64,000 nt of DNA from Macrostomum lignano (Eukaryota), in NCBI GenBank assembly GCA_002269645.1, contig NIVC01001491.1, positions 1 through 64,000 of the forward strand, given 5' to 3'. The notes below the pieces were generated by a model. The model was given only the letters and a program-made list of their open reading frames with translations, was not told where the DNA came from and made no database searches. This document shows, one piece after another, positions 1 to 64,000 of the stretch (position 1 is its first letter; every line of letters begins with the position of its first letter). The position numbers and the translations under genes were made by a program.

Positions 1-52
1 TGAAGAATTTTGAAGTCAGCAGACGCCATAACGTCTATTATCGTAGTTTTAG

Positions 53-3037
53 CTAAGGCCTAAGGCATTTTAAAAGTGCCCAGAGCTTAGGAGCGAAGTA
101 TCCGACTACTGCCGCAAATGAACCGATTCCGACACCAAGGCAAATTGCTGGCCAACTTGACAGTAGCAACACGTGAACCAGTCCGAATGCTAAGACAGCT
201 CCTAGAAGCGCACAGCCTCCCATGGACAGGATGTTGATCAATCGATATTTAAACTCGTGATCAGGCATGGCCAAGTCTGCTTGACGTTTTCGAAGCCAGA
301 CGATCGAGCTAATGATCATCAGCGCAATGAAACCAAGGCCTAAACCCTCGCACCACCATGTTAATCCATCTGGAATGGTGCCAATCACATCACCAACAGG
401 AGAAAATGATGAGAATTGTTTTCCAAATCCTTTAAAAAATCGAAAAACATAAACCATTATAGTGCGCAAAAATCTCAGTACATACTTTGTTCCAAGGCCT
501 GTCACCCGGCTTAACTGAGAGCAGGTAAGGCGGCCATAAATCAGGTAATTAACAAAATGTTCACAGTTGTTAAAAAGTAGGCTGTATTCCTCAATTCCTT
601 CCAGCTCTTTAAACTTGGCATCAATTTGGTCCCAGTTGAGCTCGGAGTTGTGCACCACTTTCTCAATGTGACCCGGGCCCGTCACTCGCAGAAAGCCATC
701 GAACTTCTTAAATCTTAAGCCGACCTTTTCAGCGGAAAACTCGTACGTCATACCGACACCAGTGCACGCAATTGAATCCCACTTAGTGACAATGAAATGA
801 ACCTCAATGTCCTTTCCGTTAGCTTTGCGAGTGAGAATGATGTGGTCAAAAATATTGACGCTGTCTCTTCCAATCTCCTCCACTTCCACCTGTTTTCGGT
901 ACTCTGATCGAACAACTCTTGAACTGCCTTTTCTCCTCTCTCGCAGTAGCTGGTTTTAATCCAGCAACAGAAATCCTCACTCTTTACTCTGCTGCCACAC
1001 TTCTTAACGATTGGGCCGCTGAACCCAAGCCGATCATCGTCCGCGTTTAAGAATGTGAGGCCGAGTAGCTGCTCGACACTGGCAGAGTTGACTTCGCGAC
1101 GTTCTGCGTACCTTACTCGTCGAACGGTTTCGTTCTCTGAAATATTCAGCTGCTCTTTTCTGACACATTTATAAGCAACATTGTTCTCGTACATGCTAAC
1201 TCTCAAGATATCATTGCATCCTTCTACTTTGCTGCAATCCCTTAGAATTGCGTGATGCGAGTACGGAAGGAGCTTCAAAAATCTAACGTGACCCTGCTTG
1301 AATGCATGGAGTTCATCAGCAGAGTTGACGGGGACGCGGGTCTGTTCTCGATTACTCTGGTGCTTGATGCTACACCAGCGAGCGAAGTCCCTCTGCTGTT
1401 CCACTGGATGTTGTGCTGCCTCTCGCCCAGGCGTGAGCGGGCTCTTTCGACGACTTCATTGCTGGAGTACATGCTTTTATCTGAGACATTGTAGGTCACT
1501 CGATAGATTGTGCTCTTCGAGACATTTAAAGTGAAGCTTTTCTCTGCTATGAGTGATCCTAGTTCGTATGAAATGGCACTAAAAGATACTATATCAGAAG
1601 ATTCAACAAAAAACTCAGAATCAGAAGCACTCTCAGATTCGGTAGCACTCTCATTGTCTGTTGCGACACTGGAAACGATACAGTGTTTAAACAGTGGGGA
1701 TCCGCTTCTCATACTGATTGTACACCCTTTCTGTATCTGAGCTGAATCCTTGATTCTTTCGAAAGTGTAACTTGGCTTCTTTCGTCCTCCACCTTCCAGA
1801 GGGCAGTCTAATGCGGCGTCATTGTGTACGCAGAGAATCGCGTCCCGTTCTTTAGCTTCAATGGCAAGCTTTACTTCGATCGGTTCATTGGCTTTTAATT
1901 CTTTTTTTCCATACAGCATAGTAGTAATTTCGACTTTAGAATCGTTGAACGCTACATTAGTTACAACTTGGTAATGGCCCTGAATATATACAATGTCTCC
2001 TTTGTTCAGATTTTCGGCAGGCTTTGTAGGTTTAAAGAATCGAATTCGGAAACTCCAATGTCTTTTAGGCACGTCGACCACTGTTTGCATCCATTCCTCA
2101 TCCGACATGTTAGGGTTGGTCAGATGCAAGCAGAAATCGTGCATTCTAGCTCGCTTATTCTTGTAGATCAGGTTGTTTATTTTTTCAGTGCGATTGGACA
2201 AATCGATACCTTGCAAGTTGACGCTTACTTTTACTAACTTGTTTCTCTGCAGCTCAATTTTCGTTCGTGAACCATCCTGATGTGCTTAGTTCCTGTATCA
2301 ACAGAAGTAGCTCTCATCGTTAATTCAAACTTTGAATTGTTTAATTTAGTGGTCGTCAAGACCTTGCAGTGCAATCTGTCGCGTCCTGCACATTTGACTT
2401 CCAGATGGTCGCCTGATTTCACGGAGTGAATCATATTCTTATTATCTTCAGAGACGTAAATCGGGACTAAGTTATCTGGCCGATGGCTGGAACACCTGGT
2501 TTTGCACCACCTGACGAAGTCTGAAGCCATGTTTCCAAAAAATGAGTGCTGAGCTTCGTTTACACGGCTCCGAGCTCGCTGAACCACAACTTCAGGTGAG
2601 TAGCACCATTCATTTGGCTGGTGCTGAAGCCAACATTTCGGCTTTAAGACCGATGAGCTTCCATCCGCTTGAATACTGAAAACATCGCGAACTATCCGGC
2701 GTTTAATTCCCTGCCTACCGTAGTAAATGGCACTAATTGTCGCCTTTTCAAAATTTTCGTTTGCGTCTTTTTTTACTTCGACGCTGTCCACAATCATCCT
2801 GTAACTGAATCCGCAGTACTTTCTGCTTATCACGTCTCCGGGAGACAATTTTTGAATGGTCTCTTTAGTAATCAACTCCCAGTTGTCTTTAAGTGAAGTA
2901 CAATGCGTTTCGGCATTGTGTTGCTCATTACTGTCTGAGTTTATAGCTGCAGTGCTACTGAGGTTCTGTTCGCTATCTTGATCAGAATCAACATGTAAAA
3001 GTTCTCCACGTTCATCGCTAACGACTTCTTGCTGCAT
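53..3037 (-). CDS. Tandem LRAT-like (NlpC/P60 permuted fold) multidomain protein with C-terminal transmembrane helices, ~995 aa after correcting three 1-nt frameshifts (ORFs 2234-3037, 1275-2216, 748-1404 and 53-889 joined)
   Basis: The last domain has the LRAT motif YSLLFNNCEHFVNY. Upstream repeats end in degenerate versions: VVQRARSRV..GNMASDFVRWCKT, VVERARSRLG..WNS.DFARWC, KSEDFCCWIKT. Adding 1 nt at ~2260 (A-run), ~1395 and ~893 (A-run) fuses all four ORFs. A polypyrimidine tract + cag acceptor sits directly before the ATG at 3037. The C-terminus has 2-3 hydrophobic helices. Confidence 0.75.
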
Positions 3038-4080
3038 CTGAAGTAAGATATAGAAATTGGAGAGTTTCTCGAAAGCACAAATGTTTTAAAGATGTTTAAA
3101 AAACACGAACGCACTGTGCTTTCGATAAAGAACGTCCTGGTTCAGAAAATCTGAACCTAGTTATATGCCACAGAGGGTGGCACAGATTAGTGCCTCTGAT
3201 CATCGCTCAAGGCTATTGGCTTTACCCTACCTATCTGTTTGTGCAGTTTTTGCTCAGGACCAAAATCACGGGCACAAAGTATGTATGCCATGCACACGTG
3301 TTGGGCACTTTTTTGGGACAAGCTGATACAATTGGACCCGTTCGTTCTATTATCTGCCAACTAACAAGTACCAGTCGCATTTACATGTAGTTATACAGAA
3401 ATTTGCAGAAACAATAGCGATCCAGAATACTTACTTCTACGCAGCCGTTGGGGTTTGCAAGCAAAACTAGTAAATTTTGTCGAAGCTGACAGGTGAACTG
3501 CTGCTTATAAAATTCCAAATAGCCAGCGGAAAAATTGCTGAAAATTACTTTCAAGCAGCTATTTTTCTACGGGTTTTAGCTGCCAGTGCAAACCTGGCTT
3601 TAGTCAGCCAGCCCAGCTTGGCTCTGGCCTTGCGTAGCGAGTATTTTATTTCATCAGAAAGATGATATCTTTCTGAATCGAAATCGTCCCTGATATGATA
3701 AGACGTGCAACATGTGACACGCTAAGATTCACATTTTTCAACTTTTAAACGGTGCCATTTTAAATGGCATGACGAATTTACAAACGGTTTTCGCTAAAAT
3801 TCGTCAAACACCTGCGGCTACCAGATCCACAGTGTTTGGTTGCCATGGCGTTGGGTTGTCAAAAACGTTGATCTCAATTATAGGGGCAGGAAAATATGGC
3901 AGCGCTTAGCGAGCTGCGTCAGTAAACACGGGCATCCAAGCTAAAATGATATAAAATGGATTTTTGTCTCGCACTTTATCTTCTTTCCATATACTAAAAA
4001 TCTGGGCTAACAGTACAAAAACTTGTTTTTTAATGTCGAAAAAATGGTCTTTTTTCAACTTGGCCCGTACGTACTGCCTT

Positions 4081-7000
4081 GACTTACTTGACTTAGCTGC
4101 AGGGCGGTCCGAAGACGCAGCGGGGAGGCGAGCGTCGCCCATTCCACTAATCCCTGAGAAGACCCGCAAAGGCTAGGGCGCGGGGCCGGTCAGGGAGGTC
4201 TGCCGGTCCTGTCTGCAGCGTTGTCTTCGGTGGGGAAGACGGAGGCTCGTTTGGTAGCCCGGAGGAACCGGATGAGCCGTGGGATGTTCTCGGGCCGGCA
4301 AGCGTCGTCCAGGGACGGGTTGGGCCCGAGGTGGTTGAGCCGGTCTCGTTTGAGGGCCGGGCAGTAGCAGACGAAGTGCTTGGCGTCTTCGTTCTCGAGG
4401 TTGCAGAAAGGGCAGAGTTCGCTCCGGCGAACACTTCGGAGAAAGCAGTGCCTGGCAAAGCAACCGTGACCTGTGAAGGTCATTATGAGAGCGCGGATAT
4501 CTTTTCGATTTTGATTCAAAAGGATTCTCCGCAGCTTGAGGGATGAATTGGGCACTGCAGCACGGGACTGGCGGCAGTTGGAAATGCCACCCCATCTGCT
4601 TTAGTGCAGGATGTCTCACGATTAATGACCGTGGCGGGGATGGGGGCCAGGGGCACAGGGCCAAGGAGCGAGCCAGAACTACCCGCCTTGGCGAGGGAGT
4701 CGGCGAGCTCGTTACCTTTGAACCCAGTGTGTCCTGGGATCCACGTGAGCCGGACGGTGTTCCTCCAAGCCAGCTTGTTGAGCTGCCCGGTACAGTCGCG
4801 GACTGTTCGGGAGTTCGTAGTGGTGTGACACAGGGCCTGTAAAGCGGCCTGGCTGTCAGAGTGGAAGAAGATTCCTCTGTCCTTGAAGTCCCTGCAGTGG
4901 AGCTCAGCTGCACAGGAGCTGATGGCAAGGATTTCGTTCTGGAAGACGCTGGAGAGTCTGCCAGTGTGTTGGGCGTGAGTAGCGATCACGCGGCCGTTGA
5001 TAAGGATACAGACTCCAAAGCCGGATAAACCGTCTTTGGAGGATCCGTCAATGAAGCAGTGAACCTCCTGAGGGGCCCAGCTGTCGTTGGCGTTCTCCCT
5101 GGCGGGGATAGTGACCTTAAAGCGTTGTTAGAGATTTAGGGAGCGCGGCTCAGCGTCCGAAAGGACAGCCGCACTCCCGCTCTCCTCCAGAACTTTAAGG
5201 CACAGGTCAGAGTGCGGCAGGAGCTAGCGCTCCGCCATCGCTCTTTGTGGCTTGAAGCTAACGCCAGCCTCGATGAGCCGGCTGGTGGTTTTAGCAGCCT
5301 CGCGACGGACAAAGATGTCCAGAGGCGGGAGGCAAAGGAAGGCGTTGAGGCCGTCAAAGGGAGCAGAGAGCGGGGCATTCAGAATCATGCGGCACGCGCG
5401 TCCCTGCACCTTTTTAAGGGCTTCGTTGCATGTTTTAATCTGCAAGGCGCTGGTCCAGACCAGGCCGGCGTAAGTAACGCAGGAAACCGGTGCATTTCAC
5501 CGCCTCTCGCAGGAAAGCTTGCACAATGCCGTCCGGTCCTGGGGATTTAAAGGGTTGAAGGAGACTGCTTTAGGAACGCGGTCCTCCGTGATGATTGAGT
5601 CAGCCAGTACGTGACCGCCCACTGAGTGGTCAGGGGGGGGGGGTCGGGCCTGGCTGGCTCGTTCGGGAAAAACGCTGTTAGCATCGCTTCCAGTGTTCCT
5701 CCTGGGTTCTCAGTGAGCGAGCCGTCGGCTCTCTTGACTGAGGAGAGTTTGGACATTTTGTCCAGGGTGAGGACTTTAACGATTCTGGAGGTGGGGCGGG
5801 AGCCCTCAAGTTCCTCACAGTATTCGCGCCACTTGTTGGTTTTGGCGTTCCTAACCTGCCTCTTGAACTCGTGGATAGAGTTCAGGTAGGCGGTTTGGTC
5901 GGCCAGGTTTTTAGTTTTTTGGGGCCTGCGGTGAAGCCTTTTGGCTCTGCGACGGAGGTCGCCAAGCTGCGGGTTCCACCATGGGGCCGACTGTTTGCCT
6001 TTATATGCATTTAGTGGGCATGAGGCTTCGAAGGCAGCAGTGAGCGAGTCCGTAAGTGCGGCCGCAAATTCATCTGCTTCCTCGCAACTGTTGATGGAGA
6101 CTGGAGCGCTAGTGCAACGATAGGTCTCCTCCAGAGCAAGCCTGATGGCGGTCCAGTCGGTATTCCTTGCATTCCGTTTCCAGTAAAGCTGGCCTGCGTT
6201 TCGGGCGCTGGCCAGCGTGGAGATGAACTTGTGATCGGAGAGGGACGCCTCAGAAAGCACCCGCCACTCCCTAGTACTCTGGAAGCGTGGCGAGGGTGGC
6301 ATCCAGCACCTCCGATCGGCGTCCGTTATTGAAAGTAGGGGTATTACCCGAGTTACAGAACTCAAGGGTTGTAGTAGTGATATAAGCCAGGAAGTCTTCA
6401 CCTCTCTGGTTAATATCAGAACTGCCCCAGTGGGTGAGGTGGGCGTTGATATCGCCTGCCACAAGCAGCTCATAATTCCTGGTGGAGCAGAGCTCGACCA
6501 GTGTGACAAGCTCTACTGGGATCATCTCGCCGTCGCCCGGTAGGTATAGACCGAGGCGATGAGGGTAGTCCTCCCAGGGAGTATGTCTTCAGACTGGATG
6601 ACACAGATGTCCCTGGTAGACAGGTCCGATCTGAGCCATGCGTTAATAGAACTGGACACCATGATGCAGGATCTTGGTGTCAGGTTTCCCTCCCGGGTGC
6701 CAGCGGTTAAACACTGGTAGCCGGTGGGGACATGTTGGGGCCTGCCCCTTAGCGTCCAAGGTTCCTGGATAAGGATAATCCCTGGCGCGTCTTGGTCAGT
6801 GTGCTTCAATAGGTTGACTGAAGCAGCAATGCTGTGCTGCAGGTTGACCTGCAAGTAGTGGATGCCCTGGGAGACAGTCATGTCTACTGTCCAGGGGAGG
6901 AGAAAAGCAACTCATTATCAGCCTCATCGGTGAGAGTTGAGTCGCCAATTTCCATTGGCTCAGGCTCAGCCGTCTCCTCAGCCGCCGCGGAGGCGGACAC

Positions 7001-7199
7001 GGCGCCCACGGCAGGTGAGTCACCTAGCCGCGCTACACCGCCCTCCTCCCCAGCGACTGGGGTACGGCTGCTGCCTTCGCCTTGTGCCCGCCGTCGGGAG
7101 TCTGAGCTCGGCCGGCAGCGGAGGATGGTCAGTTGGTGGAGACCAAGGCGGAAGTTTGAGCCATGCGGTAGCCGCTTGGCCCATCCCTCCGTCAGGCCT
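4081..7199 (-). mobile_element. Non-LTR retrotransposon (I/R1/LOA-type LINE with RNase H), 5'-truncated, RT core deleted
   Basis: 13-bp TSD TACGTACTGCCTT at 4068-4080 and 7200-7212. ORF2 starts at 6881 with APE endonuclease motifs (QVNLQHS, ILIQEPW, VAGDINAH..WGS, TPTF). RNase H motifs (FIDGS, EILAI, SDSQAAL, WIPGHTGFKGNELADSLAK) at ~4680-5070. CCHC knuckle (CPFC..EDAKHFVCYC) at ~4330-4420. Short AAGT(C)-type repeat tail. Multiple frameshifts. Confidence 0.92.
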
Positions 7200-9029
7200 T
7201 ACGTACTGCCTTACGTCAACAACACCTGAAGCTTTTTGTAGCACTTTAGTTTTTTACGCTAAAATATACTTTTGACATGACTGTCTATGTGCACTTTAAA
7301 AGTACACATTTTTTATAAAGATGAAAAACTTTATTTTCAAAATTTTCTAACCCAAATTGCTCTACTGGATGCCCTCTATTCAAGCATACATGTAACTCAT
7401 ATGGAGCTTTTTGTTCCTAGATTTACTAAGCATTTGGAGCTATCCTTGCGGAGCAGTGGCCTAGAAACCAGGAAAAAACTCGTTCAAATGACATAAGGCA
7501 CTCATGGAAAAAACCCCTGTTAACAGGTACTTTTTACCTGTTTATTGAACAACGACCCTTTTTGTGGATACCAAATTTTGAAGTTGAAAAATAAGGATTT
7601 TTGTGCACTTTAAATTTAGTGCAGTAGCCAACGCTGAAGTTTACCGGTAACTGGTCATACGCCAACATGGCTAGAAAATTCGTATTTTTGAGAATATTGC
7701 TTCTGAATTTTGAAAGGGCCGTTTTTAGGCAAGTTTTGAGTACAACTTTACTAAAATAACTCTGCATTTGCGCGACATGGAGACTCAGGTTTGGTGTCTA
7801 TAAACAGCGCCTTGGACGGACTATGCAACTGTACCAGTTCTGAATACTGATTCCTAAGTTAGCAGGTGTCAATACCTGTTTGTTTACCTGTAGGAACAGG
7901 TGAAAATGTATAGTTTGGCGTCTAGTAGCCGCAAAATTTGTTAACATATTTTGATGTATGCGCCTTGATGTTATCTCTGAAACGACAGGCAACTCGTGTT
8001 TTGTAGGTAGAGGTGTTGCGATGCGGTCAGCAGAAATGTATGAAAAGCTGCTAAAATCTTAGAAGTGGCTGCTAAAGGCAATCATCAATATTAAATGTGT
8101 GTAGTGTAGTGATTGCTCATAAGCTAGTGGATTATGTCAGAACTAAGGTTTGAAGCCCTAGTGCTGGTTGGAATTTTTTAAGTTTGAAGATATTTTAGCG
8201 AACAGAATTTTTTGTATATTCCAAGGGAGAAAAGAGTAGCACCCAATCTCTTGGACGGCAGCAAGTATAACTACTGAAAAAAAGACATTTTTTCGATACA
8301 TATAGGCAAGGATGTCGCGTGTACAGGGAGTCAAAGTCGAGGGGAGGCGGGGTGTGGGCTGAGGGTGAAGTGGGGGCTGTGGGGGCGGCGAGACCCCCAC
8401 ATGACATCCCATACCCAAACCCAACAGCCAAGTCGACGGGAGGGTATAACTATGTACTCGTATAACTAAATATAGCCCACTAATTAGTTTCTTAATTAAG
8501 TTCTTAACAACTCACACTGGGGAATTTCTGAGATGTCAATTCCTTCTAAAAGTACAACTCGAATGTAAAACAAGTTTTCGTCAATTTTTAGTGTAAGCAT
8601 CCATCTGCCCCAGTTTATGAGTGGCCATGCCGACTGCCACAGCAGCCAACTAATTGGCTGATAACTTTTTTGAAATAAATAACTAGCTTACTTATTAAAC
8701 TGGATCAATATTTTTGTTTCACTGAATCAGTTAGATCAACTAATTTTAAATCAACTTTTCAAAATCAAATTTCAAATCTTATTAAAGCATAACGCATTTT
8801 AAGCAGACGACTCATGAAACAGATGTTTAAAAATAAATGCAAAAATTGAATATTGATAAAATCCGATTTTGCTATTTGAATCTTACATGTAACATTACAC
8901 TAAAATAATTGGTAATTAGTTCAAAAATTAAAATTAAATTTGCAGTAAAAATGTTTTTAATCTTGTAGATTTTGGCGTTATTGGCACCTTTAAGTGATGA
9001 AGTAGGCTAAGGAGCGAGAGAGGGGTATA

Positions 9030-10816
9030 GAGTGAGGAAGAGAGGTCAGTGAGGGAGAGTGGTCAGTGAGGGAGAGTGGTGAGTGAGGGAGAGTGGTGAG
9101 TGAGGAAGAGAGGTCAGTGAGGGAGAGTGGTCAGTGAGGGAGAGTGGTGAGTGAGGGAGAGTGGTGAGTGAGAGAGAGTGGTGAGTGATGGAGAGTGGTG
9201 AGTGAGAGAGAGTGGTGAGTGAGGGAGAGTGGTGAGTGATGGAGAGTGGTGAGTGAGGGAGAGTGGTGAGTGAGGGAGAGTGGTGAGTGAGAGAGAGTGG
9301 TGAGTGAGGGAGAGTGGTGAGTGAGGGAGAGTGGTGAGTGAGGGAGAGTGGTGAGTGAGGGAGAGTGGTGAGTGAGGGAGAGTGGTGAGTGAGGGAGAGT
9401 GGTGAGTGAGTGAGGGAGGGTGGTGAGTGAGGGAGAGTGGTGAGTGAGGGAGAGTGGTGAGTGAGGGAGAGTGGTGAGTGAGGGAGAGTGGTGAGTGAGG
9501 GAGAGTGGTGAGTGAGGGAGAGTGGTGAGTGAGGGAGAGTGGTGAGTGAGGGAGAGTGGTGAGTGAGGGAGAGTGGTGAGTGAGGGAGAGTGGTGAGTGA
9601 GGGAGAGTGGTGAGTGAGGGAGAGTGGTGAGTGAGGGAGAGTGGTGAGTGAGGGAGAGTGGTGAGTGAGGGAGAGTGGTGAGTGAGGGAGAGTGGTGAGT
9701 GAGGGAGAGTGGTGAGTGAGGGAGAGTGGTGAGTGAGGGAGAGTGGTGAGTGAGGGAGAGTGGTGAGTGAGGGAGAGTGGTGAGTGAGGGAGAGTGGTGA
9801 GTGAGGGAGAGTGGTGAGTGAGGGAGAGTGGTGAGTGAGGGAGAGTGGTGAGTGAGGAAGAGAGGTCAGTGAGGGAGAGTGGTGAGTGAGAGAGAGTGGT
9901 GAGTGAGGGAGAGTGGTGAGTGAGGGAGAGTGGTGAGTGAGTGAGGGAGGGTGGTGAGTGAGGGAGAGTGGTGAGTGAGGGAGAGTGGTGAGTGAGGGAG
10001 AGTGGTGAGTGAGGGAGAGTGGTGAGTGAGGGAGAGTGGTGAGTGAGGGAGAGTGGTGAGTGAGGGAGAGTGGTGAGTGAGGGAGAGTGGTGAGTGAGGG
10101 AGAGTGGTGAGTGAGGGAGAGTGGTGAGTGAGGGAGAGTGGTGAGTGAGGGAGGGTGGTGAGTGATGGAGAGTGGTGAGTGAGGGAGAGTGGTGAGTGAG
10201 GGAGAGTGGTGAGTGAGGGAGAGTGGTGAGTGAGGGAGAGTGGTGAGTGAGGGAGAGTGGTGAGTGAGGGAGGGTGGTGAGTGATGGAGAGTGGTGAGTG
10301 AGGGAGAGTGGTGAGTGAGGGAGAGTGGTGAGTGAGGGAGAGTGGTGAGTGAGGAGGGTGGTGAGTGAGGGAGAGTGGTGAGTGAGGGAGAGTGGTGAGT
10401 GAGGGAGAGTGGTGAGTGAGGGAGAGTGGTGAGTGAGGGAGAGTGGTGAGTGAGGGAGGGTGGTGAGTGATGGAGAGTGGTGAGTGAGGGAGAGTGGTGA
10501 GTGAGGGAGAGTGGTGAGTGAGGGAGAGTGGTGAGTGAGAAAGAGAGGTCAGTGAGGGAGAGTGGTGAGTGAGAGAGAGTGGTGAGTGAGGGAGAGTGGT
10601 GAGTGAGGGAGAGTGGTGAGTGAGGGAGAGTGGTGAGTGAGGGAGAGTGGTGAGTGATGGAGAGTGGTGAGTGAGGGAGAGTGGTGAGTGAGGGAGAGTG
10701 GTGAGTGAGGGAGAGTGGTGAGTGAGGGAGAGTGGTGAGTGAGGGAGAGTGGTGAGTGAGGGAGAGTGGTGAGTGAGGGAGAGTGGTGAGTGAGGGAGGG
10801 TGGTGAGTGAGAGAGT
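9030..10816. repeat. 17-bp minisatellite (GAGAGTGGTGAGTGAGG)n, ~105 copies
   Basis: Direct tandem periodicity; explains the spurious LTHHSPSLTTLPHSPLS ORF. Confidence 0.97.
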
Positions 10817-10851
10817 AGACAGTCATCAAGGTCAGTCATCAGTGAGCAGGG

Positions 10852-13800
10852 TCAGAGCGCCTCCTCAGACTCCGAGGCACCGCCGGGCAGTCGGGGGTCT
10901 CCATAAAGCAGGGCGGCCGCCCCGGGCCGCAGGGTCTCGGCCAGGCTGACCAGCCTGCGGACTTCGGCAGGCGAGCAGCCCAGCTGGGCCACTGCGGCGG
11001 GGATTCTGTCCGGCAGGCGGTCGGTCAGGTGGAGCAGCAGGCGAGCCTGTTTGGCCCTGCGCTGCTGGAACAGGCGGAGCTGGGCTGCCTGACCGGCTGA
11101 CAGGGACAACAACCGGTGTACCAGGGGCTGCACCTGGGGAGAAACAGTGGATAAGATAGTAAGGGTGGAGGAGACATGCACGGAGACACGTAGGGAGAAG
11201 TCACGCAGGGAGGAGACACGCAGGGAGAAGACACGCAGGGAAGAGACTTGCAGGGGGAAGACACGCAGGGAGGAGACACGCAGGGAGAAGACACGCAGGG
11301 AGGAGACATGAACAGAGAAGACACGCAGGGAGGAGGCACGCAGGGAGGAGACACGCAGGGAGGAGGCACGCAGGGAGGAGACACGCAGGGAGGAGACACG
11401 CAGGGAGGAGACACGCAGGGAGGAGACACGCAGGGAGGAGACACGCAGGGAGGAGGCACGCAGGGAGGAGACACGCAGGGAGGAGACACGCAGGGAGGAG
11501 ACACGCAGGGAGGAGACACGCAGGGAAGAGACTTGCAGGGGGAAGACATGCAGGGAGGAGACACGCAGGGAGAAGACACGCAGGGAGGAGACATGAACAG
11601 AGAAGACACGCAGGGAGGAGGCACGCAGGGAGGAGACACGCAGGGAGGAGACACGCAGGGAGGAGACACGCAGGGAGGAGACACGCAGGGAGGAGACACG
11701 CAGGGAGGAGACACGCAGGGAGGAGACACGCAGGGAGGAGACACGCAGGGAGGAGACACGCAGGGAGGAGACACGCAGGGAGGAGACACGCAGGGAGAAG
11801 ACACATAGGGAGGAGACACTCACGGACAGAGGCGGCTCACCTCGGAGTGTCCGGCAGCGGCCGGGGAGGCGGCAGCGAGGCCGGTCACGAGGCCAGCCTG
11901 AGAGAACCGGCGCCGCTCGCCGCCGCAAAGCAGGGCGCGCCGTTCGCAGTAGCGCGCCAGCGAGTGCAGCGGCTGCAGGCAGCAGCGCCTGACACTGCGG
12001 TCTCGCAGCTGAACGATGCACAGCGGTCTTGGCGAGGCCAGGCAGTGGCCGGGCGAGCACACGGACTCCGTCACTGCTAATCCGGATTTCAAACCCGACG
12101 GCTCGGAGGGGTGGCCAGAGCCAGATGTGGAGGTTGGGGAGCTGGGGGAGCCTTGGGTGGACGGAGCTGCACCCTGCATTGTGGTGGGGTGACAGTCTGA
12201 TGGATTGCTAATCTGTCTGATGGATTGCTAATCTGTGTGTCTGATGGATTGCTAATCTGTCTGATGGATTGCTAATCTGTGTGTCTGATGGATTGCTAAT
12301 CTGTGTGTCTGATGGATTGCTAATCTGTGTCTGATGGATTGCTAATCTGTGTGTCTGATGGATTGCTAATCTGTGTGTCTGATGGATTGCTAATCTGTGT
12401 CTGATGGATTGCTAATCTGTGTGTCTGATGGATTGCTAATCTGTGTGTCTGATGGATTGCTAATCTGTCTGATGGATTGCTAATCTGTCTGATGGATTGC
12501 TAATCTGTGTGTCTGATGGATTGCTAATCTGTCTGATGGATTGCTAATCTGTGTGTCTGATGGATTGCTAATCTGTGTGTCTGATGGATTGCTAATCTGT
12601 GTCTGATGGATTGCTAATCTGTGTGTCTGATGGATTGCTAATCTGTCTGATGGATTGCTAATCTGTGTCTGATGGATTGCTAATCTGTGTGTCTGATGGA
12701 TTGCTAATCTGTGTCTGATGGATTGCTAATCTGTGTGTCTGATGGATTGCTAATCTGTGTGTCTGATGGATTGCTAATCTGTCTGATGGATTGCTAATCT
12801 GTGTCTGATGGATTGCTAATCTGTGTCTGATGGATTGCTAATCTGTGTCTGATGGATTGCTAATCTGTGTGTCTGATGGATTGCTAATCTGTCTGATGGA
12901 TTGCTAATCTGTCTGATGGATTGCTAATCTGTGTGTCTGATGGATTGCTAATCTGTCTGATGGATTGCTAATCTGTCTGATGGATTGCTAATCTGTGTGT
13001 CTGATGGATTGCTAATCTGTCTGATGGATTGCTAATCTGTCTGATGGATTGCTAATCTGTGTGTCTGATGGATTGCTAATCTGTGTGTCTGATGGATTGC
13101 TAATCTGTCTGATGGATTGCTAATCTGTCTGATGGATTGCTAATCTGTCTGATGGATTGCTAATCTGTCTGATGGATTGCTAATCTGTGTGTCTGATGGA
13201 TTGCTAATCTGTGTGTCTGATGGATTGCTAATCTGTCTGATGGATTGCTAATCTGTCTGATGGATTGCTAATCTGTGTGTCTGATGGATTGCTAATCTGT
13301 GTCTGATGGATTGCTAATCTGTGTCTGATGGATTGCTAATCTCTGCCTGGTGGATTGCTAATCTGTGTCTGATAGAATCTTCACAGCGGACTGCTAGGCC
13401 ACCTAATCAGTCACATTGAATCACCTGCAGGAAGAAGTGGCCCCCGCTATCCGATCCGCCCATCCCGACGCCGCCGCCACCGAAATCCTCTGGAGCTGCC
13501 ACCAGCGCAGAGCAGGCCCTCTCAGCCGGAGTATTAAACAGCGCCAGGGTCATCAGCATCAGATTCACTCGCTCCCGATCCCGACCAATCACCAGGCTGC
13601 GACCTTGAGCGCTCAGGTGACCTTCGATGGCTCGGGCCAGAAATGACGGTTCAACATTGCGATCCGGAGCCAAGGCGGTGCGGCAGAGGGGCACGGGCTC
13701 GGGCAGGCGTCCGGCCTCCAGCTGCTCTGTGAGCTCGGCAAACCGCTCGATCAGTGTGCCATAGTCACTGAGTGCCTGCTGCAGGCCCTGTGGCATAGTT

Positions 13801-15142
13801 TCAGTTGATGTGTGGCTGAGGATCTGAGGTTGGCAGCCCAGCAACTGAGGATCTGAGACGCTGGTTGTCCAGCAACTGAGGATCTGGGAGGTTGGTTGCC
13901 CAGCAACTGAGGATCTGGGAGGCTGATTGCCCAGCAACTGAGGATCTGGGAGGCTGATTGCCCAGCAACTGAGGATCTGGGAGGCTGATTGCCCAGCAAC
14001 TGAGGATCTGGGAGGCTGGTTGCCCAGCAACTGAGGATCTGGGAGGCTGGCCCAGCAACTGAGGATCTGGGAGGCTTGTGGTCCAGCAACTGAGGATCGG
14101 GGAGGCTGGTTGCCCAGCAACTGAGGATCGGGGAGGCTGGTTGCCCAGCAACTGAGGATCGGGGAGGCTGGTTGCCCAGCAAATAAGGATCTGGGAGGCT
14201 GGCCCAGCAACTAAGGATCTGGGAGGCTGGCCCAGCAACTAAGGATCTGGGAGGCTTATGGCGCAGCAACAGAGGATCTGGGAGGCTTGTGGTCCAGCAA
14301 CTGAGGATCTGGGAGGCTGGTTGCCCAGCAAATAAGGATCTGGGAGGCTGGTTGCCCAGCAAATAAGGATCTGGGAGGCTGACCGAGCAACTGAGGATCT
14401 GGGAGGCTGAAGGCCCAGCAACTGAGGATTTGGGAGGCTGGCCCAGCAACTGAGGATCTGGGAGGCTGGTTGCCCAGCAACTGAGGATCTGCGAGGCTGG
14501 TTGCCCAGCAACTGAAGATCTGGGAGGCTGGCCCAGCAACTGAAGATCTGGGAGGCTGGCCCAGCAACTGAAGATCTGGGAGGCTGGTTGCCCAGCAACT
14601 GAAGATCTGGGAGGCCCCTCTATTGAGAATCTGGTTAAGGTCTTGGCTACTAAGCTACAAAAGTACCCTGTCAGTACCAGTCTGTGCCTCGCTCTCAGCA
14701 GGTGCAAATTCCTATCGAAGAAGTCGCAGACCAGCGGTCGCCAGGGCAAGCAGAACTGGGCGTACCCAGCCTGGGGGAACACCAGGACAAACGCTGTTGC
14801 GGCTGGAACAGCTGCAGCATGATCAGCTGAGCTGGTGAAGCAGCCAAAGGAATCGTAGGTGAAGGAGAACAGCGACACGGACAGAGCTGGCAGGTGCAGC
14901 AGCTGATGGGCAATTCTCCTGCAGTCAGCATTGCTAGCAGGCTGAGCCACTCGACAGCTCAAACAGATTTTGCTGAGCTGCTGATAGAGCTGACGGGTGT
15001 GCTCAGACTGCCACGTGCCTGGCTTGCACCAGGTGTGCAGGAGGCTGGGCCCTAGGACGTCAGACCAGGCACAGAGGAAGGCACCTGATAAGCAGCACTC
15101 TTCATCAATAATCTCTTCAACTGATGGTTCAGTTGGCAGCAT
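10852..15142 (-). CDS. C9orf72: C9orf72 orthologue (DENN-like GTPase regulator). Exons: 15142-14678 (alt. end 14667), 13823 (alt. 13815)-13425, 12173-11841, 11133-10852; ~492 aa
   Basis: AFLCAWSDVLGPSLLHTW resembles human ATFAYWDNILGPRVRHIW. FLARAIEGHLSAQGRSLVIGRDRERVNLMLMTLALFNTPAERACS resembles FLLNAISSHLQTCGCSVVVGSSAEKVNKIVRTLCLFLTPAERKCS. The spliced junction FFLQ|G resembles LFVQG. LVSLAETLRPGAAALLYG resembles IMALAEKIKPGLHSFIFG. GT-AG sites are phase-compatible. Confidence 0.93.
11168..11822. repeat. 15-bp minisatellite (GACACGCAGGGAGGA)n filling C9orf72 intron 3
   Basis: Tandem periodicity between exon boundaries 11133 and 11841. Confidence 0.95.
12195..13378. repeat. 20-24-bp minisatellite (CTGATGGATTGCTAATCT(GT)1-3)n filling C9orf72 intron 2
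   Basis: Tandem periodicity with a variable internal GT count. Confidence 0.95.
13815..14605. repeat. 27/31-bp minisatellite (CCCAGCAACTGAGGATCTGGGAGGCTGGTTG)n filling C9orf72 intron 1
   Basis: Units start at 13930, 13961 and 13992 (31-bp spacing); shorter 27-bp variants also occur. Confidence 0.95.
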
Positions 15143-15219
15143 TGAATTTGCAGTTCTATTGAAAGCTGAAAACACTTTTTTGAGACAATGAGGCAATCAA
15201 CTTAAAATAATATTACCAT

Positions 15220-15331
15220 CAGGGGCGGATTTTAGGGTGGGGCGGGGCCACTTCCTGAAATAGATTGAGGGAACATATTGCGCCCACCAAAAACCAAAGT
15301 TTGCGCCCTTGAACTTCTAGATCCGCCACTA
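15220..15331. mobile_element. Possible short MITE just upstream of C9orf72
   Basis: Imperfect terminal inverted repeat CAGGGGCGGATTTTAG ... CTAGATCCGCCACT; no TSD recognised. Confidence 0.35.
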
Positions 15332-15337
15332 ACTAGC

Positions 15338-16990
15338 TTATATTAATGAATGAGAGAACAAAGACTTCAGCGGGATATTGGTGGACAGAGACACAGCATC
15401 AAAACTGAAAAGTCTGTCAGCAGAACCGGCAGTGATTTCGGTAAGGCATTCAAGAAATTCACGACTAGAGGAAACTCTAAATTCATGAGGGATGACGGGC
15501 TTGATAAGAGAATCAAGGGACCTAGCAAGTTCATACTCAGCGGTAGCCACACTTGTGGACTTTGCACAAACTGTAGAGCTGACCGTTGGCTACCAGGAGC
15601 AATACGCTTAAAATTATCAGGACCAACGTGAGGCTTAACGTTTGTTCTAAGGAACGTTTGCAGAGATCTCTCGCTTTTAAGCACGGGATGCATCAACAAT
15701 CAACATGACCTCAACCATCCCAAGGCAATGGAATTTCTGACCATCATGCACCATATTTTCAAGCTTGTCAATGTAATCAGTACTATCCATAATGGCAACA
15801 CCATAGCCTTTGTCATAACTAACAACTTTGATACTATCATTTTTCTTCAGTTTGCTCATTGCTTGGTGAAAAAGTCTATTTCTAATCGAGTTAACATAAC
15901 CCTGAGCATTATAGAGAAAACGATCAAATTCAGAAATCAATTGATGCCAAAAGCTATCAGGTGCCAGAACCTTTTTACCCAGCAGGTCTTTCGATTGGAG
16001 GCACCTACTCACCCCGGAGTCGATTTTGGCCATGCTGCAGAGTTTTTAGTTTTGTGATAGGTTACAAAGGTTACAATACAAGGTTACAACAAAGGTTACA
16101 ACATAGGTTACAATAGCTGACTACTGACCTGGTTTACGAGTGCCCGGATCATCCGCCTTTTCAGAAGACTATCTTTAAAAAGATGCTTGGGTTTGCCACC
16201 TCTGGTACCTTTCTGTTCGGGGATAGGTACTACAAGCAAATTGATGACAGTGCCATGGGCAGCCCTCTTGCCCCACCCTGGCTAATCTTTGCATGGCTTA
16301 TTGGGAAAAAGACTGGATAGCCCTCCCATGTGCCCCTCAGTTTTACAAACAATATGTGGATGATTTGAAACTGTTGCATGATGAGGTGAAACAGCTTACT
16401 GGCCATCTCATTGGGAATTCTTACCCCAGGAACTATGTGTCTTGCATTTTGAACCAGTTTTTAAATAACAAGCTGAAAAATCAAAAGAACACTCACTGAA
16501 GACAATGCTAAAATGCCCTACAATTGTGTTGCCATTTTGGCCTGTGCTCTATTGATTTTAAGAAAAATTTGAAAACTGTTCAAAAAAGCATCAATGTTCA
16601 GCTTAGGATCATGTTTCACAAAGAGAAGGTGTCCCAGTATGCTTGCAACTTGAAGTCCCATGTGCCTTGACCTTTTAATGCAAGTTTTGTTTATAAGTTT
16701 CATTGCTCTAGTGACCAAAGTATTTTGTACATCAGAAAAACTAAGGGTATCATGGGGTCAGCTACCAACTTAGCATGTTTTAACTTGGAATGTATACCAC
16801 TGCACCATTTGCTCTCTCTCCCCTATTTGAACTTGTTTCAACTGAGAACTATGTATATTTAATTTATATTATTCATTTAACTAAATACATGTACATTTAT
16901 TTTATTGTTAATTCAATTTTCATTTTTTATTACTGCCCTGATGATGACCTATATCTATAAGGGTTGAAATACATTGGCCATAAAATAAAA
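15338..16990 (+). mobile_element. Degenerate Penelope-like element (RT + GIY-YIG) with an inverted 5' segment
   Basis: Minus strand 16033->15338: SYDKGYGVAIMDSTDY and FDAVSLSTNIPL. Plus strand from ~16130: YYKQIDDSAMGSPLAP, QYVDD, then GIY-YIG-like VYKFHCSSDQSILYI at ~16685-16740. A-rich 3' end. Confidence 0.85.
16934..16980 (+). ncRNA. Candidate minimal type-I hammerhead ribozyme at the Penelope 3' end
   Basis: GCC-CTGATGA-T-GACC..GGTT-GAAA-TACATT-GGC: core CUGAUGA/GAAA, stem I GCC/GGC, stem II GACC/GGUU, very short stem III, AUU triplet. Confidence 0.6.
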
Positions 16991-18102
16991 GAAAATAAAA
17001 GAAAAGAAAAAGAAAAACAAGTTAATGTTTGTTCTTTCATTCATTCTGTTCTTAATCTTATCTATTAAGCAAGCTACTCTTAGTAGAGCTTATATTAAAT
17101 ATAAGTATTATAATTAAGTAGAGCTTATATTAAAGTTAAACTAACATTATTAATATTATTGTCTAACATAAACTAGTAAGTTATTAATATTATTATTGTA
17201 GGCCAATAACATTTAGGAGAATATCTTAAAATTTAATTCTTTAAAAAACAAAAAAAATTTTATTACTAGTGTCATAAAAATATACATCAAGAATCAGTAT
17301 TTATTAAAATAATTTATGGTTGTCATTCATATCTGTAACACAGATAAAGTCTATCTTATTGTTAGATTTAAAAGCATAATGAAGGCTAAAATATTATAAA
17401 ACTTGTAGTCACAGCTACAAAGTTTATATTTGCACAAATTGATATATTTATATACAAAGTATATATGACTTGAAAACAAAAAATTTAAACGTAATCCTGC
17501 TTGAACTGTAAATATTGGGCTTTCTATGTATTGGTTTCCCGACAGACATTCAGACAGACATTCAGAAATCGTTCATTAAATGTTTAACAAAATTGTCTAT
17601 TTATTACGCAAGATACTGTGAATTTATAGAAACTTTTACGCATGTCTCTGCTTTAAAAAGACACCTCAGACACACACAAAGACGCTTCACAAGCTGAGAT
17701 ATTCCCTAGCAACTGTTGTTACGACGTTTCCCAATATACCGAATACTGTATATAGTAGTTTTTTGAGAAGCCGCTACATCGTCCCACTTTGGTCTTTCTG
17801 CATGAAATTTGCACAGCTGTTTTACGCATGTCTCTGCTTTAAAAAGACACCTCAGACACACACAAAGACGCTTCACAAGCTGAGATATTCCCTAGCAACT
17901 GTTGTTACGACGTTTCCCAATATACCGAATACTGTATATAGTAGTTTTTTGAGAAGCCGCTACATCGTCCCACTTTGGTCTTTCTGCATGAAATTTGCAC
18001 AGCTGTTTTACGCATGTCTCTGCTTTAAAAAGACACCTCAGACACACACAAAGACGCTTCACAAGCTGAGATATTCCCTAGCAAATGTTTTTACGACATT
18101 TT

Positions 18103-18200
18103 GATGAGGACGCACTTTTTCCCAAATCCCGCGCTAGCACATGGGCTCTAAACTTACTAGCCTACTGACAGCAGGCTAAGGGCATTTTTATTCTCTTTTA
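18103..18200 (+). mobile_element. ~100-bp 5' fragment of the TGATG...CATCA LTR family inside the left TIR of the foldback element
   Basis: Near-identical to the reverse complement of 28240-28333, then diverges. Confidence 0.7.
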
Positions 18201-18874
18201 TCTTTTATCGAGATAGCAAATTTGTCGAACGACTACCAGAATAAAGTAAGACCTGACTCTCAAAATGGCAAAGAAAGTTTGCGACTAAATTATGACTGGA
18301 GAGTATCAGGTATCACTTTAAGAAATTGATCTGCCTACCGCAGAAGCAAATGAGTCTCAAGCCGATTCGCAATTGACAACTCCGACAAGGGTAAGCGAAA
18401 TCGCCCACCGAACAACTGCAGAACGTGCAAACGCCAAAGACAGGCGCCAAACGTCGGAAAAGTGATCACTTTGCTAAACAGTGCACATTAGTAAAATCGA
18501 ACAGAATTAATGTTATCGACTCAGACGATGGGGTAATCCCGTCAGCAACTGAGAATCAAACTACAGAAAATAAGCATCAAAACATTTCGTGTAACGAAAC
18601 ATAAAACACCCCATAAATATCACGTCAGACTTGATCCGCGATAACTGCATTGTCCCTTTCTTTATTCAACACAGTCAGCATTTTATGCATCAAGTCTGGC
18701 GCAATCGGAGCAAACATTTGCCGTGCTTTTCCAGCTGTTCCAACAGATTTTGTGGTACCAAAAGAGGCAGGAGGGGCATTCAATCTAAAATGATGCAGAA
18801 AAGGTCTTGCAAGCTGGTTGAATCCCTTACTGTTGTACATGTACATGTAAAATGCATGGGTATTTTACATCGCA

Positions 18875-19912
18875 TTAATTTACCCATTCGATTCGCTTCC
18901 TTCGGCCAGCGGGCTCCTCCAAGCCACAGAACCTGCAAATGGGTTGCTCAGTTTCTTCCATGAAATTAATCACAGTATTTTTAATGTGCTGGCGAGCGGC
19001 GCTCAATTTCTGCGCAGTGAACGCAGACAACACAGTGCACTTATCAAGAAACAAATTGCGGCCAAATAAGCAGGTCAGAACGCCACATGAAAACGTATCT
19101 TTTTGCTGGGTGCACATTCTTACTACACTTCTAAACTTTCTACCCCCAAGGTGCTCCATCTGCTCAGGGAGAAACGTAGAAGCAGCTGAAGAAGCAAGGA
19201 GCTCACTAAAATTAGAAAATGGCACGTAAGTTCAGTTAATATGCCTTGCAAATTTCAAAGCCCCCCTTCTCGTGTACATTTTACCTACTTCAATTTGGCA
19301 GTATAGTTCAATGCCAGTTGCTTTCTTCTGTCACTCCGACGTATGGAGTCCAGATAGTGCACTGTGAGATCGTCGAAGAACACAGCCAAAAGCCAAAAAT
19401 GGCTTTGCGTAAGCATCGGGACCAGAATTTTCTTCACTGTCTAAAATTTTTTATAATTAATTCTTCAGAATTATAGAATTGTTGCAGGATTGTTCCACCT
19501 CTCATGTGGATATCAACTATACTCGTAGCAATGGTCGATGGTGAAACCAACATCAGATTAAAAGTTAAAATTTCACATTATGCTTACCGCTCGACCAAGG
19601 AAATAGTTCCGAAGAGATTCAATGTGCTGAGAGCCTTTGCTACCACCGTCTAGCAAGGAAAGAAAATCGCTCTGCTGCATAGCAACTCCATCTGCTCCGC
19701 TAGCAATTGCAGCCAAGTAGCCGTACACAACCTGATAATATTTTTAATACCTTCTACACATTAAATTACGTACATACCGTAATGCTATGACGCAAAGCAC
19801 TTCCTACAAATTTCTTACCGCATAGTCCAGCCAGTTCGTACCATTGAGTGACGCTAATTGCTCTTCTGAAATTGGCGTTCCTCTTACATCTCGTAGAGCC
19901 GAAATTTTTGAG
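18875..19912 (-). CDS. Ulp1/SENP-family (peptidase C48) SUMO-protease-like gene inside the foldback element. Exons ~19912-19819, 19731-19588, 19440-19289, 19205-18875; 5' end uncertain
   Basis: The spliced product reads LASLNGTNWLDYA|VVYGYL...KILVPMLTQSHFWLLAV..VHYLDS...QQKDTFSCGVLTCLF, giving His, Asp, Gln and Cys in C48 order. Canonical gtaaga/gtaagc/gtaggt donors and ttag/tcag acceptors are in matching phases. A CxxC..EW (PHD-like start) follows. Confidence 0.85.
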
Positions 19913-19914
19913 CT

Positions 19915-20330
19915 GGGCGGTTGCTGAGAGTCGCGTGGCAGTTGCTGAGAGTCGCATGGCGGTTGCTGAGAGTCGCGTGGCAGTTGCTGAGAGTCGCATG
20001 GCGGTTGCTGAGAGTCGCGTGGCGGTTGCTGAGAGTCGCGTGGCGGTTGCTGAGAGTCGCGTGGCGGTTGCTGAGAGTCGCGTGGCGGTTGCTGAGACTC
20101 GCGTGGCGGTTGCTGAGAGTCGCGTGGCGGTTGCTGAGAGTCGCGTGGCGGTTGCTGAGAGTCGCGTGGCGGTTGCTGAGAGTCGCGTGGCGGTTGCTGA
20201 GAGTCGCGTGGCGGTTGCTGAGAGTCGCGTGGCGGTTGCTGAGACTCGCGTGGCGGTTGCTGAGAGTCGCGTGGCGGTTGCTGAGAGTCGCGTGGCGGTT
20301 GCTGAGAGTCGCGTGGCGGTTGCTGAGAGT
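19915..20330. repeat. 21-bp minisatellite (GGCGGTTGCTGAGAGTCGCGT)n, ~20 copies
   Basis: Tandem periodicity; reads (SQQPPRD)n in frame with the first Ulp1 exon. Confidence 0.95.
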
Positions 20331-21909
20331 AAAGTGCTTCAGATCGGTAGAAGGCAAATACAAGTATAACGTACATTCCATGCCGGTGTCCAAATGCAAG
20401 TTAGATATGAGCATGCCTTCAGGCAACCGTTGCTAGGGAATATCTCAGCTTGTGAAGCGTCTTTGTGTGTGTCTGAGGTGTCTTTTTAAAGCAGAGACAT
20501 GCGTAAAACAGCTGTGCAAATTTCATGCAGAAAGACCAAAGTGGGACGATGTAGCGGCTTCTCAAAAAACTACTATATACAGTATTCGGTATATTGGGAA
20601 ACGTCGTAACAACAGTTGCTAGGGAATATCTCAGCTTGTGAAGCGTCTTTGTGTGTGTCTGAGGTGTCTTTTTAAAGCAGAGACATGCGTAAAACAGCTG
20701 TGCAAATTTCATGCAGAAAGACCAAAGTGGGACGATGTAGCGGCTTCTCAAAAAACTACTATATACAGTATTCGGTATATTGGGAAACGTCGTAACAACA
20801 GTTGCTAGGGAATATCTCAGCTTGTGAAGCGTCTTTGTGTGTGTCTGAGGTGTCTTTTTAAAGCAGAGACATGCGTAAAACAGCTGTGCAAATTTCATGC
20901 AGAAAGACCAAAGTGGGACGATGTAGCGGCTTCTCAAAAAACTACTATATACAGTATTCGGTATATTGGGAAACGTCGTAACAACAGTTGCTAGGGAATA
21001 TCTCAGCTTGTGAAGCGTCTTTGTGTGTGTCTGAGGTGTCTTTTTAAAGCAGAGACATGCGTAAAAGTTTCTATAAATTCACAGTATCTTGCGTAATAAA
21101 TAGACAATTTTGTTAAACATTTACTGAACGATTTCTGAATGTCTGTCTGAATGTCTGTCGGGAAACCAATACATGGGCTTTCTGAATGAATTAAAATGAT
21201 TTAGATTTAGTTTATGCCTATACTTAGAAATACACATGTTTTGCAAGGATCAACCATTAAAACGCATGTTAATTTAGTTCAAAGTCTTTCAAAAGATAAT
21301 ATATTTATTATGTTTCATGTTAACTTTAGGCCAAATTAAGCTGATAAAGATTAGGCACAATTTTAATTATCTTGGTTCTACTAAAAGTTTTAGGGAAACT
21401 GCAATTTCCACTTTTATTACTATTTACTATGAAATGAAGACAGCATTGACGAGGACGTTACTATACTAGTACGTGTGTGTGGTACATGCATGTATCTAAA
21501 AGTCTTCTTGGAAAACTTGTAATGAAATTATAAATCGATTTTAAATATTGATTATTGCAATTGTAGTAATATAATTCGTACGTTATTTTGTTAATCTTTA
21601 ATTTATACGAAATATTTTTAAATTAGAAAGATCGTCGCGCTGGGGTCCGGTTGACGGGCAACTTGTTGGATTTGGACTACTGGGTCGTGGGTTAGCGTAG
21701 CTTAGCATCCTTGAGATAACAGCTTTCATTTGCACCGTATTTTCAGTATTAGAGTCTCAGCCTTAGGTTGATATATTTCGCAAGCTATACTCAATGCCAA
21801 CTCAGATGATGTTGGAGATGCTAGTGCTGCATGGCAAAGTCAAAGGTCACAAAATCAGAATGGCAATAGTTCTGAGAACATTGTTCCTTCACAATTAGAA
21901 TCTATTGAT

Positions 21910-23130
21910 ATGCTTGTAGCACATCATTTGCCTACTAACCAAGTTCAAAATGATGGTAATCTCAATCATTCAAGTGGCGAGAGAGTTGAAGAGAGTGATA
22001 CAGACCTAGTTGGTAACCATGTAGATTTGCCTCAAGCTCTGACAAATGCTGCAGCTCAAGCAGAGCAATCTGAACAAGCTAGACCCAGACTTCCAATTTA
22101 TCCAAGAAGTAGTAGATTTCTCCAATCTGACTTAGAGTGGGCTCCACTTAGCCTAAATCCTAATAATCAGCAACAGTTTCAGTCCCAATTGCCAATGCCA
22201 TCTATTCCGAAACCATCTATGTTTGATGGCAAAGAAGAATTTAGTACCTTTGTAGCTAGAGTAGACAATTACATTAGCAACTTCCTAAATCAGCCAGACA
22301 TAGTAAGAATCAGGACTATGGCTGCATTTTTAGGATCTGCTTTCCTAACCTATCAGGCTTGGTTAGCCAATCAATGTGCAATGCACAACAAGCCTTCTGA
22401 TACTCCTCTTGACCAACTACCAGCTGCCACTTATTTGTCACTTTTGCAATTCTTGTCTAGCCGTCATGGTAGCCAAAAGAGCTTGACTACATTACGCCGA
22501 GAGTTGCGTACTCGAACACGTCAAGACAATGAAACTTTTGAGCAATTCTTGACTAGTTTGCAGAATTTGGCAACCAAAGCCTATCCTGAGGATGGATTTA
22601 GTCAGATTATTCAGGACCAGATTCTTGACCAGTTCATCCTAGGTGTCAATGACCCTAAGGTTACAGAGCATCTATCCAACATGCTGGAGGTTTCATCCCC
22701 AGAACAAGCTCTTAGAATTGCCCAACAACTTAGAGAGACAAGAAGACTAGTTCAAAGCCAGGGTCCTCTAGGTCAGGCCAATGCCAAGTCCAAGTCAAAC
22801 CTGATGGCTGGTAACCAGACCCAGTACTGCCAAACAGTTGGCCAGAAGGCACCTGAACCTATCCAGAAATCCAAGGTAAATCCAACCCAGAGGCATACTG
22901 GACCTCAAAGGTTTCCTCCAAATAGTGGTGCACCTGTGCCAAATCTGATGACAGTCCAGAGTCCAAACATTCACCAGGGACAGCAGTCAAACTTTCCAAC
23001 AGGCCAATCTGGCAGAGTTTGCTTCAAGTGCAGACAGCCAGGACACCTGAAGCGGAACTGCCCAAATGGCAACATGGCTGGATCAAGGGGCAGATTCCCG
23101 CCAGGACCTCATATGGCCCCACAGCTCTGA
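21910..23130 (+). CDS. gag: Gypsy Gag
   Basis: Retrotrans_gag-like RTRQDNETFEQFLTSLQNLATKAYP...ILDQFILG; CCHC knuckle CFKCRQPGHLKRNC. Confidence 0.9.
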   Translation: MLVAHHLPTNQVQNDGNLNHSSGERVEESDTDLVGNHVDLPQALTNAAAQAEQSEQARPRLPIYPRSSRFLQSDLEWAPLSLNPNNQQQFQSQLPMPSIPKPSMFDGKEEFSTFVARVDNYISNFLNQPDIVRIRTMAAFLGSAFLTYQAWLANQCAMHNKPSDTPLDQLPAATYLSLLQFLSSRHGSQKSLTTLRRELRTRTRQDNETFEQFLTSLQNLATKAYPEDGFSQIIQDQILDQFILGVNDPKVTEHLSNMLEVSSPEQALRIAQQLRETRRLVQSQGPLGQANAKSKSNLMAGNQTQYCQTVGQKAPEPIQKSKVNPTQRHTGPQRFPPNSGAPVPNLMTVQSPNIHQGQQSNFPTGQSGRVCFKCRQPGHLKRNCPNGNMAGSRGRFPPGPHMAPQL

Positions 23131-25952
23131 AAAATGTAATTGAGGAAGTCGAAGAATGTAATTTAGAACACTTTACTAGTAGGGTAGAGAGAATTAACCT
23201 TAGTTTAGATTTTGACAAAGGCATGTATGTGTCAGCTAGCGTCTTTTCTAAGAAAGTTTCTTGTCTTGTAGATACAGGTTCTAGTGTTACCATAGTTTCA
23301 AGCAGCATTATTAATCAGCCTAGATCAAATCTCACTAAAACAGATGTTCAGCTTACAGTAGCCAATGGAAACAATCTAAAGGTCTTAGGAAAGAAACTAG
23401 TCACTTTCTCGTTTGGTCAGCTTAGTTTTGTGCAGGAGGTATTTGTCTGCAGCAATGTCCAACAGAATGTGGTTATAGGCTTAGACTTTATGCAGCAATT
23501 TAACGTGTCTGTACATCCAGCACAAGGTATAATTACTTTTAATAACCTAAACAAATCAATTCCGATCAGAAAAACTTTAGAAATTCCTAAGTTCCAACTT
23601 CTTGCTGTCGCAGAGACCATATCGATTCCTCCAGGTCAAACTGTTCAATTATCGCTGAAGCCTAAAGAATCAGGTGCATCCTTGGCACCAGGTTTAATAG
23701 AGCCAAATCATCGTGTTCCAGGTCTATTAGTAGCTAGAGGTATCGATTTACTTAGAGAGGAAGGAATGCAAACCAAAGTGGTTAATGTAAACGTAGATAG
23801 AGAACTTATACTACGAGCAGGAAGTAGTATTGGAAAGTTTACTCCATTCGATCAGAAAGGTCAGGTATGCATTGTAGGAGAAAGTTTAGATTCTAGGCAG
23901 GGTGCAGCGAGCAGCGCTGGTGAAAAAGAGAGTTCATTAAAGAGTGAAAGTACCCAAGGAGGAAGTGAGGTCAAGTTTAACATTTCGAAGGATTTGTCAG
24001 CAGATGAGACTGAGGAAGTAGGAAGAGTTTTAAAAGAGTTCGAATGTGTCTTTGCTTCAGATGGTAACTTAGGTAGAACAGATTTGCTAAAGCACAAGAT
24101 AGATACCGGAGGTGCATTGCCTGTCAAAGAGACATTAAGACGCACGAATTTGCTGACGATTAATGAGAGAAATTACTGTGTCACTAGAAGAGAGCTGCTA
24201 GCAGTTGTAGAATCTTGCAAAAAGTTTAAGTCATATCTTGCAGGTCATAAATTCCAAGTTAGAGTTGACCACGCTGCCTTAACTCACCTGCTAGGCTTTA
24301 AAGAGCCAACCGGTCAGCTAGCAAGGTGGCTGGAAGCGTTGCAAGAGTTTGATCTTGAAGTGGTCCATCGTCCAGGTAGAACGCATGCCAATGCAGATGC
24401 ACTTTCGCGTTGTCCAAGATTTTGTGAAGCGTGTCGTCCGGAGACGCCAGGCAGGACAGATGCAGAATGTCAGACGGATAGCGTAGGTACAGAGCAGGTA
24501 GAGTGTAATGCAGTAGGTGCGACTAGAAGGAAACAGCAGCTTGAGGCACGCGCATCTGATGGTGAAGAGTCCGACACCGAAGGTGATGGTAGTGAAGCTG
24601 AGACGGAGGAAGATGGAGAATCGATGAGAGCATTACAGTTAAAGGATGGTGGTATTGGTCCAGTATTTCGAAAGCTAGCGAGAGGTGAGACTGTTCTAAT
24701 GGAAGACGAAAAGGCCAAAATGTCACCAGAAAGTCTTGTTTTGATGAGTAAGGTTGATGATTTGTGCTTCGTGAATGGTATTATGCATCGATTAGTTAAA
24801 ACAAAACCAGTTCTAGTTTTGCCGTTTAAAAGACGACGTGAGGTGATCGAGGAAATTCATGCCCAAGGTCATTTTGGTGTAGCTAAGACGGCAGAAGCAA
24901 TAAAGCAGCGCTTCTACTGGCCGAAGATGATGGATGATGTGAACCTGTGTGTAAGGGAGTGTATTCAGTGCCAGCGGGCGAAGCTAACGTCAGCTGCCAA
25001 AGCCCCACTCCGGCCAATGTCATCAGGATTTCCGATGCAGAGAGTGGCCATCGATGTCGTTAAAATTGCCACGTCCTGTCACGGCAACGACCGATTATTG
25101 ACAATCATCGATTATTTTAGTAAATGGGTCGAACTCGTACCATTACCCGATGAGAAGGCTACAACGATTGCGAACGCACTGTTTACGCACTGGATCAGTC
25201 GGTATGGTGCGCCGCACGTTTTACATTCGGATCGAGGGCAGAGCATTGACGGCAAGATCATTAGAAACCTGTGTAAGGACTTCGAAATTCAGAAAACTCG
25301 AACGACAGCATTCCATCCGCAATGTGACGGCCTGGTGGAGCGTTTCCATCGCACTCTCCATGGCGTGCTGAGATGTTATCTTCAGAAAGTTGAACCCGAA
25401 GACTGGGAAGACGTCATTCCGCACTGCCTGATGGCCTACCGAAGCTCTGTTAGCGCATCGACTGGTTTTACGCCGCACTTCGTTCTGACTGGTCGTGAAA
25501 TGGTGTTGCCGATCGATTTAGTTTATAGAGAGCCGGAGCCTGCCCTGACACCTGCTTCGTTCGCTCAGGACACGAAAGAGCGGTTGATTGAGGCGTACGA
25601 ATCGATCAGGAAGACCACCAAGGCCGTTCAGCGAATTCAAAAGAAATTTTACGATCGTAAAGTGAAGAAAACTAAGTTTGCTGAGAATGCGTTGGTATGG
25701 ATATTTACGCCGCCACTGGCGCTCAGACAGCGTGACTCCAGATGGTCACATAAACACCACGCACCCTGGTCAGGACCTTACCGGGTGGTGCGAAGGACCT
25801 CGCCAGTGAATTATGAAGTAGTGAAGCTTTCGCGTCATGGTGAAGACCGAGGTCAGAAGAAAATTGTGCACGTGGGCGCAATGAAGTTGGTGGTGCAGCC
25901 TGCAACTCGGCTGCCAGGTCTTTGGCAAGATGAGGTTGAAGCTGATGAATGA
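23019..25952 (+). CDS. pol: Gypsy Pol in the -1 frame: protease, RT deleted, partial RNase H, integrase
   Basis: Protease LVDTGS. KHKIDTGGALPVKETLRRT is joined directly to LLTINERNYCVTRRELLAVV (no YxDD). Integrase HHCC zinc finger and D,D,E motifs (AIDVV, HSDRG, GLVERFH). Confidence 0.92.
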   Translation: MLQVQTARTPEAELPKWQHGWIKGQIPARTSYGPTALKNVIEEVEECNLEHFTSRVERINLSLDFDKGMYVSASVFSKKVSCLVDTGSSVTIVSSSIINQPRSNLTKTDVQLTVANGNNLKVLGKKLVTFSFGQLSFVQEVFVCSNVQQNVVIGLDFMQQFNVSVHPAQGIITFNNLNKSIPIRKTLEIPKFQLLAVAETISIPPGQTVQLSLKPKESGASLAPGLIEPNHRVPGLLVARGIDLLREEGMQTKVVNVNVDRELILRAGSSIGKFTPFDQKGQVCIVGESLDSRQGAASSAGEKESSLKSESTQGGSEVKFNISKDLSADETEEVGRVLKEFECVFASDGNLGRTDLLKHKIDTGGALPVKETLRRTNLLTINERNYCVTRRELLAVVESCKKFKSYLAGHKFQVRVDHAALTHLLGFKEPTGQLARWLEALQEFDLEVVHRPGRTHANADALSRCPRFCEACRPETPGRTDAECQTDSVGTEQVECNAVGATRRKQQLEARASDGEESDTEGDGSEAETEEDGESMRALQLKDGGIGPVFRKLARGETVLMEDEKAKMSPESLVLMSKVDDLCFVNGIMHRLVKTKPVLVLPFKRRREVIEEIHAQGHFGVAKTAEAIKQRFYWPKMMDDVNLCVRECIQCQRAKLTSAAKAPLRPMSSGFPMQRVAIDVVKIATSCHGNDRLLTIIDYFSKWVELVPLPDEKATTIANALFTHWISRYGAPHVLHSDRGQSIDGKIIRNLCKDFEIQKTRTTAFHPQCDGLVERFHRTLHGVLRCYLQKVEPEDWEDVIPHCLMAYRSSVSASTGFTPHFVLTGREMVLPIDLVYREPEPALTPASFAQDTKERLIEAYESIRKTTKAVQRIQKKFYDRKVKKTKFAENALVWIFTPPLALRQRDSRWSHKHHAPWSGPYRVVRRTSPVNYEVVKLSRHGEDRGQKKIVHVGAMKLVVQPATRLPGLWQDEVEADE

Positions 25953-26332
25953 GTGTCGTAAAGTCGTCCAAAAGAAGAGCCACTTAAAACAATCATAACA
26001 ACTAATAGCATTTAGAAATATTGTCAGTTAGGGTTTTTTAGGTTAAGGATTATCTAGTCAATTAGGTCGGATTTATATGTATTAATGTCCCATTGCTAAT
26101 AATTAACCTAGTTTCGTTCCAGGTTCGAACTTCGTTGCTTGATTTCTTATTAACTCGTTTCAAATACTGCATGATTAGTGTTTGATTATTGACTGAGCGT
26201 TGCTGCGTAGATTTTCTCTGGTTTTATCACCTCAAACAAATACCATTTTCGATAGCGTTGCTCATGTTCGTGTTGTCGTCTAGTTAAATATATTCGTTTG
26301 AAATATTTTAACCCCAATCAATGCATTGTTTT

Positions 26333-28333
26333 GATGGGTTTCGACCTTCGGGCTCCTTGTTAGGGAAGCCTTCGAGCCTCAGGCTCAGAAATAAATCAAT
26401 TAGAGACCTGGCCCCCCACTCCTGTCAGATGGTCAGCCCCATGGTAGCTTGATCGTGTGGCGAGCAGTCTAGGTCCTATAGCTAAGAGAGGGACAGCGAG
26501 AGACGAGCAGGGAGAATTTTGAAAGTAGAAATTAGCTAATCCGCAGATCAACTAACTTGCTGCCACCAGCCCGTGCGCCCTGGCTCACCACACCGGGACT
26601 CTCGAAATCGGGCTTCCGACTAGAAGGGGCTTTGCACTTACCTGCCAACTAGTGTCTTTTTGCTGTCAATCTCGAAGTCATAGCCGATGATAAGGGACAC
26701 TGCTGGGACTAGATCGCGTTGGCCATGCAGGTACAGAGGGGACTTGTGCAGGGGATTCTTGCGGTGGCGAGTCTATGGGGTAGCTACATGTACTATTACA
26801 TTGCTAAATACGAAGATATGTACTTTTAGCCTTCAACGCGCCAACTAGCCTCTCATAGCGCTGATGATAGGCTAACTCGAACTTCAGAGACCGCATGATT
26901 CATTTACCCGAGCCGCTTGGCTACCCTAGAGTGCACAAAGTACATCTCTGGCGCCGATTCTGCACTTTTGGCAGTTTTGCTCACTGATTTGTTAGATTGG
27001 TCGACTGAGAACTGCCTTGCCATTGGTCCACTGTGACCGGCGCCTACTAGCTTAGCTACTCATCTGAGCCATCCGGCGAACAAAGAAATAAAGCCGATAA
27101 AGATAACTGTTAGATTTAACCTTCTCCTTAGTTCACTTCACACTTTAGATTGAATTGGAGTCTTAGACTACTGGCAGTATTATTGAATGATTCCTGCCTC
27201 AGCAACAGCACTACTGAACAAAATGAGCAAAAGTGTGCGCCTAATTCAGCTACTGCAACAGGGGACAGAAAAGGGATCACCCAATCAAGCAAGTCTAGGT
27301 AGCCTCTCACCCAACCAATCAGAAACTCAACAGCCGGAGACCAGGTATTCCACAGTGACCGAATCGGCTCGATGCTCTGCAGCTGTAGACTCGGGATGAT
27401 GCTGTCACAATCTTCGCTGTTAGCTAGCAGGTGATGCTCTTAACTGGATGTTCGCTGCTGTCGACCGGGGACTCGTCCTTGATGATGATGGGGGAAGTTG
27501 CAATCCGGGGATCAAGAAACGACGGTCGTGCTCCGGGAACCAGAAGTTGCGCGCTGGGCCCGAGCCAAAGTAAGAAGAAGTAGTTGCGTCCGAGCGGGCC
27601 AAAAACTCCGGTTTAAATAGCCGCCAACTGGACCGCAGTTTGTTATAACGGAACACGTCGATTCTGATTGGCTGAGCCGTTTTGTTAAAATGAGCGCCGA
27701 ATTTTCTGATTGGCTAAGCTCGTTGCTACCCAGAATCACGTGACCGAGAGATCCTATCAGTTCCCACAGGGTCGTAAAAAGATGACAGGTGCGGCCATAA
27801 ATCACTCAAAATCGCAACAAAATGATTTATGACTTTTCGCGTAGGATTGACAGAAATTAATGAAAAAATATACATTAGAAAGCTCTTATTAAATAGAAAG
27901 TGAAGATAATGAAGAGAAATCGCTAATCGCTAATCCCAAGGTACTTTTAGGGGTACAACGCATAGCTGTCAAAGCTGTCACACGCTTGAGCGAATCCGAA
28001 CAATAGGCTCTGACCTCATAAATCTTGATGGCCTGTCAAAATGATGAGAAAAAAAAGCTACCGCCCGCATCCTCTCAGACCATCTGGCGCCCGCTTCAAC
28101 ACTGAGTGAGGCGCAGGTGGCTGTCAGATCAGCTTCGAAAGCGATGATTTATGACCCAAAAAGCTGCGCCTATGTTATTATGACTACTAGTATGGCCAGA
28201 CATTATATCTAGTATAGATTCTATGAAAATTCGCAGAAAAAGGATAAAAATGCCCACTGCCCACTGTTAGTAGGCAAGTAAGTTTAGAGCCCATGTGCTA
28301 GCGCGGGATTTGGGAAAAAGTGCGTCCTCATCA
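26333..28333 (-). mobile_element. 2.0-kb solo LTR (TGATG...CATCA family) inserted in the Gypsy 3' region
   Basis: Homologous in reverse orientation to 51499-53513. Termini TGATGAGG / CCCATCA. Flanks GTTTT / GTTTC, consistent with a 4-5-bp TSD. Confidence 0.85.
27610..27720 (-). promoter_or_regulatory. LTR U3 promoter: CCAAT boxes + TATA-like box
   Basis: The minus strand has two CCAATCAG then CTATTTAAA; the same layout occurs in the 52-kb LTR copy. Confidence 0.6.
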
Positions 28334-30778
28334 GTTTCTCTTTTCCAATATCTGTCGCGCGTTGTCCTTTCGTTCATAAAACCTATTATTGTTCGATTTT
28401 GTGCTAAGGTCATAAAATGTTCTCGTGCTGTGTCATTTATTTTTTCAATATGATCGTAAATGTCGTTCGTAAATCTCGATTTTGTTCAGTTGACAATTGA
28501 TTTCGTTTACTATTTTCGTTATATGTAATTTACAGACTTGTATGTATTGTAGTAAAGTTTAGAGTACTCGTTCATGTTAGATGTACTTCTTAATGTATGC
28601 ACCGTTACATTTAAAGCATTTCCTTTGGTTGTGTTGCGGAGGTGAGCTGCTACCGCAGGTGCATGTGCAGGAGTCGCAAGTCTGTGTTCTCCCTGTCACG
28701 TTTCCCTGTTGGTTTGCTCCGCGGTTTGAAGCTTCGTTGTCTCAATGTTTCCCCGCCATTTCTTGGTTGTGGTGTACAACTTATGAGCGCATTTGATTCG
28801 CTTTCTGTGCTGGTGTGTCGCAGTTGCATTTTTCCAAGCGCATATTTTTGTGTTTGTCTTTGGGTTAGGAATGTGCTGTTGACATTGTTGCTGTTCCGTA
28901 GTCTGTTGTCTTTTTCCCATTATACGAGTATCCGTAACATTTCCCTATCATGCGGTTAATGTATGCTCTTACTGTATTGCAGTAGTCCAATGAGGACATT
29001 GGCTTATTTTTCGCAAGGAGGGCATTTGTAATGAAATTATAAATCGATTTTAAATATTGATTATTGCAATTGTAATAATATAATTCGTACGTTATTTTGT
29101 TAATCTTTAATTTATACGAAATATATTTAAATTAGAAAGAGCGTCGCGCTGGGACGGTTGACGGGCAACTTGGATTTGGACTACTGGGTCGTGGGTTAGC
29201 GTAGCTTAGCATCCTTGAGATAACAGATTTCATTTGCACCGTATTTTCAGTATTAGAGTCTCAGCCTTAGGTTCTTCCAATTACACTTCATTAGGTCTTT
29301 GTCATTATTTTCATTCCAACTATCTCCCAGTGAGTAGCCACCACACCACAGTTACAGTCAGTTGTCCCAGTGCTCGCTCAGGGTATTAATTAATTGTTGA
29401 ACTACTTAACTCAAATTACTCAATTGCTATAGCCTATATTTGTTATTGACTTTTATTATTTTTTTTGGAAAAATAATTTGCGACCCCCCAATTTCTAACT
29501 CTATATCCTAATACAGCAATATGCACGCGAGCCCAGTCAATTAGGAAAAATTCAAAATAGACCCAACGAAACAACTTTCTTTACAAACTTATAGTTTAAA
29601 ATCTTTGATCCAACGACTAGCTAGTTTAAAAAAATATGCTTAATCACGCCTCTCGTATATTAAGACAATTTGCATAGCAATGATCTATGCTTTTATAATA
29701 ATTTTTTATTAGTTATTAATACATAGAAAGAATAGGTTTTATATTTCAGAAGCTTTTGGCAATAATTAATCCGGCATGATTAAAAAAAACCACAGTTTGC
29801 CTGATTTGACTCAACGCACAGGGGATGAAAGAGGACGGCACATAGGGCTAGGAAAGACAGTGTACCAAGGGTGGGACAGAATTATACGCTCATCTCGATT
29901 TCTTTAAATGCACTACCCTAGAATAGCGAATATGCGGCATCTTTGCATTGTTGAAGCCTTGGCTGGTTTTGTTTCAAGCTAGATACAATTGTTGAATGAA
30001 TATTATTTTATTAAATAGATAATATCCAAGGACTACAAGCTTAAGTAGAACCAACACGAGTCCTCGTAGGAAAATATCCTACAGACATAAAAATCTTCTC
30101 AGGATCGGGGACATTTTTGAACAGAATGAGTGGATGGAGTGGATGCATGTATATTGATCAGTGACTTATTCGATCAATGCTCAAGTTCGTGCTCATGTTG
30201 GAACTTTGGCCGCTCACCGATCAGCTCTGCACAAGGCGCTCCTGCTGCTGAATCAGTTCATTAGGTACACCTGCTGCTCAGGATGAGGATCAGCAGACTC
30301 CGGTGCATTGGGCAAGGATCAAATGCTGCTGGAGGCCAACTACTGAGGTTCATTTTTAGCTGCTGTGGAAGTACATGTAAATTTTTGCCTTTCATTGACG
30401 TTTTTGTGCGACATATTTCTAGACTCAATTGAAGTCGACGATTTTGATTGCATGAAATTCTGCAGATACAGACTTCCCCAGAATGCATCAAATCTTTTGA
30501 GTAAGTTTACATGTAATAGCAACCATTAAAAAGCTTTTAGAAGCTACGAGCGTACATTTAAGCAGATAAAAAAGAAACTAACCGCGTTAGATTAGCAAAA
30601 CTATGAAATTTGTTAGATTTTTTCTTACTAGTTGATAATGGCACAGCACGGAAATTCCATTAAAAGCTAGCTGTCAATCATTTTTGTCTTAAAATGCCAC
30701 TGCCTTGTGTATTTACTCGTACCTGACAATTTCTAATATCTACTAGAATATACGAGACATAAAAAGGGGGCATACTTG

Positions 30779-31203
30779 GATCTGGGATCTAGGATCTGGG
30801 ATCTAGGATCTGGGATCTAGGATCTGGGATCTAGGATCTGGGATCTAGGATCTGGGATCTAGGATCTGGGATCTAGGATCTGGGATCTAGGATCTGGGAT
30901 CTAGGATCTGGGATCTAGGATCTGGGATCTAGGATCTGGGATCTAGGATCTGGGATCTAGGATCTGGGATCTAGGATCTGGGATCTAGGATCTGGGATCT
31001 AGGATCTGGGATCTAGGATCTGGGATCTAGGATCTGGGATCTAGGATCTGGGATCTAGGATCTGGGATCTAGGATCTGGGATCTAGGATCTGGGATCTAG
31101 GATCTGGGATCTAGGATCTGGGATCTAGGATCTGGGATCTAGGATCTGGGATCTAGGATCTGGGATCTAGGATCTGGGATCTAGGATCTGGGATCTAGGA
31201 TCT
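30779..31203. repeat. 14-bp tandem repeat (GGATCTGGGATCTA)n, ~30 near-perfect copies
   Basis: Alternating GGATCTG/GGATCTA heptamers. Confidence 0.97.
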
Positions 31204-31355
31204 ATGATTCTATCGCCTGAATACAGTAGCTTTCTTATTGGTAAACTGTAAAAATAAATAAATAATGCTTTCAAATTGTTTATAACTCAGAACTACACCT
31301 AAGTGCTCGCCATGATGCATGCCTCCGAGCATCCAACCTTTACAGTGCATCGAGA

Positions 31356-32009
31356 ATGCGCCAAGTCTTCATTCTATCGCTGCTAATCTCTGTAGCCCTG
31401 TGCACAGCAACAAAACTCTCCTATATTGAAAGACACCAAAGCGCCGTGGCCCCAGCTGCATCGAAGGTCCTCAGAAGCCGAAACTCTCGGAGCTGCGCCA
31501 TGGAATGCGCCCTGGCAGCTGACTGCTTCGGGTTCAGCTGGCTGGAGGGCCTGTGCCGACTCTTCAGTTGGTCTGCCTTCGTCAGTCAGCCCTGGCAGAG
31601 CTCCCGACTGTGCGATGTTTACATCAGAAAGATTGAAAGACTGCAGTTTGTTGGCTGTGAGCAGAGCTCGTACTCAAGTAACTGCGGCCGCGCTATTGAC
31701 GGAAACAGGAACCAGAGTTTCTCCGGTATTTCCTGCACTCAAACCACCAATAACCTGCCCGAATTGTGGGAGGGCCAGCTCGCTGCCCCATCGCTGATCA
31801 GCTACGTCACCATCTACAACAGGCAGGGCTGCTGCCCTGAGCGGCTCAACAAGTTCTCCTTGCAGGTGGACGGAGTTGAGTGCAACCAGGTAAACTTGGC
31901 TGCGCCTTTCTCCGTTGCCAACTTCACCTGCAACGCCTTTGGCAGTAAAATTCGCGTGGTCAACCAGCACGACTATCTCACCATCTGCGAGTTCGAGGCC
32001 TACTACTGA
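31356..32009 (+). CDS. Secreted PAN/apple + F-type lectin (fucolectin/F5-8C) protein, 217 aa
   Basis: Signal peptide MRQVFILSLLISVALC; PAN-like CAMECALAADCFGFSWLEGLCRL; FTP-like AIDGN..SCTQT..W..QL..ISYVTIYNRQGCCPERL..C. Confidence 0.88.
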   Translation: MRQVFILSLLISVALCTATKLSYIERHQSAVAPAASKVLRSRNSRSCAMECALAADCFGFSWLEGLCRLFSWSAFVSQPWQSSRLCDVYIRKIERLQFVGCEQSSYSSNCGRAIDGNRNQSFSGISCTQTTNNLPELWEGQLAAPSLISYVTIYNRQGCCPERLNKFSLQVDGVECNQVNLAAPFSVANFTCNAFGSKIRVVNQHDYLTICEFEAYY

Positions 32010-32289
32010 GATTTGACAAACTTGGCATGCAACAACTCATGATGTGAAGAGCAATTCAAGATTAAACTGTGCTAGTCAAAACTGCCAAAGAACTCATTTT
32101 ACTCAACTTGAAAGCAAAATTGTAATGCTTTTATCGATCTGAAGTAAATTACACAAATATATAAACTTTGGCAAACGAAAAAAATATATTCTGCATTCTC
32201 AAAATATTCGAATCTTGCTTAGACCGTCTTTGTTTAATTAAATACTTCTACATGTAGAAAAGTGAAAGCCTTGTGAACGATGTACTCGT

Positions 32290-33464
32290 AGTCTGCAGAA
32301 AGTCTGCTGTAAGATATCCACAGAGAGTCTCCATTGACCTGATGGAACCACCAAAAGACAGTGTTCGCTTTTACATCTTTATGCGCTTGCAACTTGGCTG
32401 CAGAGCAACGGAGATTCATACCGATCTGGTGAATGTTTTAGCTGACTCTGCTCCATCATTTGACACGGTTGCCCGCTGGCTGCGCCATTTCTCGGGAGGC
32501 CGGGACAGTTTTAACGATAAACCGAGGTCTGGCCGACCCCGGACATCCGTGACCGAAGATGTCGTGGCCCGTGTCGATGCAATAATTCGTGAGGATTGGA
32601 GCATTACGCTGAGATTCCTTGCCTATGAGCTTGGTGTCAGCTATGGAAGTGCTCATAAAATCATGCATGAGCAACTGGGCCGCACAAAGACCTGCGCTCG
32701 GTGGGTACCCCATTTTCTCACCCCGGAGCAGCAAGCAGAGAGGGTGCGCATCTGTCGCTTGTGGGTGCAAATGTTTGAGCCCCACGGCCCACAACGACTG
32801 TCGGATGTCATCACAGGAGACGAATGTTGGATCCCCTTCTTTACCATGAAGGATAAGCAGTCCAGCATGATCTGGCTGGCAGAAGATGAGCCAAGGCCTG
32901 AGGTGCTGAAGACCGGATCCGCAGTCAGAAGCGGATGTTCACCATTTTTTCAACTCTCAGGGTGCTGTATTGGTGAACATCCTTCCAGCGGGTGCCGCAG
33001 TGACTGTCAGGTTCTACACAGACACTGTTCTGCCAGGCGTGCTGCAGGAGCGGCAGGAACGTGCGTGAACCAGGCATGGACCTCGACTCCTGCTGCACCA
33101 TGACAATGCGGCACCGCACAGAGCGGCCTCAACCATGGCGTGCCTGGAGAAGCAGGGGGTCCGGCTGCTGCCCCATCCACCCTACTCTCCAGACCTAGCA
33201 CCAGGCTGTTCCCGAGGATCAAATCCGTCATTTGTGGGAGGCCATTTTCACGCATTCAAAACCTTGCCCAAGTGGTACATTCAGCTCTACAGGGTGTACC
33301 AACTTCGGAGTACCATGACTGCTTTCAGACGTAGTCCAGACGCATGCGAAGGTGCATAGATGGTGGCGGAAAGTTCTTTGAGGGAATGTGACACTGATTA
33401 GGCGCCTCGACTGCTGTAACACTGAGTTGTGAGGTGACTTGCAGAACTTTTTGATCACCCCTCG
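32290..33464 (+). mobile_element. Defective mariner (Tc1/mariner, DD34D) copy 1
   Basis: HTH, WVPHFL, TGDECW, HDNAAPH and PYSPDLAP motifs; right TIR ACTTTTTGATCACCCCTCG; frameshifts and a deletion after YSPDLAP; left TIR not found. Confidence 0.92.
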
Positions 33465-33674
33465 AGGATCCTGTGTGAGCGTGTGCATGAGTGCGTACCT
33501 GCGTACAGTATTGGCGCGCTTGCATGTGCTCAGGTTATGGGACGCGATGTCACCGAAGGGTGCTCAGCAACCTTTACAAAATTATTAATTCTGTTAAACT
33601 TTGGTCTCGTAAAAGTCAAAACAACAATCAGATCTCGATCTACCTGCTAGTGACATTAGAATGTTGATGTTTAC

Positions 33675-34500
<826 letters not shown>

Positions 34501-35107
34501 CTGCTGCATTCGACTCCGAACAAATTCCGAATAAATTCCAAACAAATTACACAGCACCAGCGTCAAAGTAGCAATGATGAAATATTTTGGCAAAATTATC
34601 AGGCATAGAGCGGTATTGCTTACATTTGCTGGTTAGCAAACTCCAGAATACATATTCTAGTCAAGCCATCAAGCTATTTGGATTTTTGGGCTTAATAACA
34701 AAAAATAGCAGGAAGGGGCTGCGGGCATCCTGAAGCAACGCCTTTGGCGACATCGTCCAACACAGCAGCGCTCACAGCAGTTCTACCCAAATTGAATGGG
34801 CACTCTAGATAGTTAGATAGAACTCAGTAGAGAGACAACTCATTTTTAATATAGTGGATGGATCTGCCCACGGTTGCAGGGGGGGGGGTTGAAAAAGACA
34901 GCTGTATCTGCTGCGTCAGACTGCTTGTCTACTAGCTTGTTTGCTAAAAAGAGCCATGGCAGATGCAATGCAACATGAATTATTAATCAGAGAGGCTGCA
35001 TGCGAGTATATCGACATATTGAATTGCCCACACACTCGTAGGATGCAGAAAGATAGTATTTTATGCATCTGCGTAAAATGCTAGTTAGAGAAGCAGAAAG
35101 ACTGGCG

Positions 35108-37908
<2,801 letters not shown>

Positions 37909-38598
37909 TAGATAGCGAGAAAGAGCGAGCGAAGCTTGCTTGCTTGCCGCAGCCAATCACGCTGAAAGCACGCACACAAGATCACCGGAAACGATTAAGG
38001 CAACTGGAAAGCCAAGGGAGATGGTAGTCAATGCAAACCATTAATATCAATATAAAGCACATGTGGGGACAAAAAGTCCTTTAGACAGTAAAATGAAACT
38101 TCAACTCTCCAAGATAAATGAAGGCTGAAAAGTCATTTTTCACTTGACACTTGTTTTTTGTTAAATATCAGTTGATAATATTAACACATTTATTATCACG
38201 CGACTGTGTTTTTAATACTAAAAATAATTTGCGACAAAAAAGCAATCATATTATCAACGATATAGGAATTGTTGAACATTAAAAAGTTTCCAATTCGAAT
38301 TTACTATATTCGACAGTCAGATTTGATCACGAGCTTGTAACGGCAAGTCTAACATATATCTACAAAGTTAAAAAAATAACTGATAAATAAAGCCTTAGTG
38401 CCTCTGAAAAGTGTTTTTTGTGTCACAGCATCACCTGGCCTTTCTAGTTTAGGGTCTCGATCGTGAATATATTGTTAGATTATTTACTCTTTCGTCAGAA
38501 TTCTACATTTCCGCGGTGAATGGGACATTAGAATTGTTCAAACAGCATATGTTTCGGTCAAATGGGAACTCGATAGTACAATTACATATCTGTAGATG

Positions 38599-39354
38599 TC
38601 AGGCGAACGGATTGATGCACTCGCACATCGCCATGGTGACTCCAGCGTAGACATCAGTCAAATCTTCCACTCCGGCCGAGTGAGTCGACCAGATGTCCAA
38701 TCGGTTGGCAGAGACGCCTTCGTTCGGCTGTCCGGGTCCCCAGAGTTCGGGCAGGAGGCCCAGGTTGCAGTCCAGCCAGAACCACGGATCGCCGACCGCG
38801 CTTCCTGGCCGGTATCCGCCGATGAAGAAGCTTTTGCCAGAGTTCACGTTGGTCTTGATCCAGTGGAAATGGGCCGTCTCGTTTCTCTCCAGGGCGTCGG
38901 CATATTTGGTGAGTCCGGGCATCGCCTCGCAGGCTGTGCGACCGGCAGTCCAGCTAGCGGCGCTCACCACCTTGTAGGTGGAGCCGAAGTAGCCACTGCC
39001 GAAGCCGTCGGGGCACAGCTGGCCGTCCGGCAGGCCCGGCTGGTTGCGAACGAAGGTCCAGGCGAAGTCGCTGCAGTCGGTGCGGACCAGCTGGCTCGGA
39101 CTGCACTTGTCGAACACGAGAGCCCGGCACTTGGCGCCCCCTGCAGGCAGCTGGAATCCCTGGCAGCTCGGACCCAGCCTAGCGCAGGCTGAGGCGCACA
39201 CGAACTCAGCGGTTCCATTGTCCGCGGCCAGCTCGCGAGTGAACTCCGGCTTCAGGCACATGCGGACGTACTTCAGAGAGAAGCCGAAGCCAAGGTCCTG
39301 GGAATTGACGCTCCCGACAGCTGCTAGCAGCATGAGAACAAGCAGTCCAAGCAC
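38599..39354 (-). CDS. Secreted PAN/apple + C-type lectin protein, copy A (start probably in an upstream exon)
   Basis: Hydrophobic leader; PAN-like CASACARLGPSCQGFQ..C; CTLD CPDGF..Y...SW..GRTAC..FFIGG..WFW..W..GQPN..C; tttcag acceptor overlaps the ORF start. Confidence 0.85.
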   Translation of the reverse strand: MLGLLVLMLLAAVGSVNSQDLGFGFSLKYVRMCLKPEFTRELAADNGTAEFVCASACARLGPSCQGFQLPAGGAKCRALVFDKCSPSQLVRTDCSDFAWTFVRNQPGLPDGQLCPDGFGSGYFGSTYKVVSAASWTAGRTACEAMPGLTKYADALERNETAHFHWIKTNVNSGKSFFIGGYRPGSAVGDPWFWLDCNLGLLPELWGPGQPNEGVSANRLDIWSTHSAGVEDLTDVYAGVTMAMCECINPFA

Positions 39355-39888
39355 TGAAAGGGAGTTGCAGTATTAGGTAGTATTGATTTCCGTTCTTTAT
39401 TTGTAAAAAAATCATGGTTAGATACAGCGTTGCCAGCCAGCTTACTAGTAATTTCCTGCGCGTTGTTTTGATGAACTTCTGTTGCTTTCTTGCTTTTTGC
39501 CTAGAGGGTTGCGGTAGTGTTGAATAATAAATTGACTTGGGGTTTAGTCTGTAGCAATATTGAGAGCAATTTATATTATGGGAATGACTGCAATCCTAAA
39601 CTTTAAATATTTTTAACTACAGCCTTTCTGAGCATGCAATTTTGTAGGGATACCGATAGGGAGGGTTTTATGGCGGCTCTGTTAGAAATTCAGTAATCCA
39701 TACTGTGAGTGAGGCACTGCAGAAGCAGCTCTCTCTCCCATTCGCATTAGCTAATTGGATAAATTTACCTGCTATGGTCATACCAGCATACGAAAGTCTC
39801 TCTTGCAGGCGATTCTGTCTACCCTCTAATATTTCATTTGCTCATGCGTCCATGGTATAATGAGCTGTAAAATATATAAATATACATA

Positions 39889-40222
39889 CTCAGACTCAGA
39901 CTCAGCTACAAGGGGCTCTGGGCATCCGGATACAGCGGGGATAGGCTCGTTCCCATAGCCACTGGCAGCTATTGTGCTCCGGTGGAGCCGGTGGTACCTG
40001 CGTCCGCAGCGCAGTCCCCATCCAGTGAGTCCAGAAGGTACGCTCGCCCAGTTGCCCTTAGGTAGCTCGTACATGTAGAGGAAGAACTGGCAGAGATTCT
40101 CGGGTTCGAAGATTTTTGAAAGTCCGAGTTTGGGCCGAGGTTGTCGAACCTGTCCTGAGTCAAGGCAGGGCATTCACAGATGAAGTGCTCCGCATTCTCA
40201 CCGCCGGAGAGGCAGATACAAC
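39889..40222 (-). mobile_element. 3' fragment of an I/R1-type LINE (zinc knuckle + (GAGTCT)n tail)
   Basis: [24 protein letters not shown] resembles the C-terminus of the 4-7 kb LINE. Confidence 0.7.
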
Positions 40223-40919
40223 ACATGTACCATCGATTATAAGTGTTTTAGCGATATTTTTGAAACATATTTTCGAAAATTTGTCTCTGATCGCAATGGG
40301 TTTTATTTCCAAAATTGCATTTGCTCATCAAAGCTTGAACCATGCTGTTGATCACTGTACTCAGCTCGGATCGTAGATGATATTTTGCTTGACTTGTAAT
40401 AAATTTCAGATGGTCACCTGCTGATTATACGTTGGTGTGTGGTGTGTAGCAGGCAGGCATATTTTACGGGGTTCACAGTCTGTGAAGGTTAATAATGGTT
40501 GGCATGATCCAACGTCAAAAATTAGCCGCGTGTAGTTCAAGGAGTTCAGCGGACACTGTGTGTCTATCGAACTATGGCACGTGTCTCTTTAAGCAGTAGT
40601 TATTCTGATACTCGCCTGTCTGACATGACAAAGTTGAGATGTACGTGACATACATGTGGTGTAGTGGAGCCTAGAGTGCAGAGCAAATTTGTAACCTGCG
40701 ATCGAGAGTCTTTATAATGTTGCGATAACATGTAGCAAATGGAACTATAGCCTGTACCTCGGCCACTCTACCATTCTCTTCAATGTGCATCATTTCCTGT
40801 ATCTGATTGAAACCAGTGTGCAAATGGTTTCTATCACGGCCAAAAATGACTGAAACGCATACGGAATCAACTGTACAACCATCCATTGTGAAGAGTGAAA
40901 CTAGACCGGCTTTAACTTA

Positions 40920-41800
40920 CGAGGGGCGTGCTGAAAGTGTTGAGCACGTGTAGCCCATGAGTCACAGCTGCAGGCGCTTGTATTTACATATATCTATCAC
41001 CCTTCTAATGAAAGTATAGATCTTCAGCATCTTTTAAATGTTAATTATTCACAATTGCTTTTGAAAGTCGATTAGCACCCCTTATCAAAGGTACTCCATC
41101 CGATGAAACTCATAAATCGAAACTATAAATCGTATCATAATAGCTTACCACCAGCGAAAATGCAATGTCTCGAAAGTTTCACTCAGCCTTTGGAGACCAA
41201 GCCGGCCTTCCCCTGCCACGGTTTTTCGGTGGTACAATTATGAGGGCAAAGTGGGGCCAAAGAAGCCTTTTGATGACGAGCCTCTGAATATACGTCCAGC
41301 TTCTGCCGTCATGGATGAGAACATCGCTGCTGTTCGCAGAATGATTGATGAAGACCAACGTGTCGAGATCAAAGGATTGGTTCTGGGCATTGGATCGGCA
41401 GCGCTAACATATCCTTTCTGCATGAGAAGCTGGATCCTCCAAGCAATGCACCTGATTGAAACCTCACCACAACCTCCTGGAGGACCAAAAAGCGAACAAG
41501 GTTGCGTTCGTTAGTGCGAATTTGGGCAAGAATTATTTGATTTTGGCAGATCAAAGTGGTGCTGGGTGATCATCACAGCCGTGACGAAGAGACCTGAATC
41601 TGCATGTACCAGTATAGTACCCAGAAACCAAGCAGCAGTTTTCAGTTTGGCTCTTTTTGGATATACATGTATACACGACGACTACATTGCTCCAGGACAA
41701 TATTGCTCCAGGACTTACTGTTGTGGGTGCGCGAGCATACGTACTTAACTCTATATGTTCAGTGTGCGGCCCGTCGGGCACGTTAATTTGCGAAAACGCG
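40920..41800 (+). mobile_element. Highly decayed second-family mariner
   Basis: TA + CGAGGGGCGTGCTGAAAG left TIR; DENIAAVRRMIDEDQR-like HTH remnant and ITGDETW-like remnant. Confidence 0.7.
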
Positions 41801-41859
41801 TTACGCAATAATCTAACATCCAATTTTTCTCACAGCGTTAGAAAAAGTTAATATATTAA

Positions 41860-42646
41860 GTTAATATATAAATACAGGCCGTGGTCCGGCGAGACTCACT
41901 AAGTTTCTTTTCTGGCAACCAAACCTACGCGTTCAATACACAACAATGGCGACGAAGATGGCAGACTTCAGTTTCAACCCACCAACGCCGTACCTGGCTA
42001 GCCCGGGCGAGCCAAGCTGCCCGTGGCCAAGGTGGAAAAGTCAGTTCGCGATCTATTCAACGGCAACGGAACTGGACAAAACGTCGGAGGCGAAACAAAT
42101 TGCCGTCCTTCGACACTGCCTCGCGCCGGAGGGCCAACGGCAGGCGGAAAGCGTGGAGGCGAACGACATAAAGAAACTGCTCGAAGAAATGGACAAAATC
42201 TTCGTGCCGAACAAGAGCGTCATCGGAGCTCGCTACAGGTTTCGGTGCAGGGAGCAGCGACCAGGGGAGCCGGTGCAGCAGTTCGTCAGAGATCTGCAGC
42301 AGCTCGCGGCCGATTGCGCGTTCAAGGACCTGACGAAGGAGATGGTCCGCGATCAGCTTATCGAGAAAACGTGCATGCCACGTATCCGTGAGAGGCTGCT
42401 GATGGAACCAGACGACCTGACATTGGAGAAGTCCCTGCAGCTCACCAACCAAATCGAGACGGCCATCAACGAAGCCAAGGTCCTCAACGGCATATCAGGG
42501 GCGTCTCAAAAGACAGTGCACGCCGTCTCAAAGCAGAAAGTCAGAGCCAAGCCCAAAACGCGCAAGGACAGCGAGAAGTGCAGGCGATGCGGCGGCGACT
42601 ACAGCAAGGAGCACAAGTGCCCGGCAATGGGAAAAACGTGCAAAAA
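41860..42646 (+). mobile_element. gag: Gypsy fragment: LTR 3' end, PBS and gag, truncated by a junction with mariner
   Basis: ...ACAACA followed by TGGCGACGAAGATGG at 41947 (tRNA-Ser(GCU)-type PBS, one mismatch); Gag motifs WPRWKSQF, RYRFRCREQRPGEPV, MVRDQL, LTLEK; CxxC..H..C knuckle. Confidence 0.85.
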
Positions 42647-43400
42647 CCCCATCTTCTCACTCTGGAGCAGCAAGCAGAGAGGGTGCGCATCTGTCGCTTG
42701 TGGGTGCAAATGTTTGAGCCCCACGGCCCACGACGACTGTCGGATGTCATCACAGGAGACGAATGCTGGATCTCCTTCTTTTACCATGAAGGATAAGCAG
42801 TCCAACATCGTCTGGCTGGCAGAAGATGAGCCAAGGCCTGAGGTGCTGAAGACCGGATTCCGCAGTCGGAAGCGGATGTTCACCATTTTTCAACTCTCAG
42901 GGTGTTGTATCGGTGAACATCCTTCCAGCGGGTGCCGCAGTGACTGTCAGGTACTACACAGACACTTTTCTGCCAGGCGTGCTGCAGGAGCGGCAGGAAC
43001 GTGCGCGAACCAGGCATGGACCCCGACTCCTGCTGTACCATGACTGCGGCACCGCACAGAGCGGCCTCAAACATGACGTACCTGGAGCAGCAGGGGTCCG
43101 ACTGCTGCCCCATCCACCCTACTCTCCAGACCTAGCACCAGGCTGTTCCGAGGATCAAATCCGTCATTTGTGGGAGGCCATTTTCACGCATTCAAAACCT
43201 TGCCCAAGTGGTACATTCAGCTCTACAGGGTGTACCAACTTCGGAGTACCATGACTGCTTTCAGACGTGGTCCACACGCATGCGGAGGTGCATAGATGGT
43301 GATGGAAAGTACTTTGTGGGAATGGGACATTGGTTAGACGCCATGGCTGCTGTAACACTGAGTTGTGAGGTCACTTGCAGAACTTTTTGATCACCCCTCG
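42647..43400 (+). mobile_element. Defective mariner copy 2 (3' half)
   Basis: Same lesions as copy 1; right TIR followed by TA. Confidence 0.9.
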
Positions 43401-43595
43401 TATTAGCATAAGTGTGTGCCTGCGTACAGTATTTGCGCGCTTGCATGTGCTCAGGTTATGGGACACGATGTCACCGAAGAGTGCTCAGCAACCTTTACAA
43501 AATTATTAATTCTGTTAAACTTTGGTCTCGTAAAAGTCAAAACAACAATCAGATCTCGATCTACCTGCTAGTGACATTAGAATGTTGATGTTTAC

Positions 43596-44150
<555 letters not shown>

Positions 44151-44765
44151 TTGTTGCCGCATTCGACTCCGAACAAATTCCGAATAAATTCCAAACAAAT
44201 TACACAGCACCAGCGTCAAAGTAGCAATGATGAAATATTTTGGCAAAATTATCAGGCATAGAGCGGTATTGCTTACATTTGCTGGTTAGCAAACTCCAGA
44301 ATACATATTCTAGTCAAGCCATCAAGCTATTTGGATTTTTGGGCTTAATAACAAAAAATAGCAGGAAGGGGCTGCGGGCATCCTGAAGCAACGCCTTTGG
44401 CGACATCGTCCAACACAGCAGCGCTCACAGCAGTTCTACCCATTCAAAAAAAAATTGAATGGGCACTCTAGATAGTTAGATAGAACTCAGTAGAGAGACA
44501 ACTCATTTTTAATATAGTGGATGGATCTGCCCACGGTTGCAGGGGGGGGGTTGAAAAAGACAGCTGTATCTGCTGCGTCAGACTGCTTGTCTACTAGCTT
44601 GTCTGCTAAAAAGAGCCATGGCAGATGCACTGCAACATGAATTATTGATCAGAGAGGCTGCATGCGAGTATATCGACATATTGAATTGCCCACACACTCG
44701 TAGGATGCAGAAAGATAGTATTGCATCTGCGTAAAATGCTAGTTAGAGAAGCAGAAAGACTGGCG

Positions 44766-45153
<388 letters not shown>

Positions 45154-45417
45154 GGTAGTCAATGCAAACCAGTAAAATCAATATAAAGCACATGTGGGGA
45201 CAAAAAGTCCTTTAGACAGTAAAAAAACTCTCCAAGAGAAATGAAGGCTGAAAAGTCATTTTTCACTTGACACTTGTTTTTTGTTAAATATCAGTTGATA
45301 ATATTAACACATTTATTATCACGCGACTGTGTTTTTAATACTAAAAATAATTTGCGACAAAAAAGCAATCATACGCTCGTATTATCAACGATATAGGAAT
45401 TGTTGAACATTAAAAAG

Positions 45418-45690
45418 TTGTCCAAGAATCGTTGTTTTTGTCCTTAACTTTCTACTAACTCAGTAGGCTTGTTAGAGTGCAATTAGAGTTCAATGGGCTA
45501 CATTCGGTGTTTATGGCGTAACTGTAACTCTGACTCTTCTAATGCGGTTAGTGCGTCTCAGAAGTGGCGCACTAAAGACTCTACAGCGACTCTAGCACGC
45601 CTCAAGTACGACTCTACCGCTCCAAAGTCGTTTCACAGTCGCAGACAATAAAACGCTTCAAAGTGACTTTTAGGCGACTCTTTGGTGACT
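45418..45690. repeat. Dispersed GACTC-rich repeat, near-identical to 58198-58470
   Basis: One substitution noticed over ~270 bp (gactctagc vs gactccagc). Confidence 0.9.
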
Positions 45691-45784
45691 TGTACCGTGC
45701 CATCTCGTCATTTAGAGTCGTTAAGAGTCACTTCTTTCCTATTTTATTTGTCATATGAAACGACTCGGGGATTCAGAGCAGAGC

Positions 45785-46823
45785 GACTGAGATTCATACC
45801 GATCTGGTGAATGTTTTAGCTGACTCTGCTCCATCATTTGACATGGTTGCCCGCTGGCTGCGCCATTTCTCGGGAGGCCGGGACAGTTTTAACGATAAAC
45901 CGAGGTCTGGCCGACCCCGGACATCCGTGACCGAAGATGTTGTGGCCCGTGTCGATGCAATAATTCGTGAGGATTGGAGCATTACGCTGAGATTCCTTGC
46001 CTATGAGCTTGGTGTCAGCTATGGAAGTGCTCATAACATCATGCATGAGCAACTGGGCCGCACAAAGACCTGCGCTCGGTGGGTACCCCATTTTCTCACC
46101 CCGGAGCAGCAAGCAGAGAGGGTGCGCATCTGTCGCTTGTGGCTGCAAATGTTTGAGCCCCACGGCCCACGACGACTGTCGGATGTCATCACAGGAGACG
46201 AATGTTGGATCCCCTTCTTTACCATGAAAGATAAGCAGTCTAGCATGGTCTGGCTGGCAGAAAATGAGCCTAGGCCCGAGATGCTGAAGACCGGATTCCG
46301 CAGACAGAAGCGGATGTTCACCATTTTTCAACTCTCAGGGTGTTGTATCGGTGAACATCCTTCCAGCGGGTGCCGCAGTGACTGTCAGGTTCTACACAGA
46401 CACTGTTCTGCCAGGCGTGCTGCAGGAGCGGCAGGAACGTGCGCGAACCAGGCATGGACCTTGACTCCTGCTGCACCATGACTGCGGCACCGCACAGAGC
46501 GGCCTCAACCATGGCGTGCCTGGAGCAGCAGGGGGTCCGGCTGCTGCCCCATCCACCCTACTCTCCAGACCTAGCACCAGGCTGTTCCCGAGGATCAAAT
46601 CCATTTTCACGCATACAAAACCTTGCCCAAGTGGTACATTCAGCTCTACAGGGTATTCCAATTTCGGAGTACCATGACTGCTTTTAGACGTGGTCCAGAC
46701 GCATGCGAAGGTGCATAGATGGTGATGGAAAGTACTTTGTGGGAATGGGACATTGGTTAGACGCCATGGCTGCTGTAACACTGAGTTGTGAGGTCACTTG
46801 CAGAACTTTTTGATCACCCCTCG
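45785..46823 (+). mobile_element. Defective mariner copy 3
   Basis: Same motifs and the same post-YSPDLAP deletion; 5'-truncated; right TIR. Confidence 0.9.
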
Positions 46824-47034
46824 AGGATCCTGTGTGAGCGTGTGCATGAGTGCGTACCTGCGTACAGTATTTGCGCGCTTGCATGTGCTCAGGTTATGGG
46901 ACGCGATGTCACCGAAGGGTGCTCAGCAACCTTTACAAAAATATTAATTCTGTTAAACTTTGGTCTCGTAAAACTCAAAACAACAATCAGACCTCGATCT
47001 ACCTGCTAGTGACATTAGAATGTTGATGTTTACA

Positions 47035-47056
47035 AGTAGTAGTAGTAGTAGTAGTA

Positions 47057-47109
<53 letters not shown>

Positions 47110-47759
47110 TGATGTTGTTATTGTTGTTTTTGTTGTTGTTGTTGCTGTTGTTGCTGCATTCGGCTCCAAACAAATCCCGAATAAATTCCAAACAAATTAC
47201 ACAGCACCAGCGTCAAAGTAGCAATGATGAAATATTTTGGCAAAATTATCAGGCAGAGCGGTATTGCTTGCATTTGCTGGTTAGCAAACTCCAGAATACA
47301 TATTCTAGTCGAGCCATCAAGCTATTTGCATTTTTGGGCTTCATAAAAATAAATAGCAGGAAGGGGCTGCGGGGCATCCTGAAGCAACGCCTTTGGCGAC
47401 ATCGTCCAACACAGCAGCGCTCACGGCAATTCTACCCATTCTAAAAAAATAGAATGGAAACTCTCGATAGTTAGATAAACTCATTAGAGAGACAACTCAT
47501 TTTAATATAGTGGATGGATTTGCCCACGGTTGCAGGGGGGGTTGAAAAAGACAGCTGTATCTGCTGCGTCAGCCTGCTTGTCTACTAGCTTGTTTGCTAA
47601 AAAGAGCCATAACAGATGCAATGCAACATGAATTATTAATCACAGAGGCTGCATGCGAGTATATCGACATTTTGAATTGCCCACACACTCGTAGGATGCA
47701 GAAAGATGAGTGATGCATCTGCGTAAAATGCTAGTTAATAGAAAAACAGAAAGACTGGC

Positions 47760-47822
<63 letters not shown>

Positions 47823-47823
47823 G
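47035..47823. repeat. Third copy of the (AGT)n-spacer-(GATA)n module with short arrays (~75 bp and ~60 bp)
   Basis: Spacer homologous to 34500-35105 and 44150-44765. Confidence 0.95.
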
Positions 47824-48175
47824 AAGTTTCCAATTTCCTATATAGTAAAAATGAGATGTCTGAATGTAAATTTGCTAAATTCGACAGTCACATTTGACCA
47901 CGAGCTCGTAACGGAAAGTCTAACATATAGAGAATATCTACAAAGTTAAAAGAATAACGATAGATATACCCTTAGTGCCTCTGAAAAGTGTTTTTTGTGT
48001 CACAGCATCTCCTGGCCTTTCTAGTTTAGGGTCTCGATCGTGAATATTCTTTTAGATTAGTTACTCTTTCATCAGAAGTTTACATTTCCGCGGTGAATGG
48101 GACATTAGAATTGTTCAAACAGCATATGTTTCGGTCAAATGGAAACTCGATAGTAGAATTACATATCGGTAAATG

Positions 48176-48931
48176 TCAGGCGAACGGATCGATGCACTCG
48201 CACATCGCCATGGTGACTCCAGCGTTGACATCAGTCAAATCTTCCACTCCGGCCGAGTGAGTCGACCAGATGTCCAATCGGTTGGCGGAGACGCCTGCGT
48301 TCGGCTGTCCGGGTCCCCAGACTTCGGGCAGGAGGCCCAAGTTGCAGTCCAGCCAGAACCACGGATCGCCGACAGCACTTCCTGGCCGGTATCCGCCGAT
48401 GAAGAAGCTTTTGCCAGAGTTCACGTTGGTCTTGATCCAGTGGAAATGGGCCGTCTCGTTTCTCTCCAAGGCGTCGGCATATTTGGTGAGTCCGGGCATC
48501 GCCTCGCATGCTGTGCGACCGGCAGTCCAGCTAGCGGCGCTCACCACCTTGTAGGTGGAGCCGAAGTAGCCACTGCCGAAGCCGTCGGGGCACAGCTGGC
48601 CGTCCGGCAGACCCGGCTGGTTGCGAACGAAGGTCCAGGCGAAGTCGCTGCAGTCGGTGCGGACCAGCTGGCTCGGACTGCACTTGTCGAACACGAGGGC
48701 CCGGCACTTGGCGCCTCCTGCAGTCAGCTGGAATCCCTGGCAGCTCGGGCCCAGCCTAGCGCACGCTGAGGCGCACACGAACTCAGCGGTTCCATTGTCC
48801 GTGGCCAGCTCGCGAGTGAACTCCGGCTTCAGGCACATGCGGATGTACTTCAGAGCAAAGCCGAAGCCTAGGTCCTGGGAATTGACGCTCCCGACAGCTG
48901 CTAGCAGCATGAGAGCAAGCAGCCCAAGCAC
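48176..48931 (-). CDS. Secreted PAN/apple + C-type lectin protein, copy B
   Basis: 251-aa ORF differing from copy A at 9 residues. Confidence 0.85.
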   Translation of the reverse strand: MLGLLALMLLAAVGSVNSQDLGFGFALKYIRMCLKPEFTRELATDNGTAEFVCASACARLGPSCQGFQLTAGGAKCRALVFDKCSPSQLVRTDCSDFAWTFVRNQPGLPDGQLCPDGFGSGYFGSTYKVVSAASWTAGRTACEAMPGLTKYADALERNETAHFHWIKTNVNSGKSFFIGGYRPGSAVGDPWFWLDCNLGLLPEVWGPGQPNAGVSANRLDIWSTHSAGVEDLTDVNAGVTMAMCECIDPFA

Positions 48932-49504
48932 TGGAAATGAAGTTCAGGATTAGGTAGTGATTTCGGTTTTTTATTTGCAAAAAATCATGGTTAGATACAG
49001 CGTTGCCAGTCAGCTTACTAGTAATTTCCTGCGCGTTGTTTTGATGAACTTCTAGATTAGAACTTCTAGAACTTCTACTTCTAGAACTTCTAGATAGTTC
49101 TTGCTTTTTGCCTAGATGGTCTAGATGGCCTAGTTTAGTCTGTAGCAATATTGAGAGCAATTTATATTATGAGAATGATTGCAATCCTAAACTTTAAATA
49201 TTTTAGCTCGTAACTACAGCCCTTCTGAGCATGCAATTTTGTAGGGATACCGATAGAGAGGGTGTTTATGGCAGCTCTGTTAGAAATTCCTCAGTAATCC
49301 TATATACTAAAAATCCATACTATGAGTGAGGCACTGCAGAAGCAGCTCTCTCTTCCCTTGCCATTAGCTAATTGGATAAATTTACCTGTCATGGTCATAC
49401 CGGCATACGAAAGTCTCTCTTGCGTGCGATTCTGTCTACCCTCTAATATTTCATTTGCTCATGCTTTCATTGTTATAATAAGCTGTAAAATATAAAAATA
49501 TACA

Positions 49505-49852
49505 TACTCAGACTCAGACTCAGCTACAGACTCAGCAACAAGGGGCTCTGGGCATCCGGATACAGCGGGGACAGGCTCGTTCCCATAGCCACTGGCAGCT
49601 ATTGTGCTCCGGTAGAGCCGGTGGTACCTGCGTCCGCAGCGCAGTCCCCATCCAGTGAGTCCAGAAGGTGGATGGTCGCTCGCCCAGTAGCCCTTAGGTA
49701 CATGTAGAGGAAGAACTGGCAGAGATTCTCGGGTTCGAAGATTTCGGAAAGTCCGAGTTTGGGCCGAGGTTGTCGAGCCTGTCCTGAGTGAAGGCGGGCA
49801 TTCACAGATGAAGTGCTCCGCATTCTCACCACCGGAGAGGCAGATGCAACCC
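49505..49852 (-). mobile_element. Duplicate of the LINE 3' fragment
   Basis: Homologous to 39889-40222. Confidence 0.7.
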
Positions 49853-50548
49853 ATGTACCATCGATTATAAGTATTTTAGCGATATTTTTGAAACATATTT
49901 TCGAAAATATGTCTCTGGTCGCAATGGGTTTTATTTCCAAAATTGCATTTGCTCAACAAAGCTTGAACCATGCTGTTGATCACTGTACTCAGCTCGGATC
50001 GTAGATGATATTTTGCTTGACTTGTAATAAATTTCAGATGGTCACCAGCTGATTATACGTTGGTGTGTGATGTGTAGCAGGCAGGCATATTTTACGGGGT
50101 TCACAGTCTGTGAAGGTTAATAATGGTTGGCATGATCCAACGTCAAAAATTAGCCGCGTGTAGTTCAAGGAGTTCAGCGGACACTGTGTGTCTATCGAAC
50201 TATGGCACGTGTCTCTTTAAGCAGTAGTTATTCTGATACTCGCCTGTCTGACATGACAAAGTTGAGATGTACGTGACATACATGTGGTGTAGTGGAGCCT
50301 AGAGTGCAGAGCATATTTGCAACCTGCGATCGAGAGTCTTTATAATGTTGCGATAACATGTAGCAAATGGAACTATAGCCTGTACCTCGGCCACTCTATT
50401 ATTCTCTTCAATTTGCATCATTTCCTGTATCTGATTGAAACCAGCGTGCAAATGGTTTTTATCACGGCCAAAAATGACTGAAAACGCATACGGAATCAAC
50501 TGTACAACTATCCATTGTGAAGAGTGAAACTAGACCGGCCTTAACTTT

Positions 50549-51400
50549 CGAGGGGCGTGCTGAAAGTGTTGAGCTCGCGTGTAGCCCATGAGTCACAGCT
50601 GCAGGCGCTTGTATTTACATATATCTATCATCCTTCTAATGAAAGTATAGATCTTCAGCATCTTTTTAATGTTAATTATTCGCAATTGCTTTTGAAAGTC
50701 GATTAGCGCCCCTTATCAAAGGTACTCCATCCGATGAAACTCATAAATCGAAACTTAATTGTATCATAATAGCTTACGACCAGCGAAAATGCAATGTCTC
50801 GAAAGTTTCACTCAGCCTTTGGAGACCAAGCCGGCCTTCCCCTGCCACGGTTTTTCGGTGGTACAATTATGAGGGCAAAGTGGGGCCAAAGAAGCCTTTT
50901 GATGACGAGCCTCTGAATATACGTCCAGCTTCTGCCGTCCTGGATGAGAACATCGCTGCTGTTCGCAGAATGATTGATGAAGACCAACGTGTCGAGATCA
51001 AAGGATTGGTTCTGGGGATCTGGGCATTGGATCGGCAGCGCTAACATATCCTTTCTGCATGAGAAGCTGGATCCTCCAAACAATGCACCCGATTGAAACC
51101 TCACCACAACCTCCTGGAGGACCAAAAAGCGAACAAGGTTGCGTTCGTTAGTGGGAATTTGGGCAAGAATTATTTGATTTTGGCAGATCAAAGTGGTGCT
51201 GGGTGATCATCACAGCCGTGACGAAGAGACCTGAATCTGCATGTACCAGTATAGTACCCAGAAACCCAGCAGCAGTTTTCAGTTTGGCTCTTTTCGGATA
51301 TACATGGATACACGACGACTACATTGCTCCAGGACAATATTGCTCCAGGACTTACTGTTGTGAGTGCGCGACCATACGTACTTAACTAATTCTATGTTCA
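50549..51400 (+). mobile_element. Duplicate of the decayed second-family mariner
   Basis: Homologous to 40920-41800. Confidence 0.7.
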
Positions 51401-51498
51401 GTGTGCGGCCCGTCGGGCACGTTAATTTGCGAAACGCGTTACGCAATAATCTAACATCCAATTTTTCTCACAGCGTGCATGTTAATATATATGATGAG

Positions 51499-53513
51499 GA
51501 CGCACCTTTTTTCAATCTCAGAACCGCACATTTTGCTTCGATGCGCTTTTCCCCTACTGTCAGTAGGCTAGCTTAGGAACTTCTTTCCATTCTCTCATCT
51601 AGGCTTAGTTCTATATTAATTTATGCCATTACTATTGATTCTGTTAGATACTCAATGTACTTCTCTTAGGACTCTAATTTTGGATTGTTTACGCATCTTT
51701 GAAGGTCAGACTGTCTGGGTTTGAGACGGATTGACCTCTAGCAGTCTAGACAGGCGACACTAACTCTGGGAGGGGCGTTTTCAACCTCGTTCTGACCCCC
51801 AGATTTGTGGCTTTTTTTACTGTTTTCAGTGATTTATGGCCGTCTAGCTGTCACTTTTGGCTCCAGCCTGTCTGGGTCAAAGAGGTCTTTCCAGCTTTCC
51901 CCCCACTCGCTCTGTTGTTTTCTCCTTTGATTTATGGGCGTTTTGCTGTCACTTTTGGCGCCAGGATGTCTAGACAAGGGGCTTTTATTGCGTTTTGCTC
52001 ATGATTTATGACCGCACCTGTCAACTCCCCCGGGGTCCGAAGGCCACCTGGTGGGGGTGGGTTTTGGGGTCTTGAGCCCAGCCAATCAGAGTCGACCTGA
52101 CTGCCTCCGGCTCAGCCAATCAGAAAATTCGGCGCCTATTTTAACAAAAGCTCTCAGCCAATCGGAAAATTCGGCGTGCGTTATAACAAATCGGCCGCGT
52201 GAGAGCTATAAAAGGCGGCAACTCGACCCGCGCTCGAAAAGGAGGGGAGTTTGCCCTGCTCCGGGACGTCCTCTTCTGGTCCTGCCTGATCCCCATTTCC
52301 CCGGCAGTTTCGGCTCCAACAGCTAAGTTCCCCCTTGAGAAGCATCATCAATATCTCCCGGCAGTGATCTGAGAGCAGCAACGACTATCGGCAAGCGAAG
52401 AGCAGCGGCGACAATCGTCAGTTAAGATCGGCAGCAGCATCCCGTCTGAGCGCTTCGGTCTCTGTGGATTCCTTGGCTACCGGCAGATAGGTCCTCTGAT
52501 TGGTTGGGTGAGAGGCTCTCTTGACCTGCTTAACTGGGTGCGCCCTTTGTCTGACCCCTTCCTAGGTAGTCCGATAGGATTTGCACTTTTGCTTACTTGC
52601 TTTTGTGTGCCAATCTCGAGGCAGAAGTGTCAGTTAATATTAAAAGTAGCCATTCGCTTTAACTCAATTTAAAGTGTCAAGGATTGCGGATTAAGTGAGA
52701 AAGCTAAATCTGGAAGTTAAAGACTTAGCATTTTCTTTCTTTTTCGCAATGCCAGCTGAGATGAGCGACTAGATCTAGAGGCAGAGGTCACAGTGGACCG
52801 GAAGCGGCACAGTTCCCAGTCAATCAGTCAATATAAGAAATTGTTATGTTAAGCATGCAAATTAAGAGCCAGACTGGCGCTTTGGCGCGGTCTCAGGCAG
52901 CTAAGCGGCTAAAGTAAGTTAAATATTAGTCTATCGATCTCCGAAAGTGACAATGCATCTACATCATCGCTATTTGTCGACGTGTTAACACATTCAGTGC
53001 CAAAAGCGTGCAGTTACGTGTACTTGTACATGTACTTCTGGGAATTTGGTAATGAAATAGTACTTTCAGTAGTGTATAAAGGCTCGCCAGCGCAAGAACC
53101 CCCTGCAGAAGTCCTCTCTGTCCCTGCATGGCCAATGCGATCTTAGTCCCAGCAGCGTCCCTTCTATTCGGCTATGACTTCGAGATTTAGACAGCTAAAA
53201 GACACTAGATGGCAGGTAAGTGCAGTGCCCCTCTAGTCGGAAGTCCGATTTCGATAGCTCCGGTTTGGTGAGCCGGGGCGCACGGACTGGTGGCAGCGGG
53301 TTAGTTGATCTGCGGATTAGCTAATCTCTACCTTTCAAATTCTCCCTGCTTGTCTCTCGCTGTCTTCTCTTAGCTATAGGACCTTGCTGCTCGCCCACAA
53401 TCTAGCTACCATGGGGCTGACCATCTGACAGGAGTGAGAGGCCAGAGCTCTAAGTGATTCATTTCTGAATTCTGAGGCCCGAAGCCACAGGCTTTTAAAG
53501 GCCGAACCCATCA
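51499..53513 (+). mobile_element. 2.0-kb 5' LTR (TGATG...CATCA family) followed by a PBS; internal region non-coding as far as seen
   Basis: TG..CA termini; three CCAATC(A/G)G boxes at ~52083-52165 and CTATAAAA at 52206; homology to 26333-28333. Confidence 0.85.
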
Positions 53514-53515
53514 AA

Positions 53516-53533
53516 TGGTGGCAGCGGTGGGAT
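53516..53533 (+). promoter_or_regulatory. Primer-binding site complementary to the tRNA-Leu 3' end
   Basis: TGGTGGCAGCGGTGGGAT lies 2 nt after the LTR end and is the complement of ...ATCCCACCGCTGCCACCA, the 3' end of vertebrate tRNA-Leu(AAG) as I recall it. Confidence 0.85.
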
Positions 53534-55656
53534 ATATTGGTAAAACGCTAGCCAGTAGAGGGTAAAAACCTCAAATAGAGAAGTGAATGTCAAATTGTGG
53601 CGATACAATAGAAACTGGCGAAGCGCGGTAAATTGATTTCAAATTTGGGAATTTAGGAGATTCTTTAGCATCACTGTGAGTAGTCAGTCTAGCATATCTT
53701 TTCAACGTCTGAGAAGTCACAAAAAAATTGTTTGCCTCTGGAACCAAAAATAGTAAACCGTATTAAATGCGTTTGAATTGCTTAATATGCACACTTTTTC
53801 ATGAGAAAGAAGAGAAAATCAACAAAAAACTAATATATCTTAAAAAGCCAGGGCATACAGAAAAAAAAGGTTTTGTTCAAACCCAAAAGCCTTCTCCTTC
53901 TCAGCTTGATTAGATATCTGTTCTGCCTACCTCTAACTAGCCAATTTGATTTCAATAGTTAGATCTGCGCGAAATAGAGTCTTAAGGCCGCTGATGTGCT
54001 TTTACCAAATCAAAAAGTCTCAAATTGATCACTCGAAATTCAACTATCAATATTTGTCGTGTAGACAAGAGGCCATTATCGAATTGATAATGATTCCTCG
54101 GCCTAAATGTCCATTACAGAATGTTAACCTCGCTTATAGTTTTTGTCTTGTTTGCTAAATTTAGAATCAGGCAGCTTTTTGGATGTGCGAAGCCTTGGTT
54201 TCATACGCAGAGCCTCACGGGTTTGGGATCAAAGGTCCATAGCTTGGGCAGATAGTTACGGGACAATCAGATTGGCGAACTGTGTGAAAATAGTATCATT
54301 TCGATTTAGTCGGGGTGTTCTATCTGAGTGCCTTTCACGAATTGTTGACCGCTATTCGGGCCTGGGTCTTTTAAACTGCTTTAGATGGCAACGGAGATCT
54401 CAATTCCCACCTCAGTTCTCGGTATTTCGGTTTACAATGGCAAAGTGCTATGCCGATGAGCCTCTGGGCGCGCCTTAAAGGACGTGCAAGCTCTGAAAAA
54501 TATGTCTAGGGTCGACGACCACTAGAACGCGAGAATAGCCATGGCGCATGGATTTGAGTACGGAACTGCGAGGCTTGAAGTTATCTTAAGTTTGTACATT
54601 TACTATCTGCTTAGCCTAGAAGTCTGAGAAGTGTAGGTGCTAACTAGCAGTAGTGCAGTTTGCCCATGCACATGTAATTTTTCCTGGTATGAATTTTTGG
54701 GTTGGGAATTTGCTTAATATTCCTTCGAGAAATAATTTTTGGGGAATATCTAATGTAAATACAGTAAGGAAAGCGGAGAGAATTAAACACGCGGTGCCAT
54801 TGGTAGTATGTGCGAATTCCAGCTACCGCCCTGGTTAAACGATCCTAGCATAGAGCAGGAAACGCCGCAGCTATTCATTTTTATGATAGCAAGGGGAGGG
54901 GAGCGCAGCTTTGTCTGGACCGACTCCACTGACCCAAGACACAGATGTCTTCCGTGGTTTTGCCTGGCACCGCGCCGACTGACTTCTGTTGCCTTGGCTG
55001 TCGTTAACGTCATTTCGATATGCGTACGCGTTAACTATACGCGTTTTTCTCAGCTGGTGCCAATTATTGTTTGAATTCTCACTTTCTATAATGTGGGTCT
55101 AGCGGTTTAAGGTTCTTCAGCTCCTTAATTCTTCTATCAGGCAGTCAGAGCAAACCGTATAAATTGACCGGATCTCCAAGTACTCAGGCTGAAATAATTA
55201 TGTCCCTCGAAATATCTCACCTTCAATAACTATTAAGACAAATAAGTGGATTAGGACTTAGGTTTTGCATTTTTGGCAGATTGGAATTTTTGACCTCCGA
55301 TCCCCCGCTGCCGGTGGGACGTCTTTGCGTGGTTAGCAACAGCGAGGGAATAGAGGCAATAGAAAATTGAGGCAATAGAAAATCTGGGACTCAGTCCCCT
55401 AGTTGTACACGAATTTAGTTAGTTCTAGTAGGTTGCTAAGTGTGTGGGTTAGAGATTATTCAGGGTTTTGCAAATATATGTGTTGCGTTAGATAAATTTT
55501 GGGATAGAAAGATTTTAGAAAAAAAGCATAGTTTTCCTTCTCTTAATTCTGTCCATGGTTGATTACACAGTCCTAGCTCTCTTTCTCTCTCTCTCGGTTG
55601 TCAAGCTTCTTGCGGTTGATCTCGCCTTCTTGGGCAGCTCCAGTTGAATAGGAGGT

Positions 55657-55795
55657 CTGATTCTGCTCTCGTGTTCGCCAGATTCTTATTATTCTTATTG
55701 ATTGTTATTGTTATTAATATTATTATTATTATTATTATTAAGATTATTATTATTATTACTATTATTATTAATATTATTATTATTATTATTTTTAT
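55657..55795. repeat. (ATT)n microsatellite, possibly a LINE tail
   Basis: Imperfect ATT run. Confidence 0.85.
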
Positions 55796-57481
55796 TTTTA
55801 TTAAAGCTATTAGTACAGCTACGCTCGTATTTAGCATTATTAAAGTTATGATTGTGTAGTTCTTTTCACCATCTTTGCTATCCGGGGTTAATTGTAATAA
55901 ACTAGAGAAAATAAACTTTTGTGATAAAATGACACTAAATACACTAATTAATGACACTAAAATTATAAAATGCAGCTGCTCAACTGAATGTACTTGACGT
56001 GACAGTGCCCATTTGAACCACTGTACTCTGGGAGAACTACGTGCATGTATTAAAAATTCGCTGCAGTCAAAAAATGCCTAGGCGCACAGATTAAAAAAAA
56101 CACTTTCGAAAAAAGTTCCAACAAACAAAACTTTGTTTTTTTACGCTGGGAGGCACTGCAATACATATAAAAAATTAGGTCCAGTCAGCAAACTTCTAGG
56201 CACACCGTTAAATAACAATTAGGAAAAAGTAGCTTGTATCTATAATCTACAAACAAATCTACAAACAAATCTGTCGCCGCTTTGATTGTCGCCAGATCGT
56301 CTTGTCACCAATTGGAAGCCAATTTAACACCGAACGCGAGTTATAACAATAATTTAAAAGTAAATGCTGTTATAAATTAAAAAAGTTTACACAGTTTTTT
56401 TAATGCTAAAAATAAAGACAGGATTTTATATTTACATTTAGTCTGTATTTTTTTAACAATACAGAATGGAAGCATGTGCACTGTAATTTAATGCGATTTT
56501 TTAGTATCATTTCATTGCATAATATTTTAAAAGCGGTGCGCTGTGAAACAACCAACCAACCCAAACTTGTTGAATAAGTTTCATGTCTATTATGTCATGA
56601 TATCATGTATTTATGTTTTATGTATTCATGTATTCATGTTTTATGTATTCATGTATTCATGTTTTATGTATTTTACAATTTGAAAAATCCTTATATTGTA
56701 TACATTTGGCTGTCAATTTTATTTTGTTTATTAGACCGACTAGCAGACTAATGACTTACATTCGAAGTTACCGCTCTTTCACCCTATGGATTTGTATAAA
56801 TTAGATGTAACCTGTATAATTATTTAAGTATTTTTGAAGTTTTGATTGATTTATTTTAAAGTTCATTATGATTTTGAAAGATTTTAGAAGATCCATAGGC
56901 TATGTAAATTTATAGTTATTCAATATAGAATATAGCTTTAGGTTCATCCTACAATGAGATTTTCATGCAAATTGTCTAAGCATACATTAAATTCTCGTCA
57001 ATAATAGTAAACATGTTGTGATAAATGAGCATAAAAAATATTTTTAGGTCATATTTAGATAAAATTAAAAATAAACAGACAAAATATTAATATTTATTTT
57101 TATGTATTTCATCTAGTCTAGACATTGTTAGGCTAGGCCTAATTTTTTAAATATTTTTCGAGCTTATACTTGTATACAAGATTAAAAGGTTTATTTAAAG
57201 GAATATATGTATTCAGCTTTTATGCTTTCAATCAGCATTATCCACTTTGTAAATATAAAACATCCTTGAGTAAATATTTTTTTTCGACAAATCATCAATT
57301 TATCAGAAAATTGATTGATAAGTTGGTTTTGAAATTTATAAACAAACTATTAATGATCCAAAGTACACTCAGAAACATGCTAACATCTCTGATTATTATG
57401 ATTATATTAATGAGTTACTATGTTATGACTTTTATGATATAATTACCAAATAATTGCAGCATTTGTTGAACAATAGCAGAC

Positions 57482-58026
57482 ATGTCAGATGGCAAGAATG
57501 CAAATTTCCATGTCACTGCCAGTCAGCACCTGTCCAATGCAATTCAGTCACTAGAGCGCCTTGCACTGGAAGTTGACCCCGATGAAGCTATCATTTCAGG
57601 TCTCGATGGGGAAGCTGCCTGGCTATCAGCGGAGCTGCGAGACATTCGACAGCGACTTCGGGATGCTCGCCTTCGAATGCACTCGCCGCGCCTGCTGCCA
57701 CCAGTGCCTGCTGTGCCTTCGCATCTTGAGGTTAATTCTCGAATATTTTCGAAGCTGAGATGAAGGGAAGAGTTGCTCAGCTACTCTCTGGTCAAGTGTC
57801 CCCGAGCTCGATTCTAAGGGTTGTGGGGCACCCTGGCGTAACGCCTTCGGCGACATCATCATCCCGCAACCAGCGCTTGAGGCAATCCGGCCCATTCCGC
57901 AGACTCCTGAGCGACATACAAGCGCGCCAATACTGTACACCGACACGCTCTAATTGCACTCGCTCACACGGGGTGTACAGCGGCCCTGACTTTCTAATCG
58001 TCAGGAATGAACACTCTGTGTCTTAG
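57482..58026 (+). CDS. Uncharacterised GC-rich ORF pair (57482-57763 + 57760-58026), possibly one frameshifted ORF or a 5' exon of the nucleotidyltransferase gene
   Basis: ATG in an AT-to-GC transition; helical N-terminus; adding one T in the TTTT at ~57745 fuses the two ORFs; no recognisable domain. Confidence 0.35.
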
Positions 58027-58471
58027 GGGCTGGGCCTCCCGTTGAAAACGTTACCGTGACAAGAATCGATAAAAAGGCGTTGTAAACAGCTCTCTAGTGA
58101 CTCTTGTGATTTTTTAACGACTCAAACGCGTCTAATGCGTCAAAGAGGCGACTGTTGCGTCACAAGCGCGTCACGTGACTTGCAGAATCGTGAAAGAGTT
58201 GTCCAAGAATCGTTGTTTTTGTCCTTAACTTTCTACTAACTCAGTAGGCTTGTTAGAGTGCAATTAGAGTTCAATGGGCTACATTCGGTGTTTATGGCGT
58301 AACTGTAACTCTGACTCTTCTAATGCGGTTAGTGCGTCTCAGAAGTGGCGCACTAAAGACTCTACAGCGACTCCAGCACGCCTCAAGTACGACTCTACCG
58401 CTCCAAAGTCGTTTCACAGTCGCAGACAATAAAACGCTTCAAAGTGACTTTTAGGCGACTCTTTGGTGACT

Positions 58472-60186
58472 AGATTCTCATGGGTTTGGGTGGCAGATTC
58501 TCATGGGTTTGGGTGGCAGATTCTCATGGGTTGACTGGCAGATTCTCATAGGTTGATTGGCAGATTCTCATGGGTTGAGTGGCAGATTCTCATGGGTTGA
58601 GTGGCAGATTCTCATGGGTTGATTGGCAGATTCTCATGGGTTGAGTGGCAGATTCTCATGGGTTTGGGTGGCAGATTCTCATGGGTTGAGTGGCAGATTC
58701 TCATGGGTTTGGGTGGCAGATTCTCATGGGTTTGGGTGGCAGATTCTCATGGGTTGATTGGCAGATTCTCATGGGTTGAGTGGCAGATTCTCATGGGTTG
58801 AGTGGCAGATTCTCATGGGTTGATTGGTAGATTCTCATGGGTTGAGTGGCAGATTCTCATGGGTTTGGGTGGCAGATTCTCATGGGTTTGGGTGGCAGAT
58901 TCTCATGGGTTTGGGTGGCAGATTCTCATGGGTTTGGGTGGCAGATTCTCATGGGTTGAGTGGCAGATTCTCATGGGTTGATTGGCAGATTCTCATGGGT
59001 TGAGTGGCAGATATTCTCATGGGTTGAGTGGCAGATTCTCATGGGTTGATTGGCAGATTCTCATGGGTTTGGGTGGCAGATTCTCATGGGTTGATTGGCA
59101 GATTCTCATGGGTTGAGTGGCAGATTCTCATGGGTTGAGTGGCAGATTCTCATGGGTTGATTGGCAGATTCTCATGGGTTGAGTGGCAGATTCTCATGGG
59201 TTTGGGTGGCAGAATCTCATGGGTTGAGTGGCAGATTCTCATGGGTTTGGGTGGCAGATTCTCATGGGTTTGGGTGGCAGATTCTCATGGGTTGAGTGGC
59301 AGATTCTCATGGGTTGATTGGCAGATTCTCATGGGTTGAGTGGCAGATATTCTCATGGGTTGAGTGGCAGATTCTCATGGGTTGATTGGCAGATTCTCAT
59401 GGGTTGAGTGGCAGATTCTCATGGGTTGAGTGGCAGATTCTCATGGGTTGAGTGGCAGATTCTCATGGGTTGATTGGCAGATTCTCATGGGTTGAGTGGC
59501 AGATTCTCATGGGTTTGGGTGGCAGATTCTCATGGGTTTGGGTGGCAGATTCTCATGGGTTTGGGTGGCAGATTCTCGTGGGTTGATTGGCAGATTCTCA
59601 TGGGTTGATTGGCAGATTCTCATGGGTTGAGTGGCAGATTCTCAAGAGTTGGGTGGCAGATTCTCATCGGTTGAGTGGCAGATTCTCATGAGTTTGGGTG
59701 GCAGATTCTCATGGGTTGAGTGGTAGATTCTCATGGGTTGAGTGGCAGATTCTCATGGGTTGAGTGGCAGATTCTCAAGAGTTGAGTGGCAGATTCTCAT
59801 GGGTTGAGTGGCAGATTCTCATGGGTTTGGGTGGCAGATTCTCATGAATTGAGTGGCAGATTCTCATGGGTTGAGTGGCAGATTCTCATGGGTTGAGAGG
59901 CAGATTCTCATGGGTTTGGGTGGCAGATTCTCATGGGTTGACAGGCAGATTCTCATGAATTAAGTGGCAGATTCTCATGAATTGAGTGGCAGATTCTCAT
60001 GGGTTGAGTGGCAGATTCTCATGGGTTGAGTGGCAGATTCTCATGGGTTGAGTGGCAGATTCTCAAGAGTTGGGTGGCAGATTCTCATGGGTTGAGTGGC
60101 AGATTCTCATGGGTTGAGAGGCAGATTCTCATGGGTTTGGGTGGCAGATTCTCATGGGTTGAGTGGCAGATTCTCATGGGTTGAGT
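58472..60186. repeat. 22-23-bp minisatellite (GGCAGATTCTCATGGGTTGAGT)n
   Basis: Tandem periodicity. Confidence 0.96.
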
Positions 60187-60223
60187 GAGACTCAACTAGC
60201 GCTGTTCAACCAACCCCAATCAG

Positions 60224-63200
60224 GGCATCGGCAGCATCTTCAAGAAGCAGCGAAACGGCGATCTCAAGATTCGGCCGGACGCCACCATCCCAGAGCTGTG
60301 CACCTCAATCAGACTGTTGAATCACGTCAAGATGTCTCTGCTCGGTCGCAGACCAAGTCTGTCTGAGCCGCCAGACACTGCAGACGTACCCGAAGGTGTT
60401 CTGTCCGGTTGGCGGCAGATGTTCGCCAGCCCATTGGCGGACATTGTCAAAGGCGGCTTGGCCAAGTCTCTGCTCGACTGGCACGCTGAATTGCTGGCTG
60501 AGTGTGACAGAGCGGAGGAGCTGGAAGCTGCGGGCTGCTCAGAAGAGAATAAAAATGTAATTATCGATTTGTTTCTATTTGTTTTCTTATGTAGTTTTAT
60601 TATCTACCGATGTCATGGATTATTTTAGGGAAAATAATCTTTAGCTTGATTAGACAGTAGATTAGGAATATTAGGTTTGCATTAGGGGAACTCGTAGGTT
60701 ATTAGGTATTGTATTAGGGGAACTCATAGGCTATTAGGTATTGAATTAGGGGAACTCATAGGCTATTAGGTATTGAATTAGGGGGAACTCGTAGGTTATT
60801 AGGTATTGAATTAGGGGAACTCATAGGCTATTACATGTAGGTATTGAATTAGGGGAACTCATAGGCTATTAGGTATTGAATTAGGGGAACTCATAGGCTA
60901 TTAGGTATTGGATTAGGGGAACTCATAGGCTATTAGGTATTGAATTAGGGGAACTCATAGGCTATTAGGTATTGAATTAGGGGAACTCATAGGCTATTAG
61001 GTATTGAATTAGGGGAACTCATAGGCTATTAGGTATTGAATTAGGGGAACTCATAGGCTATTAGGTATTGAATTAGAGAAACTCATAGGCTATTAGGTAT
61101 TGAATTAGAGAAACTCATAGGCTATTAGGTATTGAATTAGAGAAACTCATAGGCTATTAGGTATTGAATTAGGGGAACTCATAGGCTATTAGGTATTGAA
61201 TTAGGGGAACTCATAGACTATTTATTGCTCGTAGGCCAATTTGAATACCAACTATAGGATTAAAATTAAACAATTGACAGCCCAAAGACGCTGCCGCAGC
61301 CCGTCGCGCTCTGCTATCGTCGCAGTCGGCCGCCGACGAGGCCGCCCTCGCCGACTGGCGTTGGACAGAAATTTTGGCACCCCTGATGCCGCCCAAGTCA
61401 GCGCCAGATTCGGCGCCGGCTGTCGACTTCAAGTCAGCTCTGGTGTCCGCCGGTCTGCCCGCAGATCTGCTGCCATCAAGTTTGTCCACCGGCTCCTGGC
61501 GACTGGAGCTGGCGGCCTGTGCCGGCAGCCGGATGTACGGCCTGAGCACCCCGCAGTCGGATGTGGACTACCTGCTGGTGTACAGCCGGAGGGATGAGTT
61601 CAGGCACCTGCGGCATCCCCCAGACACAACCGAATCCAGGGGACCGGATAAGACCGTGAGTGAGCTCTTGATCCCTAATCCTCCTTAATCCTCACGGCTC
61701 CTAATCCTCTCGGCTCTTAATCACTAATCCTCCTTAATCCCCACGGCTCTTAATCCTCACGGCTCTTAATCACTAATCCTCCTTAATCCCCACGGCTCTT
61801 AATCCTCATTCTCTTAATCCTCACGGCTCTTAATCCTCACTGCTCTTAATCCTCACGGCTCTTAATCCTCACGGCTCTTAATCCCTAATCTTCCTTAATC
61901 CCCACGGCTCTTAATCCTCATATTTTCTTAATCCTCACGGTTCTTAATCCTCATATTTTCTTAATCCTCACGGTTCTTAATCCTCACTGCTCTTAATCCT
62001 CACGGCTCTTAATCCTCACTGCTCTTAATCCTCACGGCTCTTAATCCTCACGGCTCTTAATCCCTAATCCTCCTTAATCCCCACGGCTCTTAATCCTCAT
62101 ATTTTCTTAATCCTCATGGTTCTTAATCCTCACTGCTCTTAATCCTCACGGCTCTTAATCCCTAATCCTCCTTAATCCTCACGGCTCCTAATCCCTAATC
62201 CTCCTGAATCCTCACGGCTTCTAATCCCTAATCCTCCTTAATCCTCACGGCTCCTAATCCTCACGGCTCTTAATCCTCTCGGCTCTTAATCCTCACGGCT
62301 CTTAATCCCCAATCCTCCTTAATCCTCACGGCTCCTAATCCCTAATCCTCCTGAATCCTCACGGCTCCTAATCCTCACGGCTCCTAATCCTCTCGGCTCT
62401 TAATCCTTACGGCTCTTAATCCTCACGGCTCTTAATCCCTAATCCTCCTTAATCCTCACGGCTCTTAATCCCTACCCTAACCTCCTTAATCCTCACGGCT
62501 CTTAATCCTCTCGGCTCTTAATCCTCACGGCTCTTAATCCCTAATCCTCCTTAATCCTCACGGCTCCTAATCCCTAATCCTCCTGAATCCTCACGGCTCC
62601 TAATCCTCACGGCTCCTAATCCTCTCGGCTCTTAATCCTTACGGCTCTTAATCCTCACGGCTCTTAATCCCTAATCCTCCTTAATCCTCACGGCTCTTAA
62701 TCCCTAACCTCCTTAATCCTCACGGCTCTTAATCCCTAATCCTCCTTAATCCTCACGGCTCCTAATACCTAATCCTCCTGAATCCTCACGGCTCTTAATC
62801 CCTAATCCTCCTTAATCCTCACGGCTCCTAATCCCTAATCCTCCTGAATCCTCACGGCTCCTAATCCTCAGGGCTCTTAATACTTTCCCTAATCCTCACC
62901 ACCCATAATCCCAGATCGAGTTCGGTTGCTGCGAAGCAGCAGAGTTCGCCCGGCAGTTGCTCAGGGGCAGCATAGTGCAGCTGGAGCTGCTGTTCGCACA
63001 GCCGGCCGCTCGGCTGTTCGTGTCGCCCGCCTTCGACTGGCTGCTGCAGCGGCGGATGCGTCTGGCCACGGAGAACTTCATCAGGCAGCTGCTGGGACTG
63101 GCGAGTCAGCTGGTCAGGACGCTGAGCAAAGCGGAGGTGCTTGGCAAGAGTTTAAACTTGGTGAATTAGAGTTTGCAGCTTAGTGAATTAGAGTTTACAG

Positions 63201-63806
63201 CTTAGTGAATTAGAGTTTACAGCTTAGTGAATTAGAGTTTACAGCTTAGGGAACTAGAGTTTGGAGCTTAGTGAATTAGAGTTTACAGCTTAGGGAACTA
63301 GAGTTTGGAGCTTAGAGAATTAGAGTTTGGAGCTTAGTGAATTAGAGTTTACAGCTTAGGGAATTAGAATTTGGAGCTTAGTGAATTAGAGTTTAGAGCT
63401 TAGTGAATTAGAATTTGGAGCTTAGTGAATTAGAGTTTAGAGCTTAGGGAATTAGAATTTGGAGCTTAGTGAATTAAGAGTTTTTAGCTTAGGGAATTAG
63501 AGTTTAGAGCTAAGTGCATTAGAGTTTACAGTTTAGTGAATTAGAATTTAGCTTGTACTGTTGACGTTGCAATCTCCACCCATCGCAGGTCAACCCAGAC
63601 CAGTTCCCACCAGCTGAGGCCCGCAAGGTGGGCAAGGCTGCCTACCAGCTTGAGCACAAACTCAACCTTCTGACTGACCTGGCCGCGGGCATCGAACCCC
63701 GAGTCACCCTGGAGGGTGCCGAGCGCGAGCGAGTGCTGGCTCTGAGATCAGCTGACTGGGCCGACCCTGCCAGCAGGCGGGCACTGGCTCGGGCCTCACT
63801 CGACAG
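60224..63806 (+). CDS. RlaP/PF10127-like pol-beta-superfamily nucleotidyltransferase, partial. Exons 60224-60556, 61281-61655, 62915-63160 (alt. end 63136), 63589-63806; continues beyond the window
   Basis: GSRMYGLSTPQSDVDY (GS..D.D metal-binding motif); EAAEFARQLLRGSIVQLELLF; KAAYQLEHKLNLL..G..PRVTL...RERVLALR; all introns are GT-AG and phase-compatible. Confidence 0.85.
60680..61216. repeat. 32-bp minisatellite (AGGTATTGAATTAGGGGAACTCATAGGCTATT)n, intronic
   Basis: Tandem periodicity. Confidence 0.95.
61672..62900. repeat. Compound 16/17-bp pyrimidine-rich minisatellite (TAATCCTCACGGCTCT / TAATCCCTAATCCTCCT), intronic
   Basis: Tandem periodicity with mixed subunits. Confidence 0.95.
63160..63552. 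repeat. 22-bp minisatellite (GTGAATTAGAGTTTACAGCTTA)n, intronic
   Basis: Tandem periodicity beginning at the splice donor. Confidence 0.94.
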
Positions 63807-64000
63807 GTAAGACGTTTTAAAGCTCTTTATGTGAGGCTGTTTGACCTTCTAATGTATCCTAGTGCACTGGGACCTTGAAATGTCACCTGATTGAAATTGC
63901 AACCTTCAGGTGTTAACAGATTTAAAAAGGACCTTCAAATACTTTAAATTATCGCCTCTTGGAGACAATGGTCCTTCAAATATCACCTGGTAGAGAATAT

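What the first reader, a model, noticed from the sequence alone, without database searches (positions are those of the whole stretch)
60224..63806. Intron-containing animal gene of the mainly bacterial/phage RlaP nucleotidyltransferase family, with tandem domains
Seen: an intact GS-x-YGL-x-T-x-x-SDxD catalytic motif and the downstream helical motifs. The preceding exons encode what looks like the C-terminal half of another unit (ELCTSIRLLNHVKMSLLGRRPSL ... ADEAALADWRW), whose N-terminal half is not visible in the window. Known: PF10127 (RlaP) is a pol-beta-fold family predicted to act in RNA repair or conflict systems, mostly in prokaryotes and phages. Inference: a domesticated, possibly horizontally acquired RNA-end-modifying, ligating or signalling enzyme of unknown role in an animal. 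This is the best candidate here for an undescribed system.
Basis: partly seen in the sequence, partly recalled or inferred. Interest (0 to 1): 0.78.

Follow-up and report, generated by a model that had tools for sequence, protein, structure and literature searches.

The report
Flatworm RlaP-type RNA nucleotidyltransferase gene
This is a real, intron-containing flatworm (Macrostomum lignano) gene for a bacterial/phage-type "RlaP" nucleotidyltransferase; it belongs to an old, uncharacterised animal gene family rather than being a recent horizontal transfer, and probably adds nucleotides to RNA 3' ends.

Summary
Window 60224-63806 holds exons 2-5 of a six-exon + strand gene, all with GT-AG splice sites. 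Exon 1, with the ATG, is at 57482-57730. Exon 6 lies about 340 bp beyond the window end. The window tail is 100% identical to M. lignano contig NIVC01001491.1, gene BOX15_Mlig021218g1, a 508-aa "hypothetical protein".

Residues ~250-500 form a full RlaP (PF10127) unit. hhalign against standalone RlaPs gives 99.8% probability, E 1e-30. The G276-S277...D288-x-D290 signature is intact, and Glu321 sits at the third catalytic position.

Exon 2 is homologous to the helical half of a second, catalytically dead RlaP-like unit. That unit precedes the active one in ~610-aa orthologues of molluscs, annelids, a brachiopod, a nemertean and sponges. M. lignano has lost its alpha/beta core.

The suggestion of horizontal acquisition is not: the family is inherited within animals. 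It is also uncharacterised.

Two gene copies differ by 6 synonymous and 1 non-synonymous change, so the gene is under constraint. The function is inferred from bacterial RlaP biochemistry: untemplated addition of nucleotides to RNA 3' ends. Transcription was not shown.

The parts
57482..57730 (+). Exon 1 (aa 1-83), with the start codon ATG at 57482 and a donor GT at 57731. It encodes a predicted helical N-terminus.
   Evidence: There is an exact match to residues 1-83 of P0001/P0179. The exon is present in all three M. lignano copies. Similarity to the N-terminal helix of orthologues (AIQSLERL against consensus ALQxxERL) is only suggestive, with domain score -1 bit.
57731..60223 (+). Intron 1 (2493 nt). 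It is mostly a 22-bp minisatellite of about 77 copies at 58472-60187. It contains no remnant of the lost pseudo-NTase core.
   Evidence: TRF result. No HMM or tblastn hit to orthologue positions 65-233 was found here or elsewhere in the window. The stretch 57796-58099 is an indel relative to copy L001.
60224..60556 (+). Exon 2 (aa 84-194). It is the surviving helical half of the first, catalytically dead RlaP-like unit (GIGSIFKKQRNGDLKIRPDATIPELCTSIRLLNHV...).
   Evidence: The orthologue HMM A4, positions 234-327, matches at 34 bits and E 6e-13. The N-unit HMM matches at E 5e-08. The orthologues' N-unit is itself RlaP-like: hhalign 98.4%, E 1e-14 against standalone RlaPs, and 96.2%, E 2e-09 against their own C-unit.
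61281..61655 (+). Exon 3 (aa 195-319). It encodes a linker plus the start of the active RlaP unit: strand 1, G276-S277, Y280, S287-D288-V-D290 (61524-61568) and the ESRGP motif.
   Evidence: Searches support the residue assignments. In the AF2 model the strands are 267-275 and 289-297, with pLDDT above 90.
62915..63136 (+). Exon 4 (aa 320-393). It carries strand IEFGCCE, with Glu321 (62918-62920) at the position of the third catalytic carboxylate and the invariant Glu326. It also carries RGSI..LELLF (equivalent to KGNP..ELLF) and the F/L-x-T-E and Q-x-x-G helices.
   Evidence: Alignment A3 with standalone RlaPs. The invariants are kept. The AF2 strand is 320-326.
63589..63806 (+). Exon 5 (aa 394-466, ending in phase 2). 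It encodes the helical domain with the invariant K409 (63634-63636), Y412 and the ERERVLALR motif. The gene continues beyond the window: exon 6 (43 aa plus stop) would lie at about 64341-64470.
60557..61280 (+). Intron 2 (724 nt), with a 32-bp minisatellite of 17 copies at 60669-61222.
61656..62914 (+). Intron 3 (1259 nt). It is almost entirely a 16/33/49-bp minisatellite at 61664-62881.
63137..63588 (+). Intron 4 (452 nt). It is almost entirely a 22-bp minisatellite of 18 copies at 63147-63551.

Best explanation
Shown: the locus is the 5' ~92% of M. lignano gene BOX15_Mlig021218g1. The gene has six exons and encodes 508 aa. It is a divergent orthologue of an old, vertically inherited animal/eukaryotic subfamily of RlaP (PF10127) Pol-beta-fold nucleotidyltransferases. 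In that subfamily a catalytically dead RlaP-like unit precedes an active one. In M. lignano the alpha/beta core of the dead unit (about 170 aa) has been lost in frame. What remains is an N-terminal helix, the helical half of unit 1, a linker and a complete unit 2. Unit 2 keeps G276-S277, D288, D290, E321 and 23 of the 27 residues that are invariant in 23 orthologues. The coding sequence is under purifying selection. Inferred: the protein is an active, template-independent nucleotidyltransferase. It would use two metal ions held by D288, D290 and E321 to transfer one or a few NMPs from NTPs to the 3'-OH of RNA ends. This is the activity reported for bacterial RlaP on damaged RNAs and tRNAs, so the likely role is RNA-end repair or remodelling. 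More speculative: the helical remnant of unit 1 packs against, or extends, the RNA-binding cleft of unit 2. In the full-length orthologues, the dead unit would stand in for the partner subunit of a dimeric nucleotidyltransferase.
For: Gene model: all splice sites are GT-AG, the exons join in frame, and the product is identical to PAA67339.1.
Family: M. lignano unit 2 alone against a profile of 33 standalone RlaPs gives hhalign 99.8%, E 1.1e-30 over 226 columns. It hits phrog_388 'nucleotidyltransferase' at E 6.7e-15. 73 of 81 HMMER homologues hit PF10127, and the nearest animal homologues score 42-52 bits against a threshold of 23. The AF2 model of residues 250-500 has pLDDT above 90. Its best fold matches are phage nucleotidyltransferases (E 5e-10, TM up to 0.77-0.82), then Hailong HalB and ANT(4') in the PDB.
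Catalytic residues and invariants are kept.
Tandem architecture: the orthologue N-unit matches their C-unit at 96.2%, E 2.4e-09, and matches standalone RlaPs at 98.4%, E 9.8e-15. Exon 2 matches the N-unit helical half at E 6e-13.
Vertical descent: full-length orthologues occur in Lophotrochozoa and sponges, and a sponge and a limpet share 10 intron positions and phases.
Constraint: the window copy and copy L001 differ by 6 synonymous and 1 non-synonymous change, giving pN/pS 0.06 and binomial P 0.0016.
RNA link: bacterial RlaP adds 1-2 NMP to RNA 3'-OH (PMC12776372). YTH-RlaP fusions occur in Lineus, Biomphalaria and Platysulcus.
Against: No biochemical or expression data exist for any eukaryotic member. 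No transcript-derived copy of the M. lignano protein was found in the collections searched. The M. lignano protein is below Pfam's gathering score. The third catalytic residue is Glu rather than the 'strictly conserved' Asp of bacterial RlaP, and the KGNP motif is RGSI. The RNA-ligase gene neighbourhood that gave RlaP its name cannot apply here, and the window holds no RNA-repair gene. The third M. lignano copy carries a stop codon and a broken donor in exon 2, so the N-terminal part may be dispensable or decaying. The closest solved fold, HalB, makes DNA oligomers and does not extend RNA ends.
Confidence: 0.6

Rival explanations
1. It is a signalling nucleotidyltransferase. Like Hailong HalB or the CD-NTases, it would synthesise a free or protein-primed oligonucleotide or second messenger that controls an effector, for example in invertebrate immunity, and would not repair RNA ends.
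For: The best matches among solved structures are HalB chains (E 1.5e-4, TM about 0.5 normalised to HalB). HalB makes oligodeoxyadenylate primed on a tyrosine. The tandem dead-plus-active arrangement resembles oligomeric signalling nucleotidyltransferases.
Against: The fold match is weak and is shared with ANT(4') and LinB, so it reflects the general fold. Sequence and profile relationships are to RlaP, not to defence families: PADLOC gave no hit and the PDB sequence search with the family profile gave none. Phage RlaP-type proteins match the model far better. No partner effector is evident, and eukaryotic paralogues are fused to the RNA-binding YTH domain.
Confidence: 0.12
2. It nucleotidylates a small molecule or a protein, in the manner of ANT(4'), LinB or an AMPylase, and does not act on RNA.
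For: Kanamycin nucleotidyltransferase, LinB and AadA-type enzymes appear among the fold hits (E 2e-4 to 1e-2).
Against: These are superfamily-level similarities (TM 0.3-0.45, 12-14% identity). The family-level assignment is RlaP, for which only RNA was a substrate among E. coli macromolecules (PMC12776372).
Confidence: 0.07
3. The M. lignano gene is a decaying or non-catalytic relic. After losing the first unit's core it may be unexpressed, or it may act only as a binding protein.
For: About 170 residues that are conserved in all orthologues are missing. One of the three copies has a nonsense codon and a destroyed splice donor. The protein is on a long branch. No transcript evidence was found.
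Against: Two copies keep intact 508-codon reading frames with pN/pS 0.06 (P 0.0016). All catalytic residues and 23 of 27 invariants of the active unit are kept, and the four changes are conservative. All splice sites are intact. Even the damaged third copy retains an open active unit (P0180).
Confidence: 0.12
4. It is a recent horizontal transfer of a bacterial or phage RlaP gene into the Macrostomum lineage, as the first reader suggested as a possibility.
For: PF10127 is overwhelmingly bacterial and viral (PMC12776372). None of the five M. lignano intron positions matches the ten conserved in other animals. The neighbour-joining tree does not resolve its position (bootstrap 120/300).
Against: The nearest relatives by score are animal proteins: Mytilus, Lymnaea, Capitella and sponges. 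The M. lignano gene carries the helical half of the eukaryote-specific dead first unit (E 6e-13), which standalone bacterial and phage proteins lack. It also shares the subfamily motifs ESRG, E-x-G-x-x-E and KGS-V/I in place of KGNP.
Confidence: 0.03

Closest known systems
Lophotrochozoan and sponge ~610-aa 'uncharacterized protein LOC...' orthologues (e.g. Mytilus californianus XP_052084005.1, Lottia LOTGIDRAFT_233515, Lingula LOC106178780, Capitella CAPTEDRAFT_207458, Ephydatia EMCRGX_G033875, Sycon LOC135813966)
   Same: They share the active RlaP unit: 168 bits to their HMM, 23 of 27 invariant residues, and the ESRG, EYGxxE and KGS-V/I motifs. They share the helical half of a preceding dead RlaP-like unit, and possibly the N-terminal helix.
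   Different: M. lignano lacks the alpha/beta core and first helices of the dead unit (orthologue residues ~66-234). It is only 25-36% identical. It shares none of the ten intron positions conserved from sponge to limpet. None of these proteins has a known function.
Bacterial RlaP (P. fluorescens and P. aeruginosa RlaP; Pfam PF10127) and phage T4 NrdC.11-type nucleotidyltransferases
   Same: They have the same single-unit architecture for unit 2: an N-terminal Pol-beta nucleotidyltransferase core plus a C-terminal helical domain closed by a terminal helix. The two align end to end (hhalign 99.8%, E 1e-30). The GS...DxD signature and the invariant Lys are the same. Phage members are the best fold matches.
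   Different: The bacterial and phage proteins are standalone ~220-300-aa proteins encoded beside RNA ligases (RtcB and others). Their third catalytic residue is Asp where this protein has Glu, and they have KGNP where this protein has RGSI. They have no dead partner unit. Their activity, adding 1-2 NMP to RNA 3'-OH, is known only from a 2025 preprint.
YTH-RlaP fusion proteins of other eukaryotes (Lineus XP_064635683.1, Biomphalaria LOC106054443, Platysulcus)
   Same: They are eukaryotic, intron-era RlaP-family enzymes, and they pass the PF10127 threshold.
   Different: They carry an N-terminal YTH (m6A-RNA-binding) domain in place of the dead RlaP unit. They are more distant from the M. lignano protein (E 3e-05 to 4e-04).
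Hailong HalB (PDB 9dbh, 9dbi, 9dbj)
   Same: It is the closest solved structure by fold, a two-lobed nucleotidyltransferase of about 220 aa.
   Different: The similarity is at fold level only (13-16% identity, TM ~0.5). There is no sequence-profile link. HalB makes tyrosine-primed oligo-dA that gates the HalA channel, and no such partner is present here.
Eukaryotic 3'-end nucleotidyltransferases (TUTases, non-canonical poly(A) polymerases, CCA-adding enzyme)
   Same: They have the same superfamily fold and the same kind of chemistry as predicted here, untemplated NMP addition to RNA 3'-OH. This comparison rests on established knowledge.
   Different: There are no profile hits to PAP_assoc, TUTase, OAS1_C or Mab-21. 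Poly(A) polymerase structures match only at E ~0.4. The C-terminal helical domain is different.

Membership tests
RlaP (Pfam PF10127) | Pol-beta nucleotidyltransferase signature: hG[GS], then 9-13 residues, then DxD, on strand-helix-strand | tested here: met
   G276-S277 and D288-V-D290 are encoded at 61524-61568. They align with the nearly invariant GS and SDxD columns of 32 and 81 family members. The AF2 model has strands 267-275 and 289-297 flanking helix 276-279.
RlaP (Pfam PF10127) | Third catalytic carboxylate ('three strictly conserved aspartic acids', PMC12776372) | tested here: inconclusive
   The aligned position is Glu321, on predicted strand 320-326. It is Glu in all 23 animal orthologues and Asp in most standalone RlaPs. 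Glu is chemically plausible but it is not the Asp of the characterised enzymes.
RlaP (Pfam PF10127) | C-terminal helical domain alignable over its whole length, including the invariant Lys and the terminal W-L-x-x-x-R helix | tested here: met
   hhalign aligns 226 columns covering template positions 8-234 of 262. K409 is the only column invariant in all 81 sequences. The terminal helix (DFLTDWLQVV) is encoded by exon 6, outside the window, and was seen in P0179 and L002.
RlaP (Pfam PF10127) | Score at or above Pfam's gathering threshold (23 bits) | tested here: not met
   The spliced window product scores 19.2 bits, E 0.0011. The full protein has no family at E<=0.001. The closest animal orthologues score 31.7-52.5 bits, and precomputed PF10127 calls exist for about 40 orthologues.
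RlaP (Pfam PF10127) | Gene neighbourhood with RNA ligase or RNA-repair genes (the origin of the name) | tested here: not met
   No such gene is in the window. The neighbours are retroelements, mariner-like elements and an LRAT-domain reading frame, with an AJM1_C gene downstream. Operon context is not expected in an animal genome.
RlaP (Pfam PF10127) | Addition of 1-2 NMP to RNA 3'-OH in vitro | not testable with these tools
   This needs recombinant protein and labelled RNA substrates.
Animal/eukaryotic tandem subfamily (dead RlaP-like unit + active RlaP unit, ~610 aa) | Active C-terminal unit with the subfamily motifs (E-S/N-R-G, E-x-G-x-x-E, K/R-G-S-V/I, R-x-x-R-x-x-E) | tested here: met
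   It scores 168 bits, E 1.7e-53, to an HMM built from 23 orthologues without M. lignano. 23 of 27 invariant residues are kept.
Animal/eukaryotic tandem subfamily (dead RlaP-like unit + active RlaP unit, ~610 aa) | Complete N-terminal dead unit (C-P-W-Y/F in place of G-S, and so on) | tested here: not met
   Only HMM positions 234-327 are present (34 bits, E 6e-13). Positions 65-233 have no counterpart in the protein, in intron 1 or anywhere in the 64-kb window. The same is true of the two other M. lignano copies.
Animal/eukaryotic tandem subfamily (dead RlaP-like unit + active RlaP unit, ~610 aa) | Conserved intron positions (10 shared in position and phase between Ephydatia and Lottia) | tested here: not met
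   The M. lignano introns fall after residues 83, 194, 319 and 393 and within codon 466 (HMM ~340, 439, 511, 577). None coincides with the conserved set 39, 167, 262, 302, 360, 418, 463, 478, 524, 562.
Hailong HalB-type defence nucleotidyltransferase | Sequence or profile relationship, and a partner HalA channel | tested here: inconclusive
   The fold match is weak (E 1.5e-4, TM ~0.5). No PDB sequence hit was found with the family profile. PADLOC v2.0.0 (2023) gave no hit, but it may predate Hailong. A membrane partner cannot be sought by operon logic in an animal.
Eukaryotic TUTase / PAP / OAS / cGAS-Mab21 nucleotidyltransferases | Family-specific domains (PAP_assoc, TUTase, OAS1_C, Mab-21) | tested here: not met
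   Pfam reports only RlaP and weak generic NTP_transf_2 or Polbeta matches for the M. lignano protein and ten homologues. PAP structures match at E ~0.4.

The most novel reading that the evidence does not exclude
The ~610-aa dead-plus-active RlaP proteins of sponges and lophotrochozoans, including this reduced flatworm version, would be a previously unrecognised animal RNA-end repair or editing enzyme inherited from early eukaryotes. The inactivated duplicate domain would serve as a built-in partner or RNA sensor. In Macrostomum the gene would have been rebuilt, possibly through a processed retrocopy, since all ancestral introns are gone. It would then have acquired five new introns now filled by minisatellites and lost the dead unit's core, showing that the active unit plus a helical stub is sufficient.
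Probability: 0.3. Interest if true: 0.65.

Novelty: new variant of a known kind. Interest (0 to 1): 0.45.

Why it matters
RlaP is a large, mostly bacterial and phage nucleotidyltransferase family. Its first biochemistry appeared only in a 2025 preprint, which reported addition of one or two nucleotides to damaged RNA 3' ends before ligation.

This work shows that a conserved, intron-rich orthologue group exists in sponges and many lophotrochozoans. That suggests some animals keep a second, non-TUTase route for remodelling RNA 3' ends. Such a route could be relevant to tRNA repair after ribotoxin or stress cleavage, alongside the universal RtcB ligase.

The group has a distinctive architecture: a dead unit followed by an active unit. 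I found no published paper describing this architecture.

The M. lignano gene is a natural deletion variant. It tests which parts of that architecture are needed, and M. lignano is a laboratory model in which RNAi and transgenesis are established.

The finding is not a horizontal transfer and not a new class of system. The sequences are already in databases with automatic PF10127 labels.

Tried and rejected
- A single-sequence AF2 run gave an unusable model (pLDDT 41). It was replaced by a run with an 81-sequence alignment.
- A profile search of the word-indexed protein database with alignment A1 returned only the query. The direct search with the M. lignano product found only M. lignano proteins. 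The exhaustive HMMER search and a search with the Mytilus orthologue were what revealed the family.
- NCBIfam, PADLOC, PDB sequence searches (single sequence and profile) and Rfam over the whole window gave nothing.
- The search for the missing pseudo-NTase core found nothing. tblastn with 11 homologues and three HMMs (N-unit, C-unit, full orthologue) against every stop-free stretch of the window hit no exon upstream, in intron 1 or elsewhere. The 96-codon open stretch at 57736-58023 has no similarity and is interrupted by an indel in copy L001, so I rejected it as an exon.
- Phylogeny was weak. A Biopython bootstrap timed out, and a first neighbour-joining run was invalid because of saturated distances. 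The corrected run places the M. lignano unit on a long branch inside a 44-member group of long eukaryote-type proteins, with only 120/300 bootstrap support. The argument for vertical descent therefore rests on architecture and subfamily motifs, not on the tree.
- Literature searches for Mlig000355 and for PF10127 in eukaryotes found no functional work.
- The unit-1 remnant alone against standalone RlaPs is not significant (E 0.33). Its assignment depends on the orthologues as intermediates.


Full report
**1. What is in the sequence**

The + strand of window 60224-63806 contains four open segments bounded by AG...GT: 60224-60556, 61281-61655, 62915-63136 and 63589-63806. They join in frame into a 382-residue product.

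These include GSRMYGLSTPQSDVDY, encoded at 61524-61568.

A word-indexed search found a 100% match to a 508-aa GenBank protein of the flatworm Macrostomum lignano. Using that protein I located exon 1 at 57482-57730, with the ATG at 57482 and a donor GT at 57731.

The window tail 56001-64000 is 100.0% identical to contig NIVC01001491.1 of assembly GCA_002269645.1. The gene there is BOX15_Mlig021218g1, protein PAA67339.1. On that contig the sixth and last exon (43 codons) begins about 535 bp after exon 5. That corresponds to window coordinates of about 64341-64470, outside the window.

The gene starts 2.7 kb earlier and ends just beyond the window.

**2. The surroundings**

The rest of the window is repeat-rich animal DNA. 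It holds:
- a Ty3/gypsy-like retroelement at ~21.8-25.9 kb;
- mariner-like fragments;
- an LRAT-domain open stretch;
- long micro- and minisatellite arrays;
- a ~9-kb direct segmental duplication.

No Rfam family reaches threshold, and no RNA-repair gene is present. Antisense open stretches over the exons are short, GC-driven and without homologues.

Each of introns 1-4 consists mostly of its own minisatellite.

**3. Family assignment**

Pfam gives RlaP (PF10127) as the top hit for the spliced product, but below threshold: 19.2 bits against 23, E 0.0011. Taken alone that is not membership. Independent evidence closes the gap.

- An exhaustive HMMER search of 1.84 billion representatives gave 104 hits. 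Of the 81 that I aligned, 73 hit PF10127, with a best E of 1e-30.
- The nearest animal homologues score 32-52 bits.
- The M. lignano active unit alone, compared with a profile of 33 standalone ~220-300-aa RlaPs, gives hhalign probability 99.8% and E 1.1e-30 over 226 columns. That is essentially the whole domain.
- It hits phage family phrog_388 'nucleotidyltransferase' at E 6.7e-15.
- An AF2 model built with the 81-sequence alignment has pLDDT above 90 over residues ~250-500. Its best matches are phage nucleotidyltransferases in BFVD (E 5e-10, TM up to 0.77-0.82).
- Among solved structures the best matches are Hailong HalB, kanamycin nucleotidyltransferase, LinB and 3c18. Poly(A) polymerases appear only at E ~0.4.
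- No TUTase, OAS or cGAS-type domain is detected.
- No solved structure is related at sequence level, even with a family profile.

**4. Catalytic integrity**

These residues align with the nearly or fully invariant columns of the family: G276, S277, Y280, S287, D288, D290, E326, K409 and Y412.

The position of the third catalytic carboxylate is Asp in most standalone RlaPs. It is Glu321 here, on predicted strand 320-326, and it is Glu in all 23 animal orthologues.

Of the 27 residues invariant in the active unit of those orthologues, M. lignano keeps 23. The four changes are conservative: K to R, Y to F, W to F and L to A.

**5. The 'tandem' claim**

The best non-Macrostomum hits are ~610-aa proteins in which the RlaP unit is C-terminal. 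Their N-terminal ~290 residues, aligned as a group, match two things:
- their own C-terminal unit, at hhalign 96.2% and E 2.4e-09 over 235 columns;
- standalone RlaPs, at 98.4% and E 9.8e-15 over 228 columns.

In this N-terminal unit the catalytic residues are replaced. The GS is C-P-W-Y/F, and the SDxD is lost. The orthologues are therefore 'dead RlaP-like unit plus active RlaP unit'.

M. lignano exon 2 matches the helical half of that dead unit: orthologue HMM positions 234-327, 34 bits, E 6e-13, with an HMM that contains no M. lignano sequence.

Positions 65-233, the alpha/beta core and first helices, have no counterpart. They are missing from the protein, from intron 1 and from every stop-free stretch of the 64-kb window. 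All three M. lignano copies show the same reduced structure.

The half is not hidden outside the window. It has been deleted from the gene, in frame.

Exon 1 may correspond to the conserved N-terminal helix (AIQSLERL against ALQxxERL), but that match is not significant.

**6. Origin**

A search with the Mytilus orthologue returned full-length (86-100% coverage) ~600-640-aa proteins, all unnamed. They come from many bivalves and gastropods, a chiton, the brachiopod Lingula, the annelid Owenia, the nemertean Lineus and the sponge Ephydatia. Capitella, Sycon and Lymnaea, and the protists Diphylleia, Platysulcus and Mastigamoeba, were identified among the first hits.

I mapped the exon structure of the Ephydatia and Lottia genes. 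They share ten intron positions with identical phases. This is an old animal gene with a conserved structure.

M. lignano shares the subfamily's architecture and motifs. It is therefore a divergent orthologue, or at least a member of the same eukaryotic lineage, and not a recent import from bacteria or phage.

Two caveats apply.
- My neighbour-joining tree puts it on a long branch within the group of long eukaryote-type proteins with only 40% bootstrap support.
- None of its five introns coincides with the ten conserved positions.

The second caveat points to complete intron turnover. That could have occurred through a processed copy that later gained introns. I could not test this.

**7. Is the gene alive?**

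The window copy and copy L001 (BOX15_Mlig000355g4) differ at 7 of 1527 coding positions: 6 synonymous and 1 non-synonymous (S250F). This gives pN/pS 0.06 and binomial P 0.0016. The upstream non-coding flank is 96% identical, but short unique intron stretches are 94-100% identical. The case for constraint therefore rests on the synonymous/non-synonymous ratio, not on an exon/intron contrast.

A third copy (Mlig000355g2, L003) carries Q148* and a GT-to-TA donor change in exon 2. It is annotated as a 279-aa protein consisting of the active unit only.

The active unit is thus conserved in all copies. The N-terminal remnant is under looser constraint in at least one.

I found no transcript-derived sequence for the M. 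lignano protein, so transcription is not shown. Oyster orthologues do occur on many ~2-kb Logan contigs, each carrying the whole 600-aa reading frame. That is what transcripts would look like.

**8. Mechanism (inferred)**

The only biochemistry for the family is a December 2025 preprint (PMC12776372). It reports the following for Pseudomonas RlaP:
- it uses only RNA among cellular macromolecules;
- it adds one or two NMPs to RNA 3'-OH, preferring damaged RNAs;
- it has an NTase domain and a helical domain forming a cleft, with three conserved acidic residues on one side and a basic floor on the other;
- it can restore a nucleotide removed from a tRNA before ligation.

Unit 2 conserves both domains and the catalytic residues. 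I therefore propose that the flatworm protein performs the same chemistry on RNA 3' ends.

Independent support for an RNA role in eukaryotes comes from fusions of RlaP units to YTH domains, which are m6A-RNA readers (established knowledge). These fusions occur in Lineus, Biomphalaria and Platysulcus.

The idea that the dead unit acts as a built-in partner, a pseudo-dimer, is my inference. It is by analogy with oligomeric relatives such as HalB and dimeric ANT(4') (established knowledge).

**9. Rivals**

- A HalB-like signalling synthase is supported only by a weak fold match.
- An ANT/LinB-like small-molecule transferase is supported only at superfamily level.
- A decaying or non-catalytic relic is contradicted by the selection signal and the intact catalytic set, but it is not excluded without expression data.
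- Recent horizontal transfer is contradicted by the architecture and the taxonomic distribution.

**10. Novelty and score**

The gene is annotated only as 'hypothetical protein'. Its orthologues carry automatic PF10127 labels, and the preprint notes in passing that a few RlaPs are eukaryotic.

I found no paper describing three things:
- the conserved animal orthologue group;
- its dead-plus-active tandem architecture;
- the reduced Macrostomum form.

I rate it a new variant of a known kind. It is of moderate interest (0.45). It is a well-defined, testable, uncharacterised animal enzyme family, but it is not a horizontal transfer and not a new kind of system.

Noticed in passing
window 57731-63588 (introns 1-4): Each intron of the gene is mostly a different minisatellite: 22 bp x77, 32 bp x17, 16/33/49 bp x~73 and 22 bp x18. 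In introns 3 and 4 the array starts 8-10 nt after the donor and ends 33-37 nt before the acceptor. None of the five intron positions matches the ten positions and phases shared by the sponge and limpet orthologues. This suggests complete intron turnover, possibly a retrocopy origin followed by intron gain.
   Followed up: partly
L003 7032-7364 (NIVC01001584.1, BOX15_Mlig000355g2): A third M. lignano copy of the gene has a nonsense codon (Q148*) and a destroyed exon-2 donor (GT to TA). It is annotated as a 279-aa protein containing only the active RlaP unit. The N-terminal remnant may therefore be dispensable, or this copy may be decaying.
   Followed up: partly
P0066 (Lineus longissimus), P0090/P0131 (Biomphalaria glabrata), P0011 (Platysulcus tardus): A second kind of eukaryotic RlaP protein has an N-terminal YTH (m6A-RNA-binding) domain fused to the RlaP unit. 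Many protist homologues (for example P0022, P0027, P0053) carry two or three RlaP units in tandem.
   Followed up: partly
L004 (Ephydatia) and L005 (Lottia): The sponge and limpet orthologues share 10 intron positions with identical phases across about 600 codons. In the sponge, the neighbouring gene upstream on the opposite strand is a CAF1-family deadenylase (PF04857).
   Followed up: partly
window ~32700-41840 and ~42650-51480: There is a direct segmental duplication of about 9 kb at 93-98% identity. It carries mariner-like transposase fragments, long trinucleotide arrays (33.6-34.6 and 43.5-44.2 kb) and a duplicated ~255-codon open stretch (38602-39372 and 48179-48943, minus strand) with no Pfam hit.
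   Followed up: partly
window 21772-25949 (+): A Ty3/gypsy-like LTR retroelement has long open gag (zf-CCHC) and pol (protease, RNase H, integrase) stretches of 452 and 1008 codons.
   Followed up: no
window 34990-37994 and 44645-45211: Very long, strongly G-over-C-skewed and AT-rich tandem arrays are present (GC 0.27-0.33, GC skew up to 0.89). On the minus strand they read as LSIY repeats. Further G-over-C-skewed but GC-richer arrays lie at 8-12 kb (GC 0.47-0.63).
   Followed up: no
window 56-955 (-): An open stretch has an LRAT/NlpC-P60-type domain (PF04970, E 3e-07) next to other open stretches at 1278-3085 (-) that have no family hit.
   Followed up: no
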